DNA from: Candidatus Aenigmatarchaeota archaeon
Lineage (GTDB): Archaea > Aenigmatarchaeota > Aenigmatarchaeia > QMZP01
Length of the DNA stretch: 57,004 nucleotides
Direction: 5' to 3'
NCBI GenBank assembly: GCA_015520105.1
Contig: WAQT01000010.1
Coordinates: forward strand, 1-57,004
In this document: positions 1 through 57,004 of the stretch, one piece after another
Layout of the letters: every line of letters begins with the position of its first letter
Numbering within the stretch: position 1 is the first letter of the stretch
Position numbers and translations under genes: made by a program
The notes under the pieces: model-generated
Database searches by the model: none
What the model was told of the DNA's origin: nothing
Seen by the model: only the letters and a program-made list of their open reading frames with translations

Positions 1-1099
1 TCTTCCTGACCTTGAATTTTCTGTCCAGCCTCTTGAGAATCTCCACTATGCCGCCGTACTCGAGTTCGGAGTAACCGAGCATCGCGTTTCCAGAGAAGCC
101 CTGCCTCCTGATTTCCGTGGCTTTCTCAGAGACCTTCTGCCTCACGTGGTCCCAGTAGGGGTGATCGAAAGCGTCCGCGGGCTCTGTGAGCCTTCCCTTC
201 TGCACGCAGAACGCCGCGCATGAAACTATAGGAGGGCCGTCGAAGAAGGATATCGTGGAGTTGAGCTTCACAGGCATCAGGGGACCGTTGTGCGAGCCGC
301 GGCAGAAGCCGGCAACGTAGTGGCCTATGCTGAAGGGGGCGAGAACCTCGCCTGTTGCAGGGAACATCTTCTGCGTCCTCACGAGCATCACAGGGTCGTC
401 CTTTCCCGTGTATTTCCCTGCTATGTTGTGCAGCCGTGTGGTGGAGACAGCGGCGGCCTGGTCTTTCGTGGCCCTCGAGTATATCGACTCCACCACGAAC
501 CTTTCATTGTCGCGGAGAAGCGCGGCGAGGTCGTACATCTCCTCAGGAGTGCTGAGGGATATCACCCTGTCACCCTTCGTGTAGTTCACGTCCATCACAT
601 GGAAGGTGAAGCCCTTGCTGAGCTTCGGGGAGAGGAGTAGTCCTCCGTTGTACATCGGGTCAGCGAACGCGAGGAAGAGGGGAAGGTTGTACGCTCCGGG
701 TTCGGTCTTGTCCGCAGCGAAGAAGAGGAACGGTTCATTCGTTCTCTCCTCGAACTCCATCTCGGCCACAGCGGGGCCCATTCCCTTAACGTTTCCCGAG
801 AACGAGGACTTCAGGAGGTCCTGTCCCGCGCCGTACAGGCCCTGCTCCTTGGCAACTTTGGTTCCCTCGAGGAAGGCGTCCCACGCAAGCCTGTGTATCT
901 CCCTGCTGGACTTCCCGTGGGTATGCGTCATCAGTATCGCTATGTCGTCTCCTGTGTAGCTCACATAGAAGTCGATAAGGAGGTCGCGGCCGTGCGCCTT
1001 TACGTGATTTTTAACCGCGCTGAGAACCGCGTGGCTTGGTTTTATATGCCCTCCGATGCTTCCGATGTCTGCCTTTATCACAGAAAGCGTGATTTTCAT
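1..1099 (-). CDS. fbp: Fructose-1,6-bisphosphate aldolase/phosphatase (archaeal type), C-terminal end runs off the window
   Basis: Absent from the ORF track because there is no stop inside the window. My minus-strand translation from the ATG at 1099..1097 reads MKITLSVIKADIGSIGGHIKPSH...YTGDDIAILMTHTHG...GLYGAGQDLLKSSFSGNVKGMGP...RGSHNGPLMPVKLN, open to the window edge. This matches the hallmark layout of the family. Confidence 0.85.
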   Translation of the reverse strand, partial: MKITLSVIKADIGSIGGHIKPSHAVLSAVKNHVKAHGRDLLIDFYVSYTGDDIAILMTHTHGKSSREIHRLAWDAFLEGTKVAKEQGLYGAGQDLLKSSFSGNVKGMGPAVAEMEFEERTNEPFLFFAADKTEPGAYNLPLFLAFADPMYNGGLLLSPKLSKGFTFHVMDVNYTKGDRVISLSTPEEMYDLAALLRDNERFVVESIYSRATKDQAAAVSTTRLHNIAGKYTGKDDPVMLVRTQKMFPATGEVLAPFSIGHYVAGFCRGSHNGPLMPVKLNSTISFFDGPPIVSCAAFCVQKGRLTEPADAFDHPYWDHVRQKVSEKATEIRRQGFSGNAMLGYSELEYGGIVEILKRLDRKFKVRK

Positions 1100-1199
1100 A
1101 ATGAATATTATTGCGGCGCCGGGTTAAAAAGATGCTTCCTGAGCAGAGATAATATTAAGACAGAGATAATTTAATAGGGAACAAAGATAATATGATAGT

Positions 1200-2669
1200 A
1201 TGGGTGTGTTCTCCAAGACTTACACTGTCAGGAAAGGCGTGAAGGTTTACAAGCTCTTTATAGACGGGAGGTGGACAGAGGCCTCGAACAGGGCGACGTT
1301 CGATGTGAGGAACCCTGCCACAGGGAGGGTCATCGCAAGGGTTCAGAAGGCGCCGAAGGAGGACGCGGAGAGGGCGATAAAGTCTGCGTGGAAGGCGAGA
1401 AGCAGCATGGCTGAGATGCCCATGATAAAAAGGGTCGAGCTTCTCGAGAAGCTTTCCAGTCTTGTGGAGAAACACAGCAAGGAGCTTGTGGACACCATAG
1501 TGGCAGAGGCGGGCAAGCCGCTGAGCGTTGCGCAGGGAGAGGTGAAGGCAAGCGTGGAGAGGCTGAAGCTCGCTGTGGAAGAGGTCAAGGCGATGCGGGG
1601 AGAGTACATTCCCGGCGACTTAACTCCGGACACCATAGGGAAGTTCGGGATAGTGAAGAGGAAACCGCAGGGTGTGGTTCTGGCGATAGGGCCTTTCAAC
1701 TACCCGCTCTTCATTCCTGTCTCGAAGATAGCCCCGGCACTTGCATCAGGGAATTCCGTGGTGTTCAAGGCAGCGAGCGATGACCCAATATGCATGATAA
1801 TGTTTGCGCGGCTTGTGGAACTCTCCGGGTTTCCGAAGGGGTCTTTCAACATATTGACGGGGTCAGGAAGTGAGATAGGCGACTTCATCGTTTCGCATCC
1901 GATGGTAAGCATGATATCATTCACCGGCTCCTCGACTGCGGGGAAGAGGATCGCCTCCATCGCTGGAATGAAGAGGCTTCACCTCGAGCTTGGCGGGAAG
2001 TGTCCCGGAATCGTGTTCGACGACGCAGACCTGGAGGTGGCTGTGAAGGAATGCGCGAAGGGGAGCCTGAAGTTCCAGGGTCAGAGGTGCGACGCGCTCT
2101 CAAGGATAATAGTTCAGGAAGGGATATACGACGAGTTCGTGAGGAGGATAACGAAGGAAGCGAAGAGGTGGAAGATGGGAGACCCCAGAAAGAAGGATAC
2201 CATGATAGGGCCTCTGATAAACGAGAAAGCAGCGGACAGGGTGGAAAGCTTTATAGAGGATGCGGTGAAGAAGGGCGCGAAGCTGAAGACAGGAGGGAAG
2301 AGGAAGGGCCTCTACATAGAGCCGACTGTTCTTGCTGACGTGAACTCTTCGATGAGGATTTCGTGCGAGGAGACATTCGGCCCGGTTGTCGCGATAATGA
2401 AGTTCAGGACGTTCGATGAGGCGATAAGGATAGCTAACTCTTCGAATTACGGCCTTGATGAGAGCGTGTTCACAAGGGACGTGAACAAGGCTGTAAAGGC
2501 GGCGGAGCTTATAGAGGCCGGCACTGTCACGATAAACGCAGCCCCGTCGCATGGCCTCGGAAACTTCCCCTTCGGAGGAGACAAGGACTCCGGGATGGGA
2601 AGGGAGGGTATGAACTACTCCGTAGAGGAGATGACTAAGCTCCACACCATCGTGTTCAGCAACAAATGA
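1200..2669 (+). CDS. gapN: Aldehyde dehydrogenase, non-phosphorylating glyceraldehyde-3-phosphate dehydrogenase (GAPN)-like
   Basis: 489 aa ORF. It has the ALDH fold motifs GPFNYP (GAPN-type rather than PWNFP), ELGGK, and catalytic GQRC. Confidence 0.6.
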   Translation: MGVFSKTYTVRKGVKVYKLFIDGRWTEASNRATFDVRNPATGRVIARVQKAPKEDAERAIKSAWKARSSMAEMPMIKRVELLEKLSSLVEKHSKELVDTIVAEAGKPLSVAQGEVKASVERLKLAVEEVKAMRGEYIPGDLTPDTIGKFGIVKRKPQGVVLAIGPFNYPLFIPVSKIAPALASGNSVVFKAASDDPICMIMFARLVELSGFPKGSFNILTGSGSEIGDFIVSHPMVSMISFTGSSTAGKRIASIAGMKRLHLELGGKCPGIVFDDADLEVAVKECAKGSLKFQGQRCDALSRIIVQEGIYDEFVRRITKEAKRWKMGDPRKKDTMIGPLINEKAADRVESFIEDAVKKGAKLKTGGKRKGLYIEPTVLADVNSSMRISCEETFGPVVAIMKFRTFDEAIRIANSSNYGLDESVFTRDVNKAVKAAELIEAGTVTINAAPSHGLGNFPFGGDKDSGMGREGMNYSVEEMTKLHTIVFSNK

Positions 2670-2774
2670 CGCTGCAGCGGTGAAGTATTTATTGTTTCTC
2701 TGCCAATTATAATCAGGAGTGACAGGGGTGCGAGCACGGCTGTAATCTGCCTTGTTCCGGAAAAACATGCAGAA

Positions 2775-2960
2775 GTGGACGAGGGTCACATATACGACGC
2801 TGCAAGACGTCTGAAGTGCAGCGAGTATGAAATCTTTCTGAAGGCTGCTGAAGCATGGAGCGTGAACTGGAGTCGAGCTAAGGAAGATTTTAAGAGTTAT
2901 CTCTGGCATTCTGATGTTCCTCACTATGTGAGAGATTTCGTGAGAAGGCTTGGTGAGTGA
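2775..2960 (+). CDS. Small hypothetical protein (GTG start), tandem paralog of the next ORF
   Basis: 61 aa ORF abutting the next ORF (TGAATG). It shares the pattern K.DF..Y....VP.Y.R with 2961..3170. Confidence 0.35.
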   Translation: MDEGHIYDAARRLKCSEYEIFLKAAEAWSVNWSRAKEDFKSYLWHSDVPHYVRDFVRRLGE

Positions 2961-3170
2961 ATGGAGTTGCCGTTATGGTTTCTTGAGGACGAATCGGTCG
3001 TTGACAGGGCCGCAGCGGAGAACGGCTTCGTCAGCGTGCTGGATTTCTTTCTGGTTGTGGGAGAGAAGATAGGGATTGAATATGAGTGTGTTAAGAGGGA
3101 CTTTCTTCTCTACAGGACATTCGGCATGGTTCCGGAGTATATAAGGAACGAAGCGATGATATATAAATAG
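2961..3170 (+). CDS. Small hypothetical protein
   Basis: 69 aa ORF with an ATG start, weakly similar to the preceding ORF. Confidence 0.4.
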   Translation: MELPLWFLEDESVVDRAAAENGFVSVLDFFLVVGEKIGIEYECVKRDFLLYRTFGMVPEYIRNEAMIYK

Positions 3171-3188
3171 CAGCGATAAAGAAATAAG

Positions 3189-4037
3189 GTGCAGAGCATG
3201 AACGTGCAGGAGTTTCTCCAGATGTTCGGTGCCGCTGTGGTGGATTTCTTCAGCAGGCTGGTTCCGGAATACATAATCCCGAACCTGCAGGTGATAATAC
3301 AGGTTATAGTGCTTCTTGTAGTCGCCTATGTCGTCGGAAAGATAGGAAAGGCTGTGACTGTAAAACTTCTCAGCGTGGTCGGGCTGAAAAAGATAACGAT
3401 AAGGAGCTGGACAGACGACATACTGAAGGCTGTCGGTTATCGCGGAACGATAGTAGGGCTCATCGGCGACCTGGTAAAGTGGTTCATATATATTCTCTTC
3501 CTCGGAGCGATAATAGAGACCCTTGGATTCCCAGGACTCGTGAATGTCTTCAACCAGATAGCGATATTTGTTCCGAGATTTATACTGGCGATACTCATTG
3601 TGGTGATAGGATTCCTTGTCGCGGACTTCATGGGCAAGGTGTTCGAGGAAGCGGGAAGGAGGTTTTTTGTGGACGAGGCGCTGGGCTTCCTTTCCGGTGC
3701 GTTCATAAAGTATTCCATTGCTCTTATATCCGTGATAATGTCCCTTTCACTTGTTGGTCTGGACACGGTATCGCTCACTGTAATGTTTTCTGTGGTGCTT
3801 GGAGGAACGATAGCGGTGTTCCTGCTGGGAGTGAAGGACATCCTTCCAAACTTCTCGTCCGGGATTGCGCTGAAGAGGGAGATAAAACACGGGGAACACA
3901 TAAAGGTTGGTGAATATTCCGGATATGTGGAGAGGATAAATCCAACCTCTATTGTCCTGAAAAGCGGACAGAAAAGGATTATAATTCCGAATTCGCTTCT
4001 GATGTCGAGGCCTGTGGAGAAATCGGGACACAGATGA
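3189..4037 (+). CDS. MscS-family mechanosensitive ion channel
   Basis: Several N-terminal TM helices, then the beta-domain motif GEHIKVGEYSGYVERINPTSIVLKSGQKRIIIPNSLL. The start may be the ATG at 3198. Confidence 0.7.
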   Translation: MQSMNVQEFLQMFGAAVVDFFSRLVPEYIIPNLQVIIQVIVLLVVAYVVGKIGKAVTVKLLSVVGLKKITIRSWTDDILKAVGYRGTIVGLIGDLVKWFIYILFLGAIIETLGFPGLVNVFNQIAIFVPRFILAILIVVIGFLVADFMGKVFEEAGRRFFVDEALGFLSGAFIKYSIALISVIMSLSLVGLDTVSLTVMFSVVLGGTIAVFLLGVKDILPNFSSGIALKREIKHGEHIKVGEYSGYVERINPTSIVLKSGQKRIIIPNSLLMSRPVEKSGHR

Positions 4038-4077
4038 TGTCCCGAAAGTTAATTAGGAAGTCGGGACAATTATTTTC

Positions 4078-5052
4078 ATGAGGATAAGCTTCAGGCGCGG
4101 ATACACTGTTTATTCAACACCGGGGAACGTGACCTATGTCGCGCTCCATTCAGGTCCTGCTCTCGAGACCGTGACATCAAGGGATGAGAACAGCGAGACC
4201 GTTGCAAGCCTGTGCTGGCTCAAGACCGGTGGAAAGCTTGTGGTTTCGGGGCTTTCGAGGAAGATGTCCTTCGGTATCGACTTCAACAGGGGAATCCCTC
4301 CGAAAAGGGATGCCCTGAAACTCTTTGAGGATTTCATGAAGGATGAGAACAGGGAGAGGCTTTTCGAGTTCAGGAAGAAGTATGCGTGGTCTGCAGCAAG
4401 CGAGGATGACTACAAAAGAAGGCTGGGAATATACAGGAGCTTCTGGGAAGAGGTGAAGAAAGGGGACTTCGTGGTTCTTGTGCACAGGTGCTACACGAGG
4501 ATGAAGAACGTTCCGATGCTCATGGACTTTACAAGCTTTGACGGAAAGGGAATAGACAAAGGGATTCTTGAGGAGGCAGTGAAGGAGGTGAACAGAAAGA
4601 ACGAAAAGTTCTTCAAGAAAATCGAAAAGGAGTACAAAGCGGTCACTCTTATAGAACAGGAAAGGGTGGCAAGGACAATAGAGAGGGTGTACGGAAAGTT
4701 CGTTCTCGGGAAGAGAAACTCCAGCGACCATGCATACAATATCCATGCAGACATGGAGGTTATCAGGAAGCTCTGCCCGAAGGATGTTTTTGAGAAGCTC
4801 TCGGAGAACTTCAGTCCGAGAAACTTCCTCTATGCCTGCAAGAAGGCCCTTGAGAACGCGGACACACCACGGGTTACTGTTGAGCATGTTTTCAAGGGCC
4901 TGAGGTCTATAGGACCGAAGAAGCAGCTTCTCTCAAAGAGAAGGAAGGTTATAAATGTGGAATCCACGGCGTTTCTGAATTTCTGGTATCCTCACAAGGC
5001 CGCGGAGATGATAACAGACGTGGTGGAGAGGATAAGGAATTCAACAACATGA
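4078..5052 (+). CDS. Hypothetical protein
   Basis: 324 aa ORF with coding-like composition. I do not recognise a family. Confidence 0.5.
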   Translation: MRISFRRGYTVYSTPGNVTYVALHSGPALETVTSRDENSETVASLCWLKTGGKLVVSGLSRKMSFGIDFNRGIPPKRDALKLFEDFMKDENRERLFEFRKKYAWSAASEDDYKRRLGIYRSFWEEVKKGDFVVLVHRCYTRMKNVPMLMDFTSFDGKGIDKGILEEAVKEVNRKNEKFFKKIEKEYKAVTLIEQERVARTIERVYGKFVLGKRNSSDHAYNIHADMEVIRKLCPKDVFEKLSENFSPRNFLYACKKALENADTPRVTVEHVFKGLRSIGPKKQLLSKRRKVINVESTAFLNFWYPHKAAEMITDVVERIRNSTT

Positions 5053-5088
5053 CTTTTGAGCCGGGGTCTCCCAGACCTCACAGAAGAG

Positions 5089-5097
5089 TTTTAAATA
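5089..5097 (+). promoter_or_regulatory. Putative TATA box for the tRNA-Arg/tRNA-Pro unit
   Basis: TTTTAAATA centred about 27 nt upstream of the tRNA 5' end at 5120. The other tRNA genes here show the same spacing. Confidence 0.45.
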
Positions 5098-5119
5098 AGT
5101 ACGCATCAAAGTTATACGT

Positions 5120-5423
5120 GCCCCCGTAGCTCAGCTGGATAGAGCACTGGCCTTCTATCCCATATCTCAGGATAGAAGATTCGAGGCCTTCCGGCCGGTG
5201 AGAGGAAAGCCAGGGGTCGTGGGTTCAAAACACAAGAAGGGGAACACATTTCCCCTTCTTAGTGTCGTATCATCCCCTTTAGTACAGGATAACAAGGCAA
5301 GGGTTAACCGATAGTGCAAATGGAGAGGGAACCAAAGTTCCTACTCTTGTATCGTCTATCATGTCACAGGATAACAGGCAACACCATTAACTGGGGATAT
5401 AGAGGGGAATCCCTCCGGGGGCA
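5120..5423 (+). tRNA. tRNA-Arg(UCU) with two introns (about 5158..5207 at 37/38; about 5230..5408 in the T-loop)
   Basis: Acceptor GCCCCCG/CGGGGGC+A. D-arm GCTC-AGCTGGATA-GAGC. Anticodon stem CTGGC/GCCAG with loop CT-TCT-A. T-arm GTGGG-TTCAAA[intron]AT-CCCTC, which implies one U-U mismatch at 50:64. Confidence 0.7.
5250..5333. repeat. Conserved T-loop-intron module (copy in tRNA-Arg)
   Basis: The core 5268..5333 (TATCATCCCCTTTAGTACAGGATAACAAGGCAAGGGTTAACCGATAGTGCAAATGGAGAGGGAACC) matches 26858..26924, differing by one substitution and one 1-nt indel. Confidence 0.85.
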
Positions 5424-5426
5424 CAT

Positions 5427-5707
5427 GGGACCGTGGTGTAGTGGCATCATTGGAGCATGGGGCAGAACCCTTTTACGGGAGGCTGCCGCCTTCCTCAAAA
5501 GCGTTCACGGAAAATGTAAAAGGGTTTTACGGAGCGCTTCAGACCTGGGTTCGATAGAACCCTTTTGGACAGGCAAGCGTCCAAAAGCGTTCACGGAAAG
5601 ACAGCTTCCGCGTAACAACGGGAGCTGACGCTTCCGAACCCTTTTGGACAGGCAAACATCAACGCTTTTGCGTGCCTCCAGAAGGAACGGAAATCCCAGC
5701 GGTCCCA
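5427..5707 (+). tRNA. tRNA-Pro(GGG) with two introns (5463..5534 at 37/38; about 5555..5692 in the T-loop)
   Basis: Acceptor GGGACCG/CGGTCCC+A. D-arm GTGT-AGTGGCA-TCAT. Anticodon stem GGAGC/GCTTC with loop AT-GGG-G. T-arm CTGGG-TTCGA[intron]AT-CCCAG. It starts 3 nt after tRNA-Arg. Confidence 0.7.
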
Positions 5708-7336
5708 TTATATCTTTTCAAGAATTTTCGCGACCCTTTCCCTGCCGGCCACGGTTATGAGGGAGGCCAGCCTTGGGCCTGAGGGCTTTCCCAGAAGAGC
5801 GAGGTATGCGGCCTCGAAGAACCTCTGCGGCCTGATGTTTCTCTTATTGGATATCTCGAAGAAGAGATTGTAAAGCTCCTTCTCGTTCCTGTCCTTCTCC
5901 ACGAGCTTTCCGGCAAGGTCTTTCAGGCATTCCATCTGCTCTGGGGAAAGTTTCTTTACTATTCCCGGGTCAGGGTTGTCTTTTATGCATATCCTGTACT
6001 GTTCCGGGGCGTACAGCCGCGCCCAGTTTCCTGCGAGTACGAGACGCCTCTCCACGCTTTCCCTGTCCTGCTTTGAGAGTTCTCCCTTTATGTGGCCAGT
6101 CCTCTTCAGTATGCCAACAGCCGATTCCAAGAGAGTGTCTCCGGGAACTATCTGGGATATCATTGCAGAAAACGTGTAGGGAATCCTGAGAGGAGGTTTC
6201 TTCGGTATTGTCCTGCTGGACATCTCGTACATCCTTTTCATGTTCCTCCTGTCCTTCTCGTTCCTCTCCTCCTCGAGGCCAAAAAACACCCTCTCAACCC
6301 TCTCGAACTCGTCAACGAGCAGGTGTACGTTCCTGAGGTCGAGGTCTCTCTGCTTTCCCGGTTTCTTCGTGTAGAAGTAGAGGAAAACCTCAGGCTCTAT
6401 TATTTTGAGAATGTCCTGAGTGATGTAGACGTTGCCCTGCGAGGCGCTCATCTTCTCGCCGTTCACGAGGAAGAACTCGTAGACATAGGGAACCGGCGGT
6501 TCTATCTCAAAGACCCTTCTCGCTATCTCCTGTCCGCTTTGCCATGAGCCTGCGTAGTGGTCCTTCCCGAAGGGCTCGAAGTTGGTTTCGAATATCTTCC
6601 ACTGGGCAGGCCACTCGAACCTCCACTGAAGCTTTCCCTGCCTGAAGGAGACCTCTCCTTTCCATCCGCAGCCCTCGCTTCTCTTCTTCTTTATCGCCTT
6701 TCCCCCGCACACGAAACTCACTGTTTTGCTTTCCAGATTGAAGCCGGAGACATTCGTCAGGACACCGCAGTTCGGGCATATCGCGTCGAAGGGTATGTAA
6801 TCCTTTCCCTTGGTCTTCTGGTACTTGCTTATAATCTCTCCTGCTGTCTCCGCCTTCCTGAACACCGTCTCTATGTGGGGGTCAAACGCTCCCTTCCTGT
6901 AAAGCTCGTCGTTGGAGAATCTCTCCGGCTTTATCCCGAGTTCGTGGAGGCCTGACACCCAGAGGTTGTCGAAGTGATGGGCGTAGCTCCTGCAGCAGCC
7001 GAACGGGTCGGGTATGTTGCAGAGGGGGTGGCCCGAGTATTTCCTCAGTTCCGGAAACTTTTCCGAGGGGAACCATTTTCCGTCAAGGTCAGCAAGCCTC
7101 GCGGGTATGTCCTTCAGTGGGTCCCTGTCGTCGCTGGTGTTCACGAACCTCGCCTTCGCTCCCTTCTCTGTGACAGCCTTATAGACAAAATAGGCCCTCA
7201 CAGGGTCGTTCAGGTTTCCTATGTGCTTCCCTCCGGAAGGGGTCTGGCCGCTTCTTATGGATACGATTTTCTTCTCCTTCCTTGCCCTTCTTATTACGGC
7301 GTCAGCGAGCTGGTCTGCCCAGAACAGGGATTCCAT
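5708..7336 (-). CDS. lysK: Lysyl-tRNA synthetase, class I
   Basis: 542 aa. It has the HIGN signature (GGKHIGNL), KMSASQG (KMSKS-like) and the archaeal class I LysRS layout. Confidence 0.85.
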   Translation of the reverse strand: MESLFWADQLADAVIRRARKEKKIVSIRSGQTPSGGKHIGNLNDPVRAYFVYKAVTEKGAKARFVNTSDDRDPLKDIPARLADLDGKWFPSEKFPELRKYSGHPLCNIPDPFGCCRSYAHHFDNLWVSGLHELGIKPERFSNDELYRKGAFDPHIETVFRKAETAGEIISKYQKTKGKDYIPFDAICPNCGVLTNVSGFNLESKTVSFVCGGKAIKKKRSEGCGWKGEVSFRQGKLQWRFEWPAQWKIFETNFEPFGKDHYAGSWQSGQEIARRVFEIEPPVPYVYEFFLVNGEKMSASQGNVYITQDILKIIEPEVFLYFYTKKPGKQRDLDLRNVHLLVDEFERVERVFFGLEEERNEKDRRNMKRMYEMSSRTIPKKPPLRIPYTFSAMISQIVPGDTLLESAVGILKRTGHIKGELSKQDRESVERRLVLAGNWARLYAPEQYRICIKDNPDPGIVKKLSPEQMECLKDLAGKLVEKDRNEKELYNLFFEISNKRNIRPQRFFEAAYLALLGKPSGPRLASLITVAGRERVAKILEKI

Positions 7337-7378
7337 ACGAAGAGATGGGTTTCTGGTTTTTTAAGCTTCCTAAAGAAA

Positions 7379-8059
7379 TCAATCCAGCTCCTCGAACGCG
7401 TGGCTGTGCGAGGCCGAAAGCGCGGGTTTCTTCTCCGGCTTGCCGGTTTCCTTTTTTTCCCGAACTTTCTCTCGGCTCTCCTCAGGGGGCTTCCCGAGAC
7501 TCTCGTTTTGAGAAGCTTTCGGTTCCGGCTCTTCGGTTTCAGGCCTGTTCAGGGAGGGAGCAAGCTCCCTTCCGGACTCCGCTGCCGACCTGAGCCTCTC
7601 CTTCACGGACTCCCTGCTCTCGCCGAAGTACCTCTCAAACTCAGGCGTGAGGGAGAGAATCTTGGTGTGGCCCTTCTTCTCGCTTTTTATGAGGCCTCTC
7701 TTCACGAGGTCCTTAATGTAGGAATAGGCCTTGTTTCCCTGAATCTTTATGATGTCCGACTGCTTGACAGGCTCCTTGTACGCGACAAGGGCGAGCGTTC
7801 TCTTCTGGCCTCCTGAGAGGTCGGAATGTGGAGTGAGGTGCGAGACCCTTGGAAGCAGGGAAGTCGGGACCTGCATCTCCCAGCCGTTTGGGGTGGACAC
7901 TATCTCCATTCCCCTTCCGGAGTATTCCCTCTGAAGCTCCTCGAGAATCTCCTTCACGTGGCCGAGAGAGTGGACTCCGGATATCTTCCCGAGTTCGTTT
8001 ATCATGAGAGGCCTCGGGGATATGAAGAGCGCGGCCTCGATTAACCTTTTCGCTTCCAT
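7379..8059 (-). CDS. scpB: Segregation and condensation protein B with a charged low-complexity C-terminal tail
   Basis: The N-terminus IEAALFISPRPL... and two winged-helix-like halves are typical of ScpB. It lies directly downstream of scpA. Confidence 0.75.
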   Translation of the reverse strand: MEAKRLIEAALFISPRPLMINELGKISGVHSLGHVKEILEELQREYSGRGMEIVSTPNGWEMQVPTSLLPRVSHLTPHSDLSGGQKRTLALVAYKEPVKQSDIIKIQGNKAYSYIKDLVKRGLIKSEKKGHTKILSLTPEFERYFGESRESVKERLRSAAESGRELAPSLNRPETEEPEPKASQNESLGKPPEESREKVREKKETGKPEKKPALSASHSHAFEELD

Positions 8060-8063
8060 TCTA

Positions 8064-8765
8064 TCAGTTCTCCGGCTTCCTTATGAAAATCTCCCTGAAC
8101 ATCTCCTCCTGCCTGCACTTCACCTTGTTCTCGTGGTCGAGGAACACCAGAGGCAGGAAGTTGCTTATTATTTCCTTCCTCTCCCACTTCTCCACCACGC
8201 TGCTGAACTCAACCTCCTGCTTCTTCACTCTCGAGAGGAGGTCGTTTATCTTCCTGTAGAGAAGGGATATCCTCTTTGTTATGTTGTCCTCCTCTATTCT
8301 TATCTTTTTCTTCCTGCTTTCCTTCCTCAGGATTCTTCTTTCCCTTGACCTCAGGGCGCTCCTGAGGGCCTTCACGAGGTCGTCCACCACTATCTTCTTT
8401 CTCGGGTACCTGTTCGGGGGGACGCTTATCGGGTTTATCTCCAGTTCGGAGACGGATTCGTTCTCCTCTTCCTGCTGGGGCTCTTCCACACTGTCAGGGT
8501 CTATGTATTCGCCCTCCACTAGGTCTCCCATGTACTGGAGGTGGTCGGACTTCATCCTCAGGAGGACAGAAGCAATCATCACGTATTTGGCCGGTATCTT
8601 GAAGTCCATCTTCTTGAGCTTGTTTATGTATTCAAGAAAGGCGGTGGACAGGACGTTGAGGTCGAGATTCCACGGATCGAGGCCCTCCCACGCTATCACC
8701 TTGTAGAGCACCTGCTCCCACGTGTATTCCTTTGTGATGAAGTCCAGTATCTTTTCCTCTTCCAT
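8064..8765 (-). CDS. scpA: Segregation and condensation protein A (kleisin)
   Basis: 233 aa with the ScpA pattern ...LDPWNLDLNVL...YINKLKKMDFKIPAKYVMIASVLLRMKS. Confidence 0.75.
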   Translation of the reverse strand: MEEEKILDFITKEYTWEQVLYKVIAWEGLDPWNLDLNVLSTAFLEYINKLKKMDFKIPAKYVMIASVLLRMKSDHLQYMGDLVEGEYIDPDSVEEPQQEEENESVSELEINPISVPPNRYPRKKIVVDDLVKALRSALRSRERRILRKESRKKKIRIEEDNITKRISLLYRKINDLLSRVKKQEVEFSSVVEKWERKEIISNFLPLVFLDHENKVKCRQEEMFREIFIRKPEN

Positions 8766-8805
8766 ATCAATTTCCTCCGGGTGCGGACGTTCGGCCAGCC
8801 TGAAG

Positions 8806-9040
8806 GCCGGAAGCGTGAGCTCCTGTTGTGTTTACCTGCATGTTTTCCGTACACGCTTTGGCGGAAGCGGGTGCCTGCCTGGTCATAACCAACTACATTG
8901 CGGACCAGGATTGCTTTGTGAGCTCCCGTCTTTGTTTTCAAGGGGTTTGGGTCAACAGCCTTTGGAGCACCTTCTCCTGCTCCCAACAGAAGGTGCATCA
9001 AGAGGGAGCTGACCGCTTCCATCCTGCGGCAGCCTCGAAA
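8806..9040. repeat. Intergenic repeat island 1 (modules shared with tRNA introns and island 2)
   Basis: 8830..8859 resembles 12391..12419. 8968..9033 matches 12446..12510 at roughly 94%. 8994..9020 is the exact reverse complement of 26627..26653 inside tRNA-Glu intron 1. Confidence 0.85.
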
Positions 9041-9094
9041 GGCTGTTAAGAACTAATTAATTATAATGGAATCGGGGGTTTATATAGGATTGTG

Positions 9095-9433
9095 TTATTT
9101 GCAGTTCCATACCCATATTGCTGATGCATCTTCTGATGATTTTTCACAGTTGCAATTCGCTTGTTCTGCTATATCTTTGCAAGTAGTTAATTTCTTATTA
9201 CCAGAAGAATATACCATCTCCAGTTTAACATTCTGCAACTGGCTCTTTACAGCGGCGTCATTGCCTGCGGCTGCACATAAAGGCGTAGCTATGCTACTGC
9301 AATATGTTTTTGCTTCTGTAAGCGTGGAGAATCTTGTTATAGTGCTTCCGAAAATGGTGAGTACCACAAGCGCAGCCACCAGAATGACTATGGCTGTCAC
9401 TATTATAACGAGGGTGTGGGACATTCCCTTCAT
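9095..9433 (-). CDS. Class III signal peptide (archaeal type IV pilin-like) protein, Cys-rich C-terminus
   Basis: N-terminus MKGMSHTLVIIVTAIVILVAALVVLTIF, i.e. a short basic leader, Gly, then a hydrophobic helix. Confidence 0.55.
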   Translation of the reverse strand: MKGMSHTLVIIVTAIVILVAALVVLTIFGSTITRFSTLTEAKTYCSSIATPLCAAAGNDAAVKSQLQNVKLEMVYSSGNKKLTTCKDIAEQANCNCEKSSEDASAIWVWNCK

Positions 9434-9603
9434 AATGTTTAATTTATGGTGCCCGGGGTTTATAAAATATGCATGTTTTTCGGGCCTGTCTGATTAACCG
9501 GAGTGAACGCAAACCTCTCCTGAAACACAAAACCGGTACGGAACAGGAATTTCGACCTGAAGATGCTTCAGTCATGTTTATTGATTCTTTCCTGTTTGAG
9601 AAC

Positions 9604-10053
9604 CTATGTCTGGAGTGAATTATTGGACACGCTTGTGTTTTTCACAATCCTTTTTACCCTTATTATGAAATCCCTGAAGTCTTTCATCCTTTTCTCCAGA
9701 ACCTCAAAAACAAGCTCGTCATCGATATGATTGTATCTGTGAACCAGAACGTTCCTGAAACCGCGCATTCCCCTGAGTTTTTTCACAAGAGATTCTGGAA
9801 ACACCCCCTTGCTTTCCAGTTCATCCAGCATATCCTTTTCATCCCCCGGTATGCCGAGCCTCAACCCTGAAACTATCATGCTGCAAATGTCCATAACACA
9901 TTCTATGCTTATATGAAGCAATCTTTCGCACGCCCTTTTCTTTTCCTTTGAATCTGCATATTCTTCATAACTCTTCGGTTTTATCTCCTCAAGTTCCCTG
10001 AGATATCCTTCAAGTTCGTCAATCTTTCCAAGGATTCTTTCCCTGTCAATCAT
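9604..10053 (-). CDS. HEPN-domain (DUF86) protein, putative toxin of a HEPN/MNT pair
   Basis: The R(x4)H-type motif RNVLVHRY lies near the C-terminus. The start ATG at 10053 overlaps the upstream MNT stop by 8 nt (ATGATTGA). Confidence 0.7.
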   Translation of the reverse strand: MIDRERILGKIDELEGYLRELEEIKPKSYEEYADSKEKKRACERLLHISIECVMDICSMIVSGLRLGIPGDEKDMLDELESKGVFPESLVKKLRGMRGFRNVLVHRYNHIDDELVFEVLEKRMKDFRDFIIRVKRIVKNTSVSNNSLQT

Positions 10054-10447
10054 TCTCCACGCTCCCCAGATATTCCTCATAATATTTCCGGAAATACTCG
10101 AAATCCTTTGCTGTTCTAAATGCGATCTCATAAAGCATATCCTCATCCCTCAGGAAGATAATCTTTCCTTCTTTCAGGACCCTTGTCCTTATATAAAGGG
10201 GCAGCAACTCGAATATCTGCACATCAAACCTCTCGCCGAGCATGCCGGAATACTCGATTCTCATATCCAGAAGCCTTTTCCTGTTCAATCCCGGTATGGT
10301 AACAAAACACAAATCTATATCCTCTCCCTTCCCTCGAAGCGAACTTCCGAAAAGAATAACTGCTATCACATTCCTGTCCTTCTCGATTTTCCTTCTCACG
10401 TTTTCCGGAATCAAAACATTCTCTGCTTTCATGCAAAGATTTTGCAT
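10046..10447 (-). CDS. Minimal nucleotidyltransferase (MNT), putative antitoxin
   Basis: Motif VILFGSSLRGKGEDIDLCFV (GSx10-ish DxD of the Pol-beta NTase fold). The start may be 10432. Confidence 0.7.
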   Translation of the reverse strand: MQNLCMKAENVLIPENVRRKIEKDRNVIAVILFGSSLRGKGEDIDLCFVTIPGLNRKRLLDMRIEYSGMLGERFDVQIFELLPLYIRTRVLKEGKIIFLRDEDMLYEIAFRTAKDFEYFRKYYEEYLGSVEND

Positions 10448-10488
10448 TCCTGATTAAAATCTTTTAATTTTTGCCGGAAACTTTTAAC

Positions 10489-11391
10489 ATGATTCCGGAA
10501 AAGCTCAGGAAAGAACTCGAGCACCAGCAGTATCGCATAGTGGGAGGCCATTCCGCTGTGAAGATATGCGAGTGGACGAGGAAGTCCCTGAGGGGAGAGG
10601 GCGTGTGCTACAAGGAGAGGTTCTACGGAATAAGGAGCCATCGCTGCCTCCAGATGACTCCGAACATAACCTGCGACCAGGCGTGCCTGTTCTGCTGGAG
10701 GGTGATAGAGAAGACCAAAGTCTTCTTCTCCAAAGGATGCGACGAGCCGGGCGACATAATAGACGGCTGCATAAGGGAGCAGGCGAAGCTCCTTTCAGGC
10801 TTCGGCGGATTCGAGGGAACGGACAGGAGGAAGTTCGAGGAGGCGAAAAAACCGAACAACGCGGCCATCTCCCTTCTTGGCGAGCCGCTACTCTATCCGA
10901 GGATATCCGAGCTCATAGAGGGGTTTCACAGGAGGGGTTTCACTACGTTTCTCGTAACGAATTCCCAGCATCCCGAGATTCTGGAAAGGATAGCAGAGCC
11001 CACACAGCTTTACATATCAGTGGACGCCCCGGACAGAGAAACGTACAGGCTTCTGGACAGGCCCGCAAAGAGGGACTTCTGGGAGAGGCTTCTGGAGAGC
11101 CTTGATGCAATGAGGGGTTTCTCATGCAGGAGGGTGTTAAGGCTCACTCTCGTGAAGGGATACAACATGAAGAACCCGGAGGGCTACGCGAAGCTTATAG
11201 AGAGGGCGAGCCCGGACTTTGTGGAGCTGAAGGCGTATATGCACATAGGAGAATCCATGAAGAGGCTTCCGAGGGAGGCGATGCCGCTACACGAGGAGGT
11301 CAGGGAGTTCTCCGAGAGGGTTTCCGAGCTTTCCGGCTATCCCATAAAGGACGAGCAGAGGGAGAGCAGGGTGGTTCTTCTCTCAAGGTGA
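10489..11391 (+). CDS. taw1: tRNA 4-demethylwyosine synthase (radical SAM, Taw1/TYW1)
   Basis: QQYRIVGGHSAVKICEWTRKSL...RCLQMTPNITCDQACLFCWR is typical of Taw1. I chose the ATG at 10489 over the TTG at 10471. Confidence 0.75.
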   Translation: MIPEKLRKELEHQQYRIVGGHSAVKICEWTRKSLRGEGVCYKERFYGIRSHRCLQMTPNITCDQACLFCWRVIEKTKVFFSKGCDEPGDIIDGCIREQAKLLSGFGGFEGTDRRKFEEAKKPNNAAISLLGEPLLYPRISELIEGFHRRGFTTFLVTNSQHPEILERIAEPTQLYISVDAPDRETYRLLDRPAKRDFWERLLESLDAMRGFSCRRVLRLTLVKGYNMKNPEGYAKLIERASPDFVELKAYMHIGESMKRLPREAMPLHEEVREFSERVSELSGYPIKDEQRESRVVLLSR

Positions 11392-11913
11392 ATGCTCCGC
11401 GTCTTCTTCGAGAAGCTTCCCCCTCTCCCGAGGAATCACCCTCTTCTTCGCTTCAGGGAAGTCGAAGGAGAGTTCCCTGCTTTCAAAGTATTCATGAAGG
11501 AAGACTGCAAGAGCCGCGACCTCGGAGTGGGGCTGGTTAGTGACAGCGATGTTGTAGTCAGAGAGGGAATAGACTTCCGAAGGAACCTTCTCTCCGCCTA
11601 TTATGACAAGGATGTCTTGGTGCTTCCTGATTTCCCTGATTCTTGTCTGGAGAGGCAGGCCGTACATGGTTAGGTGAACGCTCTTTCCCGGAAATTCCTT
11701 TATAATGTCTTTCCATTTTCTGACATAGCGGACATGGAAACTTCCTCCCCATTCCCTGGACACGGAATTGATCGAGTCCTCGAGGGAGGAGTCCTTCTCG
11801 CCGGAGTATAGAAGCTCGCTCGCGCCGAAGGCCCTCGCAACGAGACCGCAGTGAGTGGATATCCTCTTATCCCTGAACGGCCTGTGGCCGAGCCTTAGAA
11901 CAGTCATTGCCAT
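11383..11913 (-). CDS. trm56: tRNA (cytidine56-2'-O)-methyltransferase (aTrm56, SPOUT)
   Basis: N-terminus VLRLGHRPFRDKRISTHCGLVARAFGA matches the aTrm56 signature. Confidence 0.75.
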   Translation of the reverse strand: MAMTVLRLGHRPFRDKRISTHCGLVARAFGASELLYSGEKDSSLEDSINSVSREWGGSFHVRYVRKWKDIIKEFPGKSVHLTMYGLPLQTRIREIRKHQDILVIIGGEKVPSEVYSLSDYNIAVTNQPHSEVAALAVFLHEYFESRELSFDFPEAKKRVIPRERGKLLEEDAEHSP

Positions 11914-11943
11914 GCATTTATTTTCTCGGAAGGTTTAAAACTG

Positions 11944-12285
11944 TCAGCACGTGGTGTGGATCACTGCCGCGGCCTTCTTTCCTTCCTTCACAAGCCCGTT
12001 GAATATGTCGCACGCATTCTCGGATACATCCATAAAAAACTTCACCCCCTTTGTTTCCGCAAGCTCCCTTGCATCGTCTGTTATTTTAAGTATTCCGGAT
12101 ATCCCTGTTCCTATCACAACGGAGTCCGGGTTTCTCTCCAGAACGCGGACAAGCTCCTCCACTCCGAAAACGTGAGACTTCGGCCGCATGGAGAGAGAGC
12201 CGTCCCAGAACACTACGAGGTCTGAATAGTAGGTCTTTCCGTCCACTGTTATCTCCCCGAACTTCACGGAATCGATGTGAACCAT
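11944..12285 (-). CDS. Mth938-like domain protein (DUF498)
   Basis: 113 aa with F.G...vDGK.Y..DlvV and a VVIGTG core. A TATA-like AATTTAAGA lies about 24 nt upstream on the minus strand. Confidence 0.55.
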   Translation of the reverse strand: MVHIDSVKFGEITVDGKTYYSDLVVFWDGSLSMRPKSHVFGVEELVRVLERNPDSVVIGTGISGILKITDDARELAETKGVKFFMDVSENACDIFNGLVKEGKKAAAVIHTTC

Positions 12286-12339
12286 GTTTTTATTTCCCGG
12301 TAGGTCTTAAATTGTTGGAGGGTTTTCCTCAGTGCTTAG

Positions 12340-12673
12340 AAGAGGCGGATTCGCGAGTTTCCGCTTCCATGTTGCGGAAGCATCCGTTACGTTTACCTGC
12401 ACGTTTTCCGTACACGCTTGTTTCCGTCAGGAAACTCCCTGCCGGCACCTTCTCCTGTTCCCAACAGAAGGTGCATCAAGAGGGAGCTATCGCTTCCATC
12501 CTGCGACAGCGTCTGTTGCGTTTACTTTGCGTATTTTCCGTACACGCTTGTTTCCGTCAGGAAACTCCCTGCCGTCAGGCAGAGGATTGCGGAAGTGTAA
12601 ACTCCCGTAAAAGGGTGTGCGGTAGCGGTGTTTCCGTGAACGCTTTAGCGCGCTTGCCTGCGCTAAAGGGTTC
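12340..12673. repeat. Intergenic repeat island 2 (internal 40-nt duplication plus modules shared with tRNA introns)
   Basis: 12404..12443 is identical to 12534..12573 (40 nt). 12446..12510 matches 8968..9033. 12631..12673 is an inverted copy of the tRNA-Pro intron unit at 5557..5599. Confidence 0.85.
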
Positions 12674-13978
12674 TTACCAGCACACGCCTTCAAAACCATC
12701 GACTTTCTTGGGGTCCAGCGCCCTCCTGCCCTCTATTATCACACTTCCCCTCATCGCGGAGAAATCATCGTCCGTGAGGTCCCTGAACTCCCTCCATTCG
12801 GTCACGACAAGGCAGGCATCCGCTCCCTTCAGGGCCTCTTTCGCGCTTTCTGCGTAGCCTATCTTCGGGAACGCTTTCCGGAAGTTGAACATTGCCTTCG
12901 GGTCGTAGGCGACCACGCCGGCTCCCTGCCGGATAAGTTCGCTCACTATGCGCAGCGCAGGGGATTCCCTGACGTCGTCTGTCTCGGGCTTGAACGCGAG
13001 TCCGAGGACAGCGATTCTCTTTCCCTTGAGGGAACCGATTCTTTTCTTAAGGAGGTCTATCATCCTGTAGGGCTGCCTTGAGTTCACGTTTATCACCTCC
13101 TTCAGAAGGGAGGCGTTGTAGCCGAGCTTCTCTGCCTTGCTCACGAGGGCGAGGACGTCCTTGGGGAAGCATGAGCCTCCAAACCCTATTCCGGCCCTGA
13201 GGAAGTGGGGAGATATCCTGCTGTCCAGACCGACGCCCTTCATAACTTCATAGGCGTCTATCCCGAGCTTCTTGCAGATGTTCCCTATCTCATTCGCATA
13301 GGTTATTTTCATTGCAAGGAATGAGTTTGAGGCGTACTTTATCATCTCCGCCACCTTTAGGGAAGTTCTCAACACAGGGGCCGCAAATCCCCTGTAGAGA
13401 AAGGCGAGCGTCTCTCCGGAACGCGGGTCAAGCTCTCCTATCACTATCCTGTCCGGGTTGAGGAAATCCTCGAGCGCGCTTCCCTCCCTGAGGAACTCTG
13501 GATTCATGCACACGCCGAAACCGGGACCCGCCTTCTTTCCTGAACCCTCCTCGAGGTTCGGAATCACCACCCTCTCAGTGGTTTCTGGCGGGACAGTGGA
13601 CTTGACCGCAACCACATGGTAATGCTCCTTCAGCCTCAGGGCCTTTCCTATTGCCTTTGAGGAATCCTCTATATACCTTAAATCAGTATCTCCGTTCCTC
13701 CTTGACGGCGTCGGGACGCATATGAAGGTTATCTCCGACTCCGAGACAGCGTAATCGAGATTCGTGGTCGCCTCTATATTTCCCTCTCTTCTCAGTTCCT
13801 TGAGCATTTCCCTCAGTCCAGGCTCGTATATCGGGCTCTCTCCGGAGTTTATCCTTTCCACCTTTTCCTTGTCTATGTCCATGAGTATGGTCTTGAATCC
13901 CTTCTTTGAGAAGCCGACTGCTGTGGTTAACCCGACATATCCTGCGCCTATCAGCGATATCCTTACCTGCTTCCTCAT
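12674..13978 (-). CDS. ugd: UDP-glucose 6-dehydrogenase
   Basis: 434 aa with N-terminal GAGYVGL Rossmann motif, catalytic GFGGSCFPKD, and a C-terminal UDP-binding domain. Confidence 0.8.
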   Translation of the reverse strand: MRKQVRISLIGAGYVGLTTAVGFSKKGFKTILMDIDKEKVERINSGESPIYEPGLREMLKELRREGNIEATTNLDYAVSESEITFICVPTPSRRNGDTDLRYIEDSSKAIGKALRLKEHYHVVAVKSTVPPETTERVVIPNLEEGSGKKAGPGFGVCMNPEFLREGSALEDFLNPDRIVIGELDPRSGETLAFLYRGFAAPVLRTSLKVAEMIKYASNSFLAMKITYANEIGNICKKLGIDAYEVMKGVGLDSRISPHFLRAGIGFGGSCFPKDVLALVSKAEKLGYNASLLKEVINVNSRQPYRMIDLLKKRIGSLKGKRIAVLGLAFKPETDDVRESPALRIVSELIRQGAGVVAYDPKAMFNFRKAFPKIGYAESAKEALKGADACLVVTEWREFRDLTDDDFSAMRGSVIIEGRRALDPKKVDGFEGVCW

Positions 13979-14076
13979 AAGCTCTATATTGAGGGGGAAA
14001 TTTTAAATTTGGACGCGTTCTGCGATTTCCTTCTGTGATTTTTATTGAAGAGGATGCAAAATTATACTGTGGTTGT

Positions 14077-14787
14077 ATGAGGGGAGTGACCATTGTCTCT
14101 GCTGTTGCGTTTCTTGCCCTGACCATATCCGTGACAGCCCTTGTCTACCAGATGGGGATGCCGCTCATAGAGAAGATGCAGCAGTCCGCGGCGCTCTCGA
14201 GGATGAGAAGCGCTATGGCGAATGTGGGGGAGAAGATAGAGGAGGTCGCTTCCGAGGGAAGGGGTTCCAGAAGGGTGGTTGACCTTGACTTCTCGCTGGG
14301 AAGGCTCGGCCTCGATGCAGCGAGAAACATGCTTTTCTGGGAGATGAATTCGAAGCACATGCTCATGCTTCCGAGGACAGCAGAATACTTCGGGAGCATG
14401 GTAGTAGGTTCGAATCTCAATGCAAGCGTTTACGAGGCCGGGTACGGAGGAAGCGCTGCCTATGTTCTCGAGAACTCGCACGTCAGGGCTTACATAAGGA
14501 AGATAGGTTCCCCCGGCGGTTTCGAAAGCTACAACATAAGCGATGTTCTCCTTGCCCTCTACCAGAAGGATTCCGGAAAGTGGATTCCCCTCGAGTCCCT
14601 GAACATAACGATAGACGGGAATCCCGACTCCGGCCGGGGGATTGGCTACACTTATGCGGAGAGGACAGGAGACTTGCTTCCGTACGGCCGGGTGGAGGCG
14701 TACATGGAGTCTGGGTACATAAACTACACGGTTGCCTTCACGCTGGAGTCAGGGACGGATTTTCTGAAAGTTGAGGTTGTGGTATAG
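14077..14787 (+). CDS. Pilin-like protein with class III signal peptide
   Basis: From the ATG at 14077: MRGVTIVSAVAFLALTISVTALVY..., followed by a soluble beta-rich region. Confidence 0.5.
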   Translation: MRGVTIVSAVAFLALTISVTALVYQMGMPLIEKMQQSAALSRMRSAMANVGEKIEEVASEGRGSRRVVDLDFSLGRLGLDAARNMLFWEMNSKHMLMLPRTAEYFGSMVVGSNLNASVYEAGYGGSAAYVLENSHVRAYIRKIGSPGGFESYNISDVLLALYQKDSGKWIPLESLNITIDGNPDSGRGIGYTYAERTGDLLPYGRVEAYMESGYINYTVAFTLESGTDFLKVEVVV

Positions 14788-14789
14788 AA

Positions 14790-16091
14790 TCAGGGTGTCA
14801 GGCGTTCGGGGTCCCTTGGAAGGAGTATCGCCTCCCTTATGTTTTTCAGGCCGAGCATGCACTCCACGATCCTGTCGAGCCCCAGACCAGTCCCTCCATG
14901 AGGGGGACATCCGTAGCGGAATATCGCGGCATAGTCTTTCATGGAATCCAGGTCTATCCCCTTCTCCTTTGCCTGCCTCTTCAGGACATCGTAGCGGTGC
15001 TCCCTCTGAGCCCCTGTCGCTATCTCCACCCCGTTCCATATGAGGTCGAATGACTCCGTAACCTTTGGGTTTCCATCAGGCCTCATGTGGTAGAATGGCC
15101 TCTTCTCCCAAGGATAGTGATAGACGAACACAAGCTCCTCTCCATATTTTTCTTTAACCATGCTTCCAAGAAGTTTCTCAGCCTCGGGATCCGGGTCCTC
15201 TCCCTCAGGAATCTTCTTCCCCTTCTTGAATAGGAGCGTTCTCGCCTCCTCAAGGGAGAGTCTCGGTATCTTTTTTGGAACGCGAAGCGAGACTCCCATG
15301 GTCTCGAGCTCCCTCCCGCAGTTCTCTTTGACGTGCTTAACTATGTGCCTGATAAGCCTTTCGTTGACATCCATCACGTCGTTCATATCCCTTATGAAAC
15401 CCATCTCGAAATCTATGCCCGTGAACTCCGTGAGGTGCCTCGTGGTGTGGCTTTTCTCTGCCCTGAACACAGGAGCTATCTCATAGACCTTCTCAAACCC
15501 CGCAGCGACCATCATTTGCTTGTATATCTGCGGGCTCTGGGAGAGGAAGGCCTCGCGGTTGAAATAGACTATGGGAAAAAGCTCCGCCCCGGACTCCACG
15601 CCTGCAACTGTTATCTTCGGCGTGTTTATGTTTATGAATTCCTCGCTGTGAAAGAAGTCCACGCATGCCTTGAAGACATGGGAGCGTATCCTGAATATGG
15701 CGGAATGCTTCGGGTTCCTGAGGTCGAGAAAGCGGTTGTCCAGCCTCTTGTCAAGGCCCGATTCTATCTTCCCCTCTATGTCTATCGGAAGCGGGGTGTT
15801 GGACTTGCTCAGGATTTCTATGCTCTCAGGGATTATCTCGATGCCTCCGGGAGCCTGCTTTGCTTCCTTCACTGTTCCTGCAACTGAGATGCAGTCCTCT
15901 CTTGAGAGGGACTCCACTGTCTTTAGGACGCTGTCCGGGACAGAGCCTTTTTTTGCTGTCACCTGGACATGACCTTCCCTGTCCCTCAGGAGGAAAAATT
16001 TCAGGCCTCCGAGGTCTCTGGAATGGCTCACCCATCCCATGACAAGGGCTTTGCTTCCGGGAGTGAGTCTGGAGGTGTATGTTCTTTTCAT
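14790..16091 (-). CDS. aspS: Aspartyl-tRNA synthetase (archaeal type)
   Basis: 433 aa with an N-terminal OB anticodon-binding domain. Class II motifs are present, including FRAE and GGTGLGLDR. Confidence 0.85.
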   Translation of the reverse strand: MKRTYTSRLTPGSKALVMGWVSHSRDLGGLKFFLLRDREGHVQVTAKKGSVPDSVLKTVESLSREDCISVAGTVKEAKQAPGGIEIIPESIEILSKSNTPLPIDIEGKIESGLDKRLDNRFLDLRNPKHSAIFRIRSHVFKACVDFFHSEEFININTPKITVAGVESGAELFPIVYFNREAFLSQSPQIYKQMMVAAGFEKVYEIAPVFRAEKSHTTRHLTEFTGIDFEMGFIRDMNDVMDVNERLIRHIVKHVKENCGRELETMGVSLRVPKKIPRLSLEEARTLLFKKGKKIPEGEDPDPEAEKLLGSMVKEKYGEELVFVYHYPWEKRPFYHMRPDGNPKVTESFDLIWNGVEIATGAQREHRYDVLKRQAKEKGIDLDSMKDYAAIFRYGCPPHGGTGLGLDRIVECMLGLKNIREAILLPRDPERLTP

Positions 16092-16121
16092 GCTAAATGA
16101 ATTGCGCTGTTGTTTTTAAAA

Positions 16122-16148
16122 ATGGAACCGGCTGGCCGGCGGTTCCAT
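16122..16148. promoter_or_regulatory. Perfect 9-bp-arm inverted repeat between divergent promoters
   Basis: ATGGAACCG-N9-CGGTTCCAT sits between aspS (-) and the OB-fold gene (+), next to the A/T tract TTTTTAAAAA. Confidence 0.35.
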
Positions 16149-16187
16149 GAATTCAACATTTATTAAGCCTGCATCCAATACTGCGGC

Positions 16188-16502
16188 ATGGAGAACCAGA
16201 ACATGAGGAGGATGCCCTCAGTGGAAAAGGCGATAGCGGAGATAAGGCCTGACGACATCAGAGTGGCTGTGACAGGGACCGTGATAGATTTTCAGGAGGG
16301 CTTTATGGTTCTGGACGACGGGACAGGTCAGGCAAGCATATCCGTGGAGGATTCGAAAGGTGTGGAAAGGGGGAAGCTTGTCAGGGTTCTGGGAAGGGTT
16401 ATCCCGACAGAGGGAGGGTTCGAGATACAGGCCGAGGTTGTGCAGGACATGTCCGGACTCGATACGGAGCTTTTAAAAAGAGTGAAGTCAATAATTGTTT
16501 GA
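16188..16502 (+). CDS. OB-fold nucleic-acid-binding protein
   Basis: 104 aa with the pattern V.GTVIDF..GFMVLDDGTG...VRVLGRV, typical of small OB-fold proteins. Confidence 0.45.
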   Translation: MENQNMRRMPSVEKAIAEIRPDDIRVAVTGTVIDFQEGFMVLDDGTGQASISVEDSKGVERGKLVRVLGRVIPTEGGFEIQAEVVQDMSGLDTELLKRVKSIIV

Positions 16503-16518
16503 TGTCTGGAGGTGGGTT

Positions 16519-17268
16519 ATGTTCAAGCTTGTGTTGTCGGATGTTGACCTTCTAAGGAACACGATACCGATAATAGCCGAGATAATAGACGAGGGCGTGT
16601 TCCGCGTGGACCAGAACGGGATAAGCCTCGTGTCGCCGGACAGGGCGATGGTCGCTGTGATAGACATGAAGATACTTTCCACAGCGTTTGACGAGTACAA
16701 ATGCGAAGGCGAGGAGCTTCTCGGAGTGAACATGGCCGGTCTTGCTGCTGTGATGAAAAGGGTGAAGCCGAACGACAAACTCATTCTCGAGAAGGAGACA
16801 GGAGACAACAAGTTCACAATAACCATAAAAGGGGACGGAACGAGGAGGTTCGTGATTCCGCTCATTGATGTCAAGACGGAGAAGCCTCCGATAGACAAGC
16901 TCGCTTTCACCGGCAGGGTGGAGCTTGAATCAAGGCTCGTGGAGGATGGCATAGCTGACGCTGATGTCATAAGCGATGCGGTTATTCTGGAAGCAAACGG
17001 TCAGAGCTTCGCGATAAAGGCGAAGGGAGACGTTTCCTTCGCGAGCATGGAGTTGAAAAAGTCTGACAAGGGCCTTCTCGACCTCAAGGCCGAGGGAAAC
17101 ATAAGGGCTCAGTATCCCCTGGAGTACCTCAAGAAGATGATAAAGGCAGCAAAGCTGTCCGAGCAGATGGTGATAGAGTTCGGGACAGACTATCCTGTCA
17201 GGATAGGATTCAGGAGCATAGACAAGATGGAACTCAACTTCGTTCTGGCTCCGAGGGTGGAGACCTGA
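16519..17268 (+). CDS. pcn: DNA polymerase sliding clamp (PCNA)
   Basis: From the ATG at 16519: MFKLVLSDVDLLRNTIPIIAEIIDEGVF... About 250 aa with the two-domain PCNA pattern. Confidence 0.8.
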   Translation: MFKLVLSDVDLLRNTIPIIAEIIDEGVFRVDQNGISLVSPDRAMVAVIDMKILSTAFDEYKCEGEELLGVNMAGLAAVMKRVKPNDKLILEKETGDNKFTITIKGDGTRRFVIPLIDVKTEKPPIDKLAFTGRVELESRLVEDGIADADVISDAVILEANGQSFAIKAKGDVSFASMELKKSDKGLLDLKAEGNIRAQYPLEYLKKMIKAAKLSEQMVIEFGTDYPVRIGFRSIDKMELNFVLAPRVET

Positions 17269-18253
17269 GAAACAGCGCTTCCTTGGAATTGACCAATCTC
17301 CTTTCCTCCATTACGATTTTTTTTGCAAGTTTCGTGTCCTTGGGGTATTCCTTTCCCCTGTCCAGAATCTTATAATCGAAGTCATCGGAACCGAATATCT
17401 TCCTGAGATAATTCAGGATTGCATCGCTATCGATTCTCTTGCACGACATCACGTCTACCTTGACCAGCCGTCTCTCCGGGTAGGTGTGGATGCTTATGTG
17501 CGACTCTGCTATCAGTATGAAGCCGCTTATTCCGGAATCCTTTTTCCCTCTCTTCCCTTTGTATTCGACTATGACGGGCCTGCTTATTGCTCTCATCCCG
17601 AGCATCTCGACAAGCATGTTGAGTATCTCTCTTACGAATTTTCCGCTGCCCAGCTTCCTTGAGGAGCATTTGTAGAAATTCAGCACGATATGGTCTCCGT
17701 ATCCGGATTCGAAACCCGGCAGGACTCTGAACATGAGGTTGTCTGTGACTTGGTAGGAGAGGTCAAAAAGGAGCAGTGAGAAGAAATATATCGGATTTTG
17801 GGTGTAGAGCGATATCGTTAATGCCGCAATCTCGAGCATTATTCTGTGGTGGACTATTCTGTTGAATGGCGTTGGGATATTCAGTTCTCCCCTGTCGCTT
17901 TTCTCATTAAGAAACTCATCAAGCCATGCAAACAAGGCAAACGCTGCAAGAATTGGTATGCTTATGTCCTTGAGACCAAAGAGGAGAATCATGAAGAACA
18001 TTCCTGCAAGCGCGAGCTGATGCGCCCTGTGGTCTATCCTTCCGAAAAGGAGGTTTCCTATCACTATGGAGGACACCAGAGTTGCCAGGGCAGTGTCGAG
18101 TGAAATGAGGTATCCGGTGACAATTCCGTAAGCGAGCCCTGTCGCGTATTTCAGGTTCGGGTTGGAAAGGAACCTCTCATCAACCAGGTTGTCAGTGAGT
18201 TTTGTCAAGAACCCGGAGACAATCACAAGAACGTAACCAAAAACCGGCAGCAT
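17234..18253 (-). CDS. Fusion of a polytopic membrane domain (about 190 aa) with a pyruvoyl-dependent AdoMet-decarboxylase-family domain
   Basis: The C-terminal about 130 aa carries the self-processing motif IAESHISIHTYPE. The N-terminal half is strongly hydrophobic with several predicted TM helices. It is one uninterrupted ORF. Confidence 0.65.
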   Translation of the reverse strand: MLPVFGYVLVIVSGFLTKLTDNLVDERFLSNPNLKYATGLAYGIVTGYLISLDTALATLVSSIVIGNLLFGRIDHRAHQLALAGMFFMILLFGLKDISIPILAAFALFAWLDEFLNEKSDRGELNIPTPFNRIVHHRIMLEIAALTISLYTQNPIYFFSLLLFDLSYQVTDNLMFRVLPGFESGYGDHIVLNFYKCSSRKLGSGKFVREILNMLVEMLGMRAISRPVIVEYKGKRGKKDSGISGFILIAESHISIHTYPERRLVKVDVMSCKRIDSDAILNYLRKIFGSDDFDYKILDRGKEYPKDTKLAKKIVMEERRLVNSKEALFLRSPPSEPERS

Positions 18254-19162
18254 TCACAACCAGCCCCCTTCCTTCAGGGAAAGAACGATCAGAGGAAAGA
18301 GAATCGTGGCATCCCCCACCACTGTGACGTGTTTTCCGGATTCGCTTATCTTTCCCCAGCTCTTTGCCTCCCTTGTCTGGGCACCGCTCAGCGAACCGTC
18401 ATACTCCGAGGCGGTGGTGACGTAGACCGCGTAATCAAGCCCGTCCCTCACGATATTTGCGCCTATCACATGGTGCTTCGATATTCCCCCACCGAGTATT
18501 ATTCCGCCTGTCTTCTCGGAGTTAAGCACGATGTCCGCTAGGTCCTTCATGTCCGCTGTCACGTCAACAGAGAAGTCCGGATGCTCCTGCTTGAAGAAGT
18601 ACATCTGCAGACCTATTGCCCCGTCTGTTATTCCCGGACAGAAGACCGGTATACGGTTCCTGTGGCACCAGTAAAGGAAGGAACTCCCGTTGAGCTTTGA
18701 GCCGAAAAGGTCGCACAGCTCCCTCGGGCTTGTCGCTCTCTTCCTTCTGTAACTCTCCCTGAGAAATTCCATGACCTTGCCCTCGAGCAGAGCGTAGCGC
18801 TCGTTTGGTATGAGTATGTTTCCCAGCCGGTTTATGCCTTTCCTGTGGAGTTCGGCATCGTCCATGCTGAAGGACCCGAGACTGTACGGCTCGAAGCTCT
18901 TTATTATGTCATGGTCTATGCTCCCGGCTGTCGTCACAACTACATCAACGAACTTCCTCCTGCAGATCTCGGTTATCAGTCCTCTCAGACCGCTCGCCAC
19001 CATGTTCGCAGTGAAAGCGAAGAACACGGTCGCTCTCTCCTCCTTCATTCTCTTAATAAGTTTCGTGGCGTCTCCGAGATGGGTTGCCTGGAATCCTGTC
19101 TCCCGGAGAGCGTCTGCAAGGTTGTCGAGCGATTCCAGGGACAGGTCTTTGATCTCCTTCAT
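18254..19162 (-). CDS. dys: Deoxyhypusine synthase
   Basis: The DHS pattern includes AFTANMVASGLR, VTTAGSIDHD and GGGISKHH. The ATG at 19162 overlaps the agmatinase stop (ATGA). Confidence 0.8.
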   Translation of the reverse strand: MKEIKDLSLESLDNLADALRETGFQATHLGDATKLIKRMKEERATVFFAFTANMVASGLRGLITEICRRKFVDVVVTTAGSIDHDIIKSFEPYSLGSFSMDDAELHRKGINRLGNILIPNERYALLEGKVMEFLRESYRRKRATSPRELCDLFGSKLNGSSFLYWCHRNRIPVFCPGITDGAIGLQMYFFKQEHPDFSVDVTADMKDLADIVLNSEKTGGIILGGGISKHHVIGANIVRDGLDYAVYVTTASEYDGSLSGAQTREAKSWGKISESGKHVTVVGDATILFPLIVLSLKEGGWL

Positions 19163-19977
19163 TCTTTCACCATCAAAGAGAGAATCTTCCTGAACACCCA
19201 TGCGCCGAGGTTTGCGGTCCGGGTGTTCACGCTCTGGGAAGCGCACTCCACTATATCGAAGCCGATAAGTCTTTTCATGGGTATGGCGTTCAGATGATTC
19301 AGGAACTCCCTGGGGGAGAGACCTCCCGGCTCGGGCGTTCCGACCTCAGGAGCGTGGGAGGGGTCGAAGACGTCAAGGTCCACAGTGATGTAGAGAGGAT
19401 TATCGGTTTCGTGAATGTTTTCTTTCACTCCCAAGCTCTTGAGAAAGCCTTCCTCCTCAGGATGCCAGGAGCGGCAGCCGATCTGGACAAGCTCGATGCC
19501 GGGCCTCTTTGCGGCATGGTGGGCCCATGTTATGTGCGAGAACCTCTCTCCCATCCAGTCCGGCATTAGGTCCCTGTGCGCGTCGAAGTGGATAACCGTT
19601 ATTTTTTTATGGAACTCCCCCAGGGTTTCGAGGACAGCGAGGGTTATGAGATGTTCTCCTCCGAGAAAGGCCTTGACGGATTCCGGTCCGGCTTCCTGAA
19701 GACTCCTTACGGTGTCCTTTATCGCTTCGGACGTGAGCTTCCAGCTTCCGGGAACGGTCTCCACGTCCCCGGCATCGAAGAACCTGAGCTTCTTGAAGAT
19801 GTTGGTTTCGCTCTCCGGGTCATAACCAGGAATGCTCCTTATCGCCTCCCTCAGGAAAAGCGGACCGAACCTCACGGGAAACCCTGTCTCCGTGGAGTCG
19901 AAGGGTATGCCTAAGAGAGAGACGTCGCATTTCTGCGGTTCGTGCTCGTAGGAGAAGGTTCTTCTTGCGTAAAGCAT
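19159..19977 (-). CDS. speB: Agmatinase (ureohydrolase family)
   Basis: Mn-binding motifs GGEH, HFDAHRD and VDLDVFDP are present. Confidence 0.75.
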   Translation of the reverse strand: MLYARRTFSYEHEPQKCDVSLLGIPFDSTETGFPVRFGPLFLREAIRSIPGYDPESETNIFKKLRFFDAGDVETVPGSWKLTSEAIKDTVRSLQEAGPESVKAFLGGEHLITLAVLETLGEFHKKITVIHFDAHRDLMPDWMGERFSHITWAHHAAKRPGIELVQIGCRSWHPEEEGFLKSLGVKENIHETDNPLYITVDLDVFDPSHAPEVGTPEPGGLSPREFLNHLNAIPMKRLIGFDIVECASQSVNTRTANLGAWVFRKILSLMVKE

Positions 19978-19993
19978 GGTAACGCCTGCCGGT

Positions 19994-20215
19994 TTAGATT
20001 GGCTCGGTTTTCTTTGTGACGAACTCTATGTCCCGAACCATCACTGTTCTCCTTCCGGCGTGCCTTGACAGCTCAACAGCCTCCCTTGCCTTCTCCCTGG
20101 CGGATTCAAGAACGAGCATCCTCAACGCCTTGGAAGCAGGCTTCGATATTCTCATTCCGGAAGCCTCTCTTGCAATCCTTTCGATGGGCTTCGAAGGGAA
20201 TTCCTTGGTCTTCAT
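19994..20215 (-). CDS. Archaeal histone-fold protein
   Basis: 73 aa. PIERIAREASGMRISKPASKAL...AVELSRHAGRRTVMVRDIEF resembles HMf-type histones. Its ATG overlaps the L18 stop (ATGA). Confidence 0.65.
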   Translation of the reverse strand: MKTKEFPSKPIERIAREASGMRISKPASKALRMLVLESAREKAREAVELSRHAGRRTVMVRDIEFVTKKTEPI

Positions 20216-20781
20216 GCCTCTTCACCCTTTTTCTTTGCTTTCTTGGGGTTTCCCTGCTCTCCGAGAATCTTCCCCTTTACCTCCTCGAAGTGCTTGGGGA
20301 GGTCTGAATATTTCTTGAGATAGGATGCTATGTGCTCTCCCTTTATCCTCTCCTCTGAAGGAAGAACATCCTCTGAGTGCGGAACCTCAAGGCCGGCGTC
20401 CAGCGCTCCCTTAAGGCAGGCGTATATCCTTGAGTTCGGGGTTGGAGAGACGATTCCTGCATCCAGAACCGCCTCTTTTATTCTCCTTTCCCTCGCAAGC
20501 TTTCCGCAGAGCAGGCCTATCAGGTAGGATGATGGTATGTTTCCTGTCCCTGCGCTCCATCCCATCTTTCTGAGGTGCGCGGAGTTCGCAGAAACGATAA
20601 CCCTGTCGCCGGAGGGAGAGTGCTGAGCTATCTGGCATTCCATGTTGTTGTTGCTTCTTCTTATAACGAGCCTGGGCTTTCCTGATTTCAGGAGGGAAAG
20701 CCTCTTCCTGTAGTCCGTTCTCTGCTCCCTTCTCCTTCTGTGCGGGACGACATAAATCTTTCCGCTCTTCATGATAATCAC
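20212..20781 (-). CDS. rpl18: 50S ribosomal protein L18 (uL18)
   Basis: PHRRRREQRTDYRKRLSLLKSGKPRLVIRRSNN is the archaeal uL18 signature. Confidence 0.85.
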   Translation of the reverse strand: MIIMKSGKIYVVPHRRRREQRTDYRKRLSLLKSGKPRLVIRRSNNNMECQIAQHSPSGDRVIVSANSAHLRKMGWSAGTGNIPSSYLIGLLCGKLARERRIKEAVLDAGIVSPTPNSRIYACLKGALDAGLEVPHSEDVLPSEERIKGEHIASYLKKYSDLPKHFEEVKGKILGEQGNPKKAKKKGEEA

Positions 20782-21317
20782 CTGGCGGGTTTACTCTCCT
20801 TTGATTTTTTTGGCTTCTTTGGTTTTGCGGCGGTCTTGGGCTTTGCCTGTTTTTCGGTTTTTGCCTCCTTCTTGCTCTTCCTGAGCATGTCATGCTCTTT
20901 CATGTAGGTGAGCATGTGCTTCTTGCTCCTGAAGAAGCCTCCTCCAGCCCTTGCATAGAGTTTCTTGTAGTCCTCCTTTGTGATTTGCTGGGAGTCCTTC
21001 ATTTCCTTTAGAAGCCTCCTCAGGGGCCTTATGGTCTCTATCCAGCCGGTTTTGGAATCCTTTCTCGCCCCCCTCGTTCCCTTCTTGCTTCCGGGGCCCT
21101 TTCTCCTTCCCTTCTTCTTCTGCTCCGCTATCTTCTTTGATCTGAACTTCGATGTTCCCTTCTTCTGCTTCTTGTATATCACGCCCTTCTTTATCAGGAG
21201 TTTTATGTCGTTTCTTGTGAGGGCTTCCTCTGCATCCTTCTCCTGCCTTATCCTGACGCGGGACAGACCTGCCTTAAGAAGCCTTGCTGCCAGCCTTTTT
21301 TGCGACCTGAGATTCAT
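20778..21317 (-). CDS. rpl19e: 50S ribosomal protein L19e with a Lys-rich tail
   Basis: The N-terminus MNLRSQKRLAARLLKAGLSRVRI is typical of eL19. Confidence 0.85.
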   Translation of the reverse strand: MNLRSQKRLAARLLKAGLSRVRIRQEKDAEEALTRNDIKLLIKKGVIYKKQKKGTSKFRSKKIAEQKKKGRRKGPGSKKGTRGARKDSKTGWIETIRPLRRLLKEMKDSQQITKEDYKKLYARAGGGFFRSKKHMLTYMKEHDMLRKSKKEAKTEKQAKPKTAAKPKKPKKSKESKPAR

Positions 21318-21903
21318 TCTTTGCCTCCTCTCCTCCGAAATCCGTTACCCTGAGTTTGAAATCGGAGTCCTTCTTTATCTTCTTCCTTCTTTTCAGGATC
21401 TCCTTCGCGAGAATCCAGAACACAAGAGCGAGCGACTTCCTTCCGTTGTTGTTAGCCGGTATCACGAAGTCCACGTTCTTAGCTATGTTGAAGGTGTCGC
21501 ACACCGCAACTATGGGAATCCTCTTCTTTCTGGTTTCCTTTATCACCTGCTCGTCAACGAGGGGGTCTACCACTATCACAACATCGGGTTCGTAGAAGCC
21601 GCTGTAAGAGGGGTTTGTGAGCGTTCCTGGAACAAACCTTCCTGGAATCGCCTTCGCTCCAACCGCTGCCGCAAACGCCCTTATCGCCTTGTGGCCGCTC
21701 TCCTTTCTCGAGACCACGAGCATCTTGCTGAACCGGGAGAGAAAATCGGCTGCTATTGAGAGGCGGGAATCAACCTTCTGTAGGTTGAACACCGCAAGGC
21801 CGTCGTCCCTCACCTTGTACACGAACTGCTTCATATAGGGCGTGCAGGACTTCATTCCTATGTGCACTCCGGCGCTGAGGTAGTCGTTCTTTTCCACAAG
21901 CAT
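21274..21903 (-). CDS. rps2: 30S ribosomal protein S2 (uS2)
   Basis: YLSAGVHIGMK...DGLAVFNL and the VVDP..D..VIKE core are typical of uS2. Confidence 0.8.
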   Translation of the reverse strand: MLVEKNDYLSAGVHIGMKSCTPYMKQFVYKVRDDGLAVFNLQKVDSRLSIAADFLSRFSKMLVVSRKESGHKAIRAFAAAVGAKAIPGRFVPGTLTNPSYSGFYEPDVVIVVDPLVDEQVIKETRKKRIPIVAVCDTFNIAKNVDFVIPANNNGRKSLALVFWILAKEILKRRKKIKKDSDFKLRVTDFGGEEAKNESQVAKKAGSKAS

Positions 21904-22005
21904 GCTATCACATGATATAATCCTTATCTGTGGCAGATGATATTTAAAAACGTTGCATGTTTTCTTTATCAGCAGGTTTTTAAAGTTTTGAATTTATTTA
22001 GAAGC

Positions 22006-22503
22006 ATGGCGGACCGGCATGGAGAAAGGGATGAATTGCCCGGGATTTTGAAGGAGATTTTCGGTAATATAAGAACCCGTTTTGGCCCTGATTTGGAAAG
22101 CGTTCTGGAGGATTTCTACAGGAACAACAATCTTCCGGAGCCTGAGAGAGTTGCAAAAACATCAAGAGGAATTATTGCAACAGGAGAGGATTATCTTTTT
22201 GTTCTTGATTCAGAGCTTCTGGATGACGGGAGTGAACTGCGGCCCTTTCTGGGCGGAGACGGGAGCATGATGTATTCCAGAATGATGAAAAGGTATGTCC
22301 TCAAGGGAGAGATAAAGGGGAAAGAAGTCAGGCTGGTTGCGGATATCATTGAGAAGCATACATACTCAAGAAAGGAAAGGGAAGGATTCTGTAATTGCTG
22401 TTCTCCCTATTATGCAAAAGAAGGCGGGACTGATAGGGAGATTTCAAGGAAAGACGATTATCCTCTCTGGTTCATGACAGAAGCAGGGAAGGGGCAATCA
22501 TAA
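22006..22503 (+). CDS. Hypothetical protein
   Basis: ORF from the ATG at 22006 (MADRHGERDEL...). No family recognised. Confidence 0.4.
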   Translation: MADRHGERDELPGILKEIFGNIRTRFGPDLESVLEDFYRNNNLPEPERVAKTSRGIIATGEDYLFVLDSELLDDGSELRPFLGGDGSMMYSRMMKRYVLKGEIKGKEVRLVADIIEKHTYSRKEREGFCNCCSPYYAKEGGTDREISRKDDYPLWFMTEAGKGQS

Positions 22504-22724
22504 GGAAGGAGTGCCATCTCACCTTGATATGAAGGGTATGCAACTACTCTTCTTTGGATATCGACCGCAACAATTCGAAACAATTCAGGCAGATGTGAAC
22601 AACACTGTTAAGATAAGTTGCCCAATTAATGCAAAATGATACGGAAAGAAATCTGTGGTTTCCAGCAGCATTCTATTAATTCCGGTTCAAAATCAGCATC
22701 GGAAGTGAATTATCAGGCACGCCT

Positions 22725-23969
22725 CTATTTCAACATATATTTATAGAAAGGAACAATCTCTATTCTCCCCTTATCAAACTCTGCTTTCCCTTCTTTATCA
22801 TAGGTCAGTATAATTCCTTTATCAATCCTGAACTTTTTCATGAAAGTTCTTAACGGCTTGATATCAAGCTTGGAATATTTTATTTCTATTGGTATTATCT
22901 TTCCGTCAGCGTGCTTAACGACATCAACCTCGTTCTTATAAACATCTCTCCAGAAGAAATCTGCATTCAATTGAAGAACCATTGCTGTTTCAAAAACCCT
23001 CCCCCTCAGTCCATGTTTTCTGACAATCTCTGGCAAAACAACCGTCGGATAATACTTCTTAAGCTTTCTCTGGGTTTTTCTGGCACTGCCCGAGAAATTA
23101 TAAAGTTTTTTAATCAGATAGGATTTTTCCAGATAATTAAGATAATTTGATAGTGTCTGCCTTGAGATATTCAGGTCTTTTGCCATATCATCTATGTTTA
23201 TTATCTCTCCAGGGCTGAGGAGAATTATCCTTAAGACCTCCTCCAGTATTGCGGGTTCTCTGACCGGAAATATCTGAGGAATATCTCTGTAAACAATCTT
23301 CTCTATAATATTCTCCTTTATGTATTTTTTTACAACCTCTTCTGTTTCGCTCGCAATTTCAGGAAAGCCGTTGCAAAGCAGAAAGTTATCGAACTCCCTC
23401 AGGATTTCTTGCTTGTACAACTCCACATTTTCAAACCTTCTGCCTTTGAAAGTTAAATACTCTCTGAAACTCAGTGGCTGAATCTTGAATTCAAAAAACC
23501 TCCCTGCAAGGCTTTCCCTTGATTTATTTGATATGAAAAGCGACTCCGAGCCGGAGATGATGAGTTTTATGTTTTTGAAATTGTCATAAACCCTTTTAAT
23601 CTGCTCTTCCCACCCCGCAACCTTTTGTATCTCATCAAACAGCACGAGATATTCGCCTTCGCCAAGCTCCTTGTTAACAAGCCTTGAATAAGCATTAAGA
23701 ACGTCTTTTATTCTGACATCCCTGAAATCATCAAAGGAGAAATACATAATATTTTCGGGACCGAACTTTTCAATATTGTCTCGAACCATCTTCAGCATTA
23801 TTGTTGTTTTTCCCACCCTCCTCAAACCGGTCAAAGCAATGATCTGCCTTGTTTTGAGAAAACGCTTTATCTCTTCGTAAACCTCCCTTGGCCTGAACTC
23901 TATTTCAAAGCCTCTTTTCCACCACTTGTTTGTCTCTTCCAGAGCCTCTATTATTCTCTCACTGTCCAT
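22725..23969 (-). CDS. AAA-type ATPase with a DUF4143-like C-terminal domain
   Basis: Walker A GLRRVGKTT, Walker B-like LVLFDEIQ, and a C-terminal DUF4143-like region. It is a paralog of 30236..31459. Confidence 0.7.
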   Translation of the reverse strand: MDSERIIEALEETNKWWKRGFEIEFRPREVYEEIKRFLKTRQIIALTGLRRVGKTTIMLKMVRDNIEKFGPENIMYFSFDDFRDVRIKDVLNAYSRLVNKELGEGEYLVLFDEIQKVAGWEEQIKRVYDNFKNIKLIISGSESLFISNKSRESLAGRFFEFKIQPLSFREYLTFKGRRFENVELYKQEILREFDNFLLCNGFPEIASETEEVVKKYIKENIIEKIVYRDIPQIFPVREPAILEEVLRIILLSPGEIINIDDMAKDLNISRQTLSNYLNYLEKSYLIKKLYNFSGSARKTQRKLKKYYPTVVLPEIVRKHGLRGRVFETAMVLQLNADFFWRDVYKNEVDVVKHADGKIIPIEIKYSKLDIKPLRTFMKKFRIDKGIILTYDKEGKAEFDKGRIEIVPFYKYMLK

Positions 23970-24125
23970 ATTCCTTCACTGTAAATTTTACGTTATTTTT
24001 AATTAACATACTTTGATAATCTATGTTAATCATATATTTAAATCTTTCACTTCAATTTGTGCAGCAAGAGAGCTTTCGGACGAAGAGATTAAGAGAATCG
24101 GGTATAAACAAAGAAACAGCCAGCC

Positions 24126-25310
24126 TTACCTCAAAGGCAGCTCTGCCATTTCCGCTCCGGGAATCTCCTCCCAGAGCTCTATCAGGCGGTTGAGCTTGGG
24201 CGCGTCCGCTCCTGTTATTCCTGACTTGAACAGGGGGGAGTCCCATGCGAGGCAGAGGTCCGCCAGCCAGTCGTCGAAACTCTCGCCCGAGCGGTGGGAA
24301 GGGATTATCGCCATTCCGGACTTCCTTGCGAGGGAAACAGCGTCCGTAGCCTCTGTGAGCGTTCCTATCTGGTTCGGCTTTATTATGATTCCGTTCGCAG
24401 ATGATTTTTTTGCTCCAATCCTTATCCTTTTCGGGTTTGTGCAGAAAAGGTCGTCTCCGACAACCAAGGTTTTGGCCCGAAGCTTCTTCGTGAGTTCGGA
24501 GAAGCCGGAGAAGTCCTCCTCGTGGAGCGGGTCCTCAAGATAGTATATGCGGAACCTCTCGGTGATATCGAGAACGAACTCCTTCTGTTTCTCCGGGTTG
24601 AGTTTCTTCTTCCCTCTCTCGTAGACGTAAGACTTCCCGTCCCAGAGGGAGGATGCGGCCGCATCTATCCCAATCCTCAGGTCCCAGTCTTCAGCGATGC
24701 CGGAGAGGAACTCGAGTGTCTTCTCCTCATCCATTCTCGCCATCCAGGCGTTCTCTATATTCCTTCCAAGAAGAAGCTTCCTTCTCCTGAGCTCGTCTCC
24801 TATGTGGGACCAGGCATCGAGAAGGGTTTGGGTTGCCCCGTGCGGGTTTTCCGCCTTGTAGGGTATCAGGAGGAACTCCTGCCAGTCCGTCCCTCCGGCA
24901 TGCCGGCCTCCTCCTATCACATTCCCGAGGGGTATAGGAAACCTGACTGAGAGTCTCTCCCCTGTGAGTTTCCAGAGCTCGTTTCCTGTGGCAGCCCTCG
25001 CGCAGGCAACGGATATAGCGAGGGCTAGGTTCTCTCCTATCCGGGAGAAGGTTCCTGTGGAATCGAGCTTCCTGAGCAGGGCATCGATTACGTCAAGCTG
25101 CTTCTCGTCCCTCTTTATCAGGTGCGGCCTTATTGCGGAGAAGAATCTGAGGATTTTCTCTACAGGCAGTTCCACAGCTTCATATTTTCCCTTGGAGGTT
25201 CCTGATGGGACAGAGGCGGAATAGACTCCGGAATCCGTATAGAGCTTCACCTTCAGGGTGTCCTTTCCCTTGGAGTTGAAAACAGGATACACTCTGATGT
25301 TCTTTATCAT
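24126..25310 (-). CDS. eno: Enolase (short form)
   Basis: SVPSGTSKGKYEAVEL, IKPNQIGTLTEA and SHRSGES motifs are present. Confidence 0.8.
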   Translation of the reverse strand: MIKNIRVYPVFNSKGKDTLKVKLYTDSGVYSASVPSGTSKGKYEAVELPVEKILRFFSAIRPHLIKRDEKQLDVIDALLRKLDSTGTFSRIGENLALAISVACARAATGNELWKLTGERLSVRFPIPLGNVIGGGRHAGGTDWQEFLLIPYKAENPHGATQTLLDAWSHIGDELRRRKLLLGRNIENAWMARMDEEKTLEFLSGIAEDWDLRIGIDAAASSLWDGKSYVYERGKKKLNPEKQKEFVLDITERFRIYYLEDPLHEEDFSGFSELTKKLRAKTLVVGDDLFCTNPKRIRIGAKKSSANGIIIKPNQIGTLTEATDAVSLARKSGMAIIPSHRSGESFDDWLADLCLAWDSPLFKSGITGADAPKLNRLIELWEEIPGAEMAELPLR

Positions 25311-25337
25311 GAAAAGGAATTGGGAAGCGTCCTTATA

Positions 25338-25529
25338 TTACTCGCCTTTCTGCTTCCTTATCTCTATCGGTATCACTCCCGCCTTCCATTCAAGCTCGGC
25401 TATCTCGAAGGGCTCTGTCACGCTCTTCGGGACCTTCACAAGTACCGGAGAGCCCTGCGCTATCTGGAGCGCCCTGGCAGAGAGTATTCTGGTTATTTCG
25501 TATCTGGAATGGTATTTTCCGTTGGGCAT
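25338..25529 (-). CDS. rpoK: DNA-directed RNA polymerase subunit K (Rpo6)
   Basis: 63 aa. SRYEITRILSARALQIAQGSPVLV is the Rpo6/omega-like signature. Confidence 0.8.
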   Translation of the reverse strand: MPNGKYHSRYEITRILSARALQIAQGSPVLVKVPKSVTEPFEIAELEWKAGVIPIEIRKQKGE

Positions 25530-25559
25530 GCTTCTCTATCCCCGTTTGTCTTTAAATTT

Positions 25560-26363
25560 TTATCCTATGTATCTCAGCTGCTCCTTCCCCGAGACAGGAG
25601 CTGACTCGTCTTTTGTTATCTGCATTATCGCCTTTTTCTGGAGATTCTCCACCTTCTTTATGAACTTCTCCATCTCGGAGACCTTGGCCTCAAGCTCGCT
25701 CATGTCTATCTTGAGGTTAAGCACCTTTGTGAGGTTCTCAAGAACAGTCTCTGCTGCCTTCGGGTCAGTAACTATTGGGAACCCGGATGTCTCTCCGAGG
25801 AGGCACACTCCCTTCATTCCCCTCTCCTTTCCGAGACCGAGGAAGAGGCCTGAAGCTCCGACTATGTAGCCGACCTTCTCTCCTGCAGTGAACTTCACCT
25901 CCGTGTTCTTGAATCTCTTTATCAGCTCGGTGTGCGTGACAGCTCCGTACACTGAGGGCTTTTCTTCTATCTCCCCTGTCGCAAGGCCGCCGACCGTGAT
26001 TATCTCCTTCACGCCGAGCTTCTCCACAAAATCAAGGACAGCTTCCACGACCTCGTAGTGTCCGTGAGGGGAGAGGCTCTGGCAGTCTCCTACAAGGAAT
26101 ATAATGTCTCTCTCTCCCTTTTTCTTCGCCTTATAGTAGAAGAGTTCGTTCTTTAGGAGATGTATCATATTCTCGTCGTGGAGCATCACAAAGGGGAAGA
26201 AGTGCTCGGAGTAGAGCTGGGCGAATTTCTTTGCCTTGAGTTCGTCTATCATATAGCCCACTGCGACCCTTCCTATGTTTCCGACTCCGGGAAGGCCCTC
26301 TATCAGTATGGGGTTGCTGAGTTTGGGCTTCTCGAAAACCTTTATCACTGTCATAAGAATCAC
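25560..26363 (-). CDS. PAC2-family (proteasome assembly chaperone-like) protein
   Basis: 267 aa. N-terminus LIEGLPGVGNIGRVAVGYMIDEL, with a C-terminal coiled segment. Confidence 0.6.
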   Translation of the reverse strand: MILMTVIKVFEKPKLSNPILIEGLPGVGNIGRVAVGYMIDELKAKKFAQLYSEHFFPFVMLHDENMIHLLKNELFYYKAKKKGERDIIFLVGDCQSLSPHGHYEVVEAVLDFVEKLGVKEIITVGGLATGEIEEKPSVYGAVTHTELIKRFKNTEVKFTAGEKVGYIVGASGLFLGLGKERGMKGVCLLGETSGFPIVTDPKAAETVLENLTKVLNLKIDMSELEAKVSEMEKFIKKVENLQKKAIMQITKDESAPVSGKEQLRYIG

Positions 26364-26420
26364 GGATAGTCCGGATGTTTATATATGTTTTGCGTGCCTT
26401 ATAAATGGTTGCAGAAACAG

Positions 26421-26430
26421 ATTTAAAAAC
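26421..26430 (+). promoter_or_regulatory. Putative TATA box for tRNA-Glu
   Basis: ATTTAAAAAC lies about 28 nt upstream of the tRNA 5' end at 26453. Confidence 0.45.
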
Positions 26431-26452
26431 ACAGAAACAATGAAATTTACGC

Positions 26453-26961
26453 GCTCCCGTCGTCTAGCCCGGTCAAGGATACGAGCCTCTCGAATGAGCT
26501 TTTCTCAAGGAAAAAGCTCAACCAACAGGAGGCTTCCGCCTTCCAAGGGGGTTTTCCTCAAGGAAAAAGCTTTGCGGAACAAGCGTGTCACGACTCAGCT
26601 CCCTAAAATGGTTGGGAAGGTGCAAAGGAAGCGGTCAGCTCCCTCTTGATGCAAGAGGTTAACCTTTTGCGGAAGCGAGCGCGAGCGAAGCTCCTGTAAA
26701 AGGTTAGGGAGCAGGAGAAGGTGCAAAGGAGAAAGCTCGGGACGCGGGTTCAAAGCGCAAGAATGGGGACACATTCGTGCCTCGTCAATGAGGATTGTGG
26801 CACGAGACATCTCTGCAATGGTTATATTGGAGATGCAGATCCCCCTTCTTACCGCACTATCATCCCCTTTAATACAGGATAACAAGGCAAAGGGTTAACC
26901 GATAGTGCAAATGGAGAGGGAACCCAGGTTCCCCTCTGCGGTGGGAGTCCCGCCGGGAGCA
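26453..26961 (+). tRNA. tRNA-Glu(CUC) with two very long introns (26493..26733 at 37/38; about 26755..26947 in the T-loop)
   Basis: Acceptor GCTCCCG/CGGGAGC+A. Anticodon stem CGAGC/GCTCG with loop CT-CTC-G. T-arm GCGGG-TTCAAA[intron]T-CCCGC. Confidence 0.7.
26840..26924. repeat. Conserved T-loop-intron module (copy in tRNA-Glu)
   Basis: Near-identical to 5250..5333 in tRNA-Arg. Confidence 0.85.
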
Positions 26962-26967
26962 TCGGAA

Positions 26968-28290
26968 TTACCTGAACAGTCCCTTGCGGCTGTTCAGGGA
27001 CATTCTTTTCATTTTCTCAGTGAAGGTTTTGGTGGTTATCATCATTCCCTTCAGAAGCTTGAGGGCCCTGTCTCGTTTTCTCTTGCTGTGGGTTAGGTAT
27101 AGGTTCAGAAGGCAGAGGTAGTCCTGAATGTGCTTTGTTATGAGGAAGTTCTTTCTTACATGCTCTTTGCCGTTGTGACCAAGCCTGCTCCTTAGCTTAT
27201 CGTTGCCAAGAAGCTGTATTATGCGCTTGGCCGCCTCCCTGTTGGAGTCCACAAGGAAGCCTGTCCTGTTGTTTATCACCTGAAGGGGGATTCCGCCCCT
27301 TCTCTTCGCGACCACAGGGGTTGCCTTCCAGAGAGCCTCGGAAACCACCATTCCGAAACCCTCTCTCTTTGAGTTCTGTATGACAACATCGGATGTCCTC
27401 TGGAGGGCGTTAACCAGCAGGTCGGCGCGTTTCGTGATTATATGTATGTCCCCTGAATCGTTGTTAACCTTTTTTATGAGCCTGTTGTATATGAGCGGTC
27501 CCTCGGGGTCGTCTGTGGCCATGTCTCCTATCATCACAAGCCGGCAATCCGTCTTCTTCTTGACTTCCTCAAATATCTTCACTACACCGAGAGGGTCCTT
27601 CCATTTGTCGAATCTGGAGACCTGGCAGATTATGGGTTTGTCAAGGTCTATCCCGTTTCTGGAGAGGATTCTCTTGCATTGGCTCTTTGTGAGGTGTTTG
27701 TTCTTAAGCGAGAGTGGATCGAGGGGTGGGGTTATGAAGAATTTCGGTATCTTTATGTCCTTCTTCGAGTATTTCTTCATTGTGAGAATTATTCCGTCGT
27801 ATCTGTTTATGTAGCTGCTGAAGAACTTCCAGCTCTCCTTTCTCACCTTGCTTATGTCTATGTGGCATCTCCATATCCAGGGCTGTTTTTTCCTGTAATG
27901 CCTTATCATAGCAAGAGGCTGCGGGTCGTGGACTATTATCAGGTCGTGGTCGTCTATGTGGTTCATTATGGCGTTCTTCTCCACCTCTTCTTCGTAGAGT
28001 TTTATCATCGACTCGCTTATCTTCCTGTTCTCTCCCTGCAATATGTTATGGAATCTTTTTGTAACAGTGAAGAAGGAGTGGGAACCCTTGAGGAGGCGCC
28101 AGCCCGTCTTTATGCCGAGGTTGTTCATCAGGATTACGTGGCTGTTGAGTATCTCAGCCACCCCTCCTCCTGCTGACGTGGAGTTTATGTGGGTTATGTG
28201 CCTTCCTTTTAGGGGTTCTGCTGACTCGTATATCCTCTGTATTTCCTGTTTTCCGACTATTCTCGTGTAGTCGCTTATTCTCGGTATCAT
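26968..28290 (-). CDS. GT4 glycosyltransferase, trehalose glycosyltransferring synthase (TreT)-like
   Basis: The N-terminal block HINSTSAGGGVAEILNSHV...FFTVTKRFHNILQG closely resembles the TreT signature as I recall it. The C-terminal half is GT4-like. Confidence 0.6.
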   Translation of the reverse strand: MIPRISDYTRIVGKQEIQRIYESAEPLKGRHITHINSTSAGGGVAEILNSHVILMNNLGIKTGWRLLKGSHSFFTVTKRFHNILQGENRKISESMIKLYEEEVEKNAIMNHIDDHDLIIVHDPQPLAMIRHYRKKQPWIWRCHIDISKVRKESWKFFSSYINRYDGIILTMKKYSKKDIKIPKFFITPPLDPLSLKNKHLTKSQCKRILSRNGIDLDKPIICQVSRFDKWKDPLGVVKIFEEVKKKTDCRLVMIGDMATDDPEGPLIYNRLIKKVNNDSGDIHIITKRADLLVNALQRTSDVVIQNSKREGFGMVVSEALWKATPVVAKRRGGIPLQVINNRTGFLVDSNREAAKRIIQLLGNDKLRSRLGHNGKEHVRKNFLITKHIQDYLCLLNLYLTHSKRKRDRALKLLKGMMITTKTFTEKMKRMSLNSRKGLFR

Positions 28291-28388
28291 ATTTATATAT
28301 GTCCTTCATAATTTTTATTGCAGAACGCCTGGCTGCGCGAGAACCCGCCCGAACAGGCAGCGTGTTGAGGGTATATTCTGTGAAACCT

Positions 28389-28400
28389 TATATTTAAATA
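28389..28400 (+). promoter_or_regulatory. Putative TATA box for tRNA-Ile
   Basis: TATATTTAAATA lies about 27 nt upstream of 28422. Confidence 0.45.
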
Positions 28401-28421
28401 AACGCTTCTATCATTTGTTGT

Positions 28422-28629
28422 GGGCCCGTGGCTTAGTGGTTAGAGCGCCCGACTGATACAGGTTTCCCCTCGAACAGCAGCAGGGGCATGCCTGTGGATA
28501 TCGGGAGGTCGTGAGTTCGATACACCGCTTTTTACAGGAGCTTTCGTTTCCTCCAAAAGCGGTGGAGCAAAAACAGGCACAGTTAACCGATAATTCGGTT
28601 AACAGTGAACGAGAATCTCACCGGGCCCA
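28422..28629 (+). tRNA. tRNA-Ile(GAU) with two introns (28459..28499 at 37/38; 28521..28614 in the T-loop)
   Basis: Acceptor GGGCCCG/CGGGCCC+A. D-arm GCTT-AGTGGTTA-GAGC. Anticodon stem CCCGA/TCGGG with loop CT-GAT-A. T-arm GTGAG-TTCGA[intron]AT-CTCAC. Confidence 0.75.
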
Positions 28630-28813
28630 TTCTATCAAGAGGTTGGTTTGCTTAGCGTTTTCAGCATTCCATAAATGTCTGTGAACACAACATTGCAGTT
28701 ATTCAGGATTTGACTTCCTGCTTTTCTTTTATAGAACATAACCTTGAGATTTAGTTAATCGTTTAAATTTTAGTATAACTAAAGTTTAATCATAGTTTAA
28801 TAATAGTAATGAA

Positions 28814-28933
28814 TGGACCGACCGGGATTCGAACCCGGAGCCTCCGCCTGTTTCCGAACCTTGCGCTTCTGTTGAGGGAGTGTTGCCCGAAGGTTCTTGC
28901 GAAAGCGGCGATCTACCATTGATCTATCGGCCC
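28814..28933 (-). tRNA. tRNA-Ala(CGC) with one canonical intron of about 48 nt
   Basis: On the minus strand: acceptor GGGCCGA/TCGGTCC with a G3:U70 pair. Loop TT-CGC-A. T-arm CCGGG-TTCGAAT-CCCGG. No encoded CCA. Confidence 0.8.
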
Positions 28934-28956
28934 TTAACTTATCTGTCCTGTTCAGG

Positions 28957-28965
28957 TTTTAAAAC
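28957..28965 (-). promoter_or_regulatory. Putative TATA box for tRNA-Ala
   Basis: On the minus strand, GTTTTAAAA lies about 28 nt upstream of the tRNA 5' end at 28933. Confidence 0.4.
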
Positions 28966-28993
28966 TATTTCAGGCAGAAAGACAATAATTGAT

Positions 28994-29545
28994 ATGCAAC
29001 TTGATATCTACGCGTTCGTGGAAGCGCTCTGGCTGATACTTCCAGCCTATGCAGCGAACGGCCTCGTTCCCCTGCTTGGTCTGAGGAAGACTCTCCATCC
29101 CATGGATTTCGGCAAGAGGTTTCCGGACGGCAGGAGAATCCTGGGAGACGGGAAGACATGGGAAGGCCTTGTTGCGGGATGCGTGACAGGCGCTGCGATA
29201 GGGAGCGTGGAGATGTTCGCCTTCCCTTATCTTCCGTGGGAACTCTCTCCTGTGGAGCTTGTTCTTGTTCCTATGGGACCGGTATTGGGTTTCTTCCTTG
29301 GAACGGGAGCTATGCTTGGGGATGCGGCAGCAAGCTTTGTGAAAAGAAGATTGGGTATCGGAAGGGGCAGGCCCGCTCCTGTGCTTGACCAGGACGATTT
29401 CGTGGTGGGAGCACTTCTCGCCGCTTCATTGATTGTGAGCACGAGGCCGGAGTGGTGGATTATCCTTCTTGTCCTGACGCCTCTCTTCCATCTCGCAGCG
29501 AACGCGATAGGCTTCCTTCTGGGAGTGAAGAAGCAGCCGTGGTGA
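28994..29545 (+). CDS. carS: CDP-archaeol synthase (DUF46 family)
   Basis: From the ATG at 28994: MQLDIYAFVEALWLILPAYAANG...GDGKTWEG...VKRRLGI. The longer ORF-track start overlaps tRNA-Ala. Confidence 0.7.
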   Translation: MQLDIYAFVEALWLILPAYAANGLVPLLGLRKTLHPMDFGKRFPDGRRILGDGKTWEGLVAGCVTGAAIGSVEMFAFPYLPWELSPVELVLVPMGPVLGFFLGTGAMLGDAAASFVKRRLGIGRGRPAPVLDQDDFVVGALLAASLIVSTRPEWWIILLVLTPLFHLAANAIGFLLGVKKQPW

Positions 29546-29546
29546 C

Positions 29547-30224
29547 ATGGAAAGAGCAGAGAGGATTCTGGAAATTCTGAAGAGGGAGATTCCGCTGGAC
29601 TGGATTCTGGTGGACGATGACCCGTTCAGGGTATTGATAAGGACCGTGCTCTCGCAGAGGACAAGGGACGAGAACACGGACAGGGCATCGAGAATGCTTT
29701 TCGAGAGATACGGAAGCCCGGGGGAGATAGCGGATGCTCCTCTCAGCGAGATAGAGAAGCTTATCAGAGCAAGCGGGTTCTACAGGCAGAAGGCGAGAAA
29801 GATAAAGGAGATTTCTAGGATTGTTGCGGAGAATTCCGGAAGGGTTCCCGAGAGTCTGGAGGAGTTGGTTAAGCTTCCCGGAGTCGGGAGGAAGACAGCG
29901 AACTGCGTCCTTGTGTACGGCTTCGGGAAACCGGCTATACCCGTGGACACGCACGTGCACAGGATAGCGAACAGGCTTGGGCTGGTGAAAACAAGGAGGC
30001 CGGAGGAGACCGAAAGGGAGCTGGAAAGGATTGTTCCGAGGAGGCTGTGGATAGAACTCAACGAGGTTTTCGTGAAGTTCGGCCAGAGGATATGCAGGCC
30101 GGTCCGTCCAAGATGCCGGGAGTGTCCCATAGAGAGGCTCTGCCCCTATGAAGGGAAGCAAAAGACAAAAACACGGCAAGTGAGCGATAAGATTGGAAGG
30201 GTTAGTTTTATATACCATGAATAA
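29547..30224 (+). CDS. nth: Endonuclease III (HhH-GPD, 4Fe-4S)
   Basis: HhH LPGVGRKTANCVL, catalytic region VDTHVHR, and cluster C-x6-C-x2-C-x5-C (CRPVRPRCRECPIERLC). Confidence 0.8.
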   Translation: MERAERILEILKREIPLDWILVDDDPFRVLIRTVLSQRTRDENTDRASRMLFERYGSPGEIADAPLSEIEKLIRASGFYRQKARKIKEISRIVAENSGRVPESLEELVKLPGVGRKTANCVLVYGFGKPAIPVDTHVHRIANRLGLVKTRRPEETERELERIVPRRLWIELNEVFVKFGQRICRPVRPRCRECPIERLCPYEGKQKTKTRQVSDKIGRVSFIYHE

Positions 30225-30235
30225 TACTATTGTTC

Positions 30236-31459
30236 ATGGAGTATTATCCAAGAGAAATAGAGAATAAAATAGAAAAATGGATGCAAAGAAAAGAGGTCGT
30301 GTTACTCAGAGGACCGAGGCAAAGCGGAAAGACAACGTTGTTTTTGCATCTGAAGGAGAAACTGGGCGGAACGTATGTAAGTCTGGAGAACGAAGACACG
30401 CTTAAGGTTTTTGAAGAGAACCCGGAAATGTTTGTCGAAAGGTTTGGCGCGAAGAACCTCTTTATAGATGAGGTGCAATACTCAAAGAAGGCTGGGAAAA
30501 ACATAAAATATATCTATGATTTCTTTCCGGATGTCAGGATGTTTGTCACGGGATCAGGCTCTTTTGATATCAAGGTGCTGGTAAGCAAATATCTTGTAGG
30601 AAGGTCTGCAAGCTTTGAGCTGCTTCCTTTGAATTTTGGTGAGTTTCTGATGTGGAAGGATAAGAGTCTTGCAAAAATCCATACTCAGTACAAGAACGCA
30701 ATATTGGAATTCATAAGAGGAGGAAGGGCAAACATAGAAGCGGTGTTTGAAAGGGAGTTTAGGGCGATGCTTGAGGAGTATTTGATGTTTGGAGGTTTTC
30801 CGGAAATAGTCAAAGAAAAAGACGAAGGCATGAAAACAGAGATTCTGAAAAACCTTTACAGGACATATCTTGAAAGAGATGTGTTCTATTTCCTTAACAT
30901 AAGGCATCTTGAAAAGTTTAGAGGTTTATTGAGATATCTTGCGCTTTCAACAGGAAACATCTTTGAGTTCTCCTCCGTAATGTCTGAGTTGGGGATGGAT
31001 TACAAGACCATAGACAACTACCTGAACATCCTTGTCAATTCTTATGTGATAAAGATTGTGTCTCCGTTCCACAGGAACAGGGTAACGGAGATCAGAAGAA
31101 GCAAGAAGGTGTATTTTGTGGACAGTGGTCTGAGGAATGCGGTTCTTGGGAATTTCTCTCCTCTGGAAGGAAGAACTGACAAAGGGCAGATTCTGGAGAA
31201 TTTTGTCCTGAGGGAATTTGAGGGGTTTGAGATAAAATACTGGAGAACAACAACAAAAGCTGAGGTTGATTTTGTGCTTCTGGAGGGGAAAAGATTGATT
31301 CCGGTTGAGGTAAAATCCCTGAGAAACATCAAAAGGAGCTTTCTTGGTTTTCTTAATATGTACAAGCCGGAAAGGGCTCTTGTTCTTACAGGAGACAGGC
31401 TTGAACACAGAAGGATTGGAAAGACCAATGTCCTGTTTGCTCCTCACTGGATGGTTTAA
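30236..31459 (+). CDS. AAA-type ATPase with a DUF4143-like C-terminal domain
   Basis: Walker A GPRQSGKTT and Walker B LFIDEVQ. The architecture matches 22725..23969. Confidence 0.7.
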   Translation: MEYYPREIENKIEKWMQRKEVVLLRGPRQSGKTTLFLHLKEKLGGTYVSLENEDTLKVFEENPEMFVERFGAKNLFIDEVQYSKKAGKNIKYIYDFFPDVRMFVTGSGSFDIKVLVSKYLVGRSASFELLPLNFGEFLMWKDKSLAKIHTQYKNAILEFIRGGRANIEAVFEREFRAMLEEYLMFGGFPEIVKEKDEGMKTEILKNLYRTYLERDVFYFLNIRHLEKFRGLLRYLALSTGNIFEFSSVMSELGMDYKTIDNYLNILVNSYVIKIVSPFHRNRVTEIRRSKKVYFVDSGLRNAVLGNFSPLEGRTDKGQILENFVLREFEGFEIKYWRTTTKAEVDFVLLEGKRLIPVEVKSLRNIKRSFLGFLNMYKPERALVLTGDRLEHRRIGKTNVLFAPHWMV

Positions 31460-31514
31460 TAAACCGGACAAAAGCGAATTTAAATACGCAGAATAAGGCT
31501 TCTCAGGGATTTGC

Positions 31515-31880
31515 ATGACCCCGGGAAGCTACGCGCTGGTTTTGAAGCTGGATTCCGGCAGGGAGCTTCTAACAAGAGGGAGGAGGTTCATGCTGAGGAA
31601 GGGTTATTATGTTTACGTTGGCTCCGCGCTTTCCGGCCTCGAGGCGAGGATTGGGAGGCATCTCCGGAAGGAGAAGAGAAAGTTCTGGCATATAGACTAT
31701 CTCCTTGAGCATGCAGGGGTTGTGGAGGTCCTGAGGTTTCCGGGAGGGAAGGAGTGCGGAATAGCCAGGGACGTGGAGGAGGCGAGCGACGGCTCCGTGA
31801 AGGGGTTCGGCTGCTCGGACTGCAGATGCAGTAGCCATCTCTTTTATTTCAGGAGGTTTCCGGAGATATGGAAAGCATGA
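31515..31880 (+). CDS. GIY-YIG-like endonuclease domain protein (DUF123)
   Basis: GYYVYVGSALSGLEARIGRHL...FWHIDYLL is the DUF123 signature. Confidence 0.65.
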   Translation: MTPGSYALVLKLDSGRELLTRGRRFMLRKGYYVYVGSALSGLEARIGRHLRKEKRKFWHIDYLLEHAGVVEVLRFPGGKECGIARDVEEASDGSVKGFGCSDCRCSSHLFYFRRFPEIWKA

Positions 31881-32485
31881 AGGGTTTGCTCGATGCCTAT
31901 GGGAAAAAGAAAGAGGAGATAAGGAAGAGGCTTGAAGAGTTCAGGGAATGGGGAAAGGACAGGGAGAGGATTATCTCGGAACTGTTCTTCTGCCTCTGCA
32001 CGCCTCAATCCTCTGCGAGAAGGTGCGATGCTGCTGTGAGAACTATCCGGGAGAGGGGCCTCCTCTTTGGCGGCAGTGAGGATTCTGTCAGGGCGTGCCT
32101 TTCAGGCGTGAGGTTTCCGGGAAACAAGGCCGGGTATATCGTGGAGGCAAGGGAAAGGTTCGGGGAGATTCTGGAAGCGATAGGGAAGGAGCCTGCTGAA
32201 GCAAGGGAATGGCTGGTCAGGAATGTGAAAGGTCTGGGATACAAGGAGGCCAGCCACTTCCTGAGGAACACAGGCCGCGGAAGGGATCTAGCTATACTGG
32301 ACAGGCACATACTGAAGAACCTCGCGAGGTTCGGGGTGATTCCCGAGGTTCCGAAGAATCTCACTAGGAAAAGGTATCTGGAAATCGAGGAAAGGATGAG
32401 GGAGTTTTCGGAGAGGGTCGGGATAGCTATGGAGGAGCTGGATTTGCTGTTCTGGTCGATGGAGACTGGCGAGGTGTTCAAATAA
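31868..32485 (+). CDS. ogg: N-glycosylase/DNA lyase (archaeal 8-oxoguanine glycosylase, Ogg2 type)
   Basis: ELFFCLCTPQSSA...KGLGYKEASHFLRNTGRGRDLAILDRHIL is typical of archaeal Ogg. It overlaps the upstream gene. Confidence 0.7.
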   Translation: MESMKGLLDAYGKKKEEIRKRLEEFREWGKDRERIISELFFCLCTPQSSARRCDAAVRTIRERGLLFGGSEDSVRACLSGVRFPGNKAGYIVEARERFGEILEAIGKEPAEAREWLVRNVKGLGYKEASHFLRNTGRGRDLAILDRHILKNLARFGVIPEVPKNLTRKRYLEIEERMREFSERVGIAMEELDLLFWSMETGEVFK

Positions 32486-32533
32486 CAAACAGGAACGCAA
32501 TTCTTATTTAAATGTTGCGAGAATATTCTGCTT

Positions 32534-33361
32534 ATGAAAGCGATAATCCTCGCAGCCGGGAAGGGGACGAGGCTGAGGCCTCTGACATACGGGATTCCGA
32601 AGCCCCTTCTTCCTGTGAAGGGAAGGCCCGTGCTTGACTGGGTCGTGGGAAACGTCCTCACGTGCAATGATGTTGACGAGGTGCTTGTCGCGATATCAGG
32701 AACGATAGGCGACGACCTCCATGAGAGGATTCTTTCGCACACCCACGGAATATGCATAGACAGCTATCTGAAAAACTCGGGCTACAGCAACGTGAATATC
32801 AGGACTGTTCCAACCCCCCAGAGGGAGACCGCAGGAGACATATTCCACATACTTCTGGACAACGAAATCAAGTCAGGGAAGATTATAGTGGCTTACGGAG
32901 ACAACCTCACAAACGTCAACCTTCAGAGGATGTCGGAGTATCATGACAGATGCAGGGAGAGGCTTGGGACCTCTGCGACCGTGCTTCTCTTCGAGGTTCC
33001 TGAGAAGGACGTGAGCAGGTTCGGGATAGCAAAGGTTAGGAACGAATCTGGTTTTTCTCTTATAGAAAGCTTCGTGGAGAAGCCAGAGCCCTCTGAGGCC
33101 CCGTCCAGATTCGCTAATGCCGGATACTATATAATGAATGTAGAGGATGTTATAGGTTTGTTCCCCCGCGGAAAGGAGAAGGTGGAGAGGTCTGTCTTTC
33201 CTGCGCTCGCCTCGGAGGGAAAGCTTGCAGCTTACATAACAGAGCTTCCCTTCTGGATAGACATAGGAACGAAAGAAGCCTACGAGGAGGCGAACAAACT
33301 CGCTCACAAAGGACTTGTCATTCCTCCGCCGCTGAACGAAAACGGTGATAATAATGAGTAA
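32534..33361 (+). CDS. Sugar-1-phosphate nucleotidyltransferase
   Basis: N-terminus MKAIILAAGKGTRLRPLTYGIPKPLLPV. Confidence 0.75.
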   Translation: MKAIILAAGKGTRLRPLTYGIPKPLLPVKGRPVLDWVVGNVLTCNDVDEVLVAISGTIGDDLHERILSHTHGICIDSYLKNSGYSNVNIRTVPTPQRETAGDIFHILLDNEIKSGKIIVAYGDNLTNVNLQRMSEYHDRCRERLGTSATVLLFEVPEKDVSRFGIAKVRNESGFSLIESFVEKPEPSEAPSRFANAGYYIMNVEDVIGLFPRGKEKVERSVFPALASEGKLAAYITELPFWIDIGTKEAYEEANKLAHKGLVIPPPLNENGDNNE

Positions 33362-34298
33362 GACTTGCGTGGTTACAGGAGGGGCCGGATTCATCGGCTC
33401 GTGGCTGTGCAGGAGCCTTGCAGGAAAGGGCTACAGGGTTCTGTGTGTGGATAATCTCCTGACAGGAAGCAGAGAGAACGTTGAGGACGTTCTTGTGAAG
33501 GACAAGGTTGTTTTCATAGAGCATGACGTCTCCAAGCCTCTGGAAATCAGCGAGGACGTTGATTTTGTCTTTCACCTCGCCTCTCCGGCCTCTCCTGTTG
33601 ATTACCAGAACCACCCAATAGAGACGATGCTCGCGAACTCGCTTGGAACGCTGAACACGCTCAACCTAGCGAGGGATAAGGGAGCAAGGTTTCTTCTTGC
33701 GTCAACCTCAGAGGTTTACGGAGACCCGGAAGAGCATCCGCAGACCGAGGGATATTGGGGAAGGGTCAACCCCATAGGCCCAAGAGCATGCTATGACGAG
33801 TCCAAAAGGTTCGCAGAGGCCCTTGCCCTTTCATTCTTCAGGAAGCACGGGCTTGATGTGAGGATTGTGAGGATATTCAACACCTACGGCCCGGGAATGA
33901 GAAGGAACGACGGAAGGGTGATTCCCAACTTTGTTGCGCAGGCGCTCAACGGAGAACCGATAACGGTTTATGGCGACGGGAAACAGACAAGGAGCTTCTG
34001 CTATGTGGAGGATATGGTGGAGGGGTTAGAGAGGGTGATGTTCTCTGAAGGGATTAGCGGGGAGGTATTCAATCTCGGAAATCCTGAGGAACGCACAATA
34101 CTGGAGGTCGCTGAGACAATAAAGAGGATTACAGGCTCTTCGTCCGAGATTGTATTCAAAGAGTTTCCGGAAGACGACCCTGTGAAGAGGAGGCCGGACA
34201 TCTCCAAGATAAGAAAGAGGCTCGGATGGGAACCGAGAACGGGATTTGAAGAGGGACTGAAAAAATACATAGCGGATTGCAAACAAAAGAATAAATAA
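33354..34298 (+). CDS. UDP-glucuronate decarboxylase (UDP-xylose synthase)-like SDR
   Basis: TGGAGFIGS, HLASPASPVDYQNHPIETM, STSEVYGDP and YDESKR motifs. The ATG at 33354 overlaps the upstream stop by 8 nt. Confidence 0.7.
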   Translation: MSKTCVVTGGAGFIGSWLCRSLAGKGYRVLCVDNLLTGSRENVEDVLVKDKVVFIEHDVSKPLEISEDVDFVFHLASPASPVDYQNHPIETMLANSLGTLNTLNLARDKGARFLLASTSEVYGDPEEHPQTEGYWGRVNPIGPRACYDESKRFAEALALSFFRKHGLDVRIVRIFNTYGPGMRRNDGRVIPNFVAQALNGEPITVYGDGKQTRSFCYVEDMVEGLERVMFSEGISGEVFNLGNPEERTILEVAETIKRITGSSSEIVFKEFPEDDPVKRRPDISKIRKRLGWEPRTGFEEGLKKYIADCKQKNK

Positions 34299-34318
34299 GA
34301 GGCAAACAGTGCTTTTAT

Positions 34319-35716
34319 ATGAAGGTTGCGGAAAGGATTTCAGGGTTTCTTGAAAGAAATTCATTGGTTGTTATTATTGCGTGGTTCTCGGTTTTTGGTG
34401 TTTACAGGGTTTCGAGGTACGCGGGGCTGATATCCTTTAACAGCGATTCCTCAGGAGGACTTTTTCTCCCTGATATGGTTAACGTTGCAGTGTTTGCTGG
34501 ATGCGTCTCCCTCTTTTTTGCAGCGTGCTTGCTTTCCATGAGGGTCAGGGATTATAGAAGGCCCCTGCTCATATTTATAGCGTGCATTGCATTTCTGGCA
34601 GGATTCACTCAGTTGACTCAGCCGGGATGGGTTGATGCAGAGGGCTATTACGCACTTGGTGTTCTCGGCGCTGAGAAGGGCCCCCTCTATCTTATCCAGA
34701 ACTATCACACGCTGAACACGAGGTGGAGCGAAGGATTCGTGGCTGAGCTTGAAAGAAGCCTGAAAGGCGCCGGGCTTTATGAATTCGGAATGGAGAAGCT
34801 GAAACCAGAAGTGGGGGACGGAAACATCTACTCGTCGAGGATAGCGAAGCATCCTCCGCTGTGGCCTGTGATTCTTTCATCCTTTATGATTCTGTTCGGA
34901 ACAAGCCGCGCAGCCGCGCTTGCGGCGGAGTGGATAACGGCATCGCTCGTTCCGGTTGTAATATACTTCCTCCTGAGGATGCGTTCGGGAAGCGATAGCG
35001 CTCTCAGGATGTCTCTTCTCTTCGGCCTTGTTCCTGCATTCGTTCTCTCATCATCCGCCCCTCTTCTGGATTCCGTGGTAACGTTGTTTGTTTTGCTTTC
35101 GGCATACTTCCTTGTTTCCGGAAACGATATGGAGAGCGAGAGGAGGATTGCTCTGGCAGGCCTGTTCTGCGGGCTTGCGTTCTTCACAAAGTTTATCGCG
35201 GTGTTCGCAATCGCTGCGTTCGTTCTACTTCTGTTCGCAAAGCATGGATGGAGAAAAGGACTGAGGCGCAGTCTTATATTCGCTTTTCCGATCGCTGGAG
35301 TCTCGCTGGTTTTCATGCTCCTGAACTACTACTTCTTTCTTACCATAATCACAGCAAAGGTGTCAGAAACGCTTTCGTCTGGGCGTTATGCAAAAGGTTT
35401 GATTTTTGACAGCGCGCTGACGCTTTACTACCTCAACTATTTCGGGATAGTTCCTGTATTTATGGTTCTCATGTTCGCGCTGAGAGGGCTGCCTAGAGCG
35501 AGGAGTCTGGTAAAGGATGAGGCGTGGCTCTTTGTCCTGCTATTTGCTTTCCTTCTGGTTGCTTATCCCATAAAAGTCGGAATTGAGAGGCATGCTCTTC
35601 CGTTCTTCATGCTGTGCAGCATGGCTGCAGCGAGGTATATGGAAACGAGGAGCGGCAGGAAGCTCTTTTATGCGGGTTTCCCTCTTCTGATTCTTCAGGC
35701 GCTGCTTCTGAGCTAA
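34319..35716 (+). CDS. Polytopic GT-C-type glycosyltransferase (ArnT/PMT, GT39/83-like)
   Basis: 465 aa with at least 10 hydrophobic helices and a KHPPLWPVIL motif, as in the ArnT/PMT_2 family. Confidence 0.55.
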   Translation: MKVAERISGFLERNSLVVIIAWFSVFGVYRVSRYAGLISFNSDSSGGLFLPDMVNVAVFAGCVSLFFAACLLSMRVRDYRRPLLIFIACIAFLAGFTQLTQPGWVDAEGYYALGVLGAEKGPLYLIQNYHTLNTRWSEGFVAELERSLKGAGLYEFGMEKLKPEVGDGNIYSSRIAKHPPLWPVILSSFMILFGTSRAAALAAEWITASLVPVVIYFLLRMRSGSDSALRMSLLFGLVPAFVLSSSAPLLDSVVTLFVLLSAYFLVSGNDMESERRIALAGLFCGLAFFTKFIAVFAIAAFVLLLFAKHGWRKGLRRSLIFAFPIAGVSLVFMLLNYYFFLTIITAKVSETLSSGRYAKGLIFDSALTLYYLNYFGIVPVFMVLMFALRGLPRARSLVKDEAWLFVLLFAFLLVAYPIKVGIERHALPFFMLCSMAAARYMETRSGRKLFYAGFPLLILQALLLS

Positions 35717-35748
35717 GAAATTTTAATAGCGCGCAGATAATCATAAGA

Positions 35749-36711
35749 ATGAGAATTCTGAAGTTTCTTCCTGTTCTGGGGATAGCGCTCTTTATATTCA
35801 TATTGAGAGGTCTTGACTGGAACATTATCCTGGAACTTCTCTCGAGAACCAACCTTTACGTAATAGTTGCGATTCTCCTCCTTCAGGTTCCGATAGTGCT
35901 CACAAAGGCGCTGAAGTGGAAAGCGATTATAAAGGCCTATGGTGTTGAGTTCCCTCTGTCAAGGGCGGTCTCTTCATGGCTCATAGGATTTGCCGCGGGC
36001 ATTGTGACTCCCGGAAGGATGGGAGATTTCGCAAGGGTTTATTACTTGAGAGGGAGGCTTCCGTCAGGAGAGGCGGCAACCACTGTTGCCGTGGACAGGA
36101 TAATAGACATATTCATACTCTTTTCCCTCTCGCTCATAGGCATTGCGCTGTTCTCCGCTGTTTATGCAGCGGGCCGCAGCGCGATTACGATTGTTGCTGC
36201 CATAGGTGCGTTCTTTGCGCTGTTTTCGGCGGGCGTGTACGCGTTCGCAATAAAGGGGGTTGCAGAGAGGCTGGCAAGACCGCTTCTGAGGGCTTTCGTG
36301 CCATCCAGGCACAAGGAAAGAGCAAAGGGCCTCTTTCACGGATTCTACAAGGGCCTCGATATCATAAGAAGCAACAGGAAGAACGTAGCGGAGTCTTTCC
36401 TGCTGTCCCTCGTTTCGTGGTTTCTTATTATAGTGCAGACCTACATGATTTCTGTTGCGATAAACATAGAGGTTCCCTTTGTTTTCGTCGCGTCCATACT
36501 TCCCGTCATAACCATTCTTGACGTTCTTCCTGTATCCTTTTCGGGAATAGGCACAAGGGACGCCGCTCTTATATTCTTCTTCGGGTTTCTCCCGCTTCCT
36601 CCTGAGGCAGCGGTGTCGTTTTCCCTGATGATACTGGTGTTCAACTACCTGGTCGCGGCCGGCGCCGGAATGCTGCTGTGGGCAAAAAACCCTTTCAGGA
36701 TTCATGGCTGA
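35749..36711 (+). CDS. Flippase-like membrane protein (lysyl-PG synthase TM region / UPF0104 family)
   Basis: From the ATG at 35749. Basic residues lie between TM helices, with a GR.GD(F/L)AR(V/A)YY motif (GRMGDFARVYYL). The A/T box AAATTTTAATAG lies about 25 nt upstream. Confidence 0.6.
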   Translation: MRILKFLPVLGIALFIFILRGLDWNIILELLSRTNLYVIVAILLLQVPIVLTKALKWKAIIKAYGVEFPLSRAVSSWLIGFAAGIVTPGRMGDFARVYYLRGRLPSGEAATTVAVDRIIDIFILFSLSLIGIALFSAVYAAGRSAITIVAAIGAFFALFSAGVYAFAIKGVAERLARPLLRAFVPSRHKERAKGLFHGFYKGLDIIRSNRKNVAESFLLSLVSWFLIIVQTYMISVAINIEVPFVFVASILPVITILDVLPVSFSGIGTRDAALIFFFGFLPLPPEAAVSFSLMILVFNYLVAAGAGMLLWAKNPFRIHG

Positions 36712-37412
36712 AGCGGAGGAAATTTTTTCCAGTAAGAAGAGAACCTGTATTTGAATATGCATTTCAGATAGGACTTTCCAACCTTCCACCTGTTGAGCTT
36801 GGTCTCGCCTGCCCTTATTTTGTAAGGTATGGGTATCTCTTTGTGCCTGAATCCTGAGAGTTTGGACTTTATTATTATCTCGCAGGGAAGGGCATTGAAG
36901 TTCCTGCTGGCTTCCCACCTTATTCCGTGACCGACTTCCCTCCTCATGCATATCATTCCTGTGGATACGTCGTGAACATTTATTCCGTAAAGCAGTCTGA
37001 CCAGAAAAGCAAAGAGCCTGTTGCCGAACTTGTTGAACGAGGGCATCTGCTTCTTCAGCTCTCTGGTCATCCTGTTGCAGGTTATTATGTCGTATCCCCT
37101 TTCAATCAGGAACACAAGCCTTGGTATGTATTCCATTGGGTAGGTGTTGTCGCAGTCTGTAGTGATTATTATGTCGTTCCTGGCTGCGTAGATTGCCTCC
37201 TTGAGCGCTGCCCCGTGGCCCTGAGGCTTCTGCCATAACACGCGGGCTCCCCTTCCTCTTGCTATCTCGGCTGTCCTGTCAGTGCTGCTGTCCACTATCA
37301 CTATCTCGGTTTCGTAATCCTTTGTGTGCTTCCTTATGTCATCTATCATTTTTCCTATCGCTTCCTCCTCGTTGAAGCTTGCCATGACCACTGAAACGCT
37401 TGGCTTTTTCAT
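36702..37412 (-). CDS. GT2 glycosyltransferase (Dpm1/polyprenyl-phosphate sugar synthase-like, soluble)
   Basis: VSVVMASFNEEEAI...IVIVDSSTDRT...TTDCDNTY are GT-A DxD-type motifs. Confidence 0.7.
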   Translation of the reverse strand: MKKPSVSVVMASFNEEEAIGKMIDDIRKHTKDYETEIVIVDSSTDRTAEIARGRGARVLWQKPQGHGAALKEAIYAARNDIIITTDCDNTYPMEYIPRLVFLIERGYDIITCNRMTRELKKQMPSFNKFGNRLFAFLVRLLYGINVHDVSTGMICMRREVGHGIRWEASRNFNALPCEIIIKSKLSGFRHKEIPIPYKIRAGETKLNRWKVGKSYLKCIFKYRFSSYWKKFPPLQP

Positions 37413-38698
37413 GCTTCACCGTTCAGTTTTCTTGCGAGGCTGTATGCACGCTCAACCACAGCATCCATATTGAGGTATTCGAATTCCGCGAACCTGCCGC
37501 ATGAATGTATGCCCCGCGACGAGAGGTATTCCAAGACCATGTCCGTGTTCCTTCTGTGCTCCAGGTCGTAGATGACATAGGCGTACTCAAAGGACCGGAT
37601 TTCCGTTTTCAGGACATCCTCTTTTTTAACAATGCCCGTGGAATCAAGGCCTTCTATAACCGCCCGCTTTATTGATTCCCTGTCCATTCTTCCGATATGG
37701 CTCTCCTTTCTGTAAGTGATTTCAGCTATTATCACGCTTCCCTTTCCGGTTCTGTAGCTGTCTCCGAGGAAGCTGATTTTTGATATTCTGTGGAATATCA
37801 GTTTCTTGTCCGCGAACGTGGCCACGAAATTATCTCCCATGGAGTCATTTCTCGCGAGAACCGCGACTATGTGGATGGAGTTGTACTTGAGATTTCTCAG
37901 CGCGTTTCTCACCCTCGCTGGCACGTCATCGAGATAGTTGAAGAGTTCGTGAACCGGCATGCAGTTCACAATATCCTTTCCTTTGAAAGTTCCCCTGTCT
38001 GTCAGAACGCTCCAGCCGTCCTTTGACTTCTCTATCCTTTCTATCTCAACCGGGTTCACGATGTCCGCTTTTTGCCTCGCTGCGCTGCTGAATCTCTCTA
38101 TGACATGCTCTATTCCGCCACTCTTCGGATAATGGAAATAGAGCTGGTGCGTGTAGCCCTCGCTGGGTTTTCCGTTGGCGGAGTTTATTATGTCCTCCTT
38201 CGGGGGCTTGGGTATTCTTTCCACCATCTGGGTGTCCATAAAGGAGGGGTCGAACTTCCATATCTTTTCGTTGTAAGGCTGGAGGTAGAGCCTTGTTATA
38301 CCCTCGCCGAAGGTTTTGAGGAAGAACTGCAGCATGTTCTTCGCATCGTATTTCTCGTAGGGATTGTTCAGAAATTCGTTGAGGCAGTATTCCCTTTCAT
38401 CTTTGTCAAGGGCGTATAGATGGTTCTCAAAAGGATATTTGACGAACCTGTTCCTGTGGAAGATGACGTTTGACCTCCTTATCACATTCGTCTCCAGAAG
38501 CGAGGTTATCCTGTTCAGGGATTCCTTTTTTCTGGAAAAGAGTATATGCGGTCCTATGTCATATCTGACGCCGCAGAAGCTGAAGCTTCTGCACAGGCCT
38601 CCGATTCGCGCTTCCCTTTCAAGTATCGTTGACTTTTGTTTCAGATAATTCGCCAGAGAGAGGCCGGCAAGACCTGCTCCGAGTATGACGACAGACAT
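37409..38698 (-). CDS. FAD-dependent oxidoreductase (amine-oxidase / UDP-galactopyranose-mutase-like fold)
   Basis: N-terminal VVILGAGLAGLS dinucleotide motif. The C-terminal CGRFAEFEYLNMDAV is reminiscent of UGM/PPOX-like proteins. ATGA overlap with the downstream GT2. Confidence 0.55.
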   Translation of the reverse strand: MSVVILGAGLAGLSLANYLKQKSTILEREARIGGLCRSFSFCGVRYDIGPHILFSRKKESLNRITSLLETNVIRRSNVIFHRNRFVKYPFENHLYALDKDEREYCLNEFLNNPYEKYDAKNMLQFFLKTFGEGITRLYLQPYNEKIWKFDPSFMDTQMVERIPKPPKEDIINSANGKPSEGYTHQLYFHYPKSGGIEHVIERFSSAARQKADIVNPVEIERIEKSKDGWSVLTDRGTFKGKDIVNCMPVHELFNYLDDVPARVRNALRNLKYNSIHIVAVLARNDSMGDNFVATFADKKLIFHRISKISFLGDSYRTGKGSVIIAEITYRKESHIGRMDRESIKRAVIEGLDSTGIVKKEDVLKTEIRSFEYAYVIYDLEHRRNTDMVLEYLSSRGIHSCGRFAEFEYLNMDAVVERAYSLARKLNGEA

Positions 38699-38777
38699 AT
38701 AGATTTAATGCAGGCGTTTTATTTAACTCTTTCAGGAAGCGGCGAATATTAATAAATATTCCGGTTATTATCGGAGT

Positions 38778-39716
38778 ATGGCAAGGGTTCTTGTCACAGG
38801 AGGCGCGGGGTTCATAGGCTCGAACATAGCTGAGGCCCTTCTGGAGAAGGGTTATGAGGTCAGGGTTCTTGACAACGAATCTACCGGAAACAGGAAGAAT
38901 CTCTCAGGCCTTGCGGGTCTGGAATTTCTCAGAGGCGACATAAAGGATATGGAAACCGTGAGCAAAGCCATGGAAGGCATTGATTTCGTGCTTCACCAGG
39001 CAGCGCTGCCCTCTGTGAGCAGGTCTGTGGAGAATCCTCTGGAGACCAACGGTGTTAACGTGGAGGGGAGCCTTAACGTTCTCGAGGCAGCGAGAAAGAG
39101 GGATGTTGAAAGGATAGTGTACGCCTCATCTTCTTCGGTTTATGGCGACACCGAGATTCTGCCCAAGAGGGAGGACATGGAGCCGAAACCCCTCTCTCCC
39201 TATGCGGCGAGCAAGGTCGCGATGGAATATTACTTCTCGGTGTTCAACAACGTTTACGGGATAAAGGCAATCGGCCTTCGATACTTCAACGTCTACGGCC
39301 CGAGGCAGAACCCTGAATCCGAGTACGCTGCTGTTGTTCCGAGGTTCATAAAGGCGGTTCTTTCCGGAGAGAGGCCTGTGATATACGGCGATGGAGAGCA
39401 GACAAGAGACTTCACTTATGTAAAGGACGTTGTTCAGGCAAACCTGCTTGCGATGAACGCGAAGGGAATCGGGCATGAGGTGTTCAACATAGCGAGGGGG
39501 GAAAGGATAAGCATAAACAGGCTGCTGGAGATGATATGCAATATCGCTGGAAGGGACGTCAGTCCGGAGCACAGGGAACCGAGGAAGGGAGACATAAGGG
39601 ATTCCCTTGCGGACATAAGCAAAGCCAAGGAGAGGATTGGATACTCTCCTGAATACGATATAGAGAAGGGGTTGAGGGAAACCGTTGACTGGTTCAGGGC
39701 GAGGACGGATGCTTGA
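38778..39716 (+). CDS. NAD-dependent UDP-sugar 4-epimerase (WbpP/TviC-like)
   Basis: TGGAGFIGSN, HQAALPSVSRSVENP, SSSSVYGD and YAASK motifs. Confidence 0.7.
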   Translation: MARVLVTGGAGFIGSNIAEALLEKGYEVRVLDNESTGNRKNLSGLAGLEFLRGDIKDMETVSKAMEGIDFVLHQAALPSVSRSVENPLETNGVNVEGSLNVLEAARKRDVERIVYASSSSVYGDTEILPKREDMEPKPLSPYAASKVAMEYYFSVFNNVYGIKAIGLRYFNVYGPRQNPESEYAAVVPRFIKAVLSGERPVIYGDGEQTRDFTYVKDVVQANLLAMNAKGIGHEVFNIARGERISINRLLEMICNIAGRDVSPEHREPRKGDIRDSLADISKAKERIGYSPEYDIEKGLRETVDWFRARTDA

Positions 39717-41037
39717 TTCTCTTATGGAGAGGCTGGAGAAGAACGAGGCTTCGGTGTGCATAGTCGGGACTGGCTATGTCGGGCTTCCGCTCGCTGTAGA
39801 GTTCGCGCTGTCCGGACTGAAGGTCAGAGGGTTCGACCTGAACAGGGAGAAGGTGGGTCAGCTCAGCAAGGGAACGGATGTTACCGGAGAGGTGAGCAGC
39901 GAGCGGCTGAAAGAAGCCCTTGGGAAGGGTCTGGAGTTCACGTCAGAAGAGAGCGAAATAAAGGGCTCAGACTTCTTTATCCTGTGCGTTCCAACCCCTG
40001 TAGGAAGGAACAAGGAGCCCGACCTCTCTTACGTCAAGTCCGCAGGGGAGGTTGCAGGAAGGAACCTCAAGAGGGGAAGCGTGGTTGTCCTTGAGTCCAC
40101 TGTCTATCCCGGAGCCACAGAGGAGGTTCTGAAGCCGGTTCTTGAGAGGGAGTCCGGCCTTGCATGCGGAAGGGATTTCTTTCTTGGTTATTCTCCGGAG
40201 AGGGTGAATCCTGGGGATAAAGAGCACGGACTTGAAAACGTGGTGAAGGTTGTCGCCGGCTCCAGCGAAGAGGTCGCAGACGTCCTTGAGAAGCTTTACT
40301 CCCGCGTGACGAAGGCAGGGGTGTTCAGGGCGAAGGACATAAAGACAGCCGAGGCTGCAAAGGTGATAGAGAACATACAGAGGGACCTTAATATAGCTCT
40401 GATTAATGAGCTTTCAATGATATTCAGGAGAATGGGGATAGACACCGAAGAGGTCCTTAAGGCAGCTGAGACGAAGTGGAACTTTCATTCGTACAGGCCC
40501 GGAATGGTCGGAGGGCACTGCATACCTGTTGACCCGTACTATCTGGTTCACAGGGCAAGGGAGATCGGTTATGAACCGAAAGTGATACTCGCCGGGAGGG
40601 AGATAAACGACAGCATGCCCGAGTACGTGGAGAGGCTGGTCGAGGAGGAGGTCCGGAAGCAGGGGAAAAATCCTCGGGATTGCAGGGTTCTGATACTCGG
40701 CCTGAGCTTCAAGAGGAACGTAAGGGACACGAGGAACTCTCCTGTAAAGAGGCTTGCGGCTCTTCTCAGGGAGAGAGGCTTTTCTGTTGCGGTTCACGAC
40801 CCGCTTGTTGGGAAGGAGTGCGCAGAGAGGGAATTTGATGCCGAATATGCGGAGAGCATTGACGATGGAAGGTTTGACTGCGCGGTAATAGCAACGGACC
40901 ACGACGTGTTCAGGAAGACAGTGGACGCTGAGAAATTGAAAAGAATTCTCGGGGAGAAGGGGATAGTGGTTGATGCGAGGAGAATGCTCTCTCCGGAGAG
41001 TGTCAGGAAGGAAGGCCTTGTTTACGTGAGCCTGTGA
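39709..41037 (+). CDS. UDP-N-acetyl-hexosamine (nucleotide-sugar) 6-dehydrogenase (WecC/TviB/WbpO-like)
   Basis: VCIVGTGYVGLPLA, the catalytic region GGHCIPVDP, and a C-terminal UDP-binding domain. Confidence 0.7.
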   Translation: MLDSLMERLEKNEASVCIVGTGYVGLPLAVEFALSGLKVRGFDLNREKVGQLSKGTDVTGEVSSERLKEALGKGLEFTSEESEIKGSDFFILCVPTPVGRNKEPDLSYVKSAGEVAGRNLKRGSVVVLESTVYPGATEEVLKPVLERESGLACGRDFFLGYSPERVNPGDKEHGLENVVKVVAGSSEEVADVLEKLYSRVTKAGVFRAKDIKTAEAAKVIENIQRDLNIALINELSMIFRRMGIDTEEVLKAAETKWNFHSYRPGMVGGHCIPVDPYYLVHRAREIGYEPKVILAGREINDSMPEYVERLVEEEVRKQGKNPRDCRVLILGLSFKRNVRDTRNSPVKRLAALLRERGFSVAVHDPLVGKECAEREFDAEYAESIDDGRFDCAVIATDHDVFRKTVDAEKLKRILGEKGIVVDARRMLSPESVRKEGLVYVSL

Positions 41038-41071
41038 TTTCAAATTTAAATAAATCGATTCAGATTAAAGC

Positions 41072-41956
41072 ATGAGAGTGCTCGTGACCATACCGGCGTA
41101 CAACGAGGAAAGGACAATCGGTTCTGTTATAAAAGGGATTCACAAGGCAATGAGAAAGCGAAGATACAGGTACGAGATTCTTGTTGTTGACGACGGCTCA
41201 ACTGACGGGACAGCAGAGGCAGCGAGAAAGGCAGGAGCTGTTGTGCATTCGCACCCCTACAATTACGGCCTCGCAGAAACGTTCAGGACAGAGATGGAGA
41301 AGGTTCTGGAAAGGAAGGGAGACGTCATCGTTCACATAGACGCGGACGGACAGTACAGGGCAGAGGAGATTCCGAAACTGATAGAGCCCATAAGAAAGGG
41401 AGAAGCGGACCTTGTGCTTGGCTCGAGGTTCGCCGGGACTATAGAGGAAATGCCTTTCATAAAGAGGATGGGAAACAGGCTGTTTTCAAGGGTGATATCC
41501 GGCATAGCAAGAATAAAGGTGACGGATGCGCAGACAGGATTCAGGGCGTTCACGAGGGAGTTTGCAGAAAAGGTGAAGATAAAATCAAGGCACACTTACA
41601 CGCAGGAGATGATTATAAGGGCGGTGAGGGAGAAGTTCAGGGTCGCAGAGGTTCCTGTGTATTTCGGGAAAAGGAAGTCGGGAAGGAGCAGGCTTATCTC
41701 AAACCCCTTTGGTTACGCGGTAAGGGCGTGGATAAACATTTTCAGGGTGTACAGGGACTATGAACCCCTCAAGTTCTTTGGAGGAATAGGTCTTGCTTTC
41801 CTGACTGTTGGTTTTGTGTTTGGCCTCTATCTGACATATCTTTTCATTGTTCAGGGTTTCATCAACAAAACACCAACTCTTATACTTACGATGCTGCTCA
41901 TAACAACAGGCATTCAAATAATATTGTTCGGTTTTCTTGCAGACAAGGGAGAGTGA
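41072..41956 (+). CDS. GT2 polyprenyl-phosphate glycosyltransferase (ArnC/GtrB/DPM-like) with two C-terminal TM helices
   Basis: IPAYNEE...VVDDGSTDGT...DADGQY, plus C-terminal hydrophobic helices. Confidence 0.7.
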   Translation: MRVLVTIPAYNEERTIGSVIKGIHKAMRKRRYRYEILVVDDGSTDGTAEAARKAGAVVHSHPYNYGLAETFRTEMEKVLERKGDVIVHIDADGQYRAEEIPKLIEPIRKGEADLVLGSRFAGTIEEMPFIKRMGNRLFSRVISGIARIKVTDAQTGFRAFTREFAEKVKIKSRHTYTQEMIIRAVREKFRVAEVPVYFGKRKSGRSRLISNPFGYAVRAWINIFRVYRDYEPLKFFGGIGLAFLTVGFVFGLYLTYLFIVQGFINKTPTLILTMLLITTGIQIILFGFLADKGE

Positions 41957-42864
41957 GCATGAAAAACTCCGTTCTCAAGGCAGCAATAACTGTGATTCTG
42001 TTTTTGTTCATTGTGCTTGTGGCAAACCCGGAAAGGATATTGCTGCTTATTGGAAACGTGGACCTGAGAATGTTCGCGTTATCTCTTCTTGCGGTTCCTT
42101 TGGGAATTTGTGTAAGAGCGGTCAAGTGGAGGATTATATTGAAGGATGCAGGAATAGGCATCGGGTTCTTTGAATCTCTTAGGGCGGTGTTTATAGGGAT
42201 ATTCTACTCGCTCTTCACTCCTGCAAAGTCAGGGGAGCTTGCAAGGGCATACTATATAAGCGGGAGGAAATCGCGGATTATTCCGACAATAATATATGAC
42301 AGAGTAACTGATATAATCTCTCTGATTGTTGTTGCTTTTATTCTCTTGTTTGCGTTTCTTGGAAGCGGGTTCTTGTGGCTTCTTGCCGCTTTCACGGCAT
42401 GTTTTTTTGCTTCTCTGATTGCGTTTCTGAAGCTTAACGAAAGGGTGATGAACGTTTTTGAGAGGGTGTTTGGAATAGACGAGGATTCGAGAACAACGTT
42501 TTCAAGGGTTATAGCGGGGCTCTTCTCGAACCGGAGGCTTGCGTCAAAGAGTATAATGCTGTCCCTTCTTTTCTATACGATAATTTTTTCCTTTGCAGTT
42601 CCCATTCTGTTATCTCTTGATGCTGGGCTTAACCCTCTGCTTGTGTCTGCCATGCCGCTGGCAATACTTATAGGAAACATTCCTGTGACCATATCCGGCA
42701 TCGGGATGAGGGAATTTGTAACCGCGTTCTATTTTGAAAAGTTTGGCTATAGTTTCTCTCTTGGGTTCTCCTTCTCATTGCTGTGTTTTGTAGTGCTAAC
42801 ATTGATTCCCGGGGTCGTGGGGTATGCGTTTAGCGTTTTTGGTGGTTATCGTGTCAGGAAATGA
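41953..42864 (+). CDS. Flippase-like membrane protein (UPF0104 family)
   Basis: Polytopic protein with the motif PAKSGELARAYYI. ATGA-type overlap with the upstream GT2. Confidence 0.6.
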   Translation: MSMKNSVLKAAITVILFLFIVLVANPERILLLIGNVDLRMFALSLLAVPLGICVRAVKWRIILKDAGIGIGFFESLRAVFIGIFYSLFTPAKSGELARAYYISGRKSRIIPTIIYDRVTDIISLIVVAFILLFAFLGSGFLWLLAAFTACFFASLIAFLKLNERVMNVFERVFGIDEDSRTTFSRVIAGLFSNRRLASKSIMLSLLFYTIIFSFAVPILLSLDAGLNPLLVSAMPLAILIGNIPVTISGIGMREFVTAFYFEKFGYSFSLGFSFSLLCFVVLTLIPGVVGYAFSVFGGYRVRK

Positions 42865-43444
42865 AGGAAACTATTTCAACAAATATGAAAGCAGAAACCC
42901 CCTCATAAGGATTGCTCTCTCGAGATTCATGAAGGACCTTAGAAGATTTGTTTCGTCTCTGAACCCAGACAACGTTCTCGACGTGGGCTGCGGAGAGGGC
43001 TACATCGCTTCTTATATCAAGAGTTCGTTCCCTGAGATAGATATGGTGTGCTCCGATATATCAAAGGAATGTGTAAAGAAAGCGAGAAGTGCTTGCAGTA
43101 ATATGGGGTTTGCTATAAGCGACGGACGCTCTCTAGGATTCAGGAGCAAGAGCTTTGATTTGGTGATTTGTCTTGAGGTTCTAGAACATCTTGAGAGGCC
43201 GGAGAAAGTTGTCAAGGAACTTAGAAGGGTTTCTAGAAAAGGCGTGATTGTGAGCGTTCCGAATGAACCTTTGTGGAGAATCTCCAACATAGCAAGGCTT
43301 GCCTATCTTAAAGACATGGGAAACACTCCTGGACATATACAGCATTTTAACAAGAATAAACTGGGAACGCTTCTGGAAAGACATTTCAAAAAGATAGTTG
43401 TAAAGAAGTCATCGGTGTGGCTGTTCGCTTTATGTGAGTTGTGA
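42824..43444 (+). CDS. Class I SAM-dependent methyltransferase
   Basis: Motif I VLDVGCGEGY and post-I/II motifs. The start is uncertain (possible GTG at 42851). Confidence 0.65.
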   Translation: MRLAFLVVIVSGNEGNYFNKYESRNPLIRIALSRFMKDLRRFVSSLNPDNVLDVGCGEGYIASYIKSSFPEIDMVCSDISKECVKKARSACSNMGFAISDGRSLGFRSKSFDLVICLEVLEHLERPEKVVKELRRVSRKGVIVSVPNEPLWRISNIARLAYLKDMGNTPGHIQHFNKNKLGTLLERHFKKIVVKKSSVWLFALCEL

Positions 43445-45436
43445 TCACACAAGAAATATGTCGGTTTCGTTGTTATGAAACACCTTCCTAAAGAAGGGCT
43501 CGAAGCCGTTCCCTATGAACTCTCCGTATTTTCTTTTCTCCGAAGGACCAATATAGATGTAATCTATTCCGTACTCTTTAAGCGTTTCTATAGTGCTTTG
43601 CGTAACATTGTTTGTGTAAAGGTCATCCACAAGATTCTTAAGATTCGTGACGCTTTCGTTATCATAGAACCACATGCTTGCCCCGCCAATGAGAATCTTT
43701 CTTCCTGTGAACGCAGGTATCTTTCCGTAGGGGCCCACAAGATACTCGCTGCTCAGGAACACGGAATCCGGGTCTGTGCTGTTCCTTATCCATTCAAGCG
43801 CATCCCACTCCTGATAGGATATCGTGTCCTTGTCGCTGAGAACTACGTAATAGTATGCCGCAGTGTTTATGATGTTTGATGCGGAGAGAACGAGAATGAG
43901 CGGTACCAGAATCGCTCTTTTTCTGATTATGTTTTTCCTCTCAAGGAAGAGGGTGAAAGAAACTATCAGGGGAATGAACATCAGACGTATGGAATAGTTC
44001 CTTATTACAAATGCGGAGATAGGAATCGTCCTTGTCACAAAGAGCAAAGTTACTATCATAATCGATGCCATGAGGAGTATGAATTCCGTCTTCTTTTTTG
44101 CTGCAACATAGAAAAGGTTTGGAAGCCCTATAATGAACATTATGCCGAACATCATGGCAACCGGGAAAATGAGGTTTCCTTTAAAGAACGGGAGAATGGA
44201 AAATGACGGCGACACGGATTGGTGAAGGAGTGTAGTTTTTATGTAATAGGCGGCAAAGACTACTCCTGAGATGAGAAAGGAATCCACAAAATAGGCAAAT
44301 CTTGGCGCGTCAAAGCCCGAGAGGGTAGTTTTGATAACGAAATAAAGCAATGATGAAAGAAACAGTATGACGCCTGTCACAAAATGGGAAAGAAGAATGA
44401 TTGAGAACAGCAGGGAGAGAAGAATCCTGTTTCTGATGTCCGGTTTTTTGGAAAGCAGGAGATAAAGGAAAGGGAAGAGGAAGAGGGAATAGACGAATCC
44501 GGCAGACTGCGTGATTATGAGGTGGCCGAAGGGAAGGTTGTTCAGGTAGAGTATGTCGAGCGAGCATATGCCGATTGGGCACCTGAACATCTCGTTGTTG
44601 GAAAGCATAAAGGAAGGGAGAGAGGCAAGGCCGTGCTGAAGGTAGCCCAGCGCCTGCAGTGCAAGCAGGATTCCGCCAAAACCGCCTCCGAACACGAAGA
44701 GAAATGTCGCGAGGAGCGACGTTTTCTCCTTCAGGAAGTTTCTGAGGAAGAAGTAGCTCGACAGCACGAACCAAAGGGGAAGGAAGAGGGAGAGCATCTG
44801 GAGTATCTGGAAGAACCTGAGGTTGGTGAAATAGTGGAGAGCGAGCATGTAGACATGGAAGCCGTAGTGGTAGAACCTCGGCTGCTCGACGTTTCCAACA
44901 AACGGGTCGTGTATCGGAAGGTCTTTCTCTATCAGAAGCCTGTTGGCGTATGCCTGATGCATCCATGGGTCGTTGTCGAAATTCCCTCCGTAGCGGATTC
45001 CCTTATCGTCCGGGGTTCCGTTCAGGGCTGCAGGAACGGATATCGCAGCGAAGACCAGAAGCAGGATAAGGAGTAGGGTTCTTGGAAGCTTCTCCTTCTT
45101 GGATGGTTTTGAGAACCTGTGCCACGCAACGGAGGAGAAGGCAAACACGGCAAAAACAAGCAACGAGACAACCTGCCTTGTGAGAAGGACGTTGAGAACG
45201 CTGTTCAGCGTTATCAGGGGAACGACAAGAAGGGCCACTGATAGCGCAGGGGAGAACACAATCCTTGCGAACCTGCTCCTGAAGAAGGCAGAGGATATGA
45301 GGTAGCCGGGAAAGAACGTTGCGAGAGCGAAGCCTGCAAAATGCGGTATGGGAATCCCGAAGAGAATCAGGATGGGAGCAATCACAGACACTGCAAAAAA
45401 CAGAACTGTCTGATTCCTTCTGTTCTGCTTCTTCAT
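43445..45436 (-). CDS. Large polytopic membrane protein with a C-terminal soluble domain, possible divergent GT-C (STT3/AglB-like layout)
   Basis: 663 aa with at least 12 hydrophobic helices. There is an acidic loop motif NFDNDPWMH after the early helices and a C-terminal EWDALEWIRNSTDPDSVFLS block. No WWDYG motif. Confidence 0.4.
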   Translation of the reverse strand: MKKQNRRNQTVLFFAVSVIAPILILFGIPIPHFAGFALATFFPGYLISSAFFRSRFARIVFSPALSVALLVVPLITLNSVLNVLLTRQVVSLLVFAVFAFSSVAWHRFSKPSKKEKLPRTLLLILLLVFAAISVPAALNGTPDDKGIRYGGNFDNDPWMHQAYANRLLIEKDLPIHDPFVGNVEQPRFYHYGFHVYMLALHYFTNLRFFQILQMLSLFLPLWFVLSSYFFLRNFLKEKTSLLATFLFVFGGGFGGILLALQALGYLQHGLASLPSFMLSNNEMFRCPIGICSLDILYLNNLPFGHLIITQSAGFVYSLFLFPFLYLLLSKKPDIRNRILLSLLFSIILLSHFVTGVILFLSSLLYFVIKTTLSGFDAPRFAYFVDSFLISGVVFAAYYIKTTLLHQSVSPSFSILPFFKGNLIFPVAMMFGIMFIIGLPNLFYVAAKKKTEFILLMASIMIVTLLFVTRTIPISAFVIRNYSIRLMFIPLIVSFTLFLERKNIIRKRAILVPLILVLSASNIINTAAYYYVVLSDKDTISYQEWDALEWIRNSTDPDSVFLSSEYLVGPYGKIPAFTGRKILIGGASMWFYDNESVTNLKNLVDDLYTNNVTQSTIETLKEYGIDYIYIGPSEKRKYGEFIGNGFEPFFRKVFHNNETDIFLV

Positions 45437-45512
45437 GCAGATAATTGGGAAATAATTTTAAAACGTTAATACGCGTCCAAATCTTTTATAACTGACTCTC
45501 TATATTGGTGTT

Positions 45513-47189
45513 ATGAAAATTCTCGGGATAAGCTATGCCCATGATTCAGGAGCGTGCGTGATAGAGAACGGAAGGATTCTTTCAAGCATAAACGAGGAGA
45601 GGCTGGCGAAGATAAAGATGAAGGGAGGGCCTCCACTGCTTTCCATAAAGGAGGCGCTCAGGGTAGCCGGAACGAAGCCTGAGAGTATAGGGCTTGTCGC
45701 TTTTGCAGACCTCAGGCCGAGGGATTTCGCGAGGAGGACGTATCCCCTTGTGGCCAGAAGAGTCCTGAGAGGCCTTGTGAGGTTTCCGGGAATAAGGACA
45801 ACAAGAACCAAGAGGAGGAATCTCGGGATTATAAGGAGATTTCTCGAGAGCATCGGCGTGAATGCCGAGGAGAAGTTTGTGGAGCATCACCTCTGCCACG
45901 CAGCGAGCGCGTATTACACGTCAGGGTTTGAGGAGTGCCTTGCAGTGACTTCCGACGGGGAGGGAGATTCCGTGTCCTCAACAGTCAGCGTGTGCAGGGA
46001 CAGCGAGATACACAGGGTTGCATCAACAGACGTCTATCACTCCGCAGGAATGTTCTATTCTTCTGTCACCAATGCGCTGGGATTCAGGATAAACAGGCAT
46101 GAGGGAAAGATAGTGGGCCTCGCTGCATACGGCAATCCTGACAGGGTTTACGGAGAGATCAAAGACCTGCTGACCCTGAACAAGGAGGAGCTGAGAATAG
46201 AAGGCAGGATAGCGAAGTGGTACGTGAAATACGGATGGAGAAGGGTTCCGGATGAACTGAGAAGAATATGCGAAAGAAACAAAAGGGAGGATGTCGCGGC
46301 AGCTTTCCAGAAGAGGCTCGAGGACGTGCTGTCAGGTCTCGTGGACGCTGCTGCAAGGAGGTTCGGTCTGAGAAGGGTTGCTCTTGCCGGAGGGGTGTTC
46401 GCGAACGTAAAACTGAACCAGAGAATCCACGAGCTTGAGAGTGTGGATGAGGTTTTTGTGCACCCGGCAATGAGCGACGCGGGTCTTCATCTCGGAGCCG
46501 CGCTGTACGCGAGCGCGGAACTGGAAAGGGAAGGCGCGGTGAAGGGAACCCTTCAGAGGCTCGGCCACGTCTATCTCGGACCAGAATATTCTGACAGGGA
46601 AATCGAGAAGGCGCTGCAGGGGAAGGGACTGGAGTACGAGAAACATAGAAACATAGAAAGGGAGACTGCCTCTCTTATTTCCGAGGGAAAGGTGGTAGCG
46701 AGGTTTAACGGAAGGATGGAGTACGGGCCGCGGGCTTTGGGAAACAGGAGCATTCTCGCTCTTCCGACAGACCCTTCGATAAACGACTGGCTGAACAAAA
46801 GGTTGAAGAGGACGGAGTTCATGCCGTTCGCTCCCTCCATATTAAGGGAGCATGCAGCGGAGTTTTACAAGGGAATAGAGGGAGCGGAGCACACCGCGGA
46901 GTTCATGACCATAACGTTCGACTCCACAGAGAAGGGATGGAAGGAAGCTCCGGCAGTTGTTCACGTGGACAGGACAGCGAGGCCCCAGTTCGTTCCCAGG
47001 AACGTTAATCCGAGCTACAGGAGGATAATAGAGGAAGTCCATGGCATGACAGGGCTGCCTGTCATTCTCAACACGTCCTTCAATATGCACGAAGCCCCGA
47101 TTGTGTGCAGCCCGGAGGATGCAGTAAACTCGTTTCTGCAGGGCCATCTGGACGCGCTGTCAATAGGAAGGTTTCTGGTCAGGGCTTGA
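45513..47189 (+). CDS. Carbamoyltransferase (NodU/CmcH family)
   Basis: MKILGISYAHDSGACVIENGRI...NEERL at the N-terminus. 558 aa, with the C-terminal NTSFN motif. Confidence 0.75.
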   Translation: MKILGISYAHDSGACVIENGRILSSINEERLAKIKMKGGPPLLSIKEALRVAGTKPESIGLVAFADLRPRDFARRTYPLVARRVLRGLVRFPGIRTTRTKRRNLGIIRRFLESIGVNAEEKFVEHHLCHAASAYYTSGFEECLAVTSDGEGDSVSSTVSVCRDSEIHRVASTDVYHSAGMFYSSVTNALGFRINRHEGKIVGLAAYGNPDRVYGEIKDLLTLNKEELRIEGRIAKWYVKYGWRRVPDELRRICERNKREDVAAAFQKRLEDVLSGLVDAAARRFGLRRVALAGGVFANVKLNQRIHELESVDEVFVHPAMSDAGLHLGAALYASAELEREGAVKGTLQRLGHVYLGPEYSDREIEKALQGKGLEYEKHRNIERETASLISEGKVVARFNGRMEYGPRALGNRSILALPTDPSINDWLNKRLKRTEFMPFAPSILREHAAEFYKGIEGAEHTAEFMTITFDSTEKGWKEAPAVVHVDRTARPQFVPRNVNPSYRRIIEEVHGMTGLPVILNTSFNMHEAPIVCSPEDAVNSFLQGHLDALSIGRFLVRA

Positions 47190-47901
47190 CTGCCTTTACT
47201 ATGTAAGTGAGCGCAAGGGATTTCCACTGCAGCATTTTTGCAAGAAGGGAGAGAGCGTTTTCGGTTCTTTCCGCAAACGGAATCCTCAGGCCGATGTTTA
47301 TTGGGAGATAGGAGACGAAGGCGTCTGCTTCTATTGAGAAACCGGCTATCTCGAGCTTCCTTCTTGCCGCGCGGGGGGAGTACCTCCTGTGAAAACTCTT
47401 GTCTTTGCTTCTCCTGAAGCTTCCGAGCAGGAGTTCGAGCCTTGTAAGAGGAGAGGAAGCGTTCGGGAAGGTGAAGACCGCAACAGCCCCGGGCTTCATT
47501 GTCTTGCGTATTCTCCTCAGAGCGCCCATGTCGTCCCTCACATACTCCAAGGTTCCGACGCATATCACCGCATCGAAAAAACTGTCAGGGAAATCCATGT
47601 CCTCAACGGCCTTTTCAAGAAACCTCGCGTTCCCGGAGGGAAAGCGCTTCCTGCACTCCGCTATCATTCCGGAAGAGATGTCGATTCCGTAATACTCGTA
47701 ACCCTTGGAGAGCAGCGGAGAGACGAACTCTCCGCTTCCGCATCCTATGTCAAGCACCCTTCCCCTTGCTGGCGGAATCATTGAGAGCACTGCCTCCTTT
47801 CTCGCCCCGAAGAACACGTAATTGAAAGAGTCTCTCGAGTATTGCCTTTTCCAGTCTCCCGCGATGCTGTCGAAGTATTCCTTTGTTTCTTTCTCTCTCA
47901 T
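47179..47901 (-). CDS. Class I SAM-dependent methyltransferase
   Basis: VLDIGCGSGEF motif, about 240 aa. Confidence 0.7.
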   Translation of the reverse strand: MREKETKEYFDSIAGDWKRQYSRDSFNYVFFGARKEAVLSMIPPARGRVLDIGCGSGEFVSPLLSKGYEYYGIDISSGMIAECRKRFPSGNARFLEKAVEDMDFPDSFFDAVICVGTLEYVRDDMGALRRIRKTMKPGAVAVFTFPNASSPLTRLELLLGSFRRSKDKSFHRRYSPRAARRKLEIAGFSIEADAFVSYLPINIGLRIPFAERTENALSLLAKMLQWKSLALTYIVKAVKP

Positions 47902-48989
47902 TGTCCCGACATCTCCTTCAGTATGGCAACCTCCCTTTCCATAACATTCTCAAAGAAATATTTTTCTGCCTCTTTCAGGGCAGCCGAGGACATCCTTTCT
48001 CTAAGAGGTTTGTCAGAAACCATTCTTTTTATGGCAGAGGCAAGCCCGGCCGCGTCTCCGGGCTTCACTATCAGGCCCGTGACTCCGTGTTTCACAATCT
48101 CCCTTGAGCCGAGAACGTTGGTCACTATGCAGGGAGTGCCGCAGGCGAAGGACTCTATGACTACCTTCGGGTGGCCCTCCATTGTGAGAGTGGGCAGGAC
48201 AAGCGCGCAGGATTCGGAAATGAGGGATGCCAGCCTGCTTTGCGGAAGCGAGCCGAGGAATGAGACGTTCCGCAGCCCGAGGGACTCGGCCATTCTCTCC
48301 AGTTTCTGCCTTTCCGTTCCCTCGCCGGCTATAAGGACCTTTATGTTCTTGTCTGCAAGCGAGACAGCTTCGAGAAGCACATCGATTCCCTTCAGCCAGT
48401 GAAGCCTTCCAACGAAGATTATCTGCATTCTCTTTCTTCCCACCGGCCTGAAGGTTGTTTCGTCCACGAAGTTGGGTATCACATCCGTCCTTTTTCCGTA
48501 TTTCCTTCTGATTTTCCGCGCAAGCCTGTCCGTTGTTGCCAGAACGCGGTCAACGCCCAGCATGGAGAGCTTCTCTGTCGCTCGCGCGGCAAGATATTTC
48601 AGAAATCCGTGATGCAGCCTTTCCTGCTCGACCCAGTCATAGTGATAGCTCGCGGCTATCCTGTTGCCTGAGATAAGTCTCATAGCAGGCAGGAGAGGGT
48701 TTGCCACCCCGAACGTTCTTATAACCCCTTTCCTGAAGAAGGCGCTGGAGAGGAGGAGAAAGATGTAATAAAGGAGGTGTTTTGCCGCAGGAATTCGCGG
48801 TATGGGGAACGTCACGTGCCTCGCGCCCAGATAGGCGGTGTAGTTCTTCCTGTCTGAGGAGAAGACAGTAACGTCAAAATGTTTCTTGTAAAAATCAACC
48901 TGCTTCCTGAACCTTCCAATGAAGCCAAGCCTCTCCTTCTGGGAGAGTTCTCCGGCTGTTGCCATAACCAGATAGAGTTTTCCTCGCAT
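47898..48989 (-). CDS. GT4 glycosyltransferase
   Basis: C-terminal GT-B motifs: FVGRL..KG, and E-x7-E (EGHPKVVIESFACGTP). Confidence 0.7.
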   Translation of the reverse strand: MRGKLYLVMATAGELSQKERLGFIGRFRKQVDFYKKHFDVTVFSSDRKNYTAYLGARHVTFPIPRIPAAKHLLYYIFLLLSSAFFRKGVIRTFGVANPLLPAMRLISGNRIAASYHYDWVEQERLHHGFLKYLAARATEKLSMLGVDRVLATTDRLARKIRRKYGKRTDVIPNFVDETTFRPVGRKRMQIIFVGRLHWLKGIDVLLEAVSLADKNIKVLIAGEGTERQKLERMAESLGLRNVSFLGSLPQSRLASLISESCALVLPTLTMEGHPKVVIESFACGTPCIVTNVLGSREIVKHGVTGLIVKPGDAAGLASAIKRMVSDKPLRERMSSAALKEAEKYFFENVMEREVAILKEMSGQ

Positions 48990-48993
48990 GAAA

Positions 48994-49908
48994 TCATTCG
49001 ATGTTCCTTATGTAATGCCTCGCGGCCTTTCTCACAGCCGCCTCGGAGTCAAGCTTTGGTTCCCATCCAAGGGATTTAAGCCGCGATGTGTCAAGAAGCA
49101 TTACCGGAACGTCTCCCTTCCATCCCCTGTCCCCGCCAGTGAAAGCGAATTCCGGGGCAACGTCCATCTCCTCGCACACTATCTCCGCTATCCTTTTCAC
49201 CTTTATCTGCGTTTCGGAACCGACGTTGAATATCTGAAATCCCTTTGTTTCGCGAAAGCCTGTGAGCATTCCGTTTATCGTGTCCTCCACATCAAGGTAT
49301 GACTTGTTCTGCTCGCCGTTTCCAAGAATCTCCAGACGATTGGGGTTTCTTTTCAGCTTCCTGACGAAGTCGAAGACCACGCCGTGATCTGAGCCTTCGC
49401 CTATTATGTTTGCGAGCCTGAATATCCACGCATTCATTCCGAATGTGTGGTGGTAGGAAGACAGGAGCGCCTCGCATGAGAGTTTTGACGCTCCGTATAC
49501 TGATATGGGCTGGAGGGGAGAGTAGTCTTCTGGTGTGGGGATGACTCTGGCCTCTCCGTAGACAGCGGAGGTGGACGTGAACACGATGTTCTTCGCTCCG
49601 GAAGAACGCATCGACTCAAGGAGGCGGAACGTGGCGAGTATGTTCTGATTGATGTCCCTTTCCGGACTCTTCTCTCCCGACCTTATGTCCCTGTTCGCAG
49701 CAAGATGGAACACGGTTTCCACTCCGTCGAGCAGGTTGGAAAGATTATCTGTCAGAAGGTCTGCCCTGACAAATTCTATGTTTTCGTGTTTGAGAGGATT
49801 GTTTCCGGACGAGAGGTTGTCGACCACTCTAACGCGGTGCCCCTCGCCCGCAAGCCTTTCTGCCAGATGGGAGCCTATGAATCCCGCGCCTCCTGTGACA
49901 AGCATCAT
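48994..49908 (-). CDS. NAD-dependent epimerase/dehydratase (SDR)
   Basis: LVTGGAGFIGSHL, TSTSAVYG and YGASK motifs. Confidence 0.7.
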   Translation of the reverse strand: MMLVTGGAGFIGSHLAERLAGEGHRVRVVDNLSSGNNPLKHENIEFVRADLLTDNLSNLLDGVETVFHLAANRDIRSGEKSPERDINQNILATFRLLESMRSSGAKNIVFTSTSAVYGEARVIPTPEDYSPLQPISVYGASKLSCEALLSSYHHTFGMNAWIFRLANIIGEGSDHGVVFDFVRKLKRNPNRLEILGNGEQNKSYLDVEDTINGMLTGFRETKGFQIFNVGSETQIKVKRIAEIVCEEMDVAPEFAFTGGDRGWKGDVPVMLLDTSRLKSLGWEPKLDSEAAVRKAARHYIRNIE

Positions 49909-50792
49909 CTTCTCGCCTCGGCCTCCAGATAGCTCTTTAACATATCAAGGTTCCTGAAATAAATAGAGTATGCAAGAACCGGTATGAGCAGTGCAGCGTG
50001 CGCGATTGCGTGCTTCAGGAGTTTCAGCGCGCTTCCGTTGTATACGTTCTTCCTGAAGAACCTTTTCTGGTTCACAAGCTGGTAGTACTTCAGTCTGGGA
50101 AGGGATTCCCTTTTCACAGGAGAAACAAGATGCCTGACAACGCAGTCCGGAACGGCGTAGAGGGAAAAGCCTTTCCGCAGGACGCGATAGCTGTAGTCTG
50201 CATCCTCGTAGTAGGCGTTTCCTATAAACCCTGTGTCAAAGAAGCCGGTCTTCTCTATCGCTTCCCTCCTGTAGGCCATGTTGCAGCCGCTAAGCCACTC
50301 CACAGGAACGGTTTTCTCCACCCTGTCGAAGTTCGATGCGGTGAAGCCTGTGTCAAGAACTTTTCCTATGCCGCTGCAGTTGGCGAAGAACCCGCTTATT
50401 CCGAACGCATGGGCATAGAATCCCATCAGTTTTCCGAGCATTCCCTGTTTATTGGTTTCCCTGTTTTCCTCTGTTATTTTCCCTGTCAGGCCGCCGGCGT
50501 CCGGAAGCCTTGCGAATGCCTTGAGCATGTTTTTTATGTAATCCCTGTGAACAACAGTATCGTCGTCGAAGAAAACCACTATATCGGAGTCCGTGTTCCT
50601 GATGGCAGCGTTTCTTGCGTCAGGAAGACCCTTTCCTTTCTGGACAATCGTTCTGGCCTGACGGAGATTCAGAGGTTTTCTGGATACTATAACAATCTCG
50701 TCAGGCTTCCTGCTCTGGTTTATGAGGGATTCGAGGCACTGACCGAGTTCCTTCTCCCTTGCAAGGGTGCATATAACCGCAGAGACTTTCAT
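49905..50792 (-). CDS. GT2 glycosyltransferase
   Basis: From the ATG at 50792: MKVSAVICTLAREKEL...FFDDDTVV. The longer ORF-track N-terminus overlaps the divergent UbiA gene and looks non-coding. Confidence 0.65.
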   Translation of the reverse strand: MKVSAVICTLAREKELGQCLESLINQSRKPDEIVIVSRKPLNLRQARTIVQKGKGLPDARNAAIRNTDSDIVVFFDDDTVVHRDYIKNMLKAFARLPDAGGLTGKITEENRETNKQGMLGKLMGFYAHAFGISGFFANCSGIGKVLDTGFTASNFDRVEKTVPVEWLSGCNMAYRREAIEKTGFFDTGFIGNAYYEDADYSYRVLRKGFSLYAVPDCVVRHLVSPVKRESLPRLKYYQLVNQKRFFRKNVYNGSALKLLKHAIAHAALLIPVLAYSIYFRNLDMLKSYLEAEARR

Positions 50793-50835
50793 CACAACCA
50801 CGCGATTTTTAAAGAGAACGCATTGTTTAATAAAC

Positions 50836-51693
50836 ATGAAAAAGTATCTTAAGCTTTTGCGCATGCAGCAGTGGTACAAGAACGTGGTGGTCTTCATTCC
50901 CCTCTTCTTCTCGCTTAATGCGATGAACCCTTACATGCTGATGCTTTGCGCCGGAGGGTTTGCCGCGCTCTCTCTTATGTCATCATGCTATTACATACTC
51001 AATGACCTGAAGGATGCAGAGGAGGACAGAAGGCACCCGGAGAAGAGGAAGAGGCCTGTGGCGTCCGGAGAGGTGTCAAAGAAGGCAGCATTTGCTGTCG
51101 CCGCGGCGCTGTTCGCTGCATCGATATCGCTTTCCTATGCGCTGAATCCGGCGTTTGCTGTATTTCCTTTGTTGCTTCTGCTTGTGACCATGTTTTATAC
51201 GTTCAGGCTCAGGAATGTAGCGATAGTGGACATACACGCAATATCCGTTAATTTTCTGATAAGAACAGTGTCCGGAGCGGTTCTGATAGGAGTGAGCATC
51301 TCTCCGTGGCTTGTGATAACGATATTCCTCCTGGCTCTTGTGCTGGCCTCTGGAAAGAGAAGGGCCGAGCTTGAGTTTCTTGGAAAGCATGCGGAGAAAC
51401 ACAGGCCTGTTTACAGGGTTTACACGGGACATCTCCTGGATGCGTTTCTCATGGTTTCGGTCTCCCTCCTCCTGATGTCGTACACGCTCTACACATTTAT
51501 AGCGCATCCGGAAGGTTATCTTGTCTTCACTCTTCCTGTTGCGACGTTTCTGCTTTTCAGGTATATGTATTTTGCGGTTTCCGGAGGCAGGGAGGGAAGG
51601 TCTGCGGAGCATGTATTGAGAGACCCGCAGATGGTTGCCGGAATAGCTGTATGGGTTGCAGCAGTGTTTCTTGGCCTGTATGTGATTGCATGA
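50836..51693 (+). CDS. UbiA-family prenyl-phosphate phosphoribosyltransferase (decaprenyl-phosphate 5-phosphoribosyltransferase / DPPR-synthase-like)
   Basis: LRMQQWYKNVVVF, YILNDLKDAEEDRRHPEKRKRPVASG, FLIRTVSGAV and GKRRAEL parallel the motifs I recall from mycobacterial Rv3806c (RPRQWVKN; NDVRDVEADREHPTKRFRPIAAG; GKRYAEL). Confidence 0.7.
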   Translation: MKKYLKLLRMQQWYKNVVVFIPLFFSLNAMNPYMLMLCAGGFAALSLMSSCYYILNDLKDAEEDRRHPEKRKRPVASGEVSKKAAFAVAAALFAASISLSYALNPAFAVFPLLLLLVTMFYTFRLRNVAIVDIHAISVNFLIRTVSGAVLIGVSISPWLVITIFLLALVLASGKRRAELEFLGKHAEKHRPVYRVYTGHLLDAFLMVSVSLLLMSYTLYTFIAHPEGYLVFTLPVATFLLFRYMYFAVSGGREGRSAEHVLRDPQMVAGIAVWVAAVFLGLYVIA

Positions 51694-52556
51694 GAGTGGT
51701 TGTCGGTTTCGACTCCTTCGGGAGGGAGATTGCGGAAAGGCTTTCATCAGGGTTTGTCAGGATTGAGAGGAGGGTGTTCCCTGACGGCGAGGCGTGCCCG
51801 AGAATAGAGGGAGAAACAGAAGGGAAACACGCGGTTTTCGTGAACAGGATTTCGCAGGGCATGAATGTGAACACATATATCATCGAGAGCGTTCTTGTTC
51901 TAAGAACATTGAGGGAGAGCGGAGCGAAAAGCATTGATTTTGTGATGCCGTACATGGCGTATTCGAGGCAGGCAAAGGCTTACAGGGCAGGGGAACCGCA
52001 ATCTGCGAAGTTTGTGCTGGACGTTTTCAGGGATGCAGGAGCGTCGAGAATATTCACAGTGTCGTCGCATTACGAGAGGGATAAGGAGGTTATTCCTTCC
52101 TCCGTTCCTGTTCGCAACATAAACGGCTTCAGGGCTGTTGCGGAATATGCAAAGAGCATTGAGGCAAAGAATCCTGTTGTTGCCGGCCCGGACCTCGGCG
52201 TGTCATCGGAAGCGAAGCGTGTCGCCGAGTTGTGCGGTTACGAGTGCCTGATAATGGAGAAGGAGAGGCGCGCAGAAGGCGTTGAGGTTAAAGGAAGCCC
52301 GGACGTCGAGGGAAAGGATGTTATTCTGGTTGATGACATAATAAGCACCGGAAGCACTATGATGAAGGCGGCCGGTCTTTGCAGGAAGAACGGAGCGCGC
52401 TCTGTTCACGCCGCAGCGGTTCACGGAGTCTTTGCATCCCGCTCTTTGGAGAGGATGAGAAGCGTATTTGACAGCATTGCTGTCTCGGACAGCATAGAAA
52501 CTCCTGTGTCTCTGATAAGGGTTTCGGGCCTTATTGCCGAAGGGATTGGGGATTAA
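51690..52556 (+). CDS. prs: Ribose-phosphate pyrophosphokinase (PRPP synthase)
   Basis: FPDGE, MPYMAYSRQ and VDDIISTGST motifs. The ATG overlaps the UbiA stop (ATGA at 51690..51693). Confidence 0.75.
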   Translation: MRVVVGFDSFGREIAERLSSGFVRIERRVFPDGEACPRIEGETEGKHAVFVNRISQGMNVNTYIIESVLVLRTLRESGAKSIDFVMPYMAYSRQAKAYRAGEPQSAKFVLDVFRDAGASRIFTVSSHYERDKEVIPSSVPVRNINGFRAVAEYAKSIEAKNPVVAGPDLGVSSEAKRVAELCGYECLIMEKERRAEGVEVKGSPDVEGKDVILVDDIISTGSTMMKAAGLCRKNGARSVHAAAVHGVFASRSLERMRSVFDSIAVSDSIETPVSLIRVSGLIAEGIGD

Positions 52557-52565
52557 TGGCCGGGA

Positions 52566-53654
52566 TCAGTATCTCCGGAACATCTTTCCCCATTCCGTCT
52601 TCATGAACTGCTTTATCATTCTCCTTCCTGCTGTCGGATACCAGAAGTAGTCGTGATAGAACGCGCTCCCGAACACCGCGAGCTTGAAAAGACCTGTTCT
52701 GAATACAAGCCTTTCAAGAAAGGAATGCTTCTTTCTGAAGAGCTGGTCGAAGTATATGACAGGGCTCCTTCTGGTTGAGAAGCGGAAGTTTATTTTATTG
52801 AACTCGCTTCTTGGCATTCCTGCTATCTCTATCTGGTCTATGTCGCCTGTCCCAAGACCCCTGTCGTGGGCCTGTTTTATAAACGGTATTTTCATTGGCT
52901 CGAATCCCATCATCTTTGCGCTCACAGCGTCTATGGCAACCTGGTCCGCTGAAGCAAGGATTATGTTCTTTATCTCCGGCGTCATGGTCCTTGGGCCTGC
53001 TCCGTTGCCGCACACTGTTCCGTCCATCACAGCGAACATTCCGGGATGTATCTCCTTCTGTATGGCCAGAAGGTCTACTATCACTTCGTGTATCATCCTG
53101 TGCGAGTGGTGGCGCCTCTCTGTTATGAGGCCTCCGAATGCGTTCTTTATAGCGCCGGTGATTGTTGTGTGGCCGTGCGTCTTAACTGTCGGAAGGTGGA
53201 TTACGTTCTTTCCGATAAACATCACCGGTATCTTCAGGCCGTCAGGAAATATATGGGGTATCGCAACCATCTCGGACTTCGGCTCGTAAACCTCCCATTT
53301 CGCTTCTGTGAGCGGTTCGTATTTCTGCCCGTATTTCCTCAGGACAGGCAGCCATCTGTTGTTCAGCGCGCCTTTCCACACGTTCGTGACCACGGTCTTG
53401 TTCTCCACGAAATGCAGATTCCTGTAACCGTCGTCCAGAAGCTTCTTCATGCAGCCCTCAAGCTGCCAGGGCTCGGTGGAGCATGCGGGATAGTAGAGAG
53501 ACCACGAGAGGTTGAGTTTCACCACGGTCTCGATGCTCTTCTTTATGTGCTTTGTGTACTCCGCAAGCGTCATCAGTTTTGCATAATCTTCTATAACCGT
53601 TTCAGGCCTTGTCCTGAGAACGGACACTATGCTCTCTCCTGCCATCGTAATCAT
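52566..53654 (-). CDS. DUF362-domain protein
   Basis: 362 aa with the general DUF362 layout as I recall it. The start may be 53645. Confidence 0.45.
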   Translation of the reverse strand: MITMAGESIVSVLRTRPETVIEDYAKLMTLAEYTKHIKKSIETVVKLNLSWSLYYPACSTEPWQLEGCMKKLLDDGYRNLHFVENKTVVTNVWKGALNNRWLPVLRKYGQKYEPLTEAKWEVYEPKSEMVAIPHIFPDGLKIPVMFIGKNVIHLPTVKTHGHTTITGAIKNAFGGLITERRHHSHRMIHEVIVDLLAIQKEIHPGMFAVMDGTVCGNGAGPRTMTPEIKNIILASADQVAIDAVSAKMMGFEPMKIPFIKQAHDRGLGTGDIDQIEIAGMPRSEFNKINFRFSTRRSPVIYFDQLFRKKHSFLERLVFRTGLFKLAVFGSAFYHDYFWYPTAGRRMIKQFMKTEWGKMFRRY

Positions 53655-53659
53655 TTTGA

Positions 53660-54646
53660 ATGAAATTTATAAAACGTTTCGCAACAACGTTGTATATGCG
53701 AGCGGGCGGGAAGGGGTCTGCATCAAGGGTGTGGTACGTTGTTTTTGCATCTGTTGCTGTATATGCGGTGATGCTCGCACTGAGCGATTTCTCAGGTTTA
53801 TCTGAGATTTTCCTCTCATGGAGCACGGTATCTGCTGTTCTTCTGCTGGCTTTCGGAAACTATCTGCTCAGGGCAGCAAGGTTCCATTACTATATAAAGG
53901 CTGCTGGCGCAGAGGTTCCGCTTCGGAAATCCCTTCTGGTATTTTTCAGCGGAATGCTCATGACAATCACGCCAGGAAAGATAGGGGAAGTGTGGAAGTC
54001 GCACATGCTCAAGAAAAGCGATGGCATAAGGATAAGAAGAACAGTTCCTGCGGTGTTCTCCGAAAGACTGAGCGATGTTATTGGAGTGATTGCGATAGCG
54101 GTCGTGTCTTCTTACGCGTTTGTTGGAGAAGCGCTGTCCCTGAGCGCCTCTGTTGCATTCGTGTCTCTGATTGCGCTTGCGGTATACAGCAGGAGGGTGT
54201 ACAGGGGAATGAGAGGAATTGCCATGAGAATCGGCGTGCTGAGGAAGCATATCCAAAAGATTGACGACGTGTACGAGGGAGTAAGAAGCATCAATTCTCC
54301 CTTAAAGCTTGCTGTCTCAGTGATTCTGAGCATTGCTGCGTGGTCTCTTGAGTGCATTGCGCTCTGGATGATAGTTGCGGATATCGGATACCCGATTCCT
54401 CTGGGAATTGCATTTTTTGTCTATTCTGCCTCAAGCCTGACAGGCTCTCTTTCCACATCGCCCGGAGGGATAGGGGTGACCGAGGGGGGAATGTATCTGA
54501 TGCTTATCGGTTTCGGTCTAGGCAGTGCAGCGGCATCAGTATCCGTGATAGCTGTAAGATTTGCAACGCTCTGGTTTGCAATAGCATGCGCTGCTGTATC
54601 GCTGTGGGTGTTCAGGAAGATTTACGGGGTCAGTGCATGGAAATGA
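53660..54646 (+). CDS. Flippase-like membrane protein (UPF0104 family)
   Basis: Polytopic protein with the motif TPGKIGEVWKSHML at the position equivalent to the other two copies. Confidence 0.55.
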   Translation: MKFIKRFATTLYMRAGGKGSASRVWYVVFASVAVYAVMLALSDFSGLSEIFLSWSTVSAVLLLAFGNYLLRAARFHYYIKAAGAEVPLRKSLLVFFSGMLMTITPGKIGEVWKSHMLKKSDGIRIRRTVPAVFSERLSDVIGVIAIAVVSSYAFVGEALSLSASVAFVSLIALAVYSRRVYRGMRGIAMRIGVLRKHIQKIDDVYEGVRSINSPLKLAVSVILSIAAWSLECIALWMIVADIGYPIPLGIAFFVYSASSLTGSLSTSPGGIGVTEGGMYLMLIGFGLGSAAASVSVIAVRFATLWFAIACAAVSLWVFRKIYGVSAWK

Positions 54647-55896
54647 AAAGAAAGCGCGTGGTGTTTCTGGCTGTTGTTATATTGCTTGCAGCTCTCAGGA
54701 TAGCCGCATCCTTCGGGTATTTCATTCACACAGAGGGAGATGACAAGACATGGTATTTTCTCGGTGACAGGACGCTCAGAGCCTATGGGCTTGAAGACCC
54801 GATGAGCGATGAGATGAAGGGGTTTTATGCAAGGTATTACAGCGATGAGATATTCAGAAAGGTTTCATACATGCCTGTTCTGTGGTATTTCATGGCGCTT
54901 CTTGTCAAGGCTTCAGGAAGCAGTTACAGGGTTTTTGATGCCCTCTTCGTAATCATTCTGAACGTCGCGGACGTCATAGCGTTTGTTTTTCTCTACAAGA
55001 TTCTCAGGTCCAAGAGGGTTTCCGAGAACGCCGCGTTTGCGCTTGCGGTGGCATATTTCATGAATCCCGTGACCCTGAACAGCCTCAAATGGAGGCAGAT
55101 GAACGGGATATCCGTGATGTTTCTGGTTCTTTCTGTTCATCTCTATTCCAGAAGAAAGGAGGTGAAGTCCTCGCTGGCGTTCGGGTTCAGTTATATCTCG
55201 AAGCTCATAGCAGCTTACCTGATTCCTGTCTTTTTAATTAAGGCTGCGAGAAACAGGAAGGCGCTGTTTTCGATTTTTGCTGTTCCTCTGATTGGCAGCG
55301 CTGCCTACATAGCAAGTTCGCGCTTTGATTTTGGCGGGAATCTTGCTTTCGGCAGCGGGATATCCCCCGGGGACCCGTGGAACCTTTCGTTCTCCGGGCT
55401 CCTTGCGCTTTTTGGCATTGGGTCTCCCGCAGTCTCCTATGCGTTCCTGTGCGCGACGTTCCTCTTTCTCTTGCTCTCCTATTTCGTGTTCAGGAAGGAA
55501 AGTATGGAGTCGCTTGTTTTTGTCGTGATGTCAGTGTATTTCCTGTTTGCTAACCTGATAGAGATTCATCACATAGTGTTTCTTTATGCCGCTGTTATAA
55601 TGAACTGGGATAGGCATCCTTTCATAAGGAAAATGTTTCCGCTCTATCTTCTTGTTCCTCTGGGGTGGTTCCTCGGAACGCCTGACGGCTTCGGAACGCG
55701 GATGCTTTCAGCGTTCGGAATAACATGGACGCACTTCATTGAGGCTAAAGCTTTCACCATAATCGCATTCAAGGCAGTGATAGTCCTTGGCCTGCTTCCG
55801 TACATAAGGGGGATTGACAGGAACGCTCTTATTGGGGATATAAAGGGAGCGCTGTCCGTCATCAGGCGTTGTATAGCGCTTCGAGCTTCTTTATAA
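54643..55896 (+). CDS. Polytopic membrane protein, putative GT-C-type glycosyltransferase
   Basis: From the ATG at 54643 (ATGA overlap with the upstream stop): MKRKRVVFLAVVILLAAL..., about 417 aa with at least 9 hydrophobic helices. Confidence 0.45.
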   Translation: MKRKRVVFLAVVILLAALRIAASFGYFIHTEGDDKTWYFLGDRTLRAYGLEDPMSDEMKGFYARYYSDEIFRKVSYMPVLWYFMALLVKASGSSYRVFDALFVIILNVADVIAFVFLYKILRSKRVSENAAFALAVAYFMNPVTLNSLKWRQMNGISVMFLVLSVHLYSRRKEVKSSLAFGFSYISKLIAAYLIPVFLIKAARNRKALFSIFAVPLIGSAAYIASSRFDFGGNLAFGSGISPGDPWNLSFSGLLALFGIGSPAVSYAFLCATFLFLLLSYFVFRKESMESLVFVVMSVYFLFANLIEIHHIVFLYAAVIMNWDRHPFIRKMFPLYLLVPLGWFLGTPDGFGTRMLSAFGITWTHFIEAKAFTIIAFKAVIVLGLLPYIRGIDRNALIGDIKGALSVIRRCIALRASL

Positions 55897-56902
55897 CCGC
55901 GCTCCATGAGTATTTGCCTGCTGTGAGCCGGGCATTCCTTCTCATGTTTTCGATAAGGATATCATCGGAAAGGAGTTTCTCAAGAAACGCCGCGATGGAC
56001 TTTGGGTCTTTTGGTTTCACCAGAAACCCGTTCTCTCCGTGCTTCACTATCTCCGGGACGCTTCCCACCGCGGTTGCTATCACTGGCACTCCGAAAGACA
56101 TCGCCTCAAGAACAGCGTTTGGAAAGCCCTCTGAGAGGGAGGGAAGAACGAGCACTCTTGCCTGAAGAAGGTATCTTGAAACCTCTTCAGGAGGCACGCT
56201 GCCGGCAAACACTACGCTGAGTCCCCGCGCCCGGCGTTCGAGTTCCTTTCTTATAGCCCCGTCTCCCACTATTATGGTTTCCGGCTGGGATTTCATCATG
56301 GAGAGCGCGTCAAGGAGGTAGGACACTCCCTTTACCGGAGTGAGCCTTCCGACGTAAACGACCTTGCTTCCAGACGATGCACGGGAAGGGATGTCTATGC
56401 CGTTCGGTATGACATGAATCGTTTTGCCCGGAAACGCTTTCAGGATTTGTTTTCTTGCCGCGTTCGACTGGACTATGATGTTTCTGGCGCGGTTTATCAC
56501 CAGGTTGACAACCAGCCTGCTGAAGAACCAGGAGGTTATGTAACTGTATTCCCCCCTTGACCACACGAACGTCCTGATGCCCAGGAGCTTTTCTGCAGCA
56601 AGGCCGATGAGGCCGTTCGGGTTTATCATCATGCACTGCAGAACGTCGATGTTCCTTCTTTTTCTGAGAAGGTAGAGAAACGCGGAAAGGGAGAAGAGAA
56701 TGAATCCAACAAGCGGTATTCTAACGTAGAAGAGCCTTCTTATAGAGAAGCCTTTCCTCGCCTCGGTCTTCGGCAGCCCCCGGACTCTCCTTGTAATGAC
56801 AGTGACGCTGTGCTTTTTGGAGAGTTTCTCTGCGAGAAGGCGGGTCTGGGTTTCTGTTCCTCCAAACCCGTCAAACTCCGATACAAGGATTGCGATGTTC
56901 AT
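55862..56902 (-). CDS. GT4 glycosyltransferase
   Basis: VYVGRLTPVKG and the SLSEGFPNAVLEAMSFGVPVIA (E-x7-E) motifs. Confidence 0.7.
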   Translation of the reverse strand: MNIAILVSEFDGFGGTETQTRLLAEKLSKKHSVTVITRRVRGLPKTEARKGFSIRRLFYVRIPLVGFILFSLSAFLYLLRKRRNIDVLQCMMINPNGLIGLAAEKLLGIRTFVWSRGEYSYITSWFFSRLVVNLVINRARNIIVQSNAARKQILKAFPGKTIHVIPNGIDIPSRASSGSKVVYVGRLTPVKGVSYLLDALSMMKSQPETIIVGDGAIRKELERRARGLSVVFAGSVPPEEVSRYLLQARVLVLPSLSEGFPNAVLEAMSFGVPVIATAVGSVPEIVKHGENGFLVKPKDPKSIAAFLEKLLSDDILIENMRRNARLTAGKYSWSAVIKKLEALYNA

Positions 56903-57004
56903 TCACCCATCCACTAAGAGTTTAGAAGAAATCCATAAAAATGTAAGCATCTGAATGATACGTAGATAAGAATTGCATGATATCATTTCTGTGCATATTT
57001 ATGG

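Follow-up and report, generated by a model that had tools for sequence, protein, structure and literature searches.

Introns of the bulge-helix-bulge (BHB) type are found outside tRNA genes as rRNA introns and as the cbf5 mRNA intron of Crenarchaeota, where they interrupt a functional RNA or a reading frame and carry the splice motif at their borders. A different kind of repeat, the REP elements and BIMEs, consists of short imperfect palindromes in mosaic intergenic arrays, which are co-transcribed with neighbouring mRNAs and vary in copy number between strains. REP elements are found in bacteria, where a genome contains hundreds of them, and are linked with RAYT transposases. In the Thermoproteales very similar introns were described in unrelated tRNA genes, at canonical as well as non-canonical positions (Fujishima et al., 2010; reviewed in PMC4090602, PMC4033280). 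Their gain is recent and lineage-specific, and the reviews call the mechanism unknown. For Caldiarchaeum subterraneum a model was put forward in which a 1.8-kb recombinase-encoding element disrupts a tRNA gene and leaves tRNA fragments behind (PMC3293823).

The locus described here, named island 2, lies in a 57-kb contig of an uncultured archaeon (57,004 nt, G+C 50%), which was analysed as a whole and is referred to as the window. The closest described parallel to the repeat family is provided by the transposed introns of Thermoproteales, with which it shares the paralogous spread over tRNA genes and positions and the recent, lineage-specific gain. It differs from them in its lineage, which is another, uncultured one, and in its composite arrays of up to 241 nt with modules nested in older short introns. 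The chief difference is that complete intron-type arrays are located here also outside tRNA genes, in the untranslated regions of protein genes; such arrays find no mention in these reviews (PMC4090602, PMC4033280). Like the rRNA and cbf5 introns, island 2 is archaeal splicing-endonuclease-type intron sequence in a non-tRNA transcript, but it interrupts nothing and its splice motif does not exceed chance. In form it resembles REP/BIME, being a mosaic palindrome array in intergenic DNA, whereas the family resides mainly in tRNA introns with few intergenic copies and no such transposase in view. In behaviour it is like a minisatellite. With C. subterraneum it has in common the population heterogeneity at intron-bearing tRNA loci and the scattering of tRNA fragments and intron material by recombination; unlike there, island 2 comes without a recombinase and without an exon fragment (PMC3293823).

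Island 2 and its immediate surroundings comprise the following features:
12358-12673, minus strand: core of island 2, 316 nt, an exon-less intron-like array running from GAACCC, directly after the UDPGDH stop codon, to ...GCGGAAA.
12674-13978, minus strand: gene of a UDP-glucose/GDP-mannose dehydrogenase (UDPGDH; Pfam), in whose 3' untranslated region island 2 is situated.
11944-12285, minus strand: DUF498 (Mth938-like) gene (Pfam), downstream of island 2.
12286-12357, minus strand: residual spacer without module homology, with a TATA-like box TTTAAG (12306-12311, minus sense) before the DUF498 start codon at 12285.

Across the window, Pfam assigned housekeeping and glycosylation genes. A preliminary description had delimited the island to 12340-12673, whereas the module-bearing core covers 12358-12673, with module homology stopping at about 12362. 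The sequences flanking the core, CTGGTAA and CTCGCGA, are unrelated to each other. TTTAAG may act as promoter element of DUF498. Judged from the sequence, the meaningful reading strand of the island is the minus strand, which is also that of both flanking genes and the tRNA-intron sense; in this orientation the core (12358-12673) is collinear with real tRNA introns.

These introns belong to tRNA genes that largely escape standard finders. ARAGORN detected no tRNA in the window and Rfam a single one; reading of the sequence revealed four, three of which are masked by the great length of their introns:
5120-5423, plus strand: tRNA-Arg(UCU), with introns in the anticodon loop (50 nt, 5158-5207) and in the T-loop (about 175 nt), the latter containing the "T module" (5252-5341).
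5427-5707, plus strand: tRNA-Pro, with one intron in the anticodon loop and another, of 138 nt, in the T-loop (5556-5693).
26453-26961, plus strand: tRNA-Glu(CUC), with introns of 241 nt (26493-26733) and 193 nt (26755-26947).
28814-28933, minus strand: tRNA-Ala(CGC), with a 50-nt intron starting with GAACC and ending with ..GGTTCGGAAA.

After splicing in silico, the Glu, Arg and Pro products were recognised by ARAGORN. Our own BHB scan recovered five tRNA introns of the window and missed the tRNA-Pro anticodon-loop and tRNA-Arg T-loop introns; the splice motifs of the real introns are relaxed. An intact tRNA-Ser(CGA) is encoded on L012, another scaffold of the same population, and its T-loop intron is 85% identical to that of tRNA-Pro over 100 nt. 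The T module is common to the T-loop introns of Arg, Glu and Ser, and a second type of building block, the P unit, is present in anticodon-loop and T-loop introns alike. Two clear P-type units (5465-5513 and 5557-5599) lie in the tRNA-Pro gene, along with a marginal third match (5641-5693); the gene also contains an internal duplication of 80 nt. Within the first tRNA-Glu intron, pieces of a further module, H, were identified: 26627-26653 equals island 1, a second repeat island of the window, in 27 of 27 positions, and 26707-26724 matches as well. Similar introns in different tRNA isoacceptors and at different positions, as they are found here, characterize a transposed-intron family.

From its 5' to its 3' end in minus sense, island 2 is composed of the following parts:
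12631-12673, minus strand: P unit of 43 nt, a 13-bp hairpin (GAAC-C-CUUUAGCGC, loop AGGCAAGC) followed by ACGGAAA.
Within 12590-12616, minus strand: 15-mer ACCCTTTTACGGGAG, identical to 5467-5481 of the tRNA-Pro anticodon-loop intron and overlapping a hairpin CGGGAGU-UUAC-ACUUCCG.
12569-12582, minus strand: small hairpin CUGCC-UGAC-GGCAG, from folding.
12534-12574, minus strand: second copy of a perfect 41-mer, consisting of the Q hairpin GUUUCC-UGAC-GGAAAC and the K core AAGCGTGTACGGAAAA; 12540-12578 is lacking in assembly L011.
12491-12533, minus strand: K-b tail, the linker of the 130-nt unit.
12445-12497, minus strand: H module, GGAAGCG..AGCTCCCTCTTGATGCA and a 9-bp hairpin GCACCUUCU/AGAAGGUGC, common to island 1 and the tRNA-Glu intron.
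12404-12444, minus strand: first copy of the perfect 41-mer, Q hairpin and K core.
12357-12403, minus strand: K-a tail, with a hairpin GCUUCC-GCAACAU-GGAAGC and, at the end, CGGAAA (12358-12363), the putative 3' terminus of the array.

The order is thus P unit, 15-mer, two small hairpins, a 130-nt unit and a second K core with its tail, the 130-nt unit being made up of K core, K tail, H hairpin module and Q hairpin. The P unit forms the usual intron 5' end in this repeat family, and a covariance model (R1) built from four P units assigned 73.8 bits (E 1.9e-17) to the copy in island 2. The internal duplication had been reported as a perfect 40-mer (12404-12443 = 12534-12573); the identity reaches in fact over 41 nt (12404-12444 = 12534-12574). 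This 41-mer belongs to an imperfect tandem duplication of roughly 12362-12577 with a period of about 130 nt, 1.7 copies of which are present in the window; the 130-nt period of island 2 is absent from the output of Tandem Repeats Finder. A CRISPR array was dismissed, there being only two 41-mer copies and the sequence between them being itself a repeat module. By eye, C/D-box small RNAs and replication-origin boxes were also considered for the H and Q modules; both were rejected, since spacing and orientation of the boxes do not fit, the presumptive guide region is a perfect hairpin, an AT-rich region for unwinding is lacking and these modules also lie inside tRNA introns.

The similarity between the island and the introns is extensive. 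Intron matches together with the array translated in P0003, a spurious protein of another public contig (12,432 bp), cover about 88% of the core, in agreement with the initial view that the island is built almost entirely of intron-family modules. Positions 12619-12675 correspond to the beginning of the tRNA-Ser(CGA) T-loop intron in L012 (98% over 57 nt), 12631-12674 match the T-loop intron of tRNA-Pro (86% over 44 nt) and 12602-12616 its anticodon-loop intron (15/15). 12445-12462 and 12472-12488 match the tRNA-Glu intron, with 17/17 in one stretch; in that intron an insertion of 53 nt divides the H module. The array translated in P0003 is collinear with 12397-12617 and directly adjoins ..FEPA.., which in this protein translation reads as antisense of a tRNA T-arm. 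Inverted copies of tRNA-Pro intron pieces had been noted at the right end of the island, and both were retrieved: CCCGTAAAAGGG (12604) has its reverse complement at 5468, and TTTCCGTGAACGCTTT (12631) at 5498 and 5584, i.e., a 12-mer and a 16-mer of island 2 match tRNA-Pro at these sites. Over 71 nt, 12619-12689 and 5541-5611 are 77% identical. Six exact copies of AAGCGTKYACGGAAA occur in the window, none of them outside the islands and the tRNA-Pro introns; if up to two mismatches are allowed, the number of matches is eight, compared to 0.32 expected. Island 2 is accordingly homologous to bona fide introns of its own genome and oriented like them; its identity to these intron paralogs is patchy, with short stretches of 94-100% in diverged context. 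ORFs over the island merely translate the repeats, as had been supposed: they belong to no family, and their database relatives are translations of the same repeats. For the 70-aa minus-strand ORF, a representative library contained only the unrelated tandem-repeat proteins P0006 and P0007.

Both ends of the array are intron-like, too. Its start, A|GAACCC, resembles those of the Pro, Ser and Ala introns and of introns in L022, a different organism from a JGI metagenome; its end, ..GCGGAAA, recalls ..ACGGAAA|T in the T-loop intron of tRNA-Pro and ..TCGGAAA|C in the intron of tRNA-Ala. Since modules and order are those of introns and both termini are of the same kind, island 2 looks like a whole intron from end to end, only without a tRNA. 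We therefore consider it fairly likely that island 2 is a free-standing (orphan) copy of the composite introns that this lineage has in its tRNA genes, and that it resides in the 3' untranslated region of UDPGDH and changes by tandem duplication and recombination. The patchy identity would then go back to short-patch recombination (gene conversion) with the intron paralogs, and the UDPGDH mRNA would simply carry the island along as a tail rich in hairpins.

Island 1 is the second location of this kind:
8807-9036, minus strand: island 1, which separates the start codon of scpA from the conserved promoter box of this gene and contains the modules H (8967-9036), K core (8843-8858) and K tail (8807-8842).

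The promoter box ATTATAATTAA is conserved with L003, a sister genome, and is now about 290 nt upstream of the start codon, which points to a position of island 1 in the 5' untranslated region of the scpA operon. A copy of the island-1 hairpin module with three small differences had been described at 12446-12510; we count two substitutions and an indel there, which fits, and in the longer comparison of 12445-12513 with 8967-9036 four substitutions and one one-base indel in 70 columns. The islands lie as direct repeats, with their copies 3478-3561 bp apart, consistent with the distance of approximately 3.4 kb given before.

Apart from these islands the modules are rare outside tRNA genes. Among 16 non-coding gaps of more than about 150 nt in the window, they are common only to the two tRNA clusters and the two islands; two of about 12 long non-tRNA spacers are occupied. 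In the 20 kb of L012 no module was found at a non-tRNA site, tRNA-Ser being the sole carrier. From this distribution we deduce that the family is mainly intronic and the islands are rare escapes; the census of module copies in this genome covers about 80 kb. Elsewhere, the H-module pattern GGAAGCG-N(2-4)-AGCTCCCTCTTGATGCA gave no match in a genome collection and none in JGI metagenomes, both being sets that do not include this organism.

The same census bears on the possibility that the modules are small non-autonomous DNA transposons (MITEs or hairpin-ended derivatives of IS200/IS605) with no preferred site of insertion, which survive solely where they do no harm, in tRNA introns and spacers, with island 2 as a pile-up of such insertions. 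The copies are indeed dispersed, hairpin-rich and lineage-specific and lie in introns and spacers, and the hairpin near the end of the P unit recalls IS200/IS605 ends. Against this speak the small share of long non-tRNA spacers with modules in the window, two of about 12, and their absence from non-tRNA sites in L012, and the copies in the approximately 80 kb are mosaics of 15-70-nt patches instead of unit-length elements. Terminal inverted repeats are lacking at island 2 (best end-to-end inverted match with a score of 6, compared to 5.4 +/- 1.1 in shuffles), as is a target-site duplication, and the seven insertion points share no target sequence. Furthermore, Pfam revealed no transposase, integrase or reverse transcriptase among nearly all ORFs of at least 100 aa in the window. 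Three module patterns were also compared with viral contigs: two had no matches and the third had seven single short matches without extended homology, which is not above chance, and a viral origin was rejected. A transposon is on this evidence quite unlikely.

Island 2 is also not a tRNA gene in its present form. ARAGORN and Rfam, the latter at gathering and permissive thresholds, detected neither a tRNA nor a known RNA in or around it, and no exon is present on either side; the island does not interrupt a tRNA gene, as a BHB intron would. Both islands are located in spacers between protein-coding genes instead of in tRNA genes. The island contains nine BHB-like hits, compared to 5.3 +/- 2.3 in shuffles, for a scan motif that is loose, so that a cryptic functional site inside the island is conceivable; none of them bounds the island sensibly. 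One hit from 12691 to 12278 would allow splicing of the whole island, but we regard it as a chance match because its central helix consists of four G-U pairs and splicing there would yield an out-of-frame product. Exons normally provide half of the BHB splice motif. As this exon half is missing, island 2 is probably unspliced, and the same probably applies to island 1.

This leaves the question of whether the island might be the wreck of an intron-containing tRNA gene between UDPGDH and DUF498 whose exons were lost. L022 has a duplicated tRNA 5' fragment beside orphan modules upstream of a tRNA, from which it follows that partial duplications of tRNA genes do occur in such genomes, and in the scaffold L011 the 5' part of tRNA-Ser is attached to island 2. 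Against a wreck speaks, besides the lack of exon remnants, that intron-type sequence starts right at the conserved stop codon and thus leaves no room for a 5' exon, and that the sister genome has no tRNA at the site. The join in L011, moreover, is most simply explained by a chimeric scaffold: tRNA-Ser(CGA) is intact in L012, and about 50 nt at the junction, within the 57-nt match of 98%, are shared with its intron. L011 was consequently downgraded as proof of a rearrangement and probably represents a chimera. We regard a wrecked tRNA gene as very unlikely and retain the orphan intron copy.

Compared with shuffles, island 2 folds with -163.8 kcal/mol on the minus strand (z = -7.0) and with -165.5 kcal/mol on the plus strand (z = -7.7), so both strands fold alike and folding energy is uninformative for strand assignment; for the minus strand of island 1, z is -3.65. 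The stem of the P hairpin has three versions, all fully compensated, around an unchanged loop and with the same flanks: TTTTGGAC/GTCCAAAA in tRNA-Pro, TTTAGCGC/GCGCTAAA in tRNA-Ser and island 2, and TTTGGCAC/GTGCCAAA in L022. A fourth copy, in the tRNA-Ser intron, is a mispaired hybrid, its 5' arm being of the Pro type and its 3' arm of the Ser type. Several G-U pairs, in the K hairpin and in the hairpin 12590-12607, work only in minus-sense RNA. The islands could therefore be functional structured RNAs, either cis-acting elements of untranslated regions, with a role in the stability, termination or regulation of transcripts, or small RNAs that the tRNA splicing endonuclease excises and that are stable and perhaps circular. 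The very stable minus-strand folds, the compensatory changes around a conserved loop in two organisms, the G-U pairs and the sense orientation of both islands in presumed untranslated regions agree with this. Yet the plus strand of island 2 folds equally well, no Rfam family and no splice motif above chance was detected, sister genomes do not have the islands at the same sites, and copy number and content differ within one population. Compensated stems may also result from palindrome-correcting template switching in DNA; as far as four sequences tell, either selection for the hairpin or such recombination may be behind them. Functional RNAs thus seem rather unlikely to us, and most likely neither island has a function of its own, island 2 behaving as neutral or selfish repeat DNA. 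The compensated P stems and the position of both islands in intron sense relative to the transcription of their hosts could nevertheless reflect some selection on an RNA.

The window was compared with its closest public relatives. These are three metagenome-assembled genomes (L003-L005) with a Taw1 identity of 66-77%, while Nitrososphaera, Brockarchaeota and Thaumarchaeota reach only about 50%. In L003, the genes for ScpA, the pilin-like protein, Taw1, Trm56, DUF498 and UDPGDH are collinear with those of the window, HEPN/MNT being the sole extra insertion. The spacer between DUF498 and UDPGDH amounts to 39 bp in L003, where it contains no tRNA, versus 388 bp in the window. None of the modules was found in 55 kb of the three sister genomes. 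The tRNA-Glu gene of L003 has introns of 24, 12 and 16 nt, and those in the anticodon loop and T-loop sit at the positions of the 241- and 193-nt introns of the window. Because the short introns occupy the same positions, the modules must have been nested into older short introns in the lineage of the window: short pre-existing tRNA introns were inflated there into 50-241-nt arrays of shared hairpin modules. The 39-bp spacer and the tRNA-Glu introns of 12-24 nt in the nearest sister identify the repeat family as a recent expansion, and its gain as lineage-specific with respect to L003-L005. The preliminary description had noted that the islands bracket the pilin-like gene, HEPN/MNT, taw1, trm56 and the Mth938-like (DUF498) gene. 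This is correct for the position but has no meaning as a cassette, since the order from ScpA to UDPGDH is collinear in L003, which has no islands.

Island 2 with its flanks was found in three independent public assemblies from different samples (L001, L002 and L011), which also contain the deletion or recombination variants that the preliminary description had proposed to look for. Three alleles of the island can be distinguished. The form of the window is also present in L001. The allele of L011 shows one SNP and a 39-nt deletion (12540-12578), by which most of the second 41-mer is lost, and is otherwise identical within the island. The allele of L002 has an extra 130-nt unit with two SNPs; on account of these SNPs the unit is not a simple assembler loop. 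Island 2 hence changes by tandem gain and loss of the 130-nt unit, which is arranged head to tail and varies in copy number like a minisatellite, as judged from assemblies, not reads. Contigs of other assemblies break at the modules, namely at 8858, inside island 2, in the tRNA-Ser intron and beside a 27-nt repeat in the tRNA-Glu intron. Repeats of this type do break assemblies, and the duplication or the whole island might be an assembly artefact; alternatively, as direct repeats 3.5 kb apart, the islands might be attL and attR of an integrated element carrying the genes between them. The first is contradicted by the occurrence of the island with its flanks in three other assemblies, the second by the collinearity of the intervening genes, housekeeping genes such as those of Taw1 and Trm56 among them, in the island-less L003. 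Both are hardly credible.

The borders of the island give hints of how such a copy may have arrived behind UDPGDH. The 5' edge of island 2 lies within one or two bases of the 5' splice site of the family and is flush with the stop codon. Together with the intron-type right terminus this position favours a process that would recognise or use intron ends, e.g., by way of an excised-intron intermediate, over a sloppy duplication of a tRNA gene. A more far-reaching reading, which appears possible rather than probable, is that BHB introns move as discrete units and land outside tRNA genes, so that island 2 would be a full-length intron inserted after the stop codon by an intron-end-specific route. 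In that case an excised or circular intron RNA might have been copied into DNA, or reverse splicing into the mRNA might have been followed by recombination, and the locus would be the first direct footprint of the mechanism behind archaeal "intron transposition". Whatever the route of the orphan copy, its practical effects would be those of structured RNA in an untranslated region, of recombination substrates and of assembly breakpoints.

For lineages of this kind, giant introns hide three of the four tRNA genes of the window from standard finders and break assemblies, and tRNA counts and contiguity are therefore systematically underestimated. The question of how the tRNA introns of archaea multiply and pass from gene to gene goes back to the finding in Thermoproteales (PMC4090602). 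The locus offers a view of the situation before and after, with a sister that has short introns at the same positions and whose spacer at the site of island 2 is empty. This view, an escaped intron-type array with intact ends and ongoing structural variation in one natural population are three things that rarely coincide. If the exon-less copy reflects an intron-end-specific insertion, the range of possible mechanisms would be narrowed. Its main value is that of a natural experiment on archaeal intron mobility.

The genes for tRNA-Arg(UCU) and tRNA-Pro are separated by only 3 nt, and each carries an anticodon-loop intron as well as a T-loop intron:

5120-5423, forward strand, tRNA-Arg(UCU)
5427-5707, forward strand, tRNA-Pro

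The anticodon of tRNA-Pro is either GGG or TGG, because the exact splice junction in the anticodon loop is ambiguous, and the T-stem of tRNA-Arg contains a U-U mismatch. A tRNA-Glu(CUC) gene with the same two intron sites was detected neither by ARAGORN nor by Rfam:

26453-26961, forward strand, tRNA-Glu(CUC) gene (509 bp)
26493-26733, forward strand, its anticodon-loop intron (241 nt)
26755-26947, forward strand, its T-loop intron (193 nt)

At positions identical to these, the tRNA-Glu of the sister genome L003 has introns of 12 and 16 nt, together with a 24-nt D-loop intron which is absent from the tRNA-Glu of the window. In the gene of the window, the exon-intron junction of the anticodon-loop intron is also the start of a duplication with a period of 53 nt (26485-26571, forward strand, copies GCCTCTCGAATGAGCTTTTCTCAAGGAAAAAGCT and GCCTTCCAAGGGGGTTTTCCTCAAGGAAAAAGCT), whose first copy takes in the final 8 nt of the exon.

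One sequence, the "T module" (about 65-90 nt, 94-97% identity), recurs in the T-loop introns of three tRNAs: tRNA-Arg, tRNA-Glu and, on a scaffold of the same population (L012), tRNA-Ser. It contains ..TCATCCCCTTTARTACAGGATAACA..GGTTAACCGATAGTGCAAA.. and is not present in islands 1 and 2:

window 5252-5341, T module
window 26842-26932, T module
L012 9654-9718, T module

Island 1 is flanked by a promoter-like box and by the Shine-Dalgarno sequence and start codon of scpA:

8807-9036, reverse strand, island 1
~9056-9068, reverse strand, promoter-like box upstream of island 1, conserved with L003

This arrangement implies that the 5' leader of the scpA-scpB-lysS operon would be structured and some 270 nt long.

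The repeat modules are systematic assembly breakpoints: contigs of the same population from ENA, NCBI and Logan assemblies (L001, L002, L010, L014, L023 and L024) terminate at or inside them. The contig ends lie at 8858, within island 2, within the intron of tRNA-Ser and at ~26659.

Between the pilin-like gene and taw1 lies a gene pair which L003 lacks, although this site is collinear in all other respects, and which therefore represents a separate recent insertion:

9604-10447, reverse strand, HEPN (HepT-like) and MNT nucleotidyltransferase gene pair

Two paralogous ATPase genes are found less than 8 kb apart, and three long non-coding gaps contain neither module copies nor Rfam matches:

22725-23969, reverse strand, AAA_14/DUF4143 ATPase gene, copy 1
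30230-31459, forward strand, AAA_14/DUF4143 ATPase gene, copy 2
50898-51650, non-coding gap (753 nt)
28291-28813, non-coding gap (523 nt)
35717-36063, non-coding gap (347 nt)

P units, the hairpin units typical of intron 5' ends, also occur in a different organism, from a JGI metagenome, where one tRNA has them in its anticodon-loop intron as well as in its T-loop intron:

L022 (JGI Ga0190359_1007085) 1390-1870, tRNA with P units and upstream orphan material

Located 5' of this tRNA are an orphan P-like unit and a duplicate of its first ~15 nt. The species of the window is thus not alone in having intron-family material outside tRNA genes.

Follow-up and report, generated by a model that had tools for sequence, protein, structure and literature searches.

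In a DPANN archaeon (Aenigmatarchaeota) from a hydrothermal vent, a tRNA-Glu(CUC) gene is spread over 509 bp. A first-pass annotation made from the sequence alone described about 75 nt of exon separated by introns of 241 and about 193 nt, and suggested that such introns could carry cargo. The reviewed range of archaeal tRNA introns is 11-129 nt, with medians of 12-25 nt (2014 review, PMC4090602), and both introns lie above it. The locus raises two questions, namely whether such a gene still works and what has filled its introns. They were addressed in the whole 57,004-nt stretch of DNA that was analysed (hereafter the window) and in related genomes and metagenomes.

A tRNA-Glu(CUC) gene with two long introns

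The gene was located at positions 26453-26961 of the forward strand and consists of three exons of 40, 21 and 14 nt (Table 1). In-silico splicing followed by ARAGORN yielded a 75-nt tRNA-Glu(CUC) forming a perfect cloverleaf, with a 7-bp acceptor stem, a D arm, a 5-bp anticodon stem with a 7-nt loop, a 5-bp T stem with a UUCRANY loop, and a discriminator base; every stem was perfect. As encoded, exon 3 lacks CCA. The gene identity, exon total and intron lengths proposed in the first-pass annotation were thereby confirmed with exact coordinates, and its exons behaved as a tRNA once joined. In the genomic form, the gene was missed by ARAGORN with and without intron mode and by the Rfam tRNA model (RF00005) at both the gathering threshold and E<=10, as expected from two long introns, one of which lies outside the anticodon loop. 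Free folding of the 509 nt nevertheless gave back the acceptor, anticodon and T stems (z = -4.4). Upstream, the A/T-rich TTTAAAAA box probably acts as a promoter; orthologues carry TTTATAT or TTTATAAA at approximately the same distance from the tRNA. Downstream, a hairpin followed by a T-rich run stands between the convergent tRNA-Glu and glycosyltransferase genes and appears terminator-like. At the level of sequence, the locus was confirmed as an intact, real tRNA-Glu(CUC) gene.

Table 1 Features of the tRNA-Glu(CUC) locus (positions in the window)
Feature	Position	Strand	Description	Basis
TATA-like box	26422-26429	+	A/T-rich, TTTAAAAA; 24-31 nt upstream of tRNA position 1	Read off the sequence
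Exon 1	26453-26492	+	tRNA positions 1-37: acceptor 5' strand, D arm, anticodon stem 5' strand, loop CUCUCG with anticodon CUC	ARAGORN on spliced exons; splice alignment
Intron 1	26493-26733	+	241 nt, canonical position 37/38	
Module E (ancestral-type part of intron 1)	26494-26551	+	Hairpin GAGCUUUU-CUCAAGGA-AAAAGCUC, linker AACCAACAGGAG, second hairpin, CUUCCAAGG	
Partial duplicate of module E hairpin	26553-26579	+	UUUCCUCAAGGAAAAAGCU, then UUGCGGAA	Repeat families D1/D2/D9; listed helices
Two tandem module B units	26595-26730	+	Units 26595-26629 and 26635-26730, each TCAGCUCCC-loop-GGGA..GAAGGUGCAAAGGA	Repeats D3, D7
53-nt hairpin in loop of second module B unit	26654-26706	+	Contains palindrome GCAAGAGGUUAACCUUUUGC	Repeats I2, I5
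Exon 2	26734-26754	+	tRNA positions 38-59: A38, anticodon stem 3' strand GCUCG, 4-nt variable loop, T stem 5' strand GCGGG, UUCAAA	Spliced exons; splice alignment
Intron 2	26755-26947	+	193 nt, T loop, position 59/60	
P1, long hairpin of intron 2	26759-26850	+	AAGAA.GGGGA / UCCCC.UUCUU	Folds
Multi-copy core of intron 2	26842-26932	+	P1 3' strand, P2 (26854-26908, loop AAUACAGGAUAACAAGGC), start of P3 (26913-26937)	
Exon 3	26948-26961	+	tRNA positions 60-73: U60, T stem 3' strand CCCGC, acceptor 3' strand CGGGAGC, discriminator A	Sequence; spliced exons
Terminator-like hairpin and T-rich run	26971-27020		9-bp hairpin CCUGAACAG/CUGUUCAGG, then T-rich run	Repeat search; sequence

A gene of this kind might also be produced by a chimeric assembly path through repeats that joined different tRNA loci. 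The region is repeat-rich, the public contigs L001 and L002 both end at 26659, the Logan assembly splits the region into unitigs of 57-145 nt, and copy 1 of the gene in the related L037 resembles such a chimera. However, overlapping unitigs from run X1 cover all of 26000-27400 at a depth of 23-42x, matching the flanking single-copy depth of 29x, and a single 145-nt unitig runs from the last part of intron 1 through exon 2 into the beginning of intron 2. In the independent run X2, whose contigs span most of the locus, 26428-26707 and 26678-26869 were each recovered as one contig, and L001 and L002 were 100% identical to the window over 26659-27000. Path ambiguity remained only at the core stretch 26869-26895. 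The locus is not an assembly artefact, an explanation left with a very small probability.

Splice junctions show bulge-helix-bulge geometry

A 3-4-3 bulge-helix-bulge (BHB) geometry was found exactly at both intron junctions. Around intron 1, the anticodon stem forms a 5-bp outer helix (cgagc with gcucg), CUCU and GGAG form a 4-bp central helix, and the two 3-nt bulges are CG↓A and AA↓A (arrows mark the junctions). Around intron 2, the T stem (gcggg with cccgc) serves as the outer helix, followed by the 4-bp central helix UUCA/UGGG, which includes two G-U pairs, and the 3-nt bulges AA↓G and AG↓U; this canonical register lies 5.7 kcal/mol above the free MFE. The inner helix h' comprises 0 bp in intron 1 and 1 bp in intron 2, which departs from the strict hBHBh' form. 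Judged from the predicted pairing, both introns are of the relaxed hBH/BHL form, with the central helix closing a multi-hairpin loop. This relaxed form is known for broad-specificity EndAs. Pfam scans, which covered 56 of the longest ORFs out of a 60-ORF non-overlapping set, detected neither EndA nor RtcB genes in the 57-kb window, so the specificity of the enzyme was assumed from the literature. DPANN EndAs have been tied to disrupted tRNA genes (PMC5829648).

BHB-like geometry by itself was not rare in the hairpin-rich sequence of this region (22 matches versus 12 in shuffles). In orthologues, the 3' end of intron 1 (AGGRGAR↓), the 3' end of intron 2 (UGGRRR↓U) and the position 59/60 were conserved, and the central-helix strands AGGRG and UGGR were kept. 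Nested BHB introns and BHB excision of intergenic arrays were considered and dropped, with matches in two such arrays not above shuffles (6 versus 7.2, and 1 versus 3.5); a nested candidate at 26649/26705, around a 53-nt insert, was indistinguishable from chance.

Both intron positions are shared with orthologues

The same tRNA-Glu was recovered in nine syntenic or related orthologues, with introns of 0-82 nt at 37/38 and 15-281 nt at 59/60; in relatives, the orthologous gene lies upstream of PAC2-rpoK-enolase. Seven distinct orthologues were examined one by one. Their introns at 37/38 and 59/60, respectively, measured 13 and 16 nt in L003 (equivalent to L033), 30 and 158 nt in L039, 78 and 77 nt in L004, 74 and 86 nt in L005, 0 and 281 nt in L037, 0 and 120 nt in L041, and 0 and 15 nt in L038. 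Site 59/60 was therefore occupied in the window and all seven, and site 37/38 in the window and four of them. The syntenic copies are thus intron-bearing at the same positions, rather than an uninterrupted gene beside a dead one. Four orthologues, spliced and run by ARAGORN, all gave a perfect cloverleaf. The comparison indicates that both positions are old in the lineage and that the exceptional length is secondary.

Splice alignment against the window tRNA, applied to 113 tRNA-Glu genes from metagenomes, was rejected: it drew exon calls towards the query and created false giant introns (L080, L098, L161), so a structure-defined, position-based parse was used instead. With strands defined by fixed position in 30 intron-bearing genes, the anticodon stem covaried across intron 1, showing 5/5 complementarity in 26 genes through 15 stem combinations, which also backs exon 2 of the window gene. 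Among 66 structurally complete tRNA-Glu genes sampled, the window gene was the most intron-loaded. A related metagenome locus contained a tRNA-Glu 5' fragment and a LAGLIDADG-like ORF adjoining the gene.

Within the window, introns were found in all five tRNA genes, and four of the five carried a T-loop intron of 94-193 nt; standard tRNA finders missed four of the five. By its sequence, tRNA-Glu appears to be only the extreme case among them. Since finders overlook such genes, the tRNA complements of DPANN metagenome assemblies, together with the completeness and codon-usage inferences, are likely underestimated, and it is precisely at tRNA genes that the repeats interrupt assemblies.

These data bear on whether repeats invaded a disused tRNA gene that is now decaying. 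Detection tools overlook the genomic form, and L037 has a second, chimeric tRNA-Glu copy whose 3' exon comes from another tRNA, as might be seen during decay. Yet all 75 exon nucleotides still form the cloverleaf and are identical to the L037 orthologue save one D-loop base, and insertions are confined to the two ancestral intron sites, never entering exon sequence. The BHB geometry at both junctions and the promoter-like box are kept, the other four tRNA genes of the window are built alike, and no intronless allele (joints 26492>26734 and 26754>26948) was found in the DNA runs. We consider a pseudogene very improbable.

Intron interiors are mosaics of hairpin modules

The interiors of both introns are mosaics of hairpin modules common to other tRNA introns and intergenic DNA of the genome. 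Intron 1 was more structured than shuffled controls (z = -2.1). Its module E is homologous to the entire 37/38 intron of L004, L005 and L088; the window copy scored 46 bits (E=2e-7) with a covariance model built from eight copies, of which it is itself one. The internal repeats reported in the first-pass annotation were recovered: TTTTCTCAAGGAAAAAGCT (26500) has a second copy at 26553 that differs by a single T/C change, and GAAGGTGCAAAGGA is exact at both 26616 and 26717. The exact core of the former is 15 nt, for which our own arithmetic gives a chance expectation of ~3e-5 in 241 nt. TCAGCTCCCT is likewise present twice, and the perfect hairpins noted earlier correspond to several hairpins of 8-11 bp, perfect or near-perfect.

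The second module B unit provides the 3' splice-site context of intron 1. Its relationship to intergenic DNA is close: the module B stretches 26627-26653 and 26707-26724 have identical (100%) intergenic counterparts on the reverse strand, at 9020-8994 and 8984-8967, and match intergenic 12488-12472 (100%) and 12462-12445 (94%). The loop between them is 53 nt in intron 1 versus only 9 nt in the intergenic copy. This 53-nt hairpin was over-represented ~4-5-fold in the sample (depth 135 versus 29) and is polymorphic, with run X2 bearing a 12-nt insertion, TTAACCTTTTGA, after 26658.

Intron 2 was also more structured than shuffled controls (z = -2.8), and its three-hairpin P1-P2-P3 layout recurs in L041 and L039 despite diverged sequence. 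Over 67 nt, part of its core (26858-26924) shares 97% identity with 5268-5333, a segment within the T-loop intron of the neighbouring tRNA-Arg gene; alignment indicates that an apical insert of ~65-70 nt in P1 (about 26775-26835, two sub-hairpins) is missing in the tRNA-Arg copy. The word depth of the core, 609-801 against a single-copy baseline of 29, corresponds to ~20-28-fold in the source metagenome. As an exact pattern, the core had no match in 185,579 GTDB species genomes, JGI metagenomes or IMG/VR viral contigs, and module A had none in IMG/VR. The core thus appears lineage-specific on sequence grounds, with a viral origin unsupported. A tRNA-like shape for intron 2, comprising a closing helix and three hairpins, was dropped as the hairpin loops lack tRNA signatures.

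Across the lineage, module E is a two-hairpin module found in at least eight relatives at three tRNA positions, namely 37/38, 59/60 and the D loop, in tRNA-Glu and tRNA-Ile. The covariance model detected it in 16 places at E<1e-3 over seven loci (L068 duplicates L004), and it also occurs in other tRNAs of L004, L005, L047 and L088. In the eight copies, which come from different organisms, AAAAGGAG...CUUCCA is invariant and the hairpin interiors covary. Modelling was confined to module E, as the six sequences of the whole T-loop intron family align too poorly for a covariance model owing to large indels. Further module copies lie in two intergenic arrays at 8766-9094 and 12286-12673, and an intergenic spacer measures 388 nt in the window genome versus 39 nt in the relative L033. 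By eye, no consistent module ends, terminal inverted repeats or target-site duplications were definable, and the Pfam scans of the window detected no transposase, HUH/Y1, integrase or splicing genes, only housekeeping and glycosylation genes.

Repeat modules rather than recognisable functional RNA

The introns were searched for cargo. The Rfam search found no family inside either intron, at the gathering threshold or E<=10, except for one meaningless match at E=6.7. As previously remarked for the locus, there was no C/D box pair in either intron (the sense strand lacks CUGA and has a single C-like box with one mismatch) and no convincing ORF, since no ORF of 53-124 aa overlapping the locus or its introns gave a Pfam domain at E<=1. 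No H/ACA-like layout was found in the introns. A box C/D guide-bearing intron was ruled out on these grounds, and a self-splicing (group I/II) or LAGLIDADG homing-endonuclease intron was likewise dropped, with no Rfam match and no Pfam match in the ORFs. The suggestion of cargo holds in part: the introns do carry something, which by sequence consists of multi-copy hairpin repeats arranged as a mosaic, and no recognisable functional RNA accompanies it.

A functional non-coding RNA that is stable after excision and circularisation, acting as a protein sponge, guide or regulator of tRNA maturation, could still be hosted; this might be module E or the P1-P2-P3 intron of the T loop, whose AAUACAGGAUAACAAGGC loop is conserved. 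The excess of structure over shuffled controls in both introns, the invariant motifs and covarying hairpin interiors of module E, and the recurrence of the three-hairpin layout would fit such a role, for which a tRNA-Trp intron with a box C/D guide offers a precedent (PMC4090602). Nevertheless, no Rfam family, C/D boxes or H/ACA-like layout was recognised, the same tRNA in relatives has introns of 13-16 nt or none, and the interiors differ by large indels and nested insertions. Moreover, the most repeated part is near-identical within the genome and its exact pattern is absent from the databases searched, so that a recent lineage-specific burst fits better than an ancient functional RNA. Hosting of a functional RNA is consequently judged unlikely.

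A proposed model for the growth of the introns

The observed exon-intron structure, BHB geometry, orthologue series, and multiplicity and nesting of the modules are best accommodated by a working tRNA-Glu(CUC) gene with two protein-spliced BHB introns, lengthened by accumulated non-autonomous hairpin modules, and we hold this reading to be probable. A search for RNA-seq support turned up no RNA run containing the locus. Transcription from the gene's own TATA-like promoter would give a precursor of at least ~509 nt, in which the exons would form the acceptor, anticodon and T stems. The loop nucleotides CUCU and UUCA would pair with the intron-end GGAG and UGGG, placing both cut sites in 3-nt bulges. 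EndA would then cut after 26492, 26733, 26754 and 26947, and an RtcB-type ligase would join the exons and probably circularise the introns, with CCA added after exon joining. Short ancestral introns may have offered a neutral refuge where small hairpin modules of a non-autonomous kind accumulated and nested. We infer that the modules are selfish rather than useful, although the conserved AAAAGGAG...CUUCCA and the P1-P2-P3 layout common with L041 could reflect function rather than selfishness.

The anticodon-loop and T-loop intron positions coincide with the two sites within tRNA genes at which integrases usually act. This coincidence suits the hypothesis of Randau and Soll, discussed in PMC4090602 and PMC4033280, in which introns are kept because they break up target sequences and so protect the tRNA gene against integrating viruses and plasmids; the related locus with a LAGLIDADG-like ORF beside the gene points the same way. 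A short intron would suffice for protection, however, leaving the 241 and 193 nt and the repeat mosaic unexplained, and the window contains no integrase and no att-like partial tRNA copy. As the explanation of this locus it is improbable, and it is compatible with the accumulation of modules in a working gene rather than a true alternative to it.

Comparison with known systems

Like other archaeal BHB introns, those of the window would be protein-spliced and are BHB-marked, with one at 37/38 and one at a non-canonical position, the relaxed hBH form, and a link to DPANN EndAs. They differ in exceeding the 11-129 nt range, in having interiors that are nested mosaics of multi-copy hairpin modules, and in the frequency of long T-loop introns among the tRNA genes of the window. 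The Euryarchaeota tRNA-Trp intron with a box C/D guide resembles them in being long and internally structured, but without C/D boxes or an Rfam snoRNA match the present introns are not members of that class. By pathway analogy with tricRNAs and archaeal circular intron RNAs, EndA cutting and RtcB sealing would release circles of 241 and 193 nt.

Transposed introns of the Fujishima type (2010), so far as they are summarised in PMC4090602 and PMC4033280, are near-identical introns in different tRNA genes or positions. Similar intron sequence was found in different tRNA genes and positions here as well, in the core common to tRNA-Glu and tRNA-Arg and in module E at 37/38, 59/60 and the D loop. 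In contrast, the present case concerns a different phylum, its modules stack and nest into much longer introns, and what is shared are parts of introns, namely modules that are found in intergenic spacers too. Their presence outside tRNA genes suggests that they behave as repeats at the DNA level, in addition to any copying of whole introns. In this they resemble REP/BIME and MITE/PATE elements, being multi-copy, short (~30-90 nt), imperfectly palindromic, nested, without coding capacity, and present outside genes in arrays clustered in spacers between co-oriented genes. They differ in having no definable terminal inverted repeats or target-site duplications and no HUH/Y1 or transposase gene in the 57 kb; residence in spliced tRNA introns is not a REP trait. 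The modules are likened to such elements rather than assigned to them.

The broader question is how tRNA introns in archaea arise, move and lengthen. In this lineage a single orthologous gene can be followed through graded intron lengths, from 0 or 13-16 nt to as much as 241 and 281 nt, along with identifiable modules, nesting events, a between-sample indel and the same modules in ordinary intergenic DNA, through which models of DNA-level insertion and RNA-level reverse splicing become directly comparable. More tentatively, modules E, A, B and the T-loop core might constitute an undescribed non-autonomous mobile family in Aenigmatarchaeota that resides in both intergenic DNA and BHB introns, lands in spliced introns at no cost and may give rise to new introns, such as the T-loop intron of tRNA-Ile, which is lacking in the relative L037. 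If true, the unexplained growth and 'transposition' of tRNA introns in archaea would have a concrete mechanism acting at the DNA level. In a stronger form, the conserved T-loop intron core may be released as a functional circular RNA.

A tRNA-Glu(CUC) gene with two large introns

The first-pass annotation had proposed a tRNA-Glu(CUC) gene broken by two introns. Its exons were read directly in the window and, spliced in silico, gave a 75-nt RNA that ARAGORN folded into a perfect cloverleaf tRNA-Glu(CUC). The unspliced gene yielded no ARAGORN match with intron mode on or off, and Rfam applied to the genomic sequence returned tRNA-Ala as its sole tRNA match. This tRNA-Ala, also recovered by the ARAGORN intron mode, was the only window tRNA found directly; the other four, each with two introns, were confirmed by in-silico splicing and ARAGORN, which reveals a gap in the way tRNAs of DPANN genomes are annotated. 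An unconstrained fold of the full 509 nt recovered the acceptor, anticodon and T stems (z = -4.4), and introns 1 and 2 folded better than shuffled controls (z = -2.1 and -2.8). On the best-supported reading of the sequence, the gene would be functional, with two introns at ancient positions.

Positions of the tRNA genes, intron parts and intergenic arrays in the window
Feature	Position	Strand	Description
tRNA-Arg(UCU)	5120-5423	+	introns: 37/38, 50 nt; 59/60, 180 nt
tRNA-Pro(GGG)	5427-5707	+	introns: 37/38, ~72 nt; 59/60, 138 nt
tRNA-Glu(CUC)	26453-26961	+	introns: 37/38, 241 nt; 59/60, 193 nt
tRNA-Ile(GAU)	28422-28629	+	introns: 37/38, 41 nt; 59/60, 94 nt
tRNA-Ala(CGC)	28933-28814	-	introns: 37/38, 48 nt; 59/60, none
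tRNA-Glu exon 1	26453-26492	+	40 nt; acceptor stem to G37 of anticodon loop CUCUCG
tRNA-Glu exon 2	26734-26754	+	21 nt; A38, complementary anticodon-stem strand GCUCG, 4-nt variable loop, GCGGG, UUCAAA
tRNA-Glu exon 3	26948-26961	+	14 nt; U60, CCCGC, CGGGAGC, discriminator A
Module E, start of intron 1	26494-26551		58 nt; two hairpins
Rest of intron 1			~180 nt; partial duplicate of first hairpin, two tandem module B units, nested 53-nt hairpin
Intron 2 core	26842-26932
Intergenic array 1	8766-9094	modules read on -	upstream of scpA; co-oriented minus-strand genes
Intergenic array 2	12286-12673	modules read on -	between UDP-glucose dehydrogenase and DUF498 genes, co-oriented, minus-strand

Both predicted junctions have the 3-4-3 bulge-helix-bulge (BHB) geometry of archaeal splicing-endonuclease substrates. 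At 37/38, C32-U35 of the loop pair with GGAG directly before the 3' junction, leaving 3-nt bulges C36-G37/A and A-A/A38 (slashes mark junctions) that adjoin the 5-bp anticodon stem. At 59/60, U54-A57 pair with UGGG, and the bulges A58-A59/G and A-G/U60 adjoin the 5-bp T stem. The BHB form is relaxed, as the central helix has no inner helix after it and instead closes a loop of several hairpins. Geometry alone is weak evidence, since such hairpin-rich sequence gave 22 BHB-like matches versus 12 in shuffles; the weight lies with the exact agreement of both sites with the cloverleaf and with the complementary intron ends (AGGRGAR/ and UGGRRR/), which are kept in relatives. By the established archaeal pathway, the transcript would be cleaved by the splicing endonuclease EndA, ligated by RtcB and given its CCA end, steps that fit the reported association of DPANN EndA variants with disrupted tRNA genes (PMC5829648). 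Among 56 of the window's longest ORFs, scanned with Pfam, none was an EndA, RtcB, transposase or integrase.

Orthologous genes and assembly support

Relatives also carry a tRNA-Glu(CUC) gene upstream of PAC2, and the comparison with related genomes suggested by the first-pass annotation located introns at 37/38 and/or 59/60 in these orthologues. Splicing of the window gene and of L003, L004 and L005 (L numbers denote loci of relatives or metagenomes) gave the same 75-nt tRNA type in ARAGORN for all four.

Intron lengths of tRNA-Glu(CUC) orthologues and identity of their PAC2 to that of the window
Locus	PAC2 identity	37/38	59/60	Other
L003/L033	85%	13 nt	16 nt	26-nt D-loop intron
L037	83%	none	281 nt
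L039	81%	30 nt	158 nt
L041	79%	none	120 nt
L004	77%	78 nt	77 nt
L005		74 nt	86 nt
L038 (complete genome CP070801.1)	75%	none	15 nt

A further 120 tRNA-Glu loci with a common D arm were parsed by structure-defined positions into 66 distinct complete genes. Where extra sequence lay between position 37 and the T arm, the anticodon stem was fully complementary in 26 of 30 genes, in 15 combinations, indicating that the exon halves co-evolve across the intron. The alternative that the window locus is a pseudogene is very improbable. The window gene was the longest in the sample (509 nt; next 356 and 263 nt), its 37/38 intron was three times the next longest (241 versus 82 nt), and its T-loop intron was second only to that of L037. 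A 2014 review gives a range of 11-129 nt for archaeal tRNA introns (PMC4090602), so that the present introns reach about twice the reviewed maximum.

That such a locus is an assembly artefact is highly unlikely. The DNA of the locus is also present in an ENA vent-metagenome scaffold and the MAG GCA_027054295.1; the two public contigs both stop at 26659 within a repeat, indicating that the introns break assemblies. The locus was present in three DNA runs labelled hydrothermal vent metagenome and in zero RNA runs. Unitigs of metagenome run X1 tiled the locus with depths of 23-42x, as in its single-copy flanks, and run X2 independently held 26428-26707 and 26678-26869 each as a single contig; no contig of the DNA runs contained an intronless exon joint. 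The tRNA has housekeeping neighbours: to one side the genes of enolase, RpoK and a PAC2 chaperone, to the other those of a TreT-like glycosyltransferase and CDP-archaeol synthase. PAC2 homologues bear the names Candidatus Aenigmarchaeota/Aenigmatarchaeota, and an Aenigmatarchaeota MAG was among the closest enolase loci.

Hairpin modules within the introns

The repeats and hairpins first named in the intron were recovered, far above chance. Module E forms the entire 37/38 intron in L004, L005 and L088, and recurs as a T-loop intron in L005, L047 and L136 and as a D-loop intron in L043. The AAAAGGAG and CUUCCA motifs are invariant in eight copies, whose hairpin interiors covary. A covariance model built from these copies matched 16 places at E<1e-3 among the loci searched, some of them in introns of further tRNAs (tRNA-Ile of L005, for example). 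The palindromic 53-nt hairpin lies in the loop of the second module B unit, between flanks that match an intergenic copy at 100% (9020-8994 and 8984-8967, minus strand); there only 9 nt lie between them. In X2 this hairpin is lengthened by 12 nt (TTAACCTTTTGA), inserted at the GGTTAACC palindrome (window 26658), an indel polymorphism between vent samples.

Intron 2 comprises a long hairpin, P1, from the 5' junction, followed by P2 and P3, a layout also found in L041 and L039; the P1 base covaries in relatives (GCGC/CGC, ACAC/GUGU, GCC/GGC, GGCGC/GUGCC). Its core was 97% identical over 67 nt to the tRNA-Arg T-loop intron 21 kb distant, which lacks the P1 apical insert (~65-70 nt). Whereas the baseline was 29, metagenome word depth over the core rose to 609-801 (20-28 copy equivalents). 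Loose ends joined other T loops to the identical intron start (GGUUCGAA/GCGCAAGAAGGGG...), and searches for the core as an exact pattern across the species genomes of GTDB, viral contigs and JGI metagenomes gave 0 matches. One copy of the loop motif CAGGATAACA(A)GGC lies in this intron (26874-26889) and two in that of tRNA-Arg (5375-5392); it may resemble GGGATAACAGGC of large-subunit rRNA near a classic intron homing site, an 11-mer match that is not statistically compelling.

The first-pass annotation had seen no C/D-box pattern or convincing ORF by eye and suggested that the introns could carry cargo. The invariant motifs of module E and the conserved layout of intron 2 would suit a functional cargo, but intron searches yielded no box motif or Pfam-matching ORF, Rfam matched no known family, the most repeated part is lineage-specific with near-identical copies, and introns of relatives are tiny or absent. 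What the introns do contain is repeat hairpin modules, and functional cargo appears unlikely.

Modules in other tRNA genes and intergenic DNA

Three of the four other window tRNA genes also have a T-loop intron. That of tRNA-Pro consists of two copies of module A (GAACCCUUU-hairpin-AAAGCGUUCACGGAAAGA), which also forms the tRNA-Glu T-loop intron in L004, L058 and L077 and stands at the start of an intergenic array (12673). The tRNA-Ile of L037 lacks a T-loop intron, which was thus gained in the window's lineage or lost in that of L037. Both intergenic arrays are strings of the same hairpin modules, in which BHB-like motifs were no commoner than in shuffled sequence; array 2 (fold z = -5.7) spans 388 nt versus a 39-nt spacer in L033.

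Intron size probably arose through accretion and nesting of small non-autonomous hairpin repeats; these would be tolerated, since splicing cuts the entire interior out of the RNA. The gene is of the same kind as archaeal multi-intron tRNAs with relaxed BHB motifs, and the sharing of intron sequences between different tRNAs parallels the intron transposition described for Thermoproteales (PMC4090602, PMC4033280). Unlike known archaeal tRNA introns, those of tRNA-Glu are modular and nested, and modules of the window also occur in ordinary intergenic DNA. There they resemble REP/MITE-like repeats; of the defining features of those families, inspection by eye yielded no consistent ends or target duplications, and the Pfam scans no cognate enzyme. 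The case overturns nothing and offers a tractable natural setting in which the spread and growth of BHB introns can be studied.

Additional observations

Within the glycosyltransferase gene (ORF 26968-28290; 440 aa, 31 aa longer than the 409-aa L033 orthologue), word depth rose to ~230 versus 29 over ~37 nt (27136-27172; window 27128-27174), which may reflect a further short repeat, or a coding motif conserved in related strains of the sample. Where 26992-27049 (minus strand) overlaps the ORF at its 3' end, there is a weak box C/D sRNA-like match (Rfam sR17, 16.9 bits, E=0.24; AAUGAUGA ... CUGA ... CUGA, spacing atypical). A 32-nt repeat pair (38790-38821 and 49871-49902) inside two paralogous NAD-dependent epimerase genes most likely reflects paralogy.

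L037 contains a second tRNA-Glu copy (105-~600, plus strand) whose 5' exons are those of tRNA-Glu and whose T-loop intron belongs to the same family, while its 3' exon (TCCCGGCCGGTCCA) comes from a different tRNA; it is either a recombinant across homologous introns or a misassembly caused by repeats. In L115 (918-1985, plus strand; identical in L124), the ~990 nt after a 29-nt tRNA-Glu 5' fragment include an ORF that bears a LAGLIDADG-like GDGS motif; a complete tRNA-Glu(CUC) with a D-loop intron comes next, an arrangement that looks like a mobile insertion adjoining the gene. Another family of 37/38 introns (39-52 nt) was present in tRNA-Glu(UUC) genes of other metagenomes (L100, L101, L120, L142, L056, L066, L113 and L122), with common GAUGA...CGAAA-type motifs that are possibly K-turn or box-like.

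Follow-up and report, generated by a model that had tools for sequence, protein, structure and literature searches.

A candidate archaeal module for lipid-linked pentofuranose glycosylation built around a UbiA-fold phosphoribosyltransferase

Pentofuranose donors carried on a lipid are known from mycobacteria, as drug targets, and since 2024 from the O antigens of Gram-negative bacteria. The mycobacterial decaprenyl-phosphoarabinose (DPA) pathway consists of Rv3806c (UbiA/DPPRS), Rv3807c (a PAP2 phosphatase), DprE1/DprE2, Rv3789 and GT-C arabinosyltransferases. In the three-component systems of Citrobacter youngae O1/O2, ORF15 is a polyprenyl-phosphate 5-phosphoribosyltransferase (PPPRS) with a HAD phosphatase domain, and it is accompanied by a MATE flippase, a GT136 GT-C and an optional SDR epimerase, ORF13 (Kelly et al. 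2024, PMC11127046). This bacterial paradigm of a PPPRS with phosphatase, a flippase, a GT-C and an optional epimerase is experimentally established (PMC11127046). A comparable layout of GT2 synthase, flippase and GT-C is found in the GtrA/GtrB/Gtr* systems and in the archaeal and eukaryotic Dol-P-hexose systems. Within the library of literature that we searched, no link of lipid-linked pentofuranose donors to archaea was found. The automatic names at NCBI already call some archaeal homologs DPPR synthases.

Layout of the window and placement of the UbiA-fold protein

The window, that is, the whole 57,004-nucleotide stretch of DNA analysed here, derives from an archaeon of hydrothermal vents and has archaeal gene content (class I LysRS, PCNA, aTrm56, class V FBPase and deoxyhypusine synthase). 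The UbiA gene lies inside a glycan locus that spans over 20 kb. GT-C-like proteins are encoded at 34319-35716 (PMT_2), 43445-45436 (663 aa, polytopic) and 54637-55896 (GT87-like), together with three flippase-like LPG_synthase_TM proteins and three extended SDRs. These surroundings of GT-C-like and flippase-like proteins, an FAD protein and SDRs are as described in the initial annotation. Two modules (34319-38698 and 41072-45436) are based on a GT2 enzyme, each with an LPG_synthase_TM and a GT-C-like protein, and three times within the window an LPG_synthase_TM has a lipid-sugar synthase and a GT-C-like protein as neighbours. Divergent from the UbiA gene is a reverse-strand unit (48994..50792) with Pfam and NCBIfam matches, in which the gene of a GT2 glycosyltransferase (49905-50792) shares a 4-nt overlap with that of a GalE-like extended SDR (48994-49908; motifs GGAGFIG and YGASK). 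It is possible that these are accessory genes, for example for an acceptor-glycan glycosyltransferase and a C3/C4 epimerase; they are only weakly linked to the UbiA module, and homologs of the SDR occur elsewhere without consistent UbiA linkage.

The UbiA gene (50836..51693, forward strand) begins with ATG and encodes 285 residues that are predicted to form an all-helical polytopic membrane protein, a candidate polyprenyl-phosphate 5-phosphoribosyltransferase of the PPPRS/DPPRS clade of the UbiA superfamily. Against Pfam it matches UbiA (82.8 bits) with no extra domain. All three DPPRS motifs claimed for it by the initial annotation were found, namely R9-MQ-QWYKN16, N56-DLKDAEEDRRHPEKRKRPVASG and G173-KRRAEL. 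The NCBIfam DPPRS model NF008977 gave 221.8 bits, 12 bits short of its curated cut-off of 234, and other DPPRS models gave 166 and 141 bits, also under their cut-offs; DGGGPS models reached 29-34 bits and any non-PRTase UbiA model at most 54 bits. A PDB sequence search returned Rv3806c with an E-value of 1.7e-32 versus 2.7e-3 for AfUbiA, and a profile built from archaeal relatives gave Rv3806c 197.7 bits, AfUbiA 60.6 bits and the M. jannaschii DGGGPS 38 bits. In an NJ tree, Rv3806c and a Chryseobacterium DPPRS, both DprE1-adjacent, nest among the archaeal sequences, with AfUbiA and MjDGGGPS as outgroups far away on a long branch. The AF2 model of the protein (pLDDT 94.7) was matched by Foldseek to 8j8j (E 6.9e-12, TM 0.86, 29% identity over the structural alignment), versus TM 0.61-0.74 for the other UbiA folds (AfUbiA, DGGGPS and ApUbiA). 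Sequence, profile and structure searches thus confirm that the protein belongs to the Rv3806c-type clade and not to the DGGGP synthases or quinone prenyltransferases, and the initial annotation was right to prefer a DPPR-synthase-like enzyme to a DGGGP synthase.

Comparison with the ligand contacts of Rv3806c is in keeping with this placement. The set compared comprises 11 residues that contact PRPP (pyrophosphate, Mg2+, ribose, 5-phosphate) or decaprenyl phosphate, with roles as described for Rv3806c (PMC10994848). Eight of the 11 (R22, K28, Y70, N73, D77, K87, R90 and Y138) are identical in the archaeal protein, where they correspond to R9, K15, Y53, N56, D60, K70, R73 and Y121; two are conservatively changed (K143 to R126 and Y157 to F140), and Q135, which contacts ribose O3 (PMC10994848), is T118. 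Two of the three 5-phosphate contacts (K28 and Y70) are identical, and the third, Y157, is replaced by the Phe that is also reported at this position in some mycobacteria (PMC10994848). The phosphoribose contacts of Rv3806c are not common to other UbiA enzymes (PMC10994848). The NDxxD aspartates and KRxxE, targets of the alanine replacements in the PPPRS of C. youngae ORF15 (Kelly et al., PMC11127046), are present as well, the equivalence being drawn by motif and not from an ORF15 alignment. From these sequence features we infer that the candidate reaction would be the conversion of PRPP and polyprenyl phosphate to polyprenyl-P-ribose-5-P and PPi.

The downstream prs gene

The gene directly downstream (51690..52556, forward strand, 288 aa) encodes a divergent PRPP synthase (ribose-phosphate diphosphokinase) of archaeal class III. 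The junction reads ...GTGATTGCATGAGAGTGG..., and the prs ATG (51690-51692) overlaps the UbiA TGA (51691-51693) in the ATGA that had already been pointed out in the initial annotation. Further 4-nt start/stop overlaps join same-strand neighbours at 37409/37412, 41953/41956, 47898/47901 and 49905/49908. The ATGA overlap is ordinary in this genome, and it therefore shows co-transcription and possible translational coupling, nothing unusual in itself. An A/T-rich TATA-like box, ATTTTTAAAG (50806..50815, forward strand), was read in the 43 bp that separate the divergent GT2 and UbiA genes. It precedes the UbiA ATG by about 25 nt and suggests a leaderless UbiA-prs transcript from a putative TATA-like promoter.

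The Prs protein matches Pribosyltran_N, Pribosyltran and Pribosyl_synth in Pfam and scores 222.2 bits against TIGR01251 (cut-off 113); with the archaeal equivalog model NF002095 it reaches 215.9 bits, below the cut-off of 296. Among PDB entries its best matches come from archaeal Prs (4twb, 3lpn and 1u9y); the alignments run end to end, and the VDDIISTGST loop is kept. Having the two-domain architecture, the family HMM match and the PRPP-binding loop, it looks like a functional, if divergent, Prs. The nearest relatives share only 35-43% identity with it and score 183-232 bits with NF002095, likewise sub-threshold, versus 310-335 bits for canonical archaeal Prs. Such divergence accordingly seems typical of the lineage and not the mark of a paralog. 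No prs was found within about 10 kb of UbiA at any of 69 archaeal and 12 bacterial related loci. The initial annotation had named the lack of conserved linkage in related genomes, coupled with prs being simply the sole housekeeping copy, as grounds against its reading, and the first half of this is what the 81 loci display. The coupling of prs is a lineage-specific addition and a minor feature, which most simply secures the PRPP supply.

Conserved neighbours and candidate accessory proteins

We took a census of gene neighbourhoods at the 69 archaeal loci, which come from DPANN, Asgard, methanogens, Thermococcus and Thaumarchaeota, and at the 12 bacterial loci. Among the archaeal loci, DUF362 was found within 5 kb of UbiA in 30 (adjacent in 21), a GT-C of one type or another in 25, a PHP phosphoesterase in 23 (adjacent in 18), LPG_synthase_TM in 18 and an ArnE/F-like protein in 8, and at least one such partner was present in 55 of the 69. 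The partners cluster close to UbiA: DUF362, for example, occurred solely beyond 5 kb at a single further locus, although 42% of all the bases sampled lie more than 5 kb away. The full cassette is not universal: a flippase-like protein and a GT-C are both within 5 kb in only 8 of the 69 archaeal loci, many of the contigs being short, and in several relatives neither a GT-C nor a flippase could be recognised within reach of UbiA. The conserved partners DUF362 and, in relatives, PHP had not figured in the initial annotation.

The DUF362 gene of the window (52566..53654, reverse strand, 359-362 aa; PF04015 85.2 bits) is convergent with prs, with 9 bp between the stops. Its product contains an invariant His/Lys-rich segment, HLPTVKTHGHTTITGAIKNAFGGLITERRHHSH, with the positions K158-x-H160-G-H162...K170...H182-H183-x-H185, and has aromatic/basic C-terminal helices without a transmembrane segment. 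Each of the 8,000 candidates that the search scored passed E<=1e-5, and the 119 best-listed relatives, from across the archaeal phyla, are 64-72% identical to it; two of three sampled homologs have no UbiA nearby. The top ten PDB matches of its AF2 model (pLDDT 84) in Foldseek have E-values of 1.8e-6 to 3.9e-4 and probability 1.00, with TM scores of only 0.37-0.44. Nine of them are LarA-family racemases or LarA-like NPN enzymes, and the tenth is 4nar, an uncharacterised Thermotoga structural-genomics protein which we take to be a LarA homolog. Judged from the model, the protein has a LarA-like two-domain fold. DUF362 and LarA are placed in one Pfam clan, CL0471 (PMC11770544). Sequence searches found no sequence-level match between DUF362 and LarA, the sole parallel being the spacing of H160, K170 and H185 versus H174, K184 and H200 of LarA, and none of the NPN-biosynthesis genes LarB, LarC and LarE was seen in the window. 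The modelled fold makes DUF362 a candidate modifying enzyme, perhaps an epimerase, for a lipid-linked pentose.

Beyond DUF362 lies the gene of a flippase-like LPG_synthase_TM membrane protein (53660..54646, forward strand; PF03706 153 bits, TIGR00374 86.7 bits), for which an alternative start at 53696 would give 316 aa. The protein scores 130-159 bits with UbiA-adjacent archaeal homologs versus 43-46 bits with its two paralogs in the window, and at the sequence level it is orthologous to the UbiA-adjacent LPG_synthase_TM proteins of other archaea. By analogy with MprF it may be the flippase for the lipid-linked pentose; no MATE, SMR or GtrA gene stands beside UbiA in the window. The stop of this gene overlaps the start of the next, as read from the sequence, which encodes a candidate GT87-like polytopic glycosyltransferase of GT-C type (54637..55896, forward strand, 419 aa; PF09594 GT87 36.8 bits, cut-off 25) with multiple hydrophobic segments and a PIG-U match of 27.1 bits. 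For this protein no PDB sequence match was obtained, and the other related loci contained no homolog of this GT-C type.

No PHP homolog was found in a search of the whole 57-kb window, and there was no HAD or PAP2 match among the Pfam hits of its annotated ORFs. The window thus holds DUF362, a flippase-like protein and a GT-C, and its PHP slot is taken by prs. The initial annotation had also suggested DprE1-like and DprE2-like roles for the FAD protein (37409-38698) and the SDRs. The FAD protein belongs to the Amino_oxidase/NAD_binding_8/GLF-like group with a UGM-like fold, not FAD_binding_4, and lies 12 kb from UbiA. It is coupled by a stop/start overlap to a GT2 gene (36702-37412) in a separate module of GT2, flippase-like and PMT_2 proteins, and it is only 24-27% identical to the UbiA-adjacent flavoproteins of Woesearchaeota. 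A DprE1-like role for it is not supported. A search seeded from the Chryseobacterium neighbour found DprE1 homologs at 7 bacterial loci, at none of the 69 archaeal loci and nowhere in the window. No DprE2 equivalent was identified, the SDRs of the window being GalE-like extended SDRs without consistent UbiA linkage.

Proposed pathway, alternatives and comparison with known systems

Taken together, the genes at 50836-55896 probably specify an archaeal form of lipid-linked pentofuranose glycosylation. The donor pathway proposed in the initial annotation survives as the best reading, with feeding of a GT-C still plausible, shorn of its DprE1-like FAD enzyme and of a conserved prs linkage. In such a route Prs would supply PRPP to the UbiA-fold synthase. 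The 5-phosphate would then be removed, in relatives probably by the PHP phosphoesterase encoded just downstream of UbiA; the phosphatase of the present genome may lie beyond the window or be absent. The lipid-linked ribofuranose might be epimerised, for which the LarA-fold DUF362 is the best candidate, and the donor would cross the membrane by way of the LPG_synthase_TM flippase-like protein. Finally, the GT87-like GT-C would add the pentofuranose, which could be Ribf, Araf or Xylf, to an envelope glycan or glycoprotein. The lipid acceptor would presumably be of dolichyl type, versus decaprenyl in the DPA pathway. On this reading the module represents the bacterial "three-component" pentofuranose system in an archaeal form, with non-orthologous accessory parts.

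Other explanations were weighed against this route. It appears extremely improbable that we are dealing with an ordinary prenyltransferase of DGGGP, quinone or haem synthesis: the UbiA protein is a member of the UbiA superfamily and does match such models weakly, but they give 29-54 bits against 222 for DPPRS, the archaeal profile gives 38 bits on the M. jannaschii DGGGPS against 198 on Rv3806c, the structures align with TM 0.69-0.70 against 0.86 for 8j8j, the PRTase-specific 5-phosphate and pyrophosphate contacts are kept, and the tree splits the outgroups off by a long branch. We also find it very unlikely that the phosphoribosylated lipid is an end product, or an intermediate of membrane-lipid or cofactor synthesis (for example an isoprenoid lipid that bears a phosphoribosyl head group), and not a glycan donor. 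The lack of a recognised 5'-phosphatase in the window and the relatives without a GT-C or flippase near UbiA would fit such a role, yet the gene is embedded in a large glycan locus, the flanking flippase-like gene overlaps the GT-C gene, GT-C or flippase-like partners recur among relatives and the characterised members of the clade all make glycosyl donors. The pairing with prs is a much closer call, and there is only slightly less than an even chance that it has no pathway meaning, prs being the sole housekeeping PRPP synthase placed downstream by chance. The missing linkage at all 81 related loci, the routine 4-nt overlaps, the sub-threshold NF002095 scores of the relatives and the unrelated genes that surround the closest Prs relatives with context (P0244 and P0245, 34-35% identical) speak for chance. 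Against it, prs fills the very slot directly downstream of UbiA that PHP takes in 18 relatives, and the two genes share a short operon ended by a convergent gene; co-expression is functionally sensible because PRPP is the predicted co-substrate. A sole-copy prs would in any case leave the assignment of the UbiA protein and the rest of the cassette as they are.

A further alternative concerns the sugar itself, since the pathway might end at lipid-linked ribofuranose with no epimerisation, leaving DUF362 to another modification, a regulatory or scaffold role or a redox step unrelated to sugars. We regard this as a substantial contender, somewhat disfavoured. It agrees with the bacterial prototype C. 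youngae O1, which transfers Ribf without an epimerase, and the missing LarB, LarC and LarE genes, the failure of sequence searches to reach LarA, the low TM scores and the DUF362 homologs remote from UbiA all lean the same way. On the other hand, DUF362 is the commonest neighbour of the archaeal PPPRS, it is under very strong constraint across phyla as judged from its best-listed relatives, and its ten structural matches are all hydride-shuttling racemases/epimerases, whose chemistry fits the net reaction of DprE1/DprE2. Returning to the pentofuranose route, a more ambitious form of it, which we consider doubtful, is that many archaeal phyla (DPANN, Asgard, methanogens, Thermococcus, Thaumarchaeota and haloarchaea) combine the PRPP-dependent UbiA-fold synthase, a PHP 5'-phosphatase and an LPG_synthase_TM flippase with a LarA-fold DUF362 that alone epimerises polyprenyl-P-ribofuranose to an arabino- or xylofuranose donor by hydride shuttling. 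If this were true, DUF362 would replace the two-protein DprE1/DprE2 and gain its first function, and a lipid-linked sugar would for the first time join the substrates of the LarA fold.

The census shows that the synthase is widespread in archaea and that its companion genes there are not orthologs of the bacterial accessory genes. The neighbourhoods in related archaea suggest that decoration of the cell surface with five-carbon sugars by such a route is widespread among archaea. Cultured organisms offer the means to test the identity of the envelope pentose, the enzyme that removes the 5-phosphate, LarA-fold epimerisation of a lipid-linked sugar and the possibility that stand-alone LPG_synthase_TM proteins are general archaeal lipid-monosaccharide flippases.

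In relation to the DPA pathway, the archaeal route has a homologous first enzyme (29% identity, TM 0.86, eight of 11 ligand residues) and would follow the same course from PRPP to lipid-P-ribose-5-P, dephosphorylation, optional epimerisation, flipping and GT-C use. The archaeal loci differ in that they lack DprE1 and show no identified DprE2 or PAP2 equivalent. In relatives, a PHP metallo-phosphoesterase is the candidate for the phosphatase step; the candidate flippase is an LPG_synthase_TM or, in some DPANN, an ArnE/F-like protein. LarA-fold DUF362 is an extra partner, and prs in the operon is restricted to this lineage. The LarA superfamily supplies the only significant PDB fold matches of DUF362, and its chemistry, the inversion of a secondary alcohol through a transient ketone with hydride shuttling, is what conversion of ribose to arabinose or xylose needs. 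LarA enzymes are known to act on 2-hydroxy acids and not on lipid-linked sugars, and beyond spacing no residue-level counterpart of R75, H108, H174, K184 and H200 of LarA could be placed on DUF362.

The three-component systems share with this locus a PPPRS of the same clade, in which the catalytic Asp/Arg/Glu motif residues are present, and a flippase-type membrane protein encoded together with a GT-C, here both candidates; the GalE-like SDR two genes away could be ORF13-like. Unlike them, the window has neither a fused nor a separate recognised phosphatase, its candidate flippase is an LPG_synthase_TM in place of MATE, its GT-C matches GT87, its DUF362 has no bacterial counterpart and the host is an archaeon. 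The Gtr and Dol-P-hexose systems resemble the two GT2 modules of the window, whose layout is that of the UbiA module, whereas the donor synthase of the UbiA module is predicted to be a PRPP-dependent UbiA-fold enzyme in place of a nucleotide-sugar-dependent GT2.

Identity of the UbiA-fold protein

The initial annotation had interpreted the UbiA-family product of 50836-51693 (+) as a decaprenyl-phosphate 5-phosphoribosyltransferase (DPPRS)-like enzyme rather than an archaeal DGGGP synthase (DGGGPS), and our analysis confirmed this interpretation through family models, PDB searches, profile comparison, structure, active site residues and phylogeny. The open reading frame encodes a 285 aa protein, matched by Pfam UbiA, in which all three of the previously quoted motifs are found verbatim. 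Against the NCBIfam DPPRS equivalog NF008977 the protein scores 221.8 bits (cut-off 234), while the best UbiA model outside the phosphoribosyltransferases reaches 54 bits and the DGGGPS models 29-34 bits. A PDB sequence search returned Rv3806c, the mycobacterial enzyme (8j8j), with an E-value of 1.7e-32 versus 2.7e-3 for AfUbiA. Likewise, a profile built from 40 mostly archaeal relatives scores Rv3806c at 197.7 bits, AfUbiA at 60.6 and the Methanocaldococcus jannaschii DGGGPS at 38. The AlphaFold model (pLDDT 94.7) superimposes on 8j8j with a TM score of 0.86, versus 0.61-0.74 for other UbiA structures.

Residues were compared through a HMMER alignment to Rv3806c, with roles assigned according to PMC10994848. 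R22, K28, Y70, N73, D77, K87, R90 and Y138 of Rv3806c are identical in the archaeal protein, and K143, Y157 and Q135 are replaced by Arg, Phe and Thr, respectively. The phosphoribose contacts of Rv3806c are absent from prenyl-transferring UbiA enzymes (PMC10994848). In a neighbor-joining tree calculated without bootstrap, Rv3806c and the DprE1-linked Chryseobacterium enzymes fall within archaeal diversity and far from the two outgroups, and the window protein clusters with sequences from Altiarchaeota, Aenigmatarchaeota and Parvarchaeota. Identity between the protein and its relatives is at most 51%.

The UbiA-prs pair and its conserved neighbors

The adjoining open reading frame (51690-52556, +) encodes a 288 aa product carrying Pribosyltran_N and Pribosyltran domains. 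The claimed overlap of the UbiA stop and the prs start is indeed present, with the TGA of the former and the ATG of the latter overlapping within GCATGAGAG as read from the sequence. Several further same-strand neighbors in the window share 4-nt overlaps, so this arrangement is nothing special for this genome. The window itself is archaeal chromosomal DNA, as marked by class I LysRS, PCNA, aTrm56, class V FBPase and deoxyhypusine synthase, and derives from hydrothermal-vent metagenomes. The sequencing runs containing the region are all DNA; our run search found no RNA runs with it. The glycan locus extends from approximately 32.5 kb to the window end, and around the pair the order is SDR and GT2 (both -), UbiA and prs (both +), DUF362 (52566-53654, -), and LPG_synthase_TM (53660-54646, +) followed by a GT87-like candidate GT-C protein (54637-55896, +), for which no PDB sequence relatives were found.

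Scanning GTDB representative genomes with a pattern yielded 80 related loci, which together with one Altiarchaeota locus comprise 69 archaeal and 12 bacterial loci. The archaeal loci originate from Woese-, Nano-, Alti-, Micr-, Aenigmat-, Thor- and Hermodarchaeota, Methanosarcinales, Methanothrix, Methanobacterium, Methanolobus, Thermococcus, Thermoprotei and Nitrosopelagicus. Linkage to prs was evaluated by an iterated search that started from the window Prs, and the conserved UbiA-prs linkage contemplated by the initial annotation failed to appear in either the archaeal or the bacterial loci; prs lies within 5 kb of UbiA in 0 of the 69 archaeal loci and is adjacent in none. Apart from the window, prs stands beside UbiA only in three further assemblies of the same organism. 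The juxtaposition is real but lineage-specific. The window Prs looks complete in architecture and binding loop yet is divergent, with its best relatives 35-43% identical. Those nearest relatives score 183-232 bits against the archaeal Prs equivalog, below threshold like the window Prs (canonical archaeal Prs proteins score 310-335), so by sequence its divergence looks typical of the lineage. Where genomic context exists, these relatives adjoin unrelated genes.

For an unbiased search for partners, open reading frames lying up to 4 kb from UbiA were clustered; iterated searches were then run, and representatives were annotated with Pfam and NCBIfam. Within 5 kb of the 69 archaeal UbiA genes, DUF362 occurs in 30 loci (adjacent in 21), a PHP metallo-phosphoesterase of about 210 aa in 23 (adjacent in 18, mostly directly downstream), GT-C proteins, mostly PMT_2, in 25 (adjacent in 8), LPG_synthase_TM in 18 (adjacent in 3), an Amino_oxidase-type flavoprotein in 9 (adjacent in 6) and ArnE/ArnF-like small EamA proteins in 8 (adjacent in 2). 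At least one of these partners is present at this distance in 55 of the 69 loci. DprE1 occurs in none of the archaeal loci, adjacent or otherwise, and in 7 of the 12 bacterial loci; DUF362, PHP and LPG_synthase_TM were each found in 0 of the 12.

Two cassette types recur. Gene orders of the first include DUF362, UbiA, PHP, LPG_synthase_TM in Thor- and Hermodarchaeota, and UbiA, PHP, LPG_synthase_TM, DUF362, PMT_2 in Methanobacterium and Methanothrix. Cultured carriers include Methanobacterium oryzae DSM 11106 and Methanolobus bombayensis DSM 7082. Independently, a haloarchaeal genome paper reports neighboring genes for a PHP protein, a DPPR synthase and an NAD epimerase (PMC4866403), and the PHP-DPPRS pair is carried by Haloarcula or Halanaeroarchaeum strains. 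The window cassette is of this first type, except that prs takes the place of PHP, and no PHP gene was detected anywhere in the 57-kb window. A Prs-like protein replacing PHP was considered and dropped, as the product has full Prs architecture and binding loop with no sign of another activity. The window LPG_synthase_TM scores 130-159 bits against UbiA-adjacent homologs from other archaea versus just 43-46 bits against its two window paralogs, which indicates a subfamily inherited along with the synthase. The second type, in some Woese- and Nanoarchaeia, places an SDR and an Amino_oxidase-type gene in tandem, divergent from UbiA, together with paired ArnE/F-like genes. In four such loci (L020, L023, L028 and L042, at approximately 8500-12000) the cassette comprises an extended SDR, the FAD protein immediately preceding UbiA, and small ArnE/ArnF-like membrane proteins, two or three in number. 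The flavoprotein and SDR beside the synthase in these loci may be an analogue of DprE1/DprE2 that is not orthologous to that pair.

Candidates for a possible epimerization step

The initial annotation had proposed DprE1/DprE2-like roles for an FAD protein and the SDRs of the window. The FAD protein (37409-38698, -) has an Amino_oxidase/NAD_binding_8 fold with weak resemblance to UDP-galactopyranose mutase, differs in fold from DprE1 and is coupled to another module, and we have dropped it as a DprE1 analogue. It is a distant homolog (24-27% identity) of the UbiA-adjacent Woesearchaeota flavoproteins. Its stop overlaps, as ATGA, the start of a GT2 gene (36702-37412, -) within a separate module (34319-38698) that also contains a PMT_2 GT-C gene (34319-35716, +) and an LPG_synthase_TM gene (approximately 35614-36711, +). 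Such coupling of a flavoprotein gene to GT2 hints that a lipid-linked sugar, such as a furanose, is derived here from a nucleotide sugar modified by a flavoenzyme. All three window SDRs are of the extended type and resemble GalE or TviC. ORF13 of C. youngae O2 is a C3 epimerase (PMC11127046), and the SDR at 48994-49908, two genes away from UbiA, could in principle act in a similar manner, although nothing ties it to the pathway.

DUF362 is the most interesting open element of the cassette. It shares 64-72% identity with the best 119 of 8,000 scored candidates, all 8,000 passing E<=1e-5, and its alignment contains 117 invariant columns. Its model (pLDDT 84) gave ten significant PDB fold matches (E 1.8e-6 to 3.9e-4, TM 0.37-0.44), nine of them to racemases of the LarA family or to LarA-like nickel-pincer enzymes and one to 4nar, an uncharacterised protein from Thermotoga that we take to be a LarA homolog. 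Single-sequence and profile searches of the PDB produced no LarA match for DUF362, and a permissive Pfam scan returned DUF362 alone, so the connection to LarA is one of fold and clan, CL0471 being common to DUF362 and the LarA N-terminal domain (PMC11770544). LarA enzymes invert a secondary alcohol via a transient ketone, with hydride passed to the cofactor, and DprE1/DprE2 achieve the same net chemistry. DUF362 has an invariant segment rich in His and Lys and ends in an aromatic/basic helical tail lacking a transmembrane segment, features that would suit a cofactor-dependent enzyme at the membrane surface. LarB, LarC and LarE were not found in the window, and UbiA is absent nearby in two of the three sampled DUF362 homologs. 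DUF362 as the missing phosphatase was also considered and dropped, since 17 loci carry both it and PHP and the two are therefore not alternatives. At L090 (6588-11553 of a 1.8-Mb archaeal contig), a 66% identical DUF362 homolog is flanked on one side by GtrA, GT2 and STT3/AglB and on the other by NadC (QRPTase), a NAD_synthase-family protein and the UbiA gene. These nicotinate-nucleotide genes beside a LarA-fold protein may be coincidence or a hint of a niacin-derived cofactor.

The glycan locus and the proposed pathway

A third module (41072-45436) shares the layout of the others, with GT2 (41072-41956), LPG_synthase_TM (41953-42864, overlapping GT2 by 4 nt), a methyltransferase (42824-43444) and, on the reverse strand, a 663 aa protein with at least 12 hydrophobic segments, no Pfam match and a weak chlor_Arch_YYY match only, which may be an unclassified GT-C-like enzyme. 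All three modules combine a lipid-sugar synthase, LPG_synthase_TM and a GT-C-like protein, and this repeated construction gives internal support to the flippase-like assignment of LPG_synthase_TM. A 295 aa open reading frame at 36064-36951 (-), a low-complexity sequence with abundant Arg, Lys, Gln and Asn and no homologs, was rejected as spurious; it hides LPG_synthase_TM (+) and GT2 (-), and naive longest-ORF calling mis-annotates this stretch. Within the glycan locus, a carbamoyltransferase (Carbam_trans_N/C, 45513-47189) with methyltransferases on its flanks hints that sugars of the glycan are carbamoylated or methylated.

Elsewhere in the window, GC content falls to 0.40 at 22001-24000 (approximately 0.50 elsewhere), coinciding with an AAA_14/DUF4143 ATPase gene (22725-23969), and this region may be foreign or mobile DNA. 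A second gene of that family (30230-31459) lies beside DUF123 and 8-oxoguanine glycosylase genes. A HepT-like ribonuclease toxin gene (9604-10146) sits amid housekeeping genes, and the open reading frame at 9066-9497 has no family match. Past the window 3' end, L001, from another assembly of the same organism, carries (16338-18887) another GT4 gene, followed by an integrase/transposase of the rve family with HTH domains. A mobile element may bound the glycan island. An apparent difference between L001 and the window in the GT4 gene was traced to a 100-N scaffold gap.

In the proposed pathway, Prs would make PRPP and the UbiA-fold phosphoribosyltransferase would place ribose-5-phosphate on polyprenyl phosphate. 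Dephosphorylation would follow, by PHP in the relatives and by some other enzyme in the window organism, with possible epimerization for which DUF362 is the best candidate. LPG_synthase_TM would then flip the lipid-linked donor, and the GT-C protein would transfer the sugar outside the cell. Full-text searches found no papers treating archaeal homologs of the synthase; NCBI already names some of the archaeal proteins DPPR synthase. Among known systems, the mycobacterial DPA pathway and the bacterial three-component pentofuranose systems (PMC11127046) come closest. In both, the synthase belongs to the same clade as the window UbiA protein, whereas the accessory proteins come from families other than those of the window.
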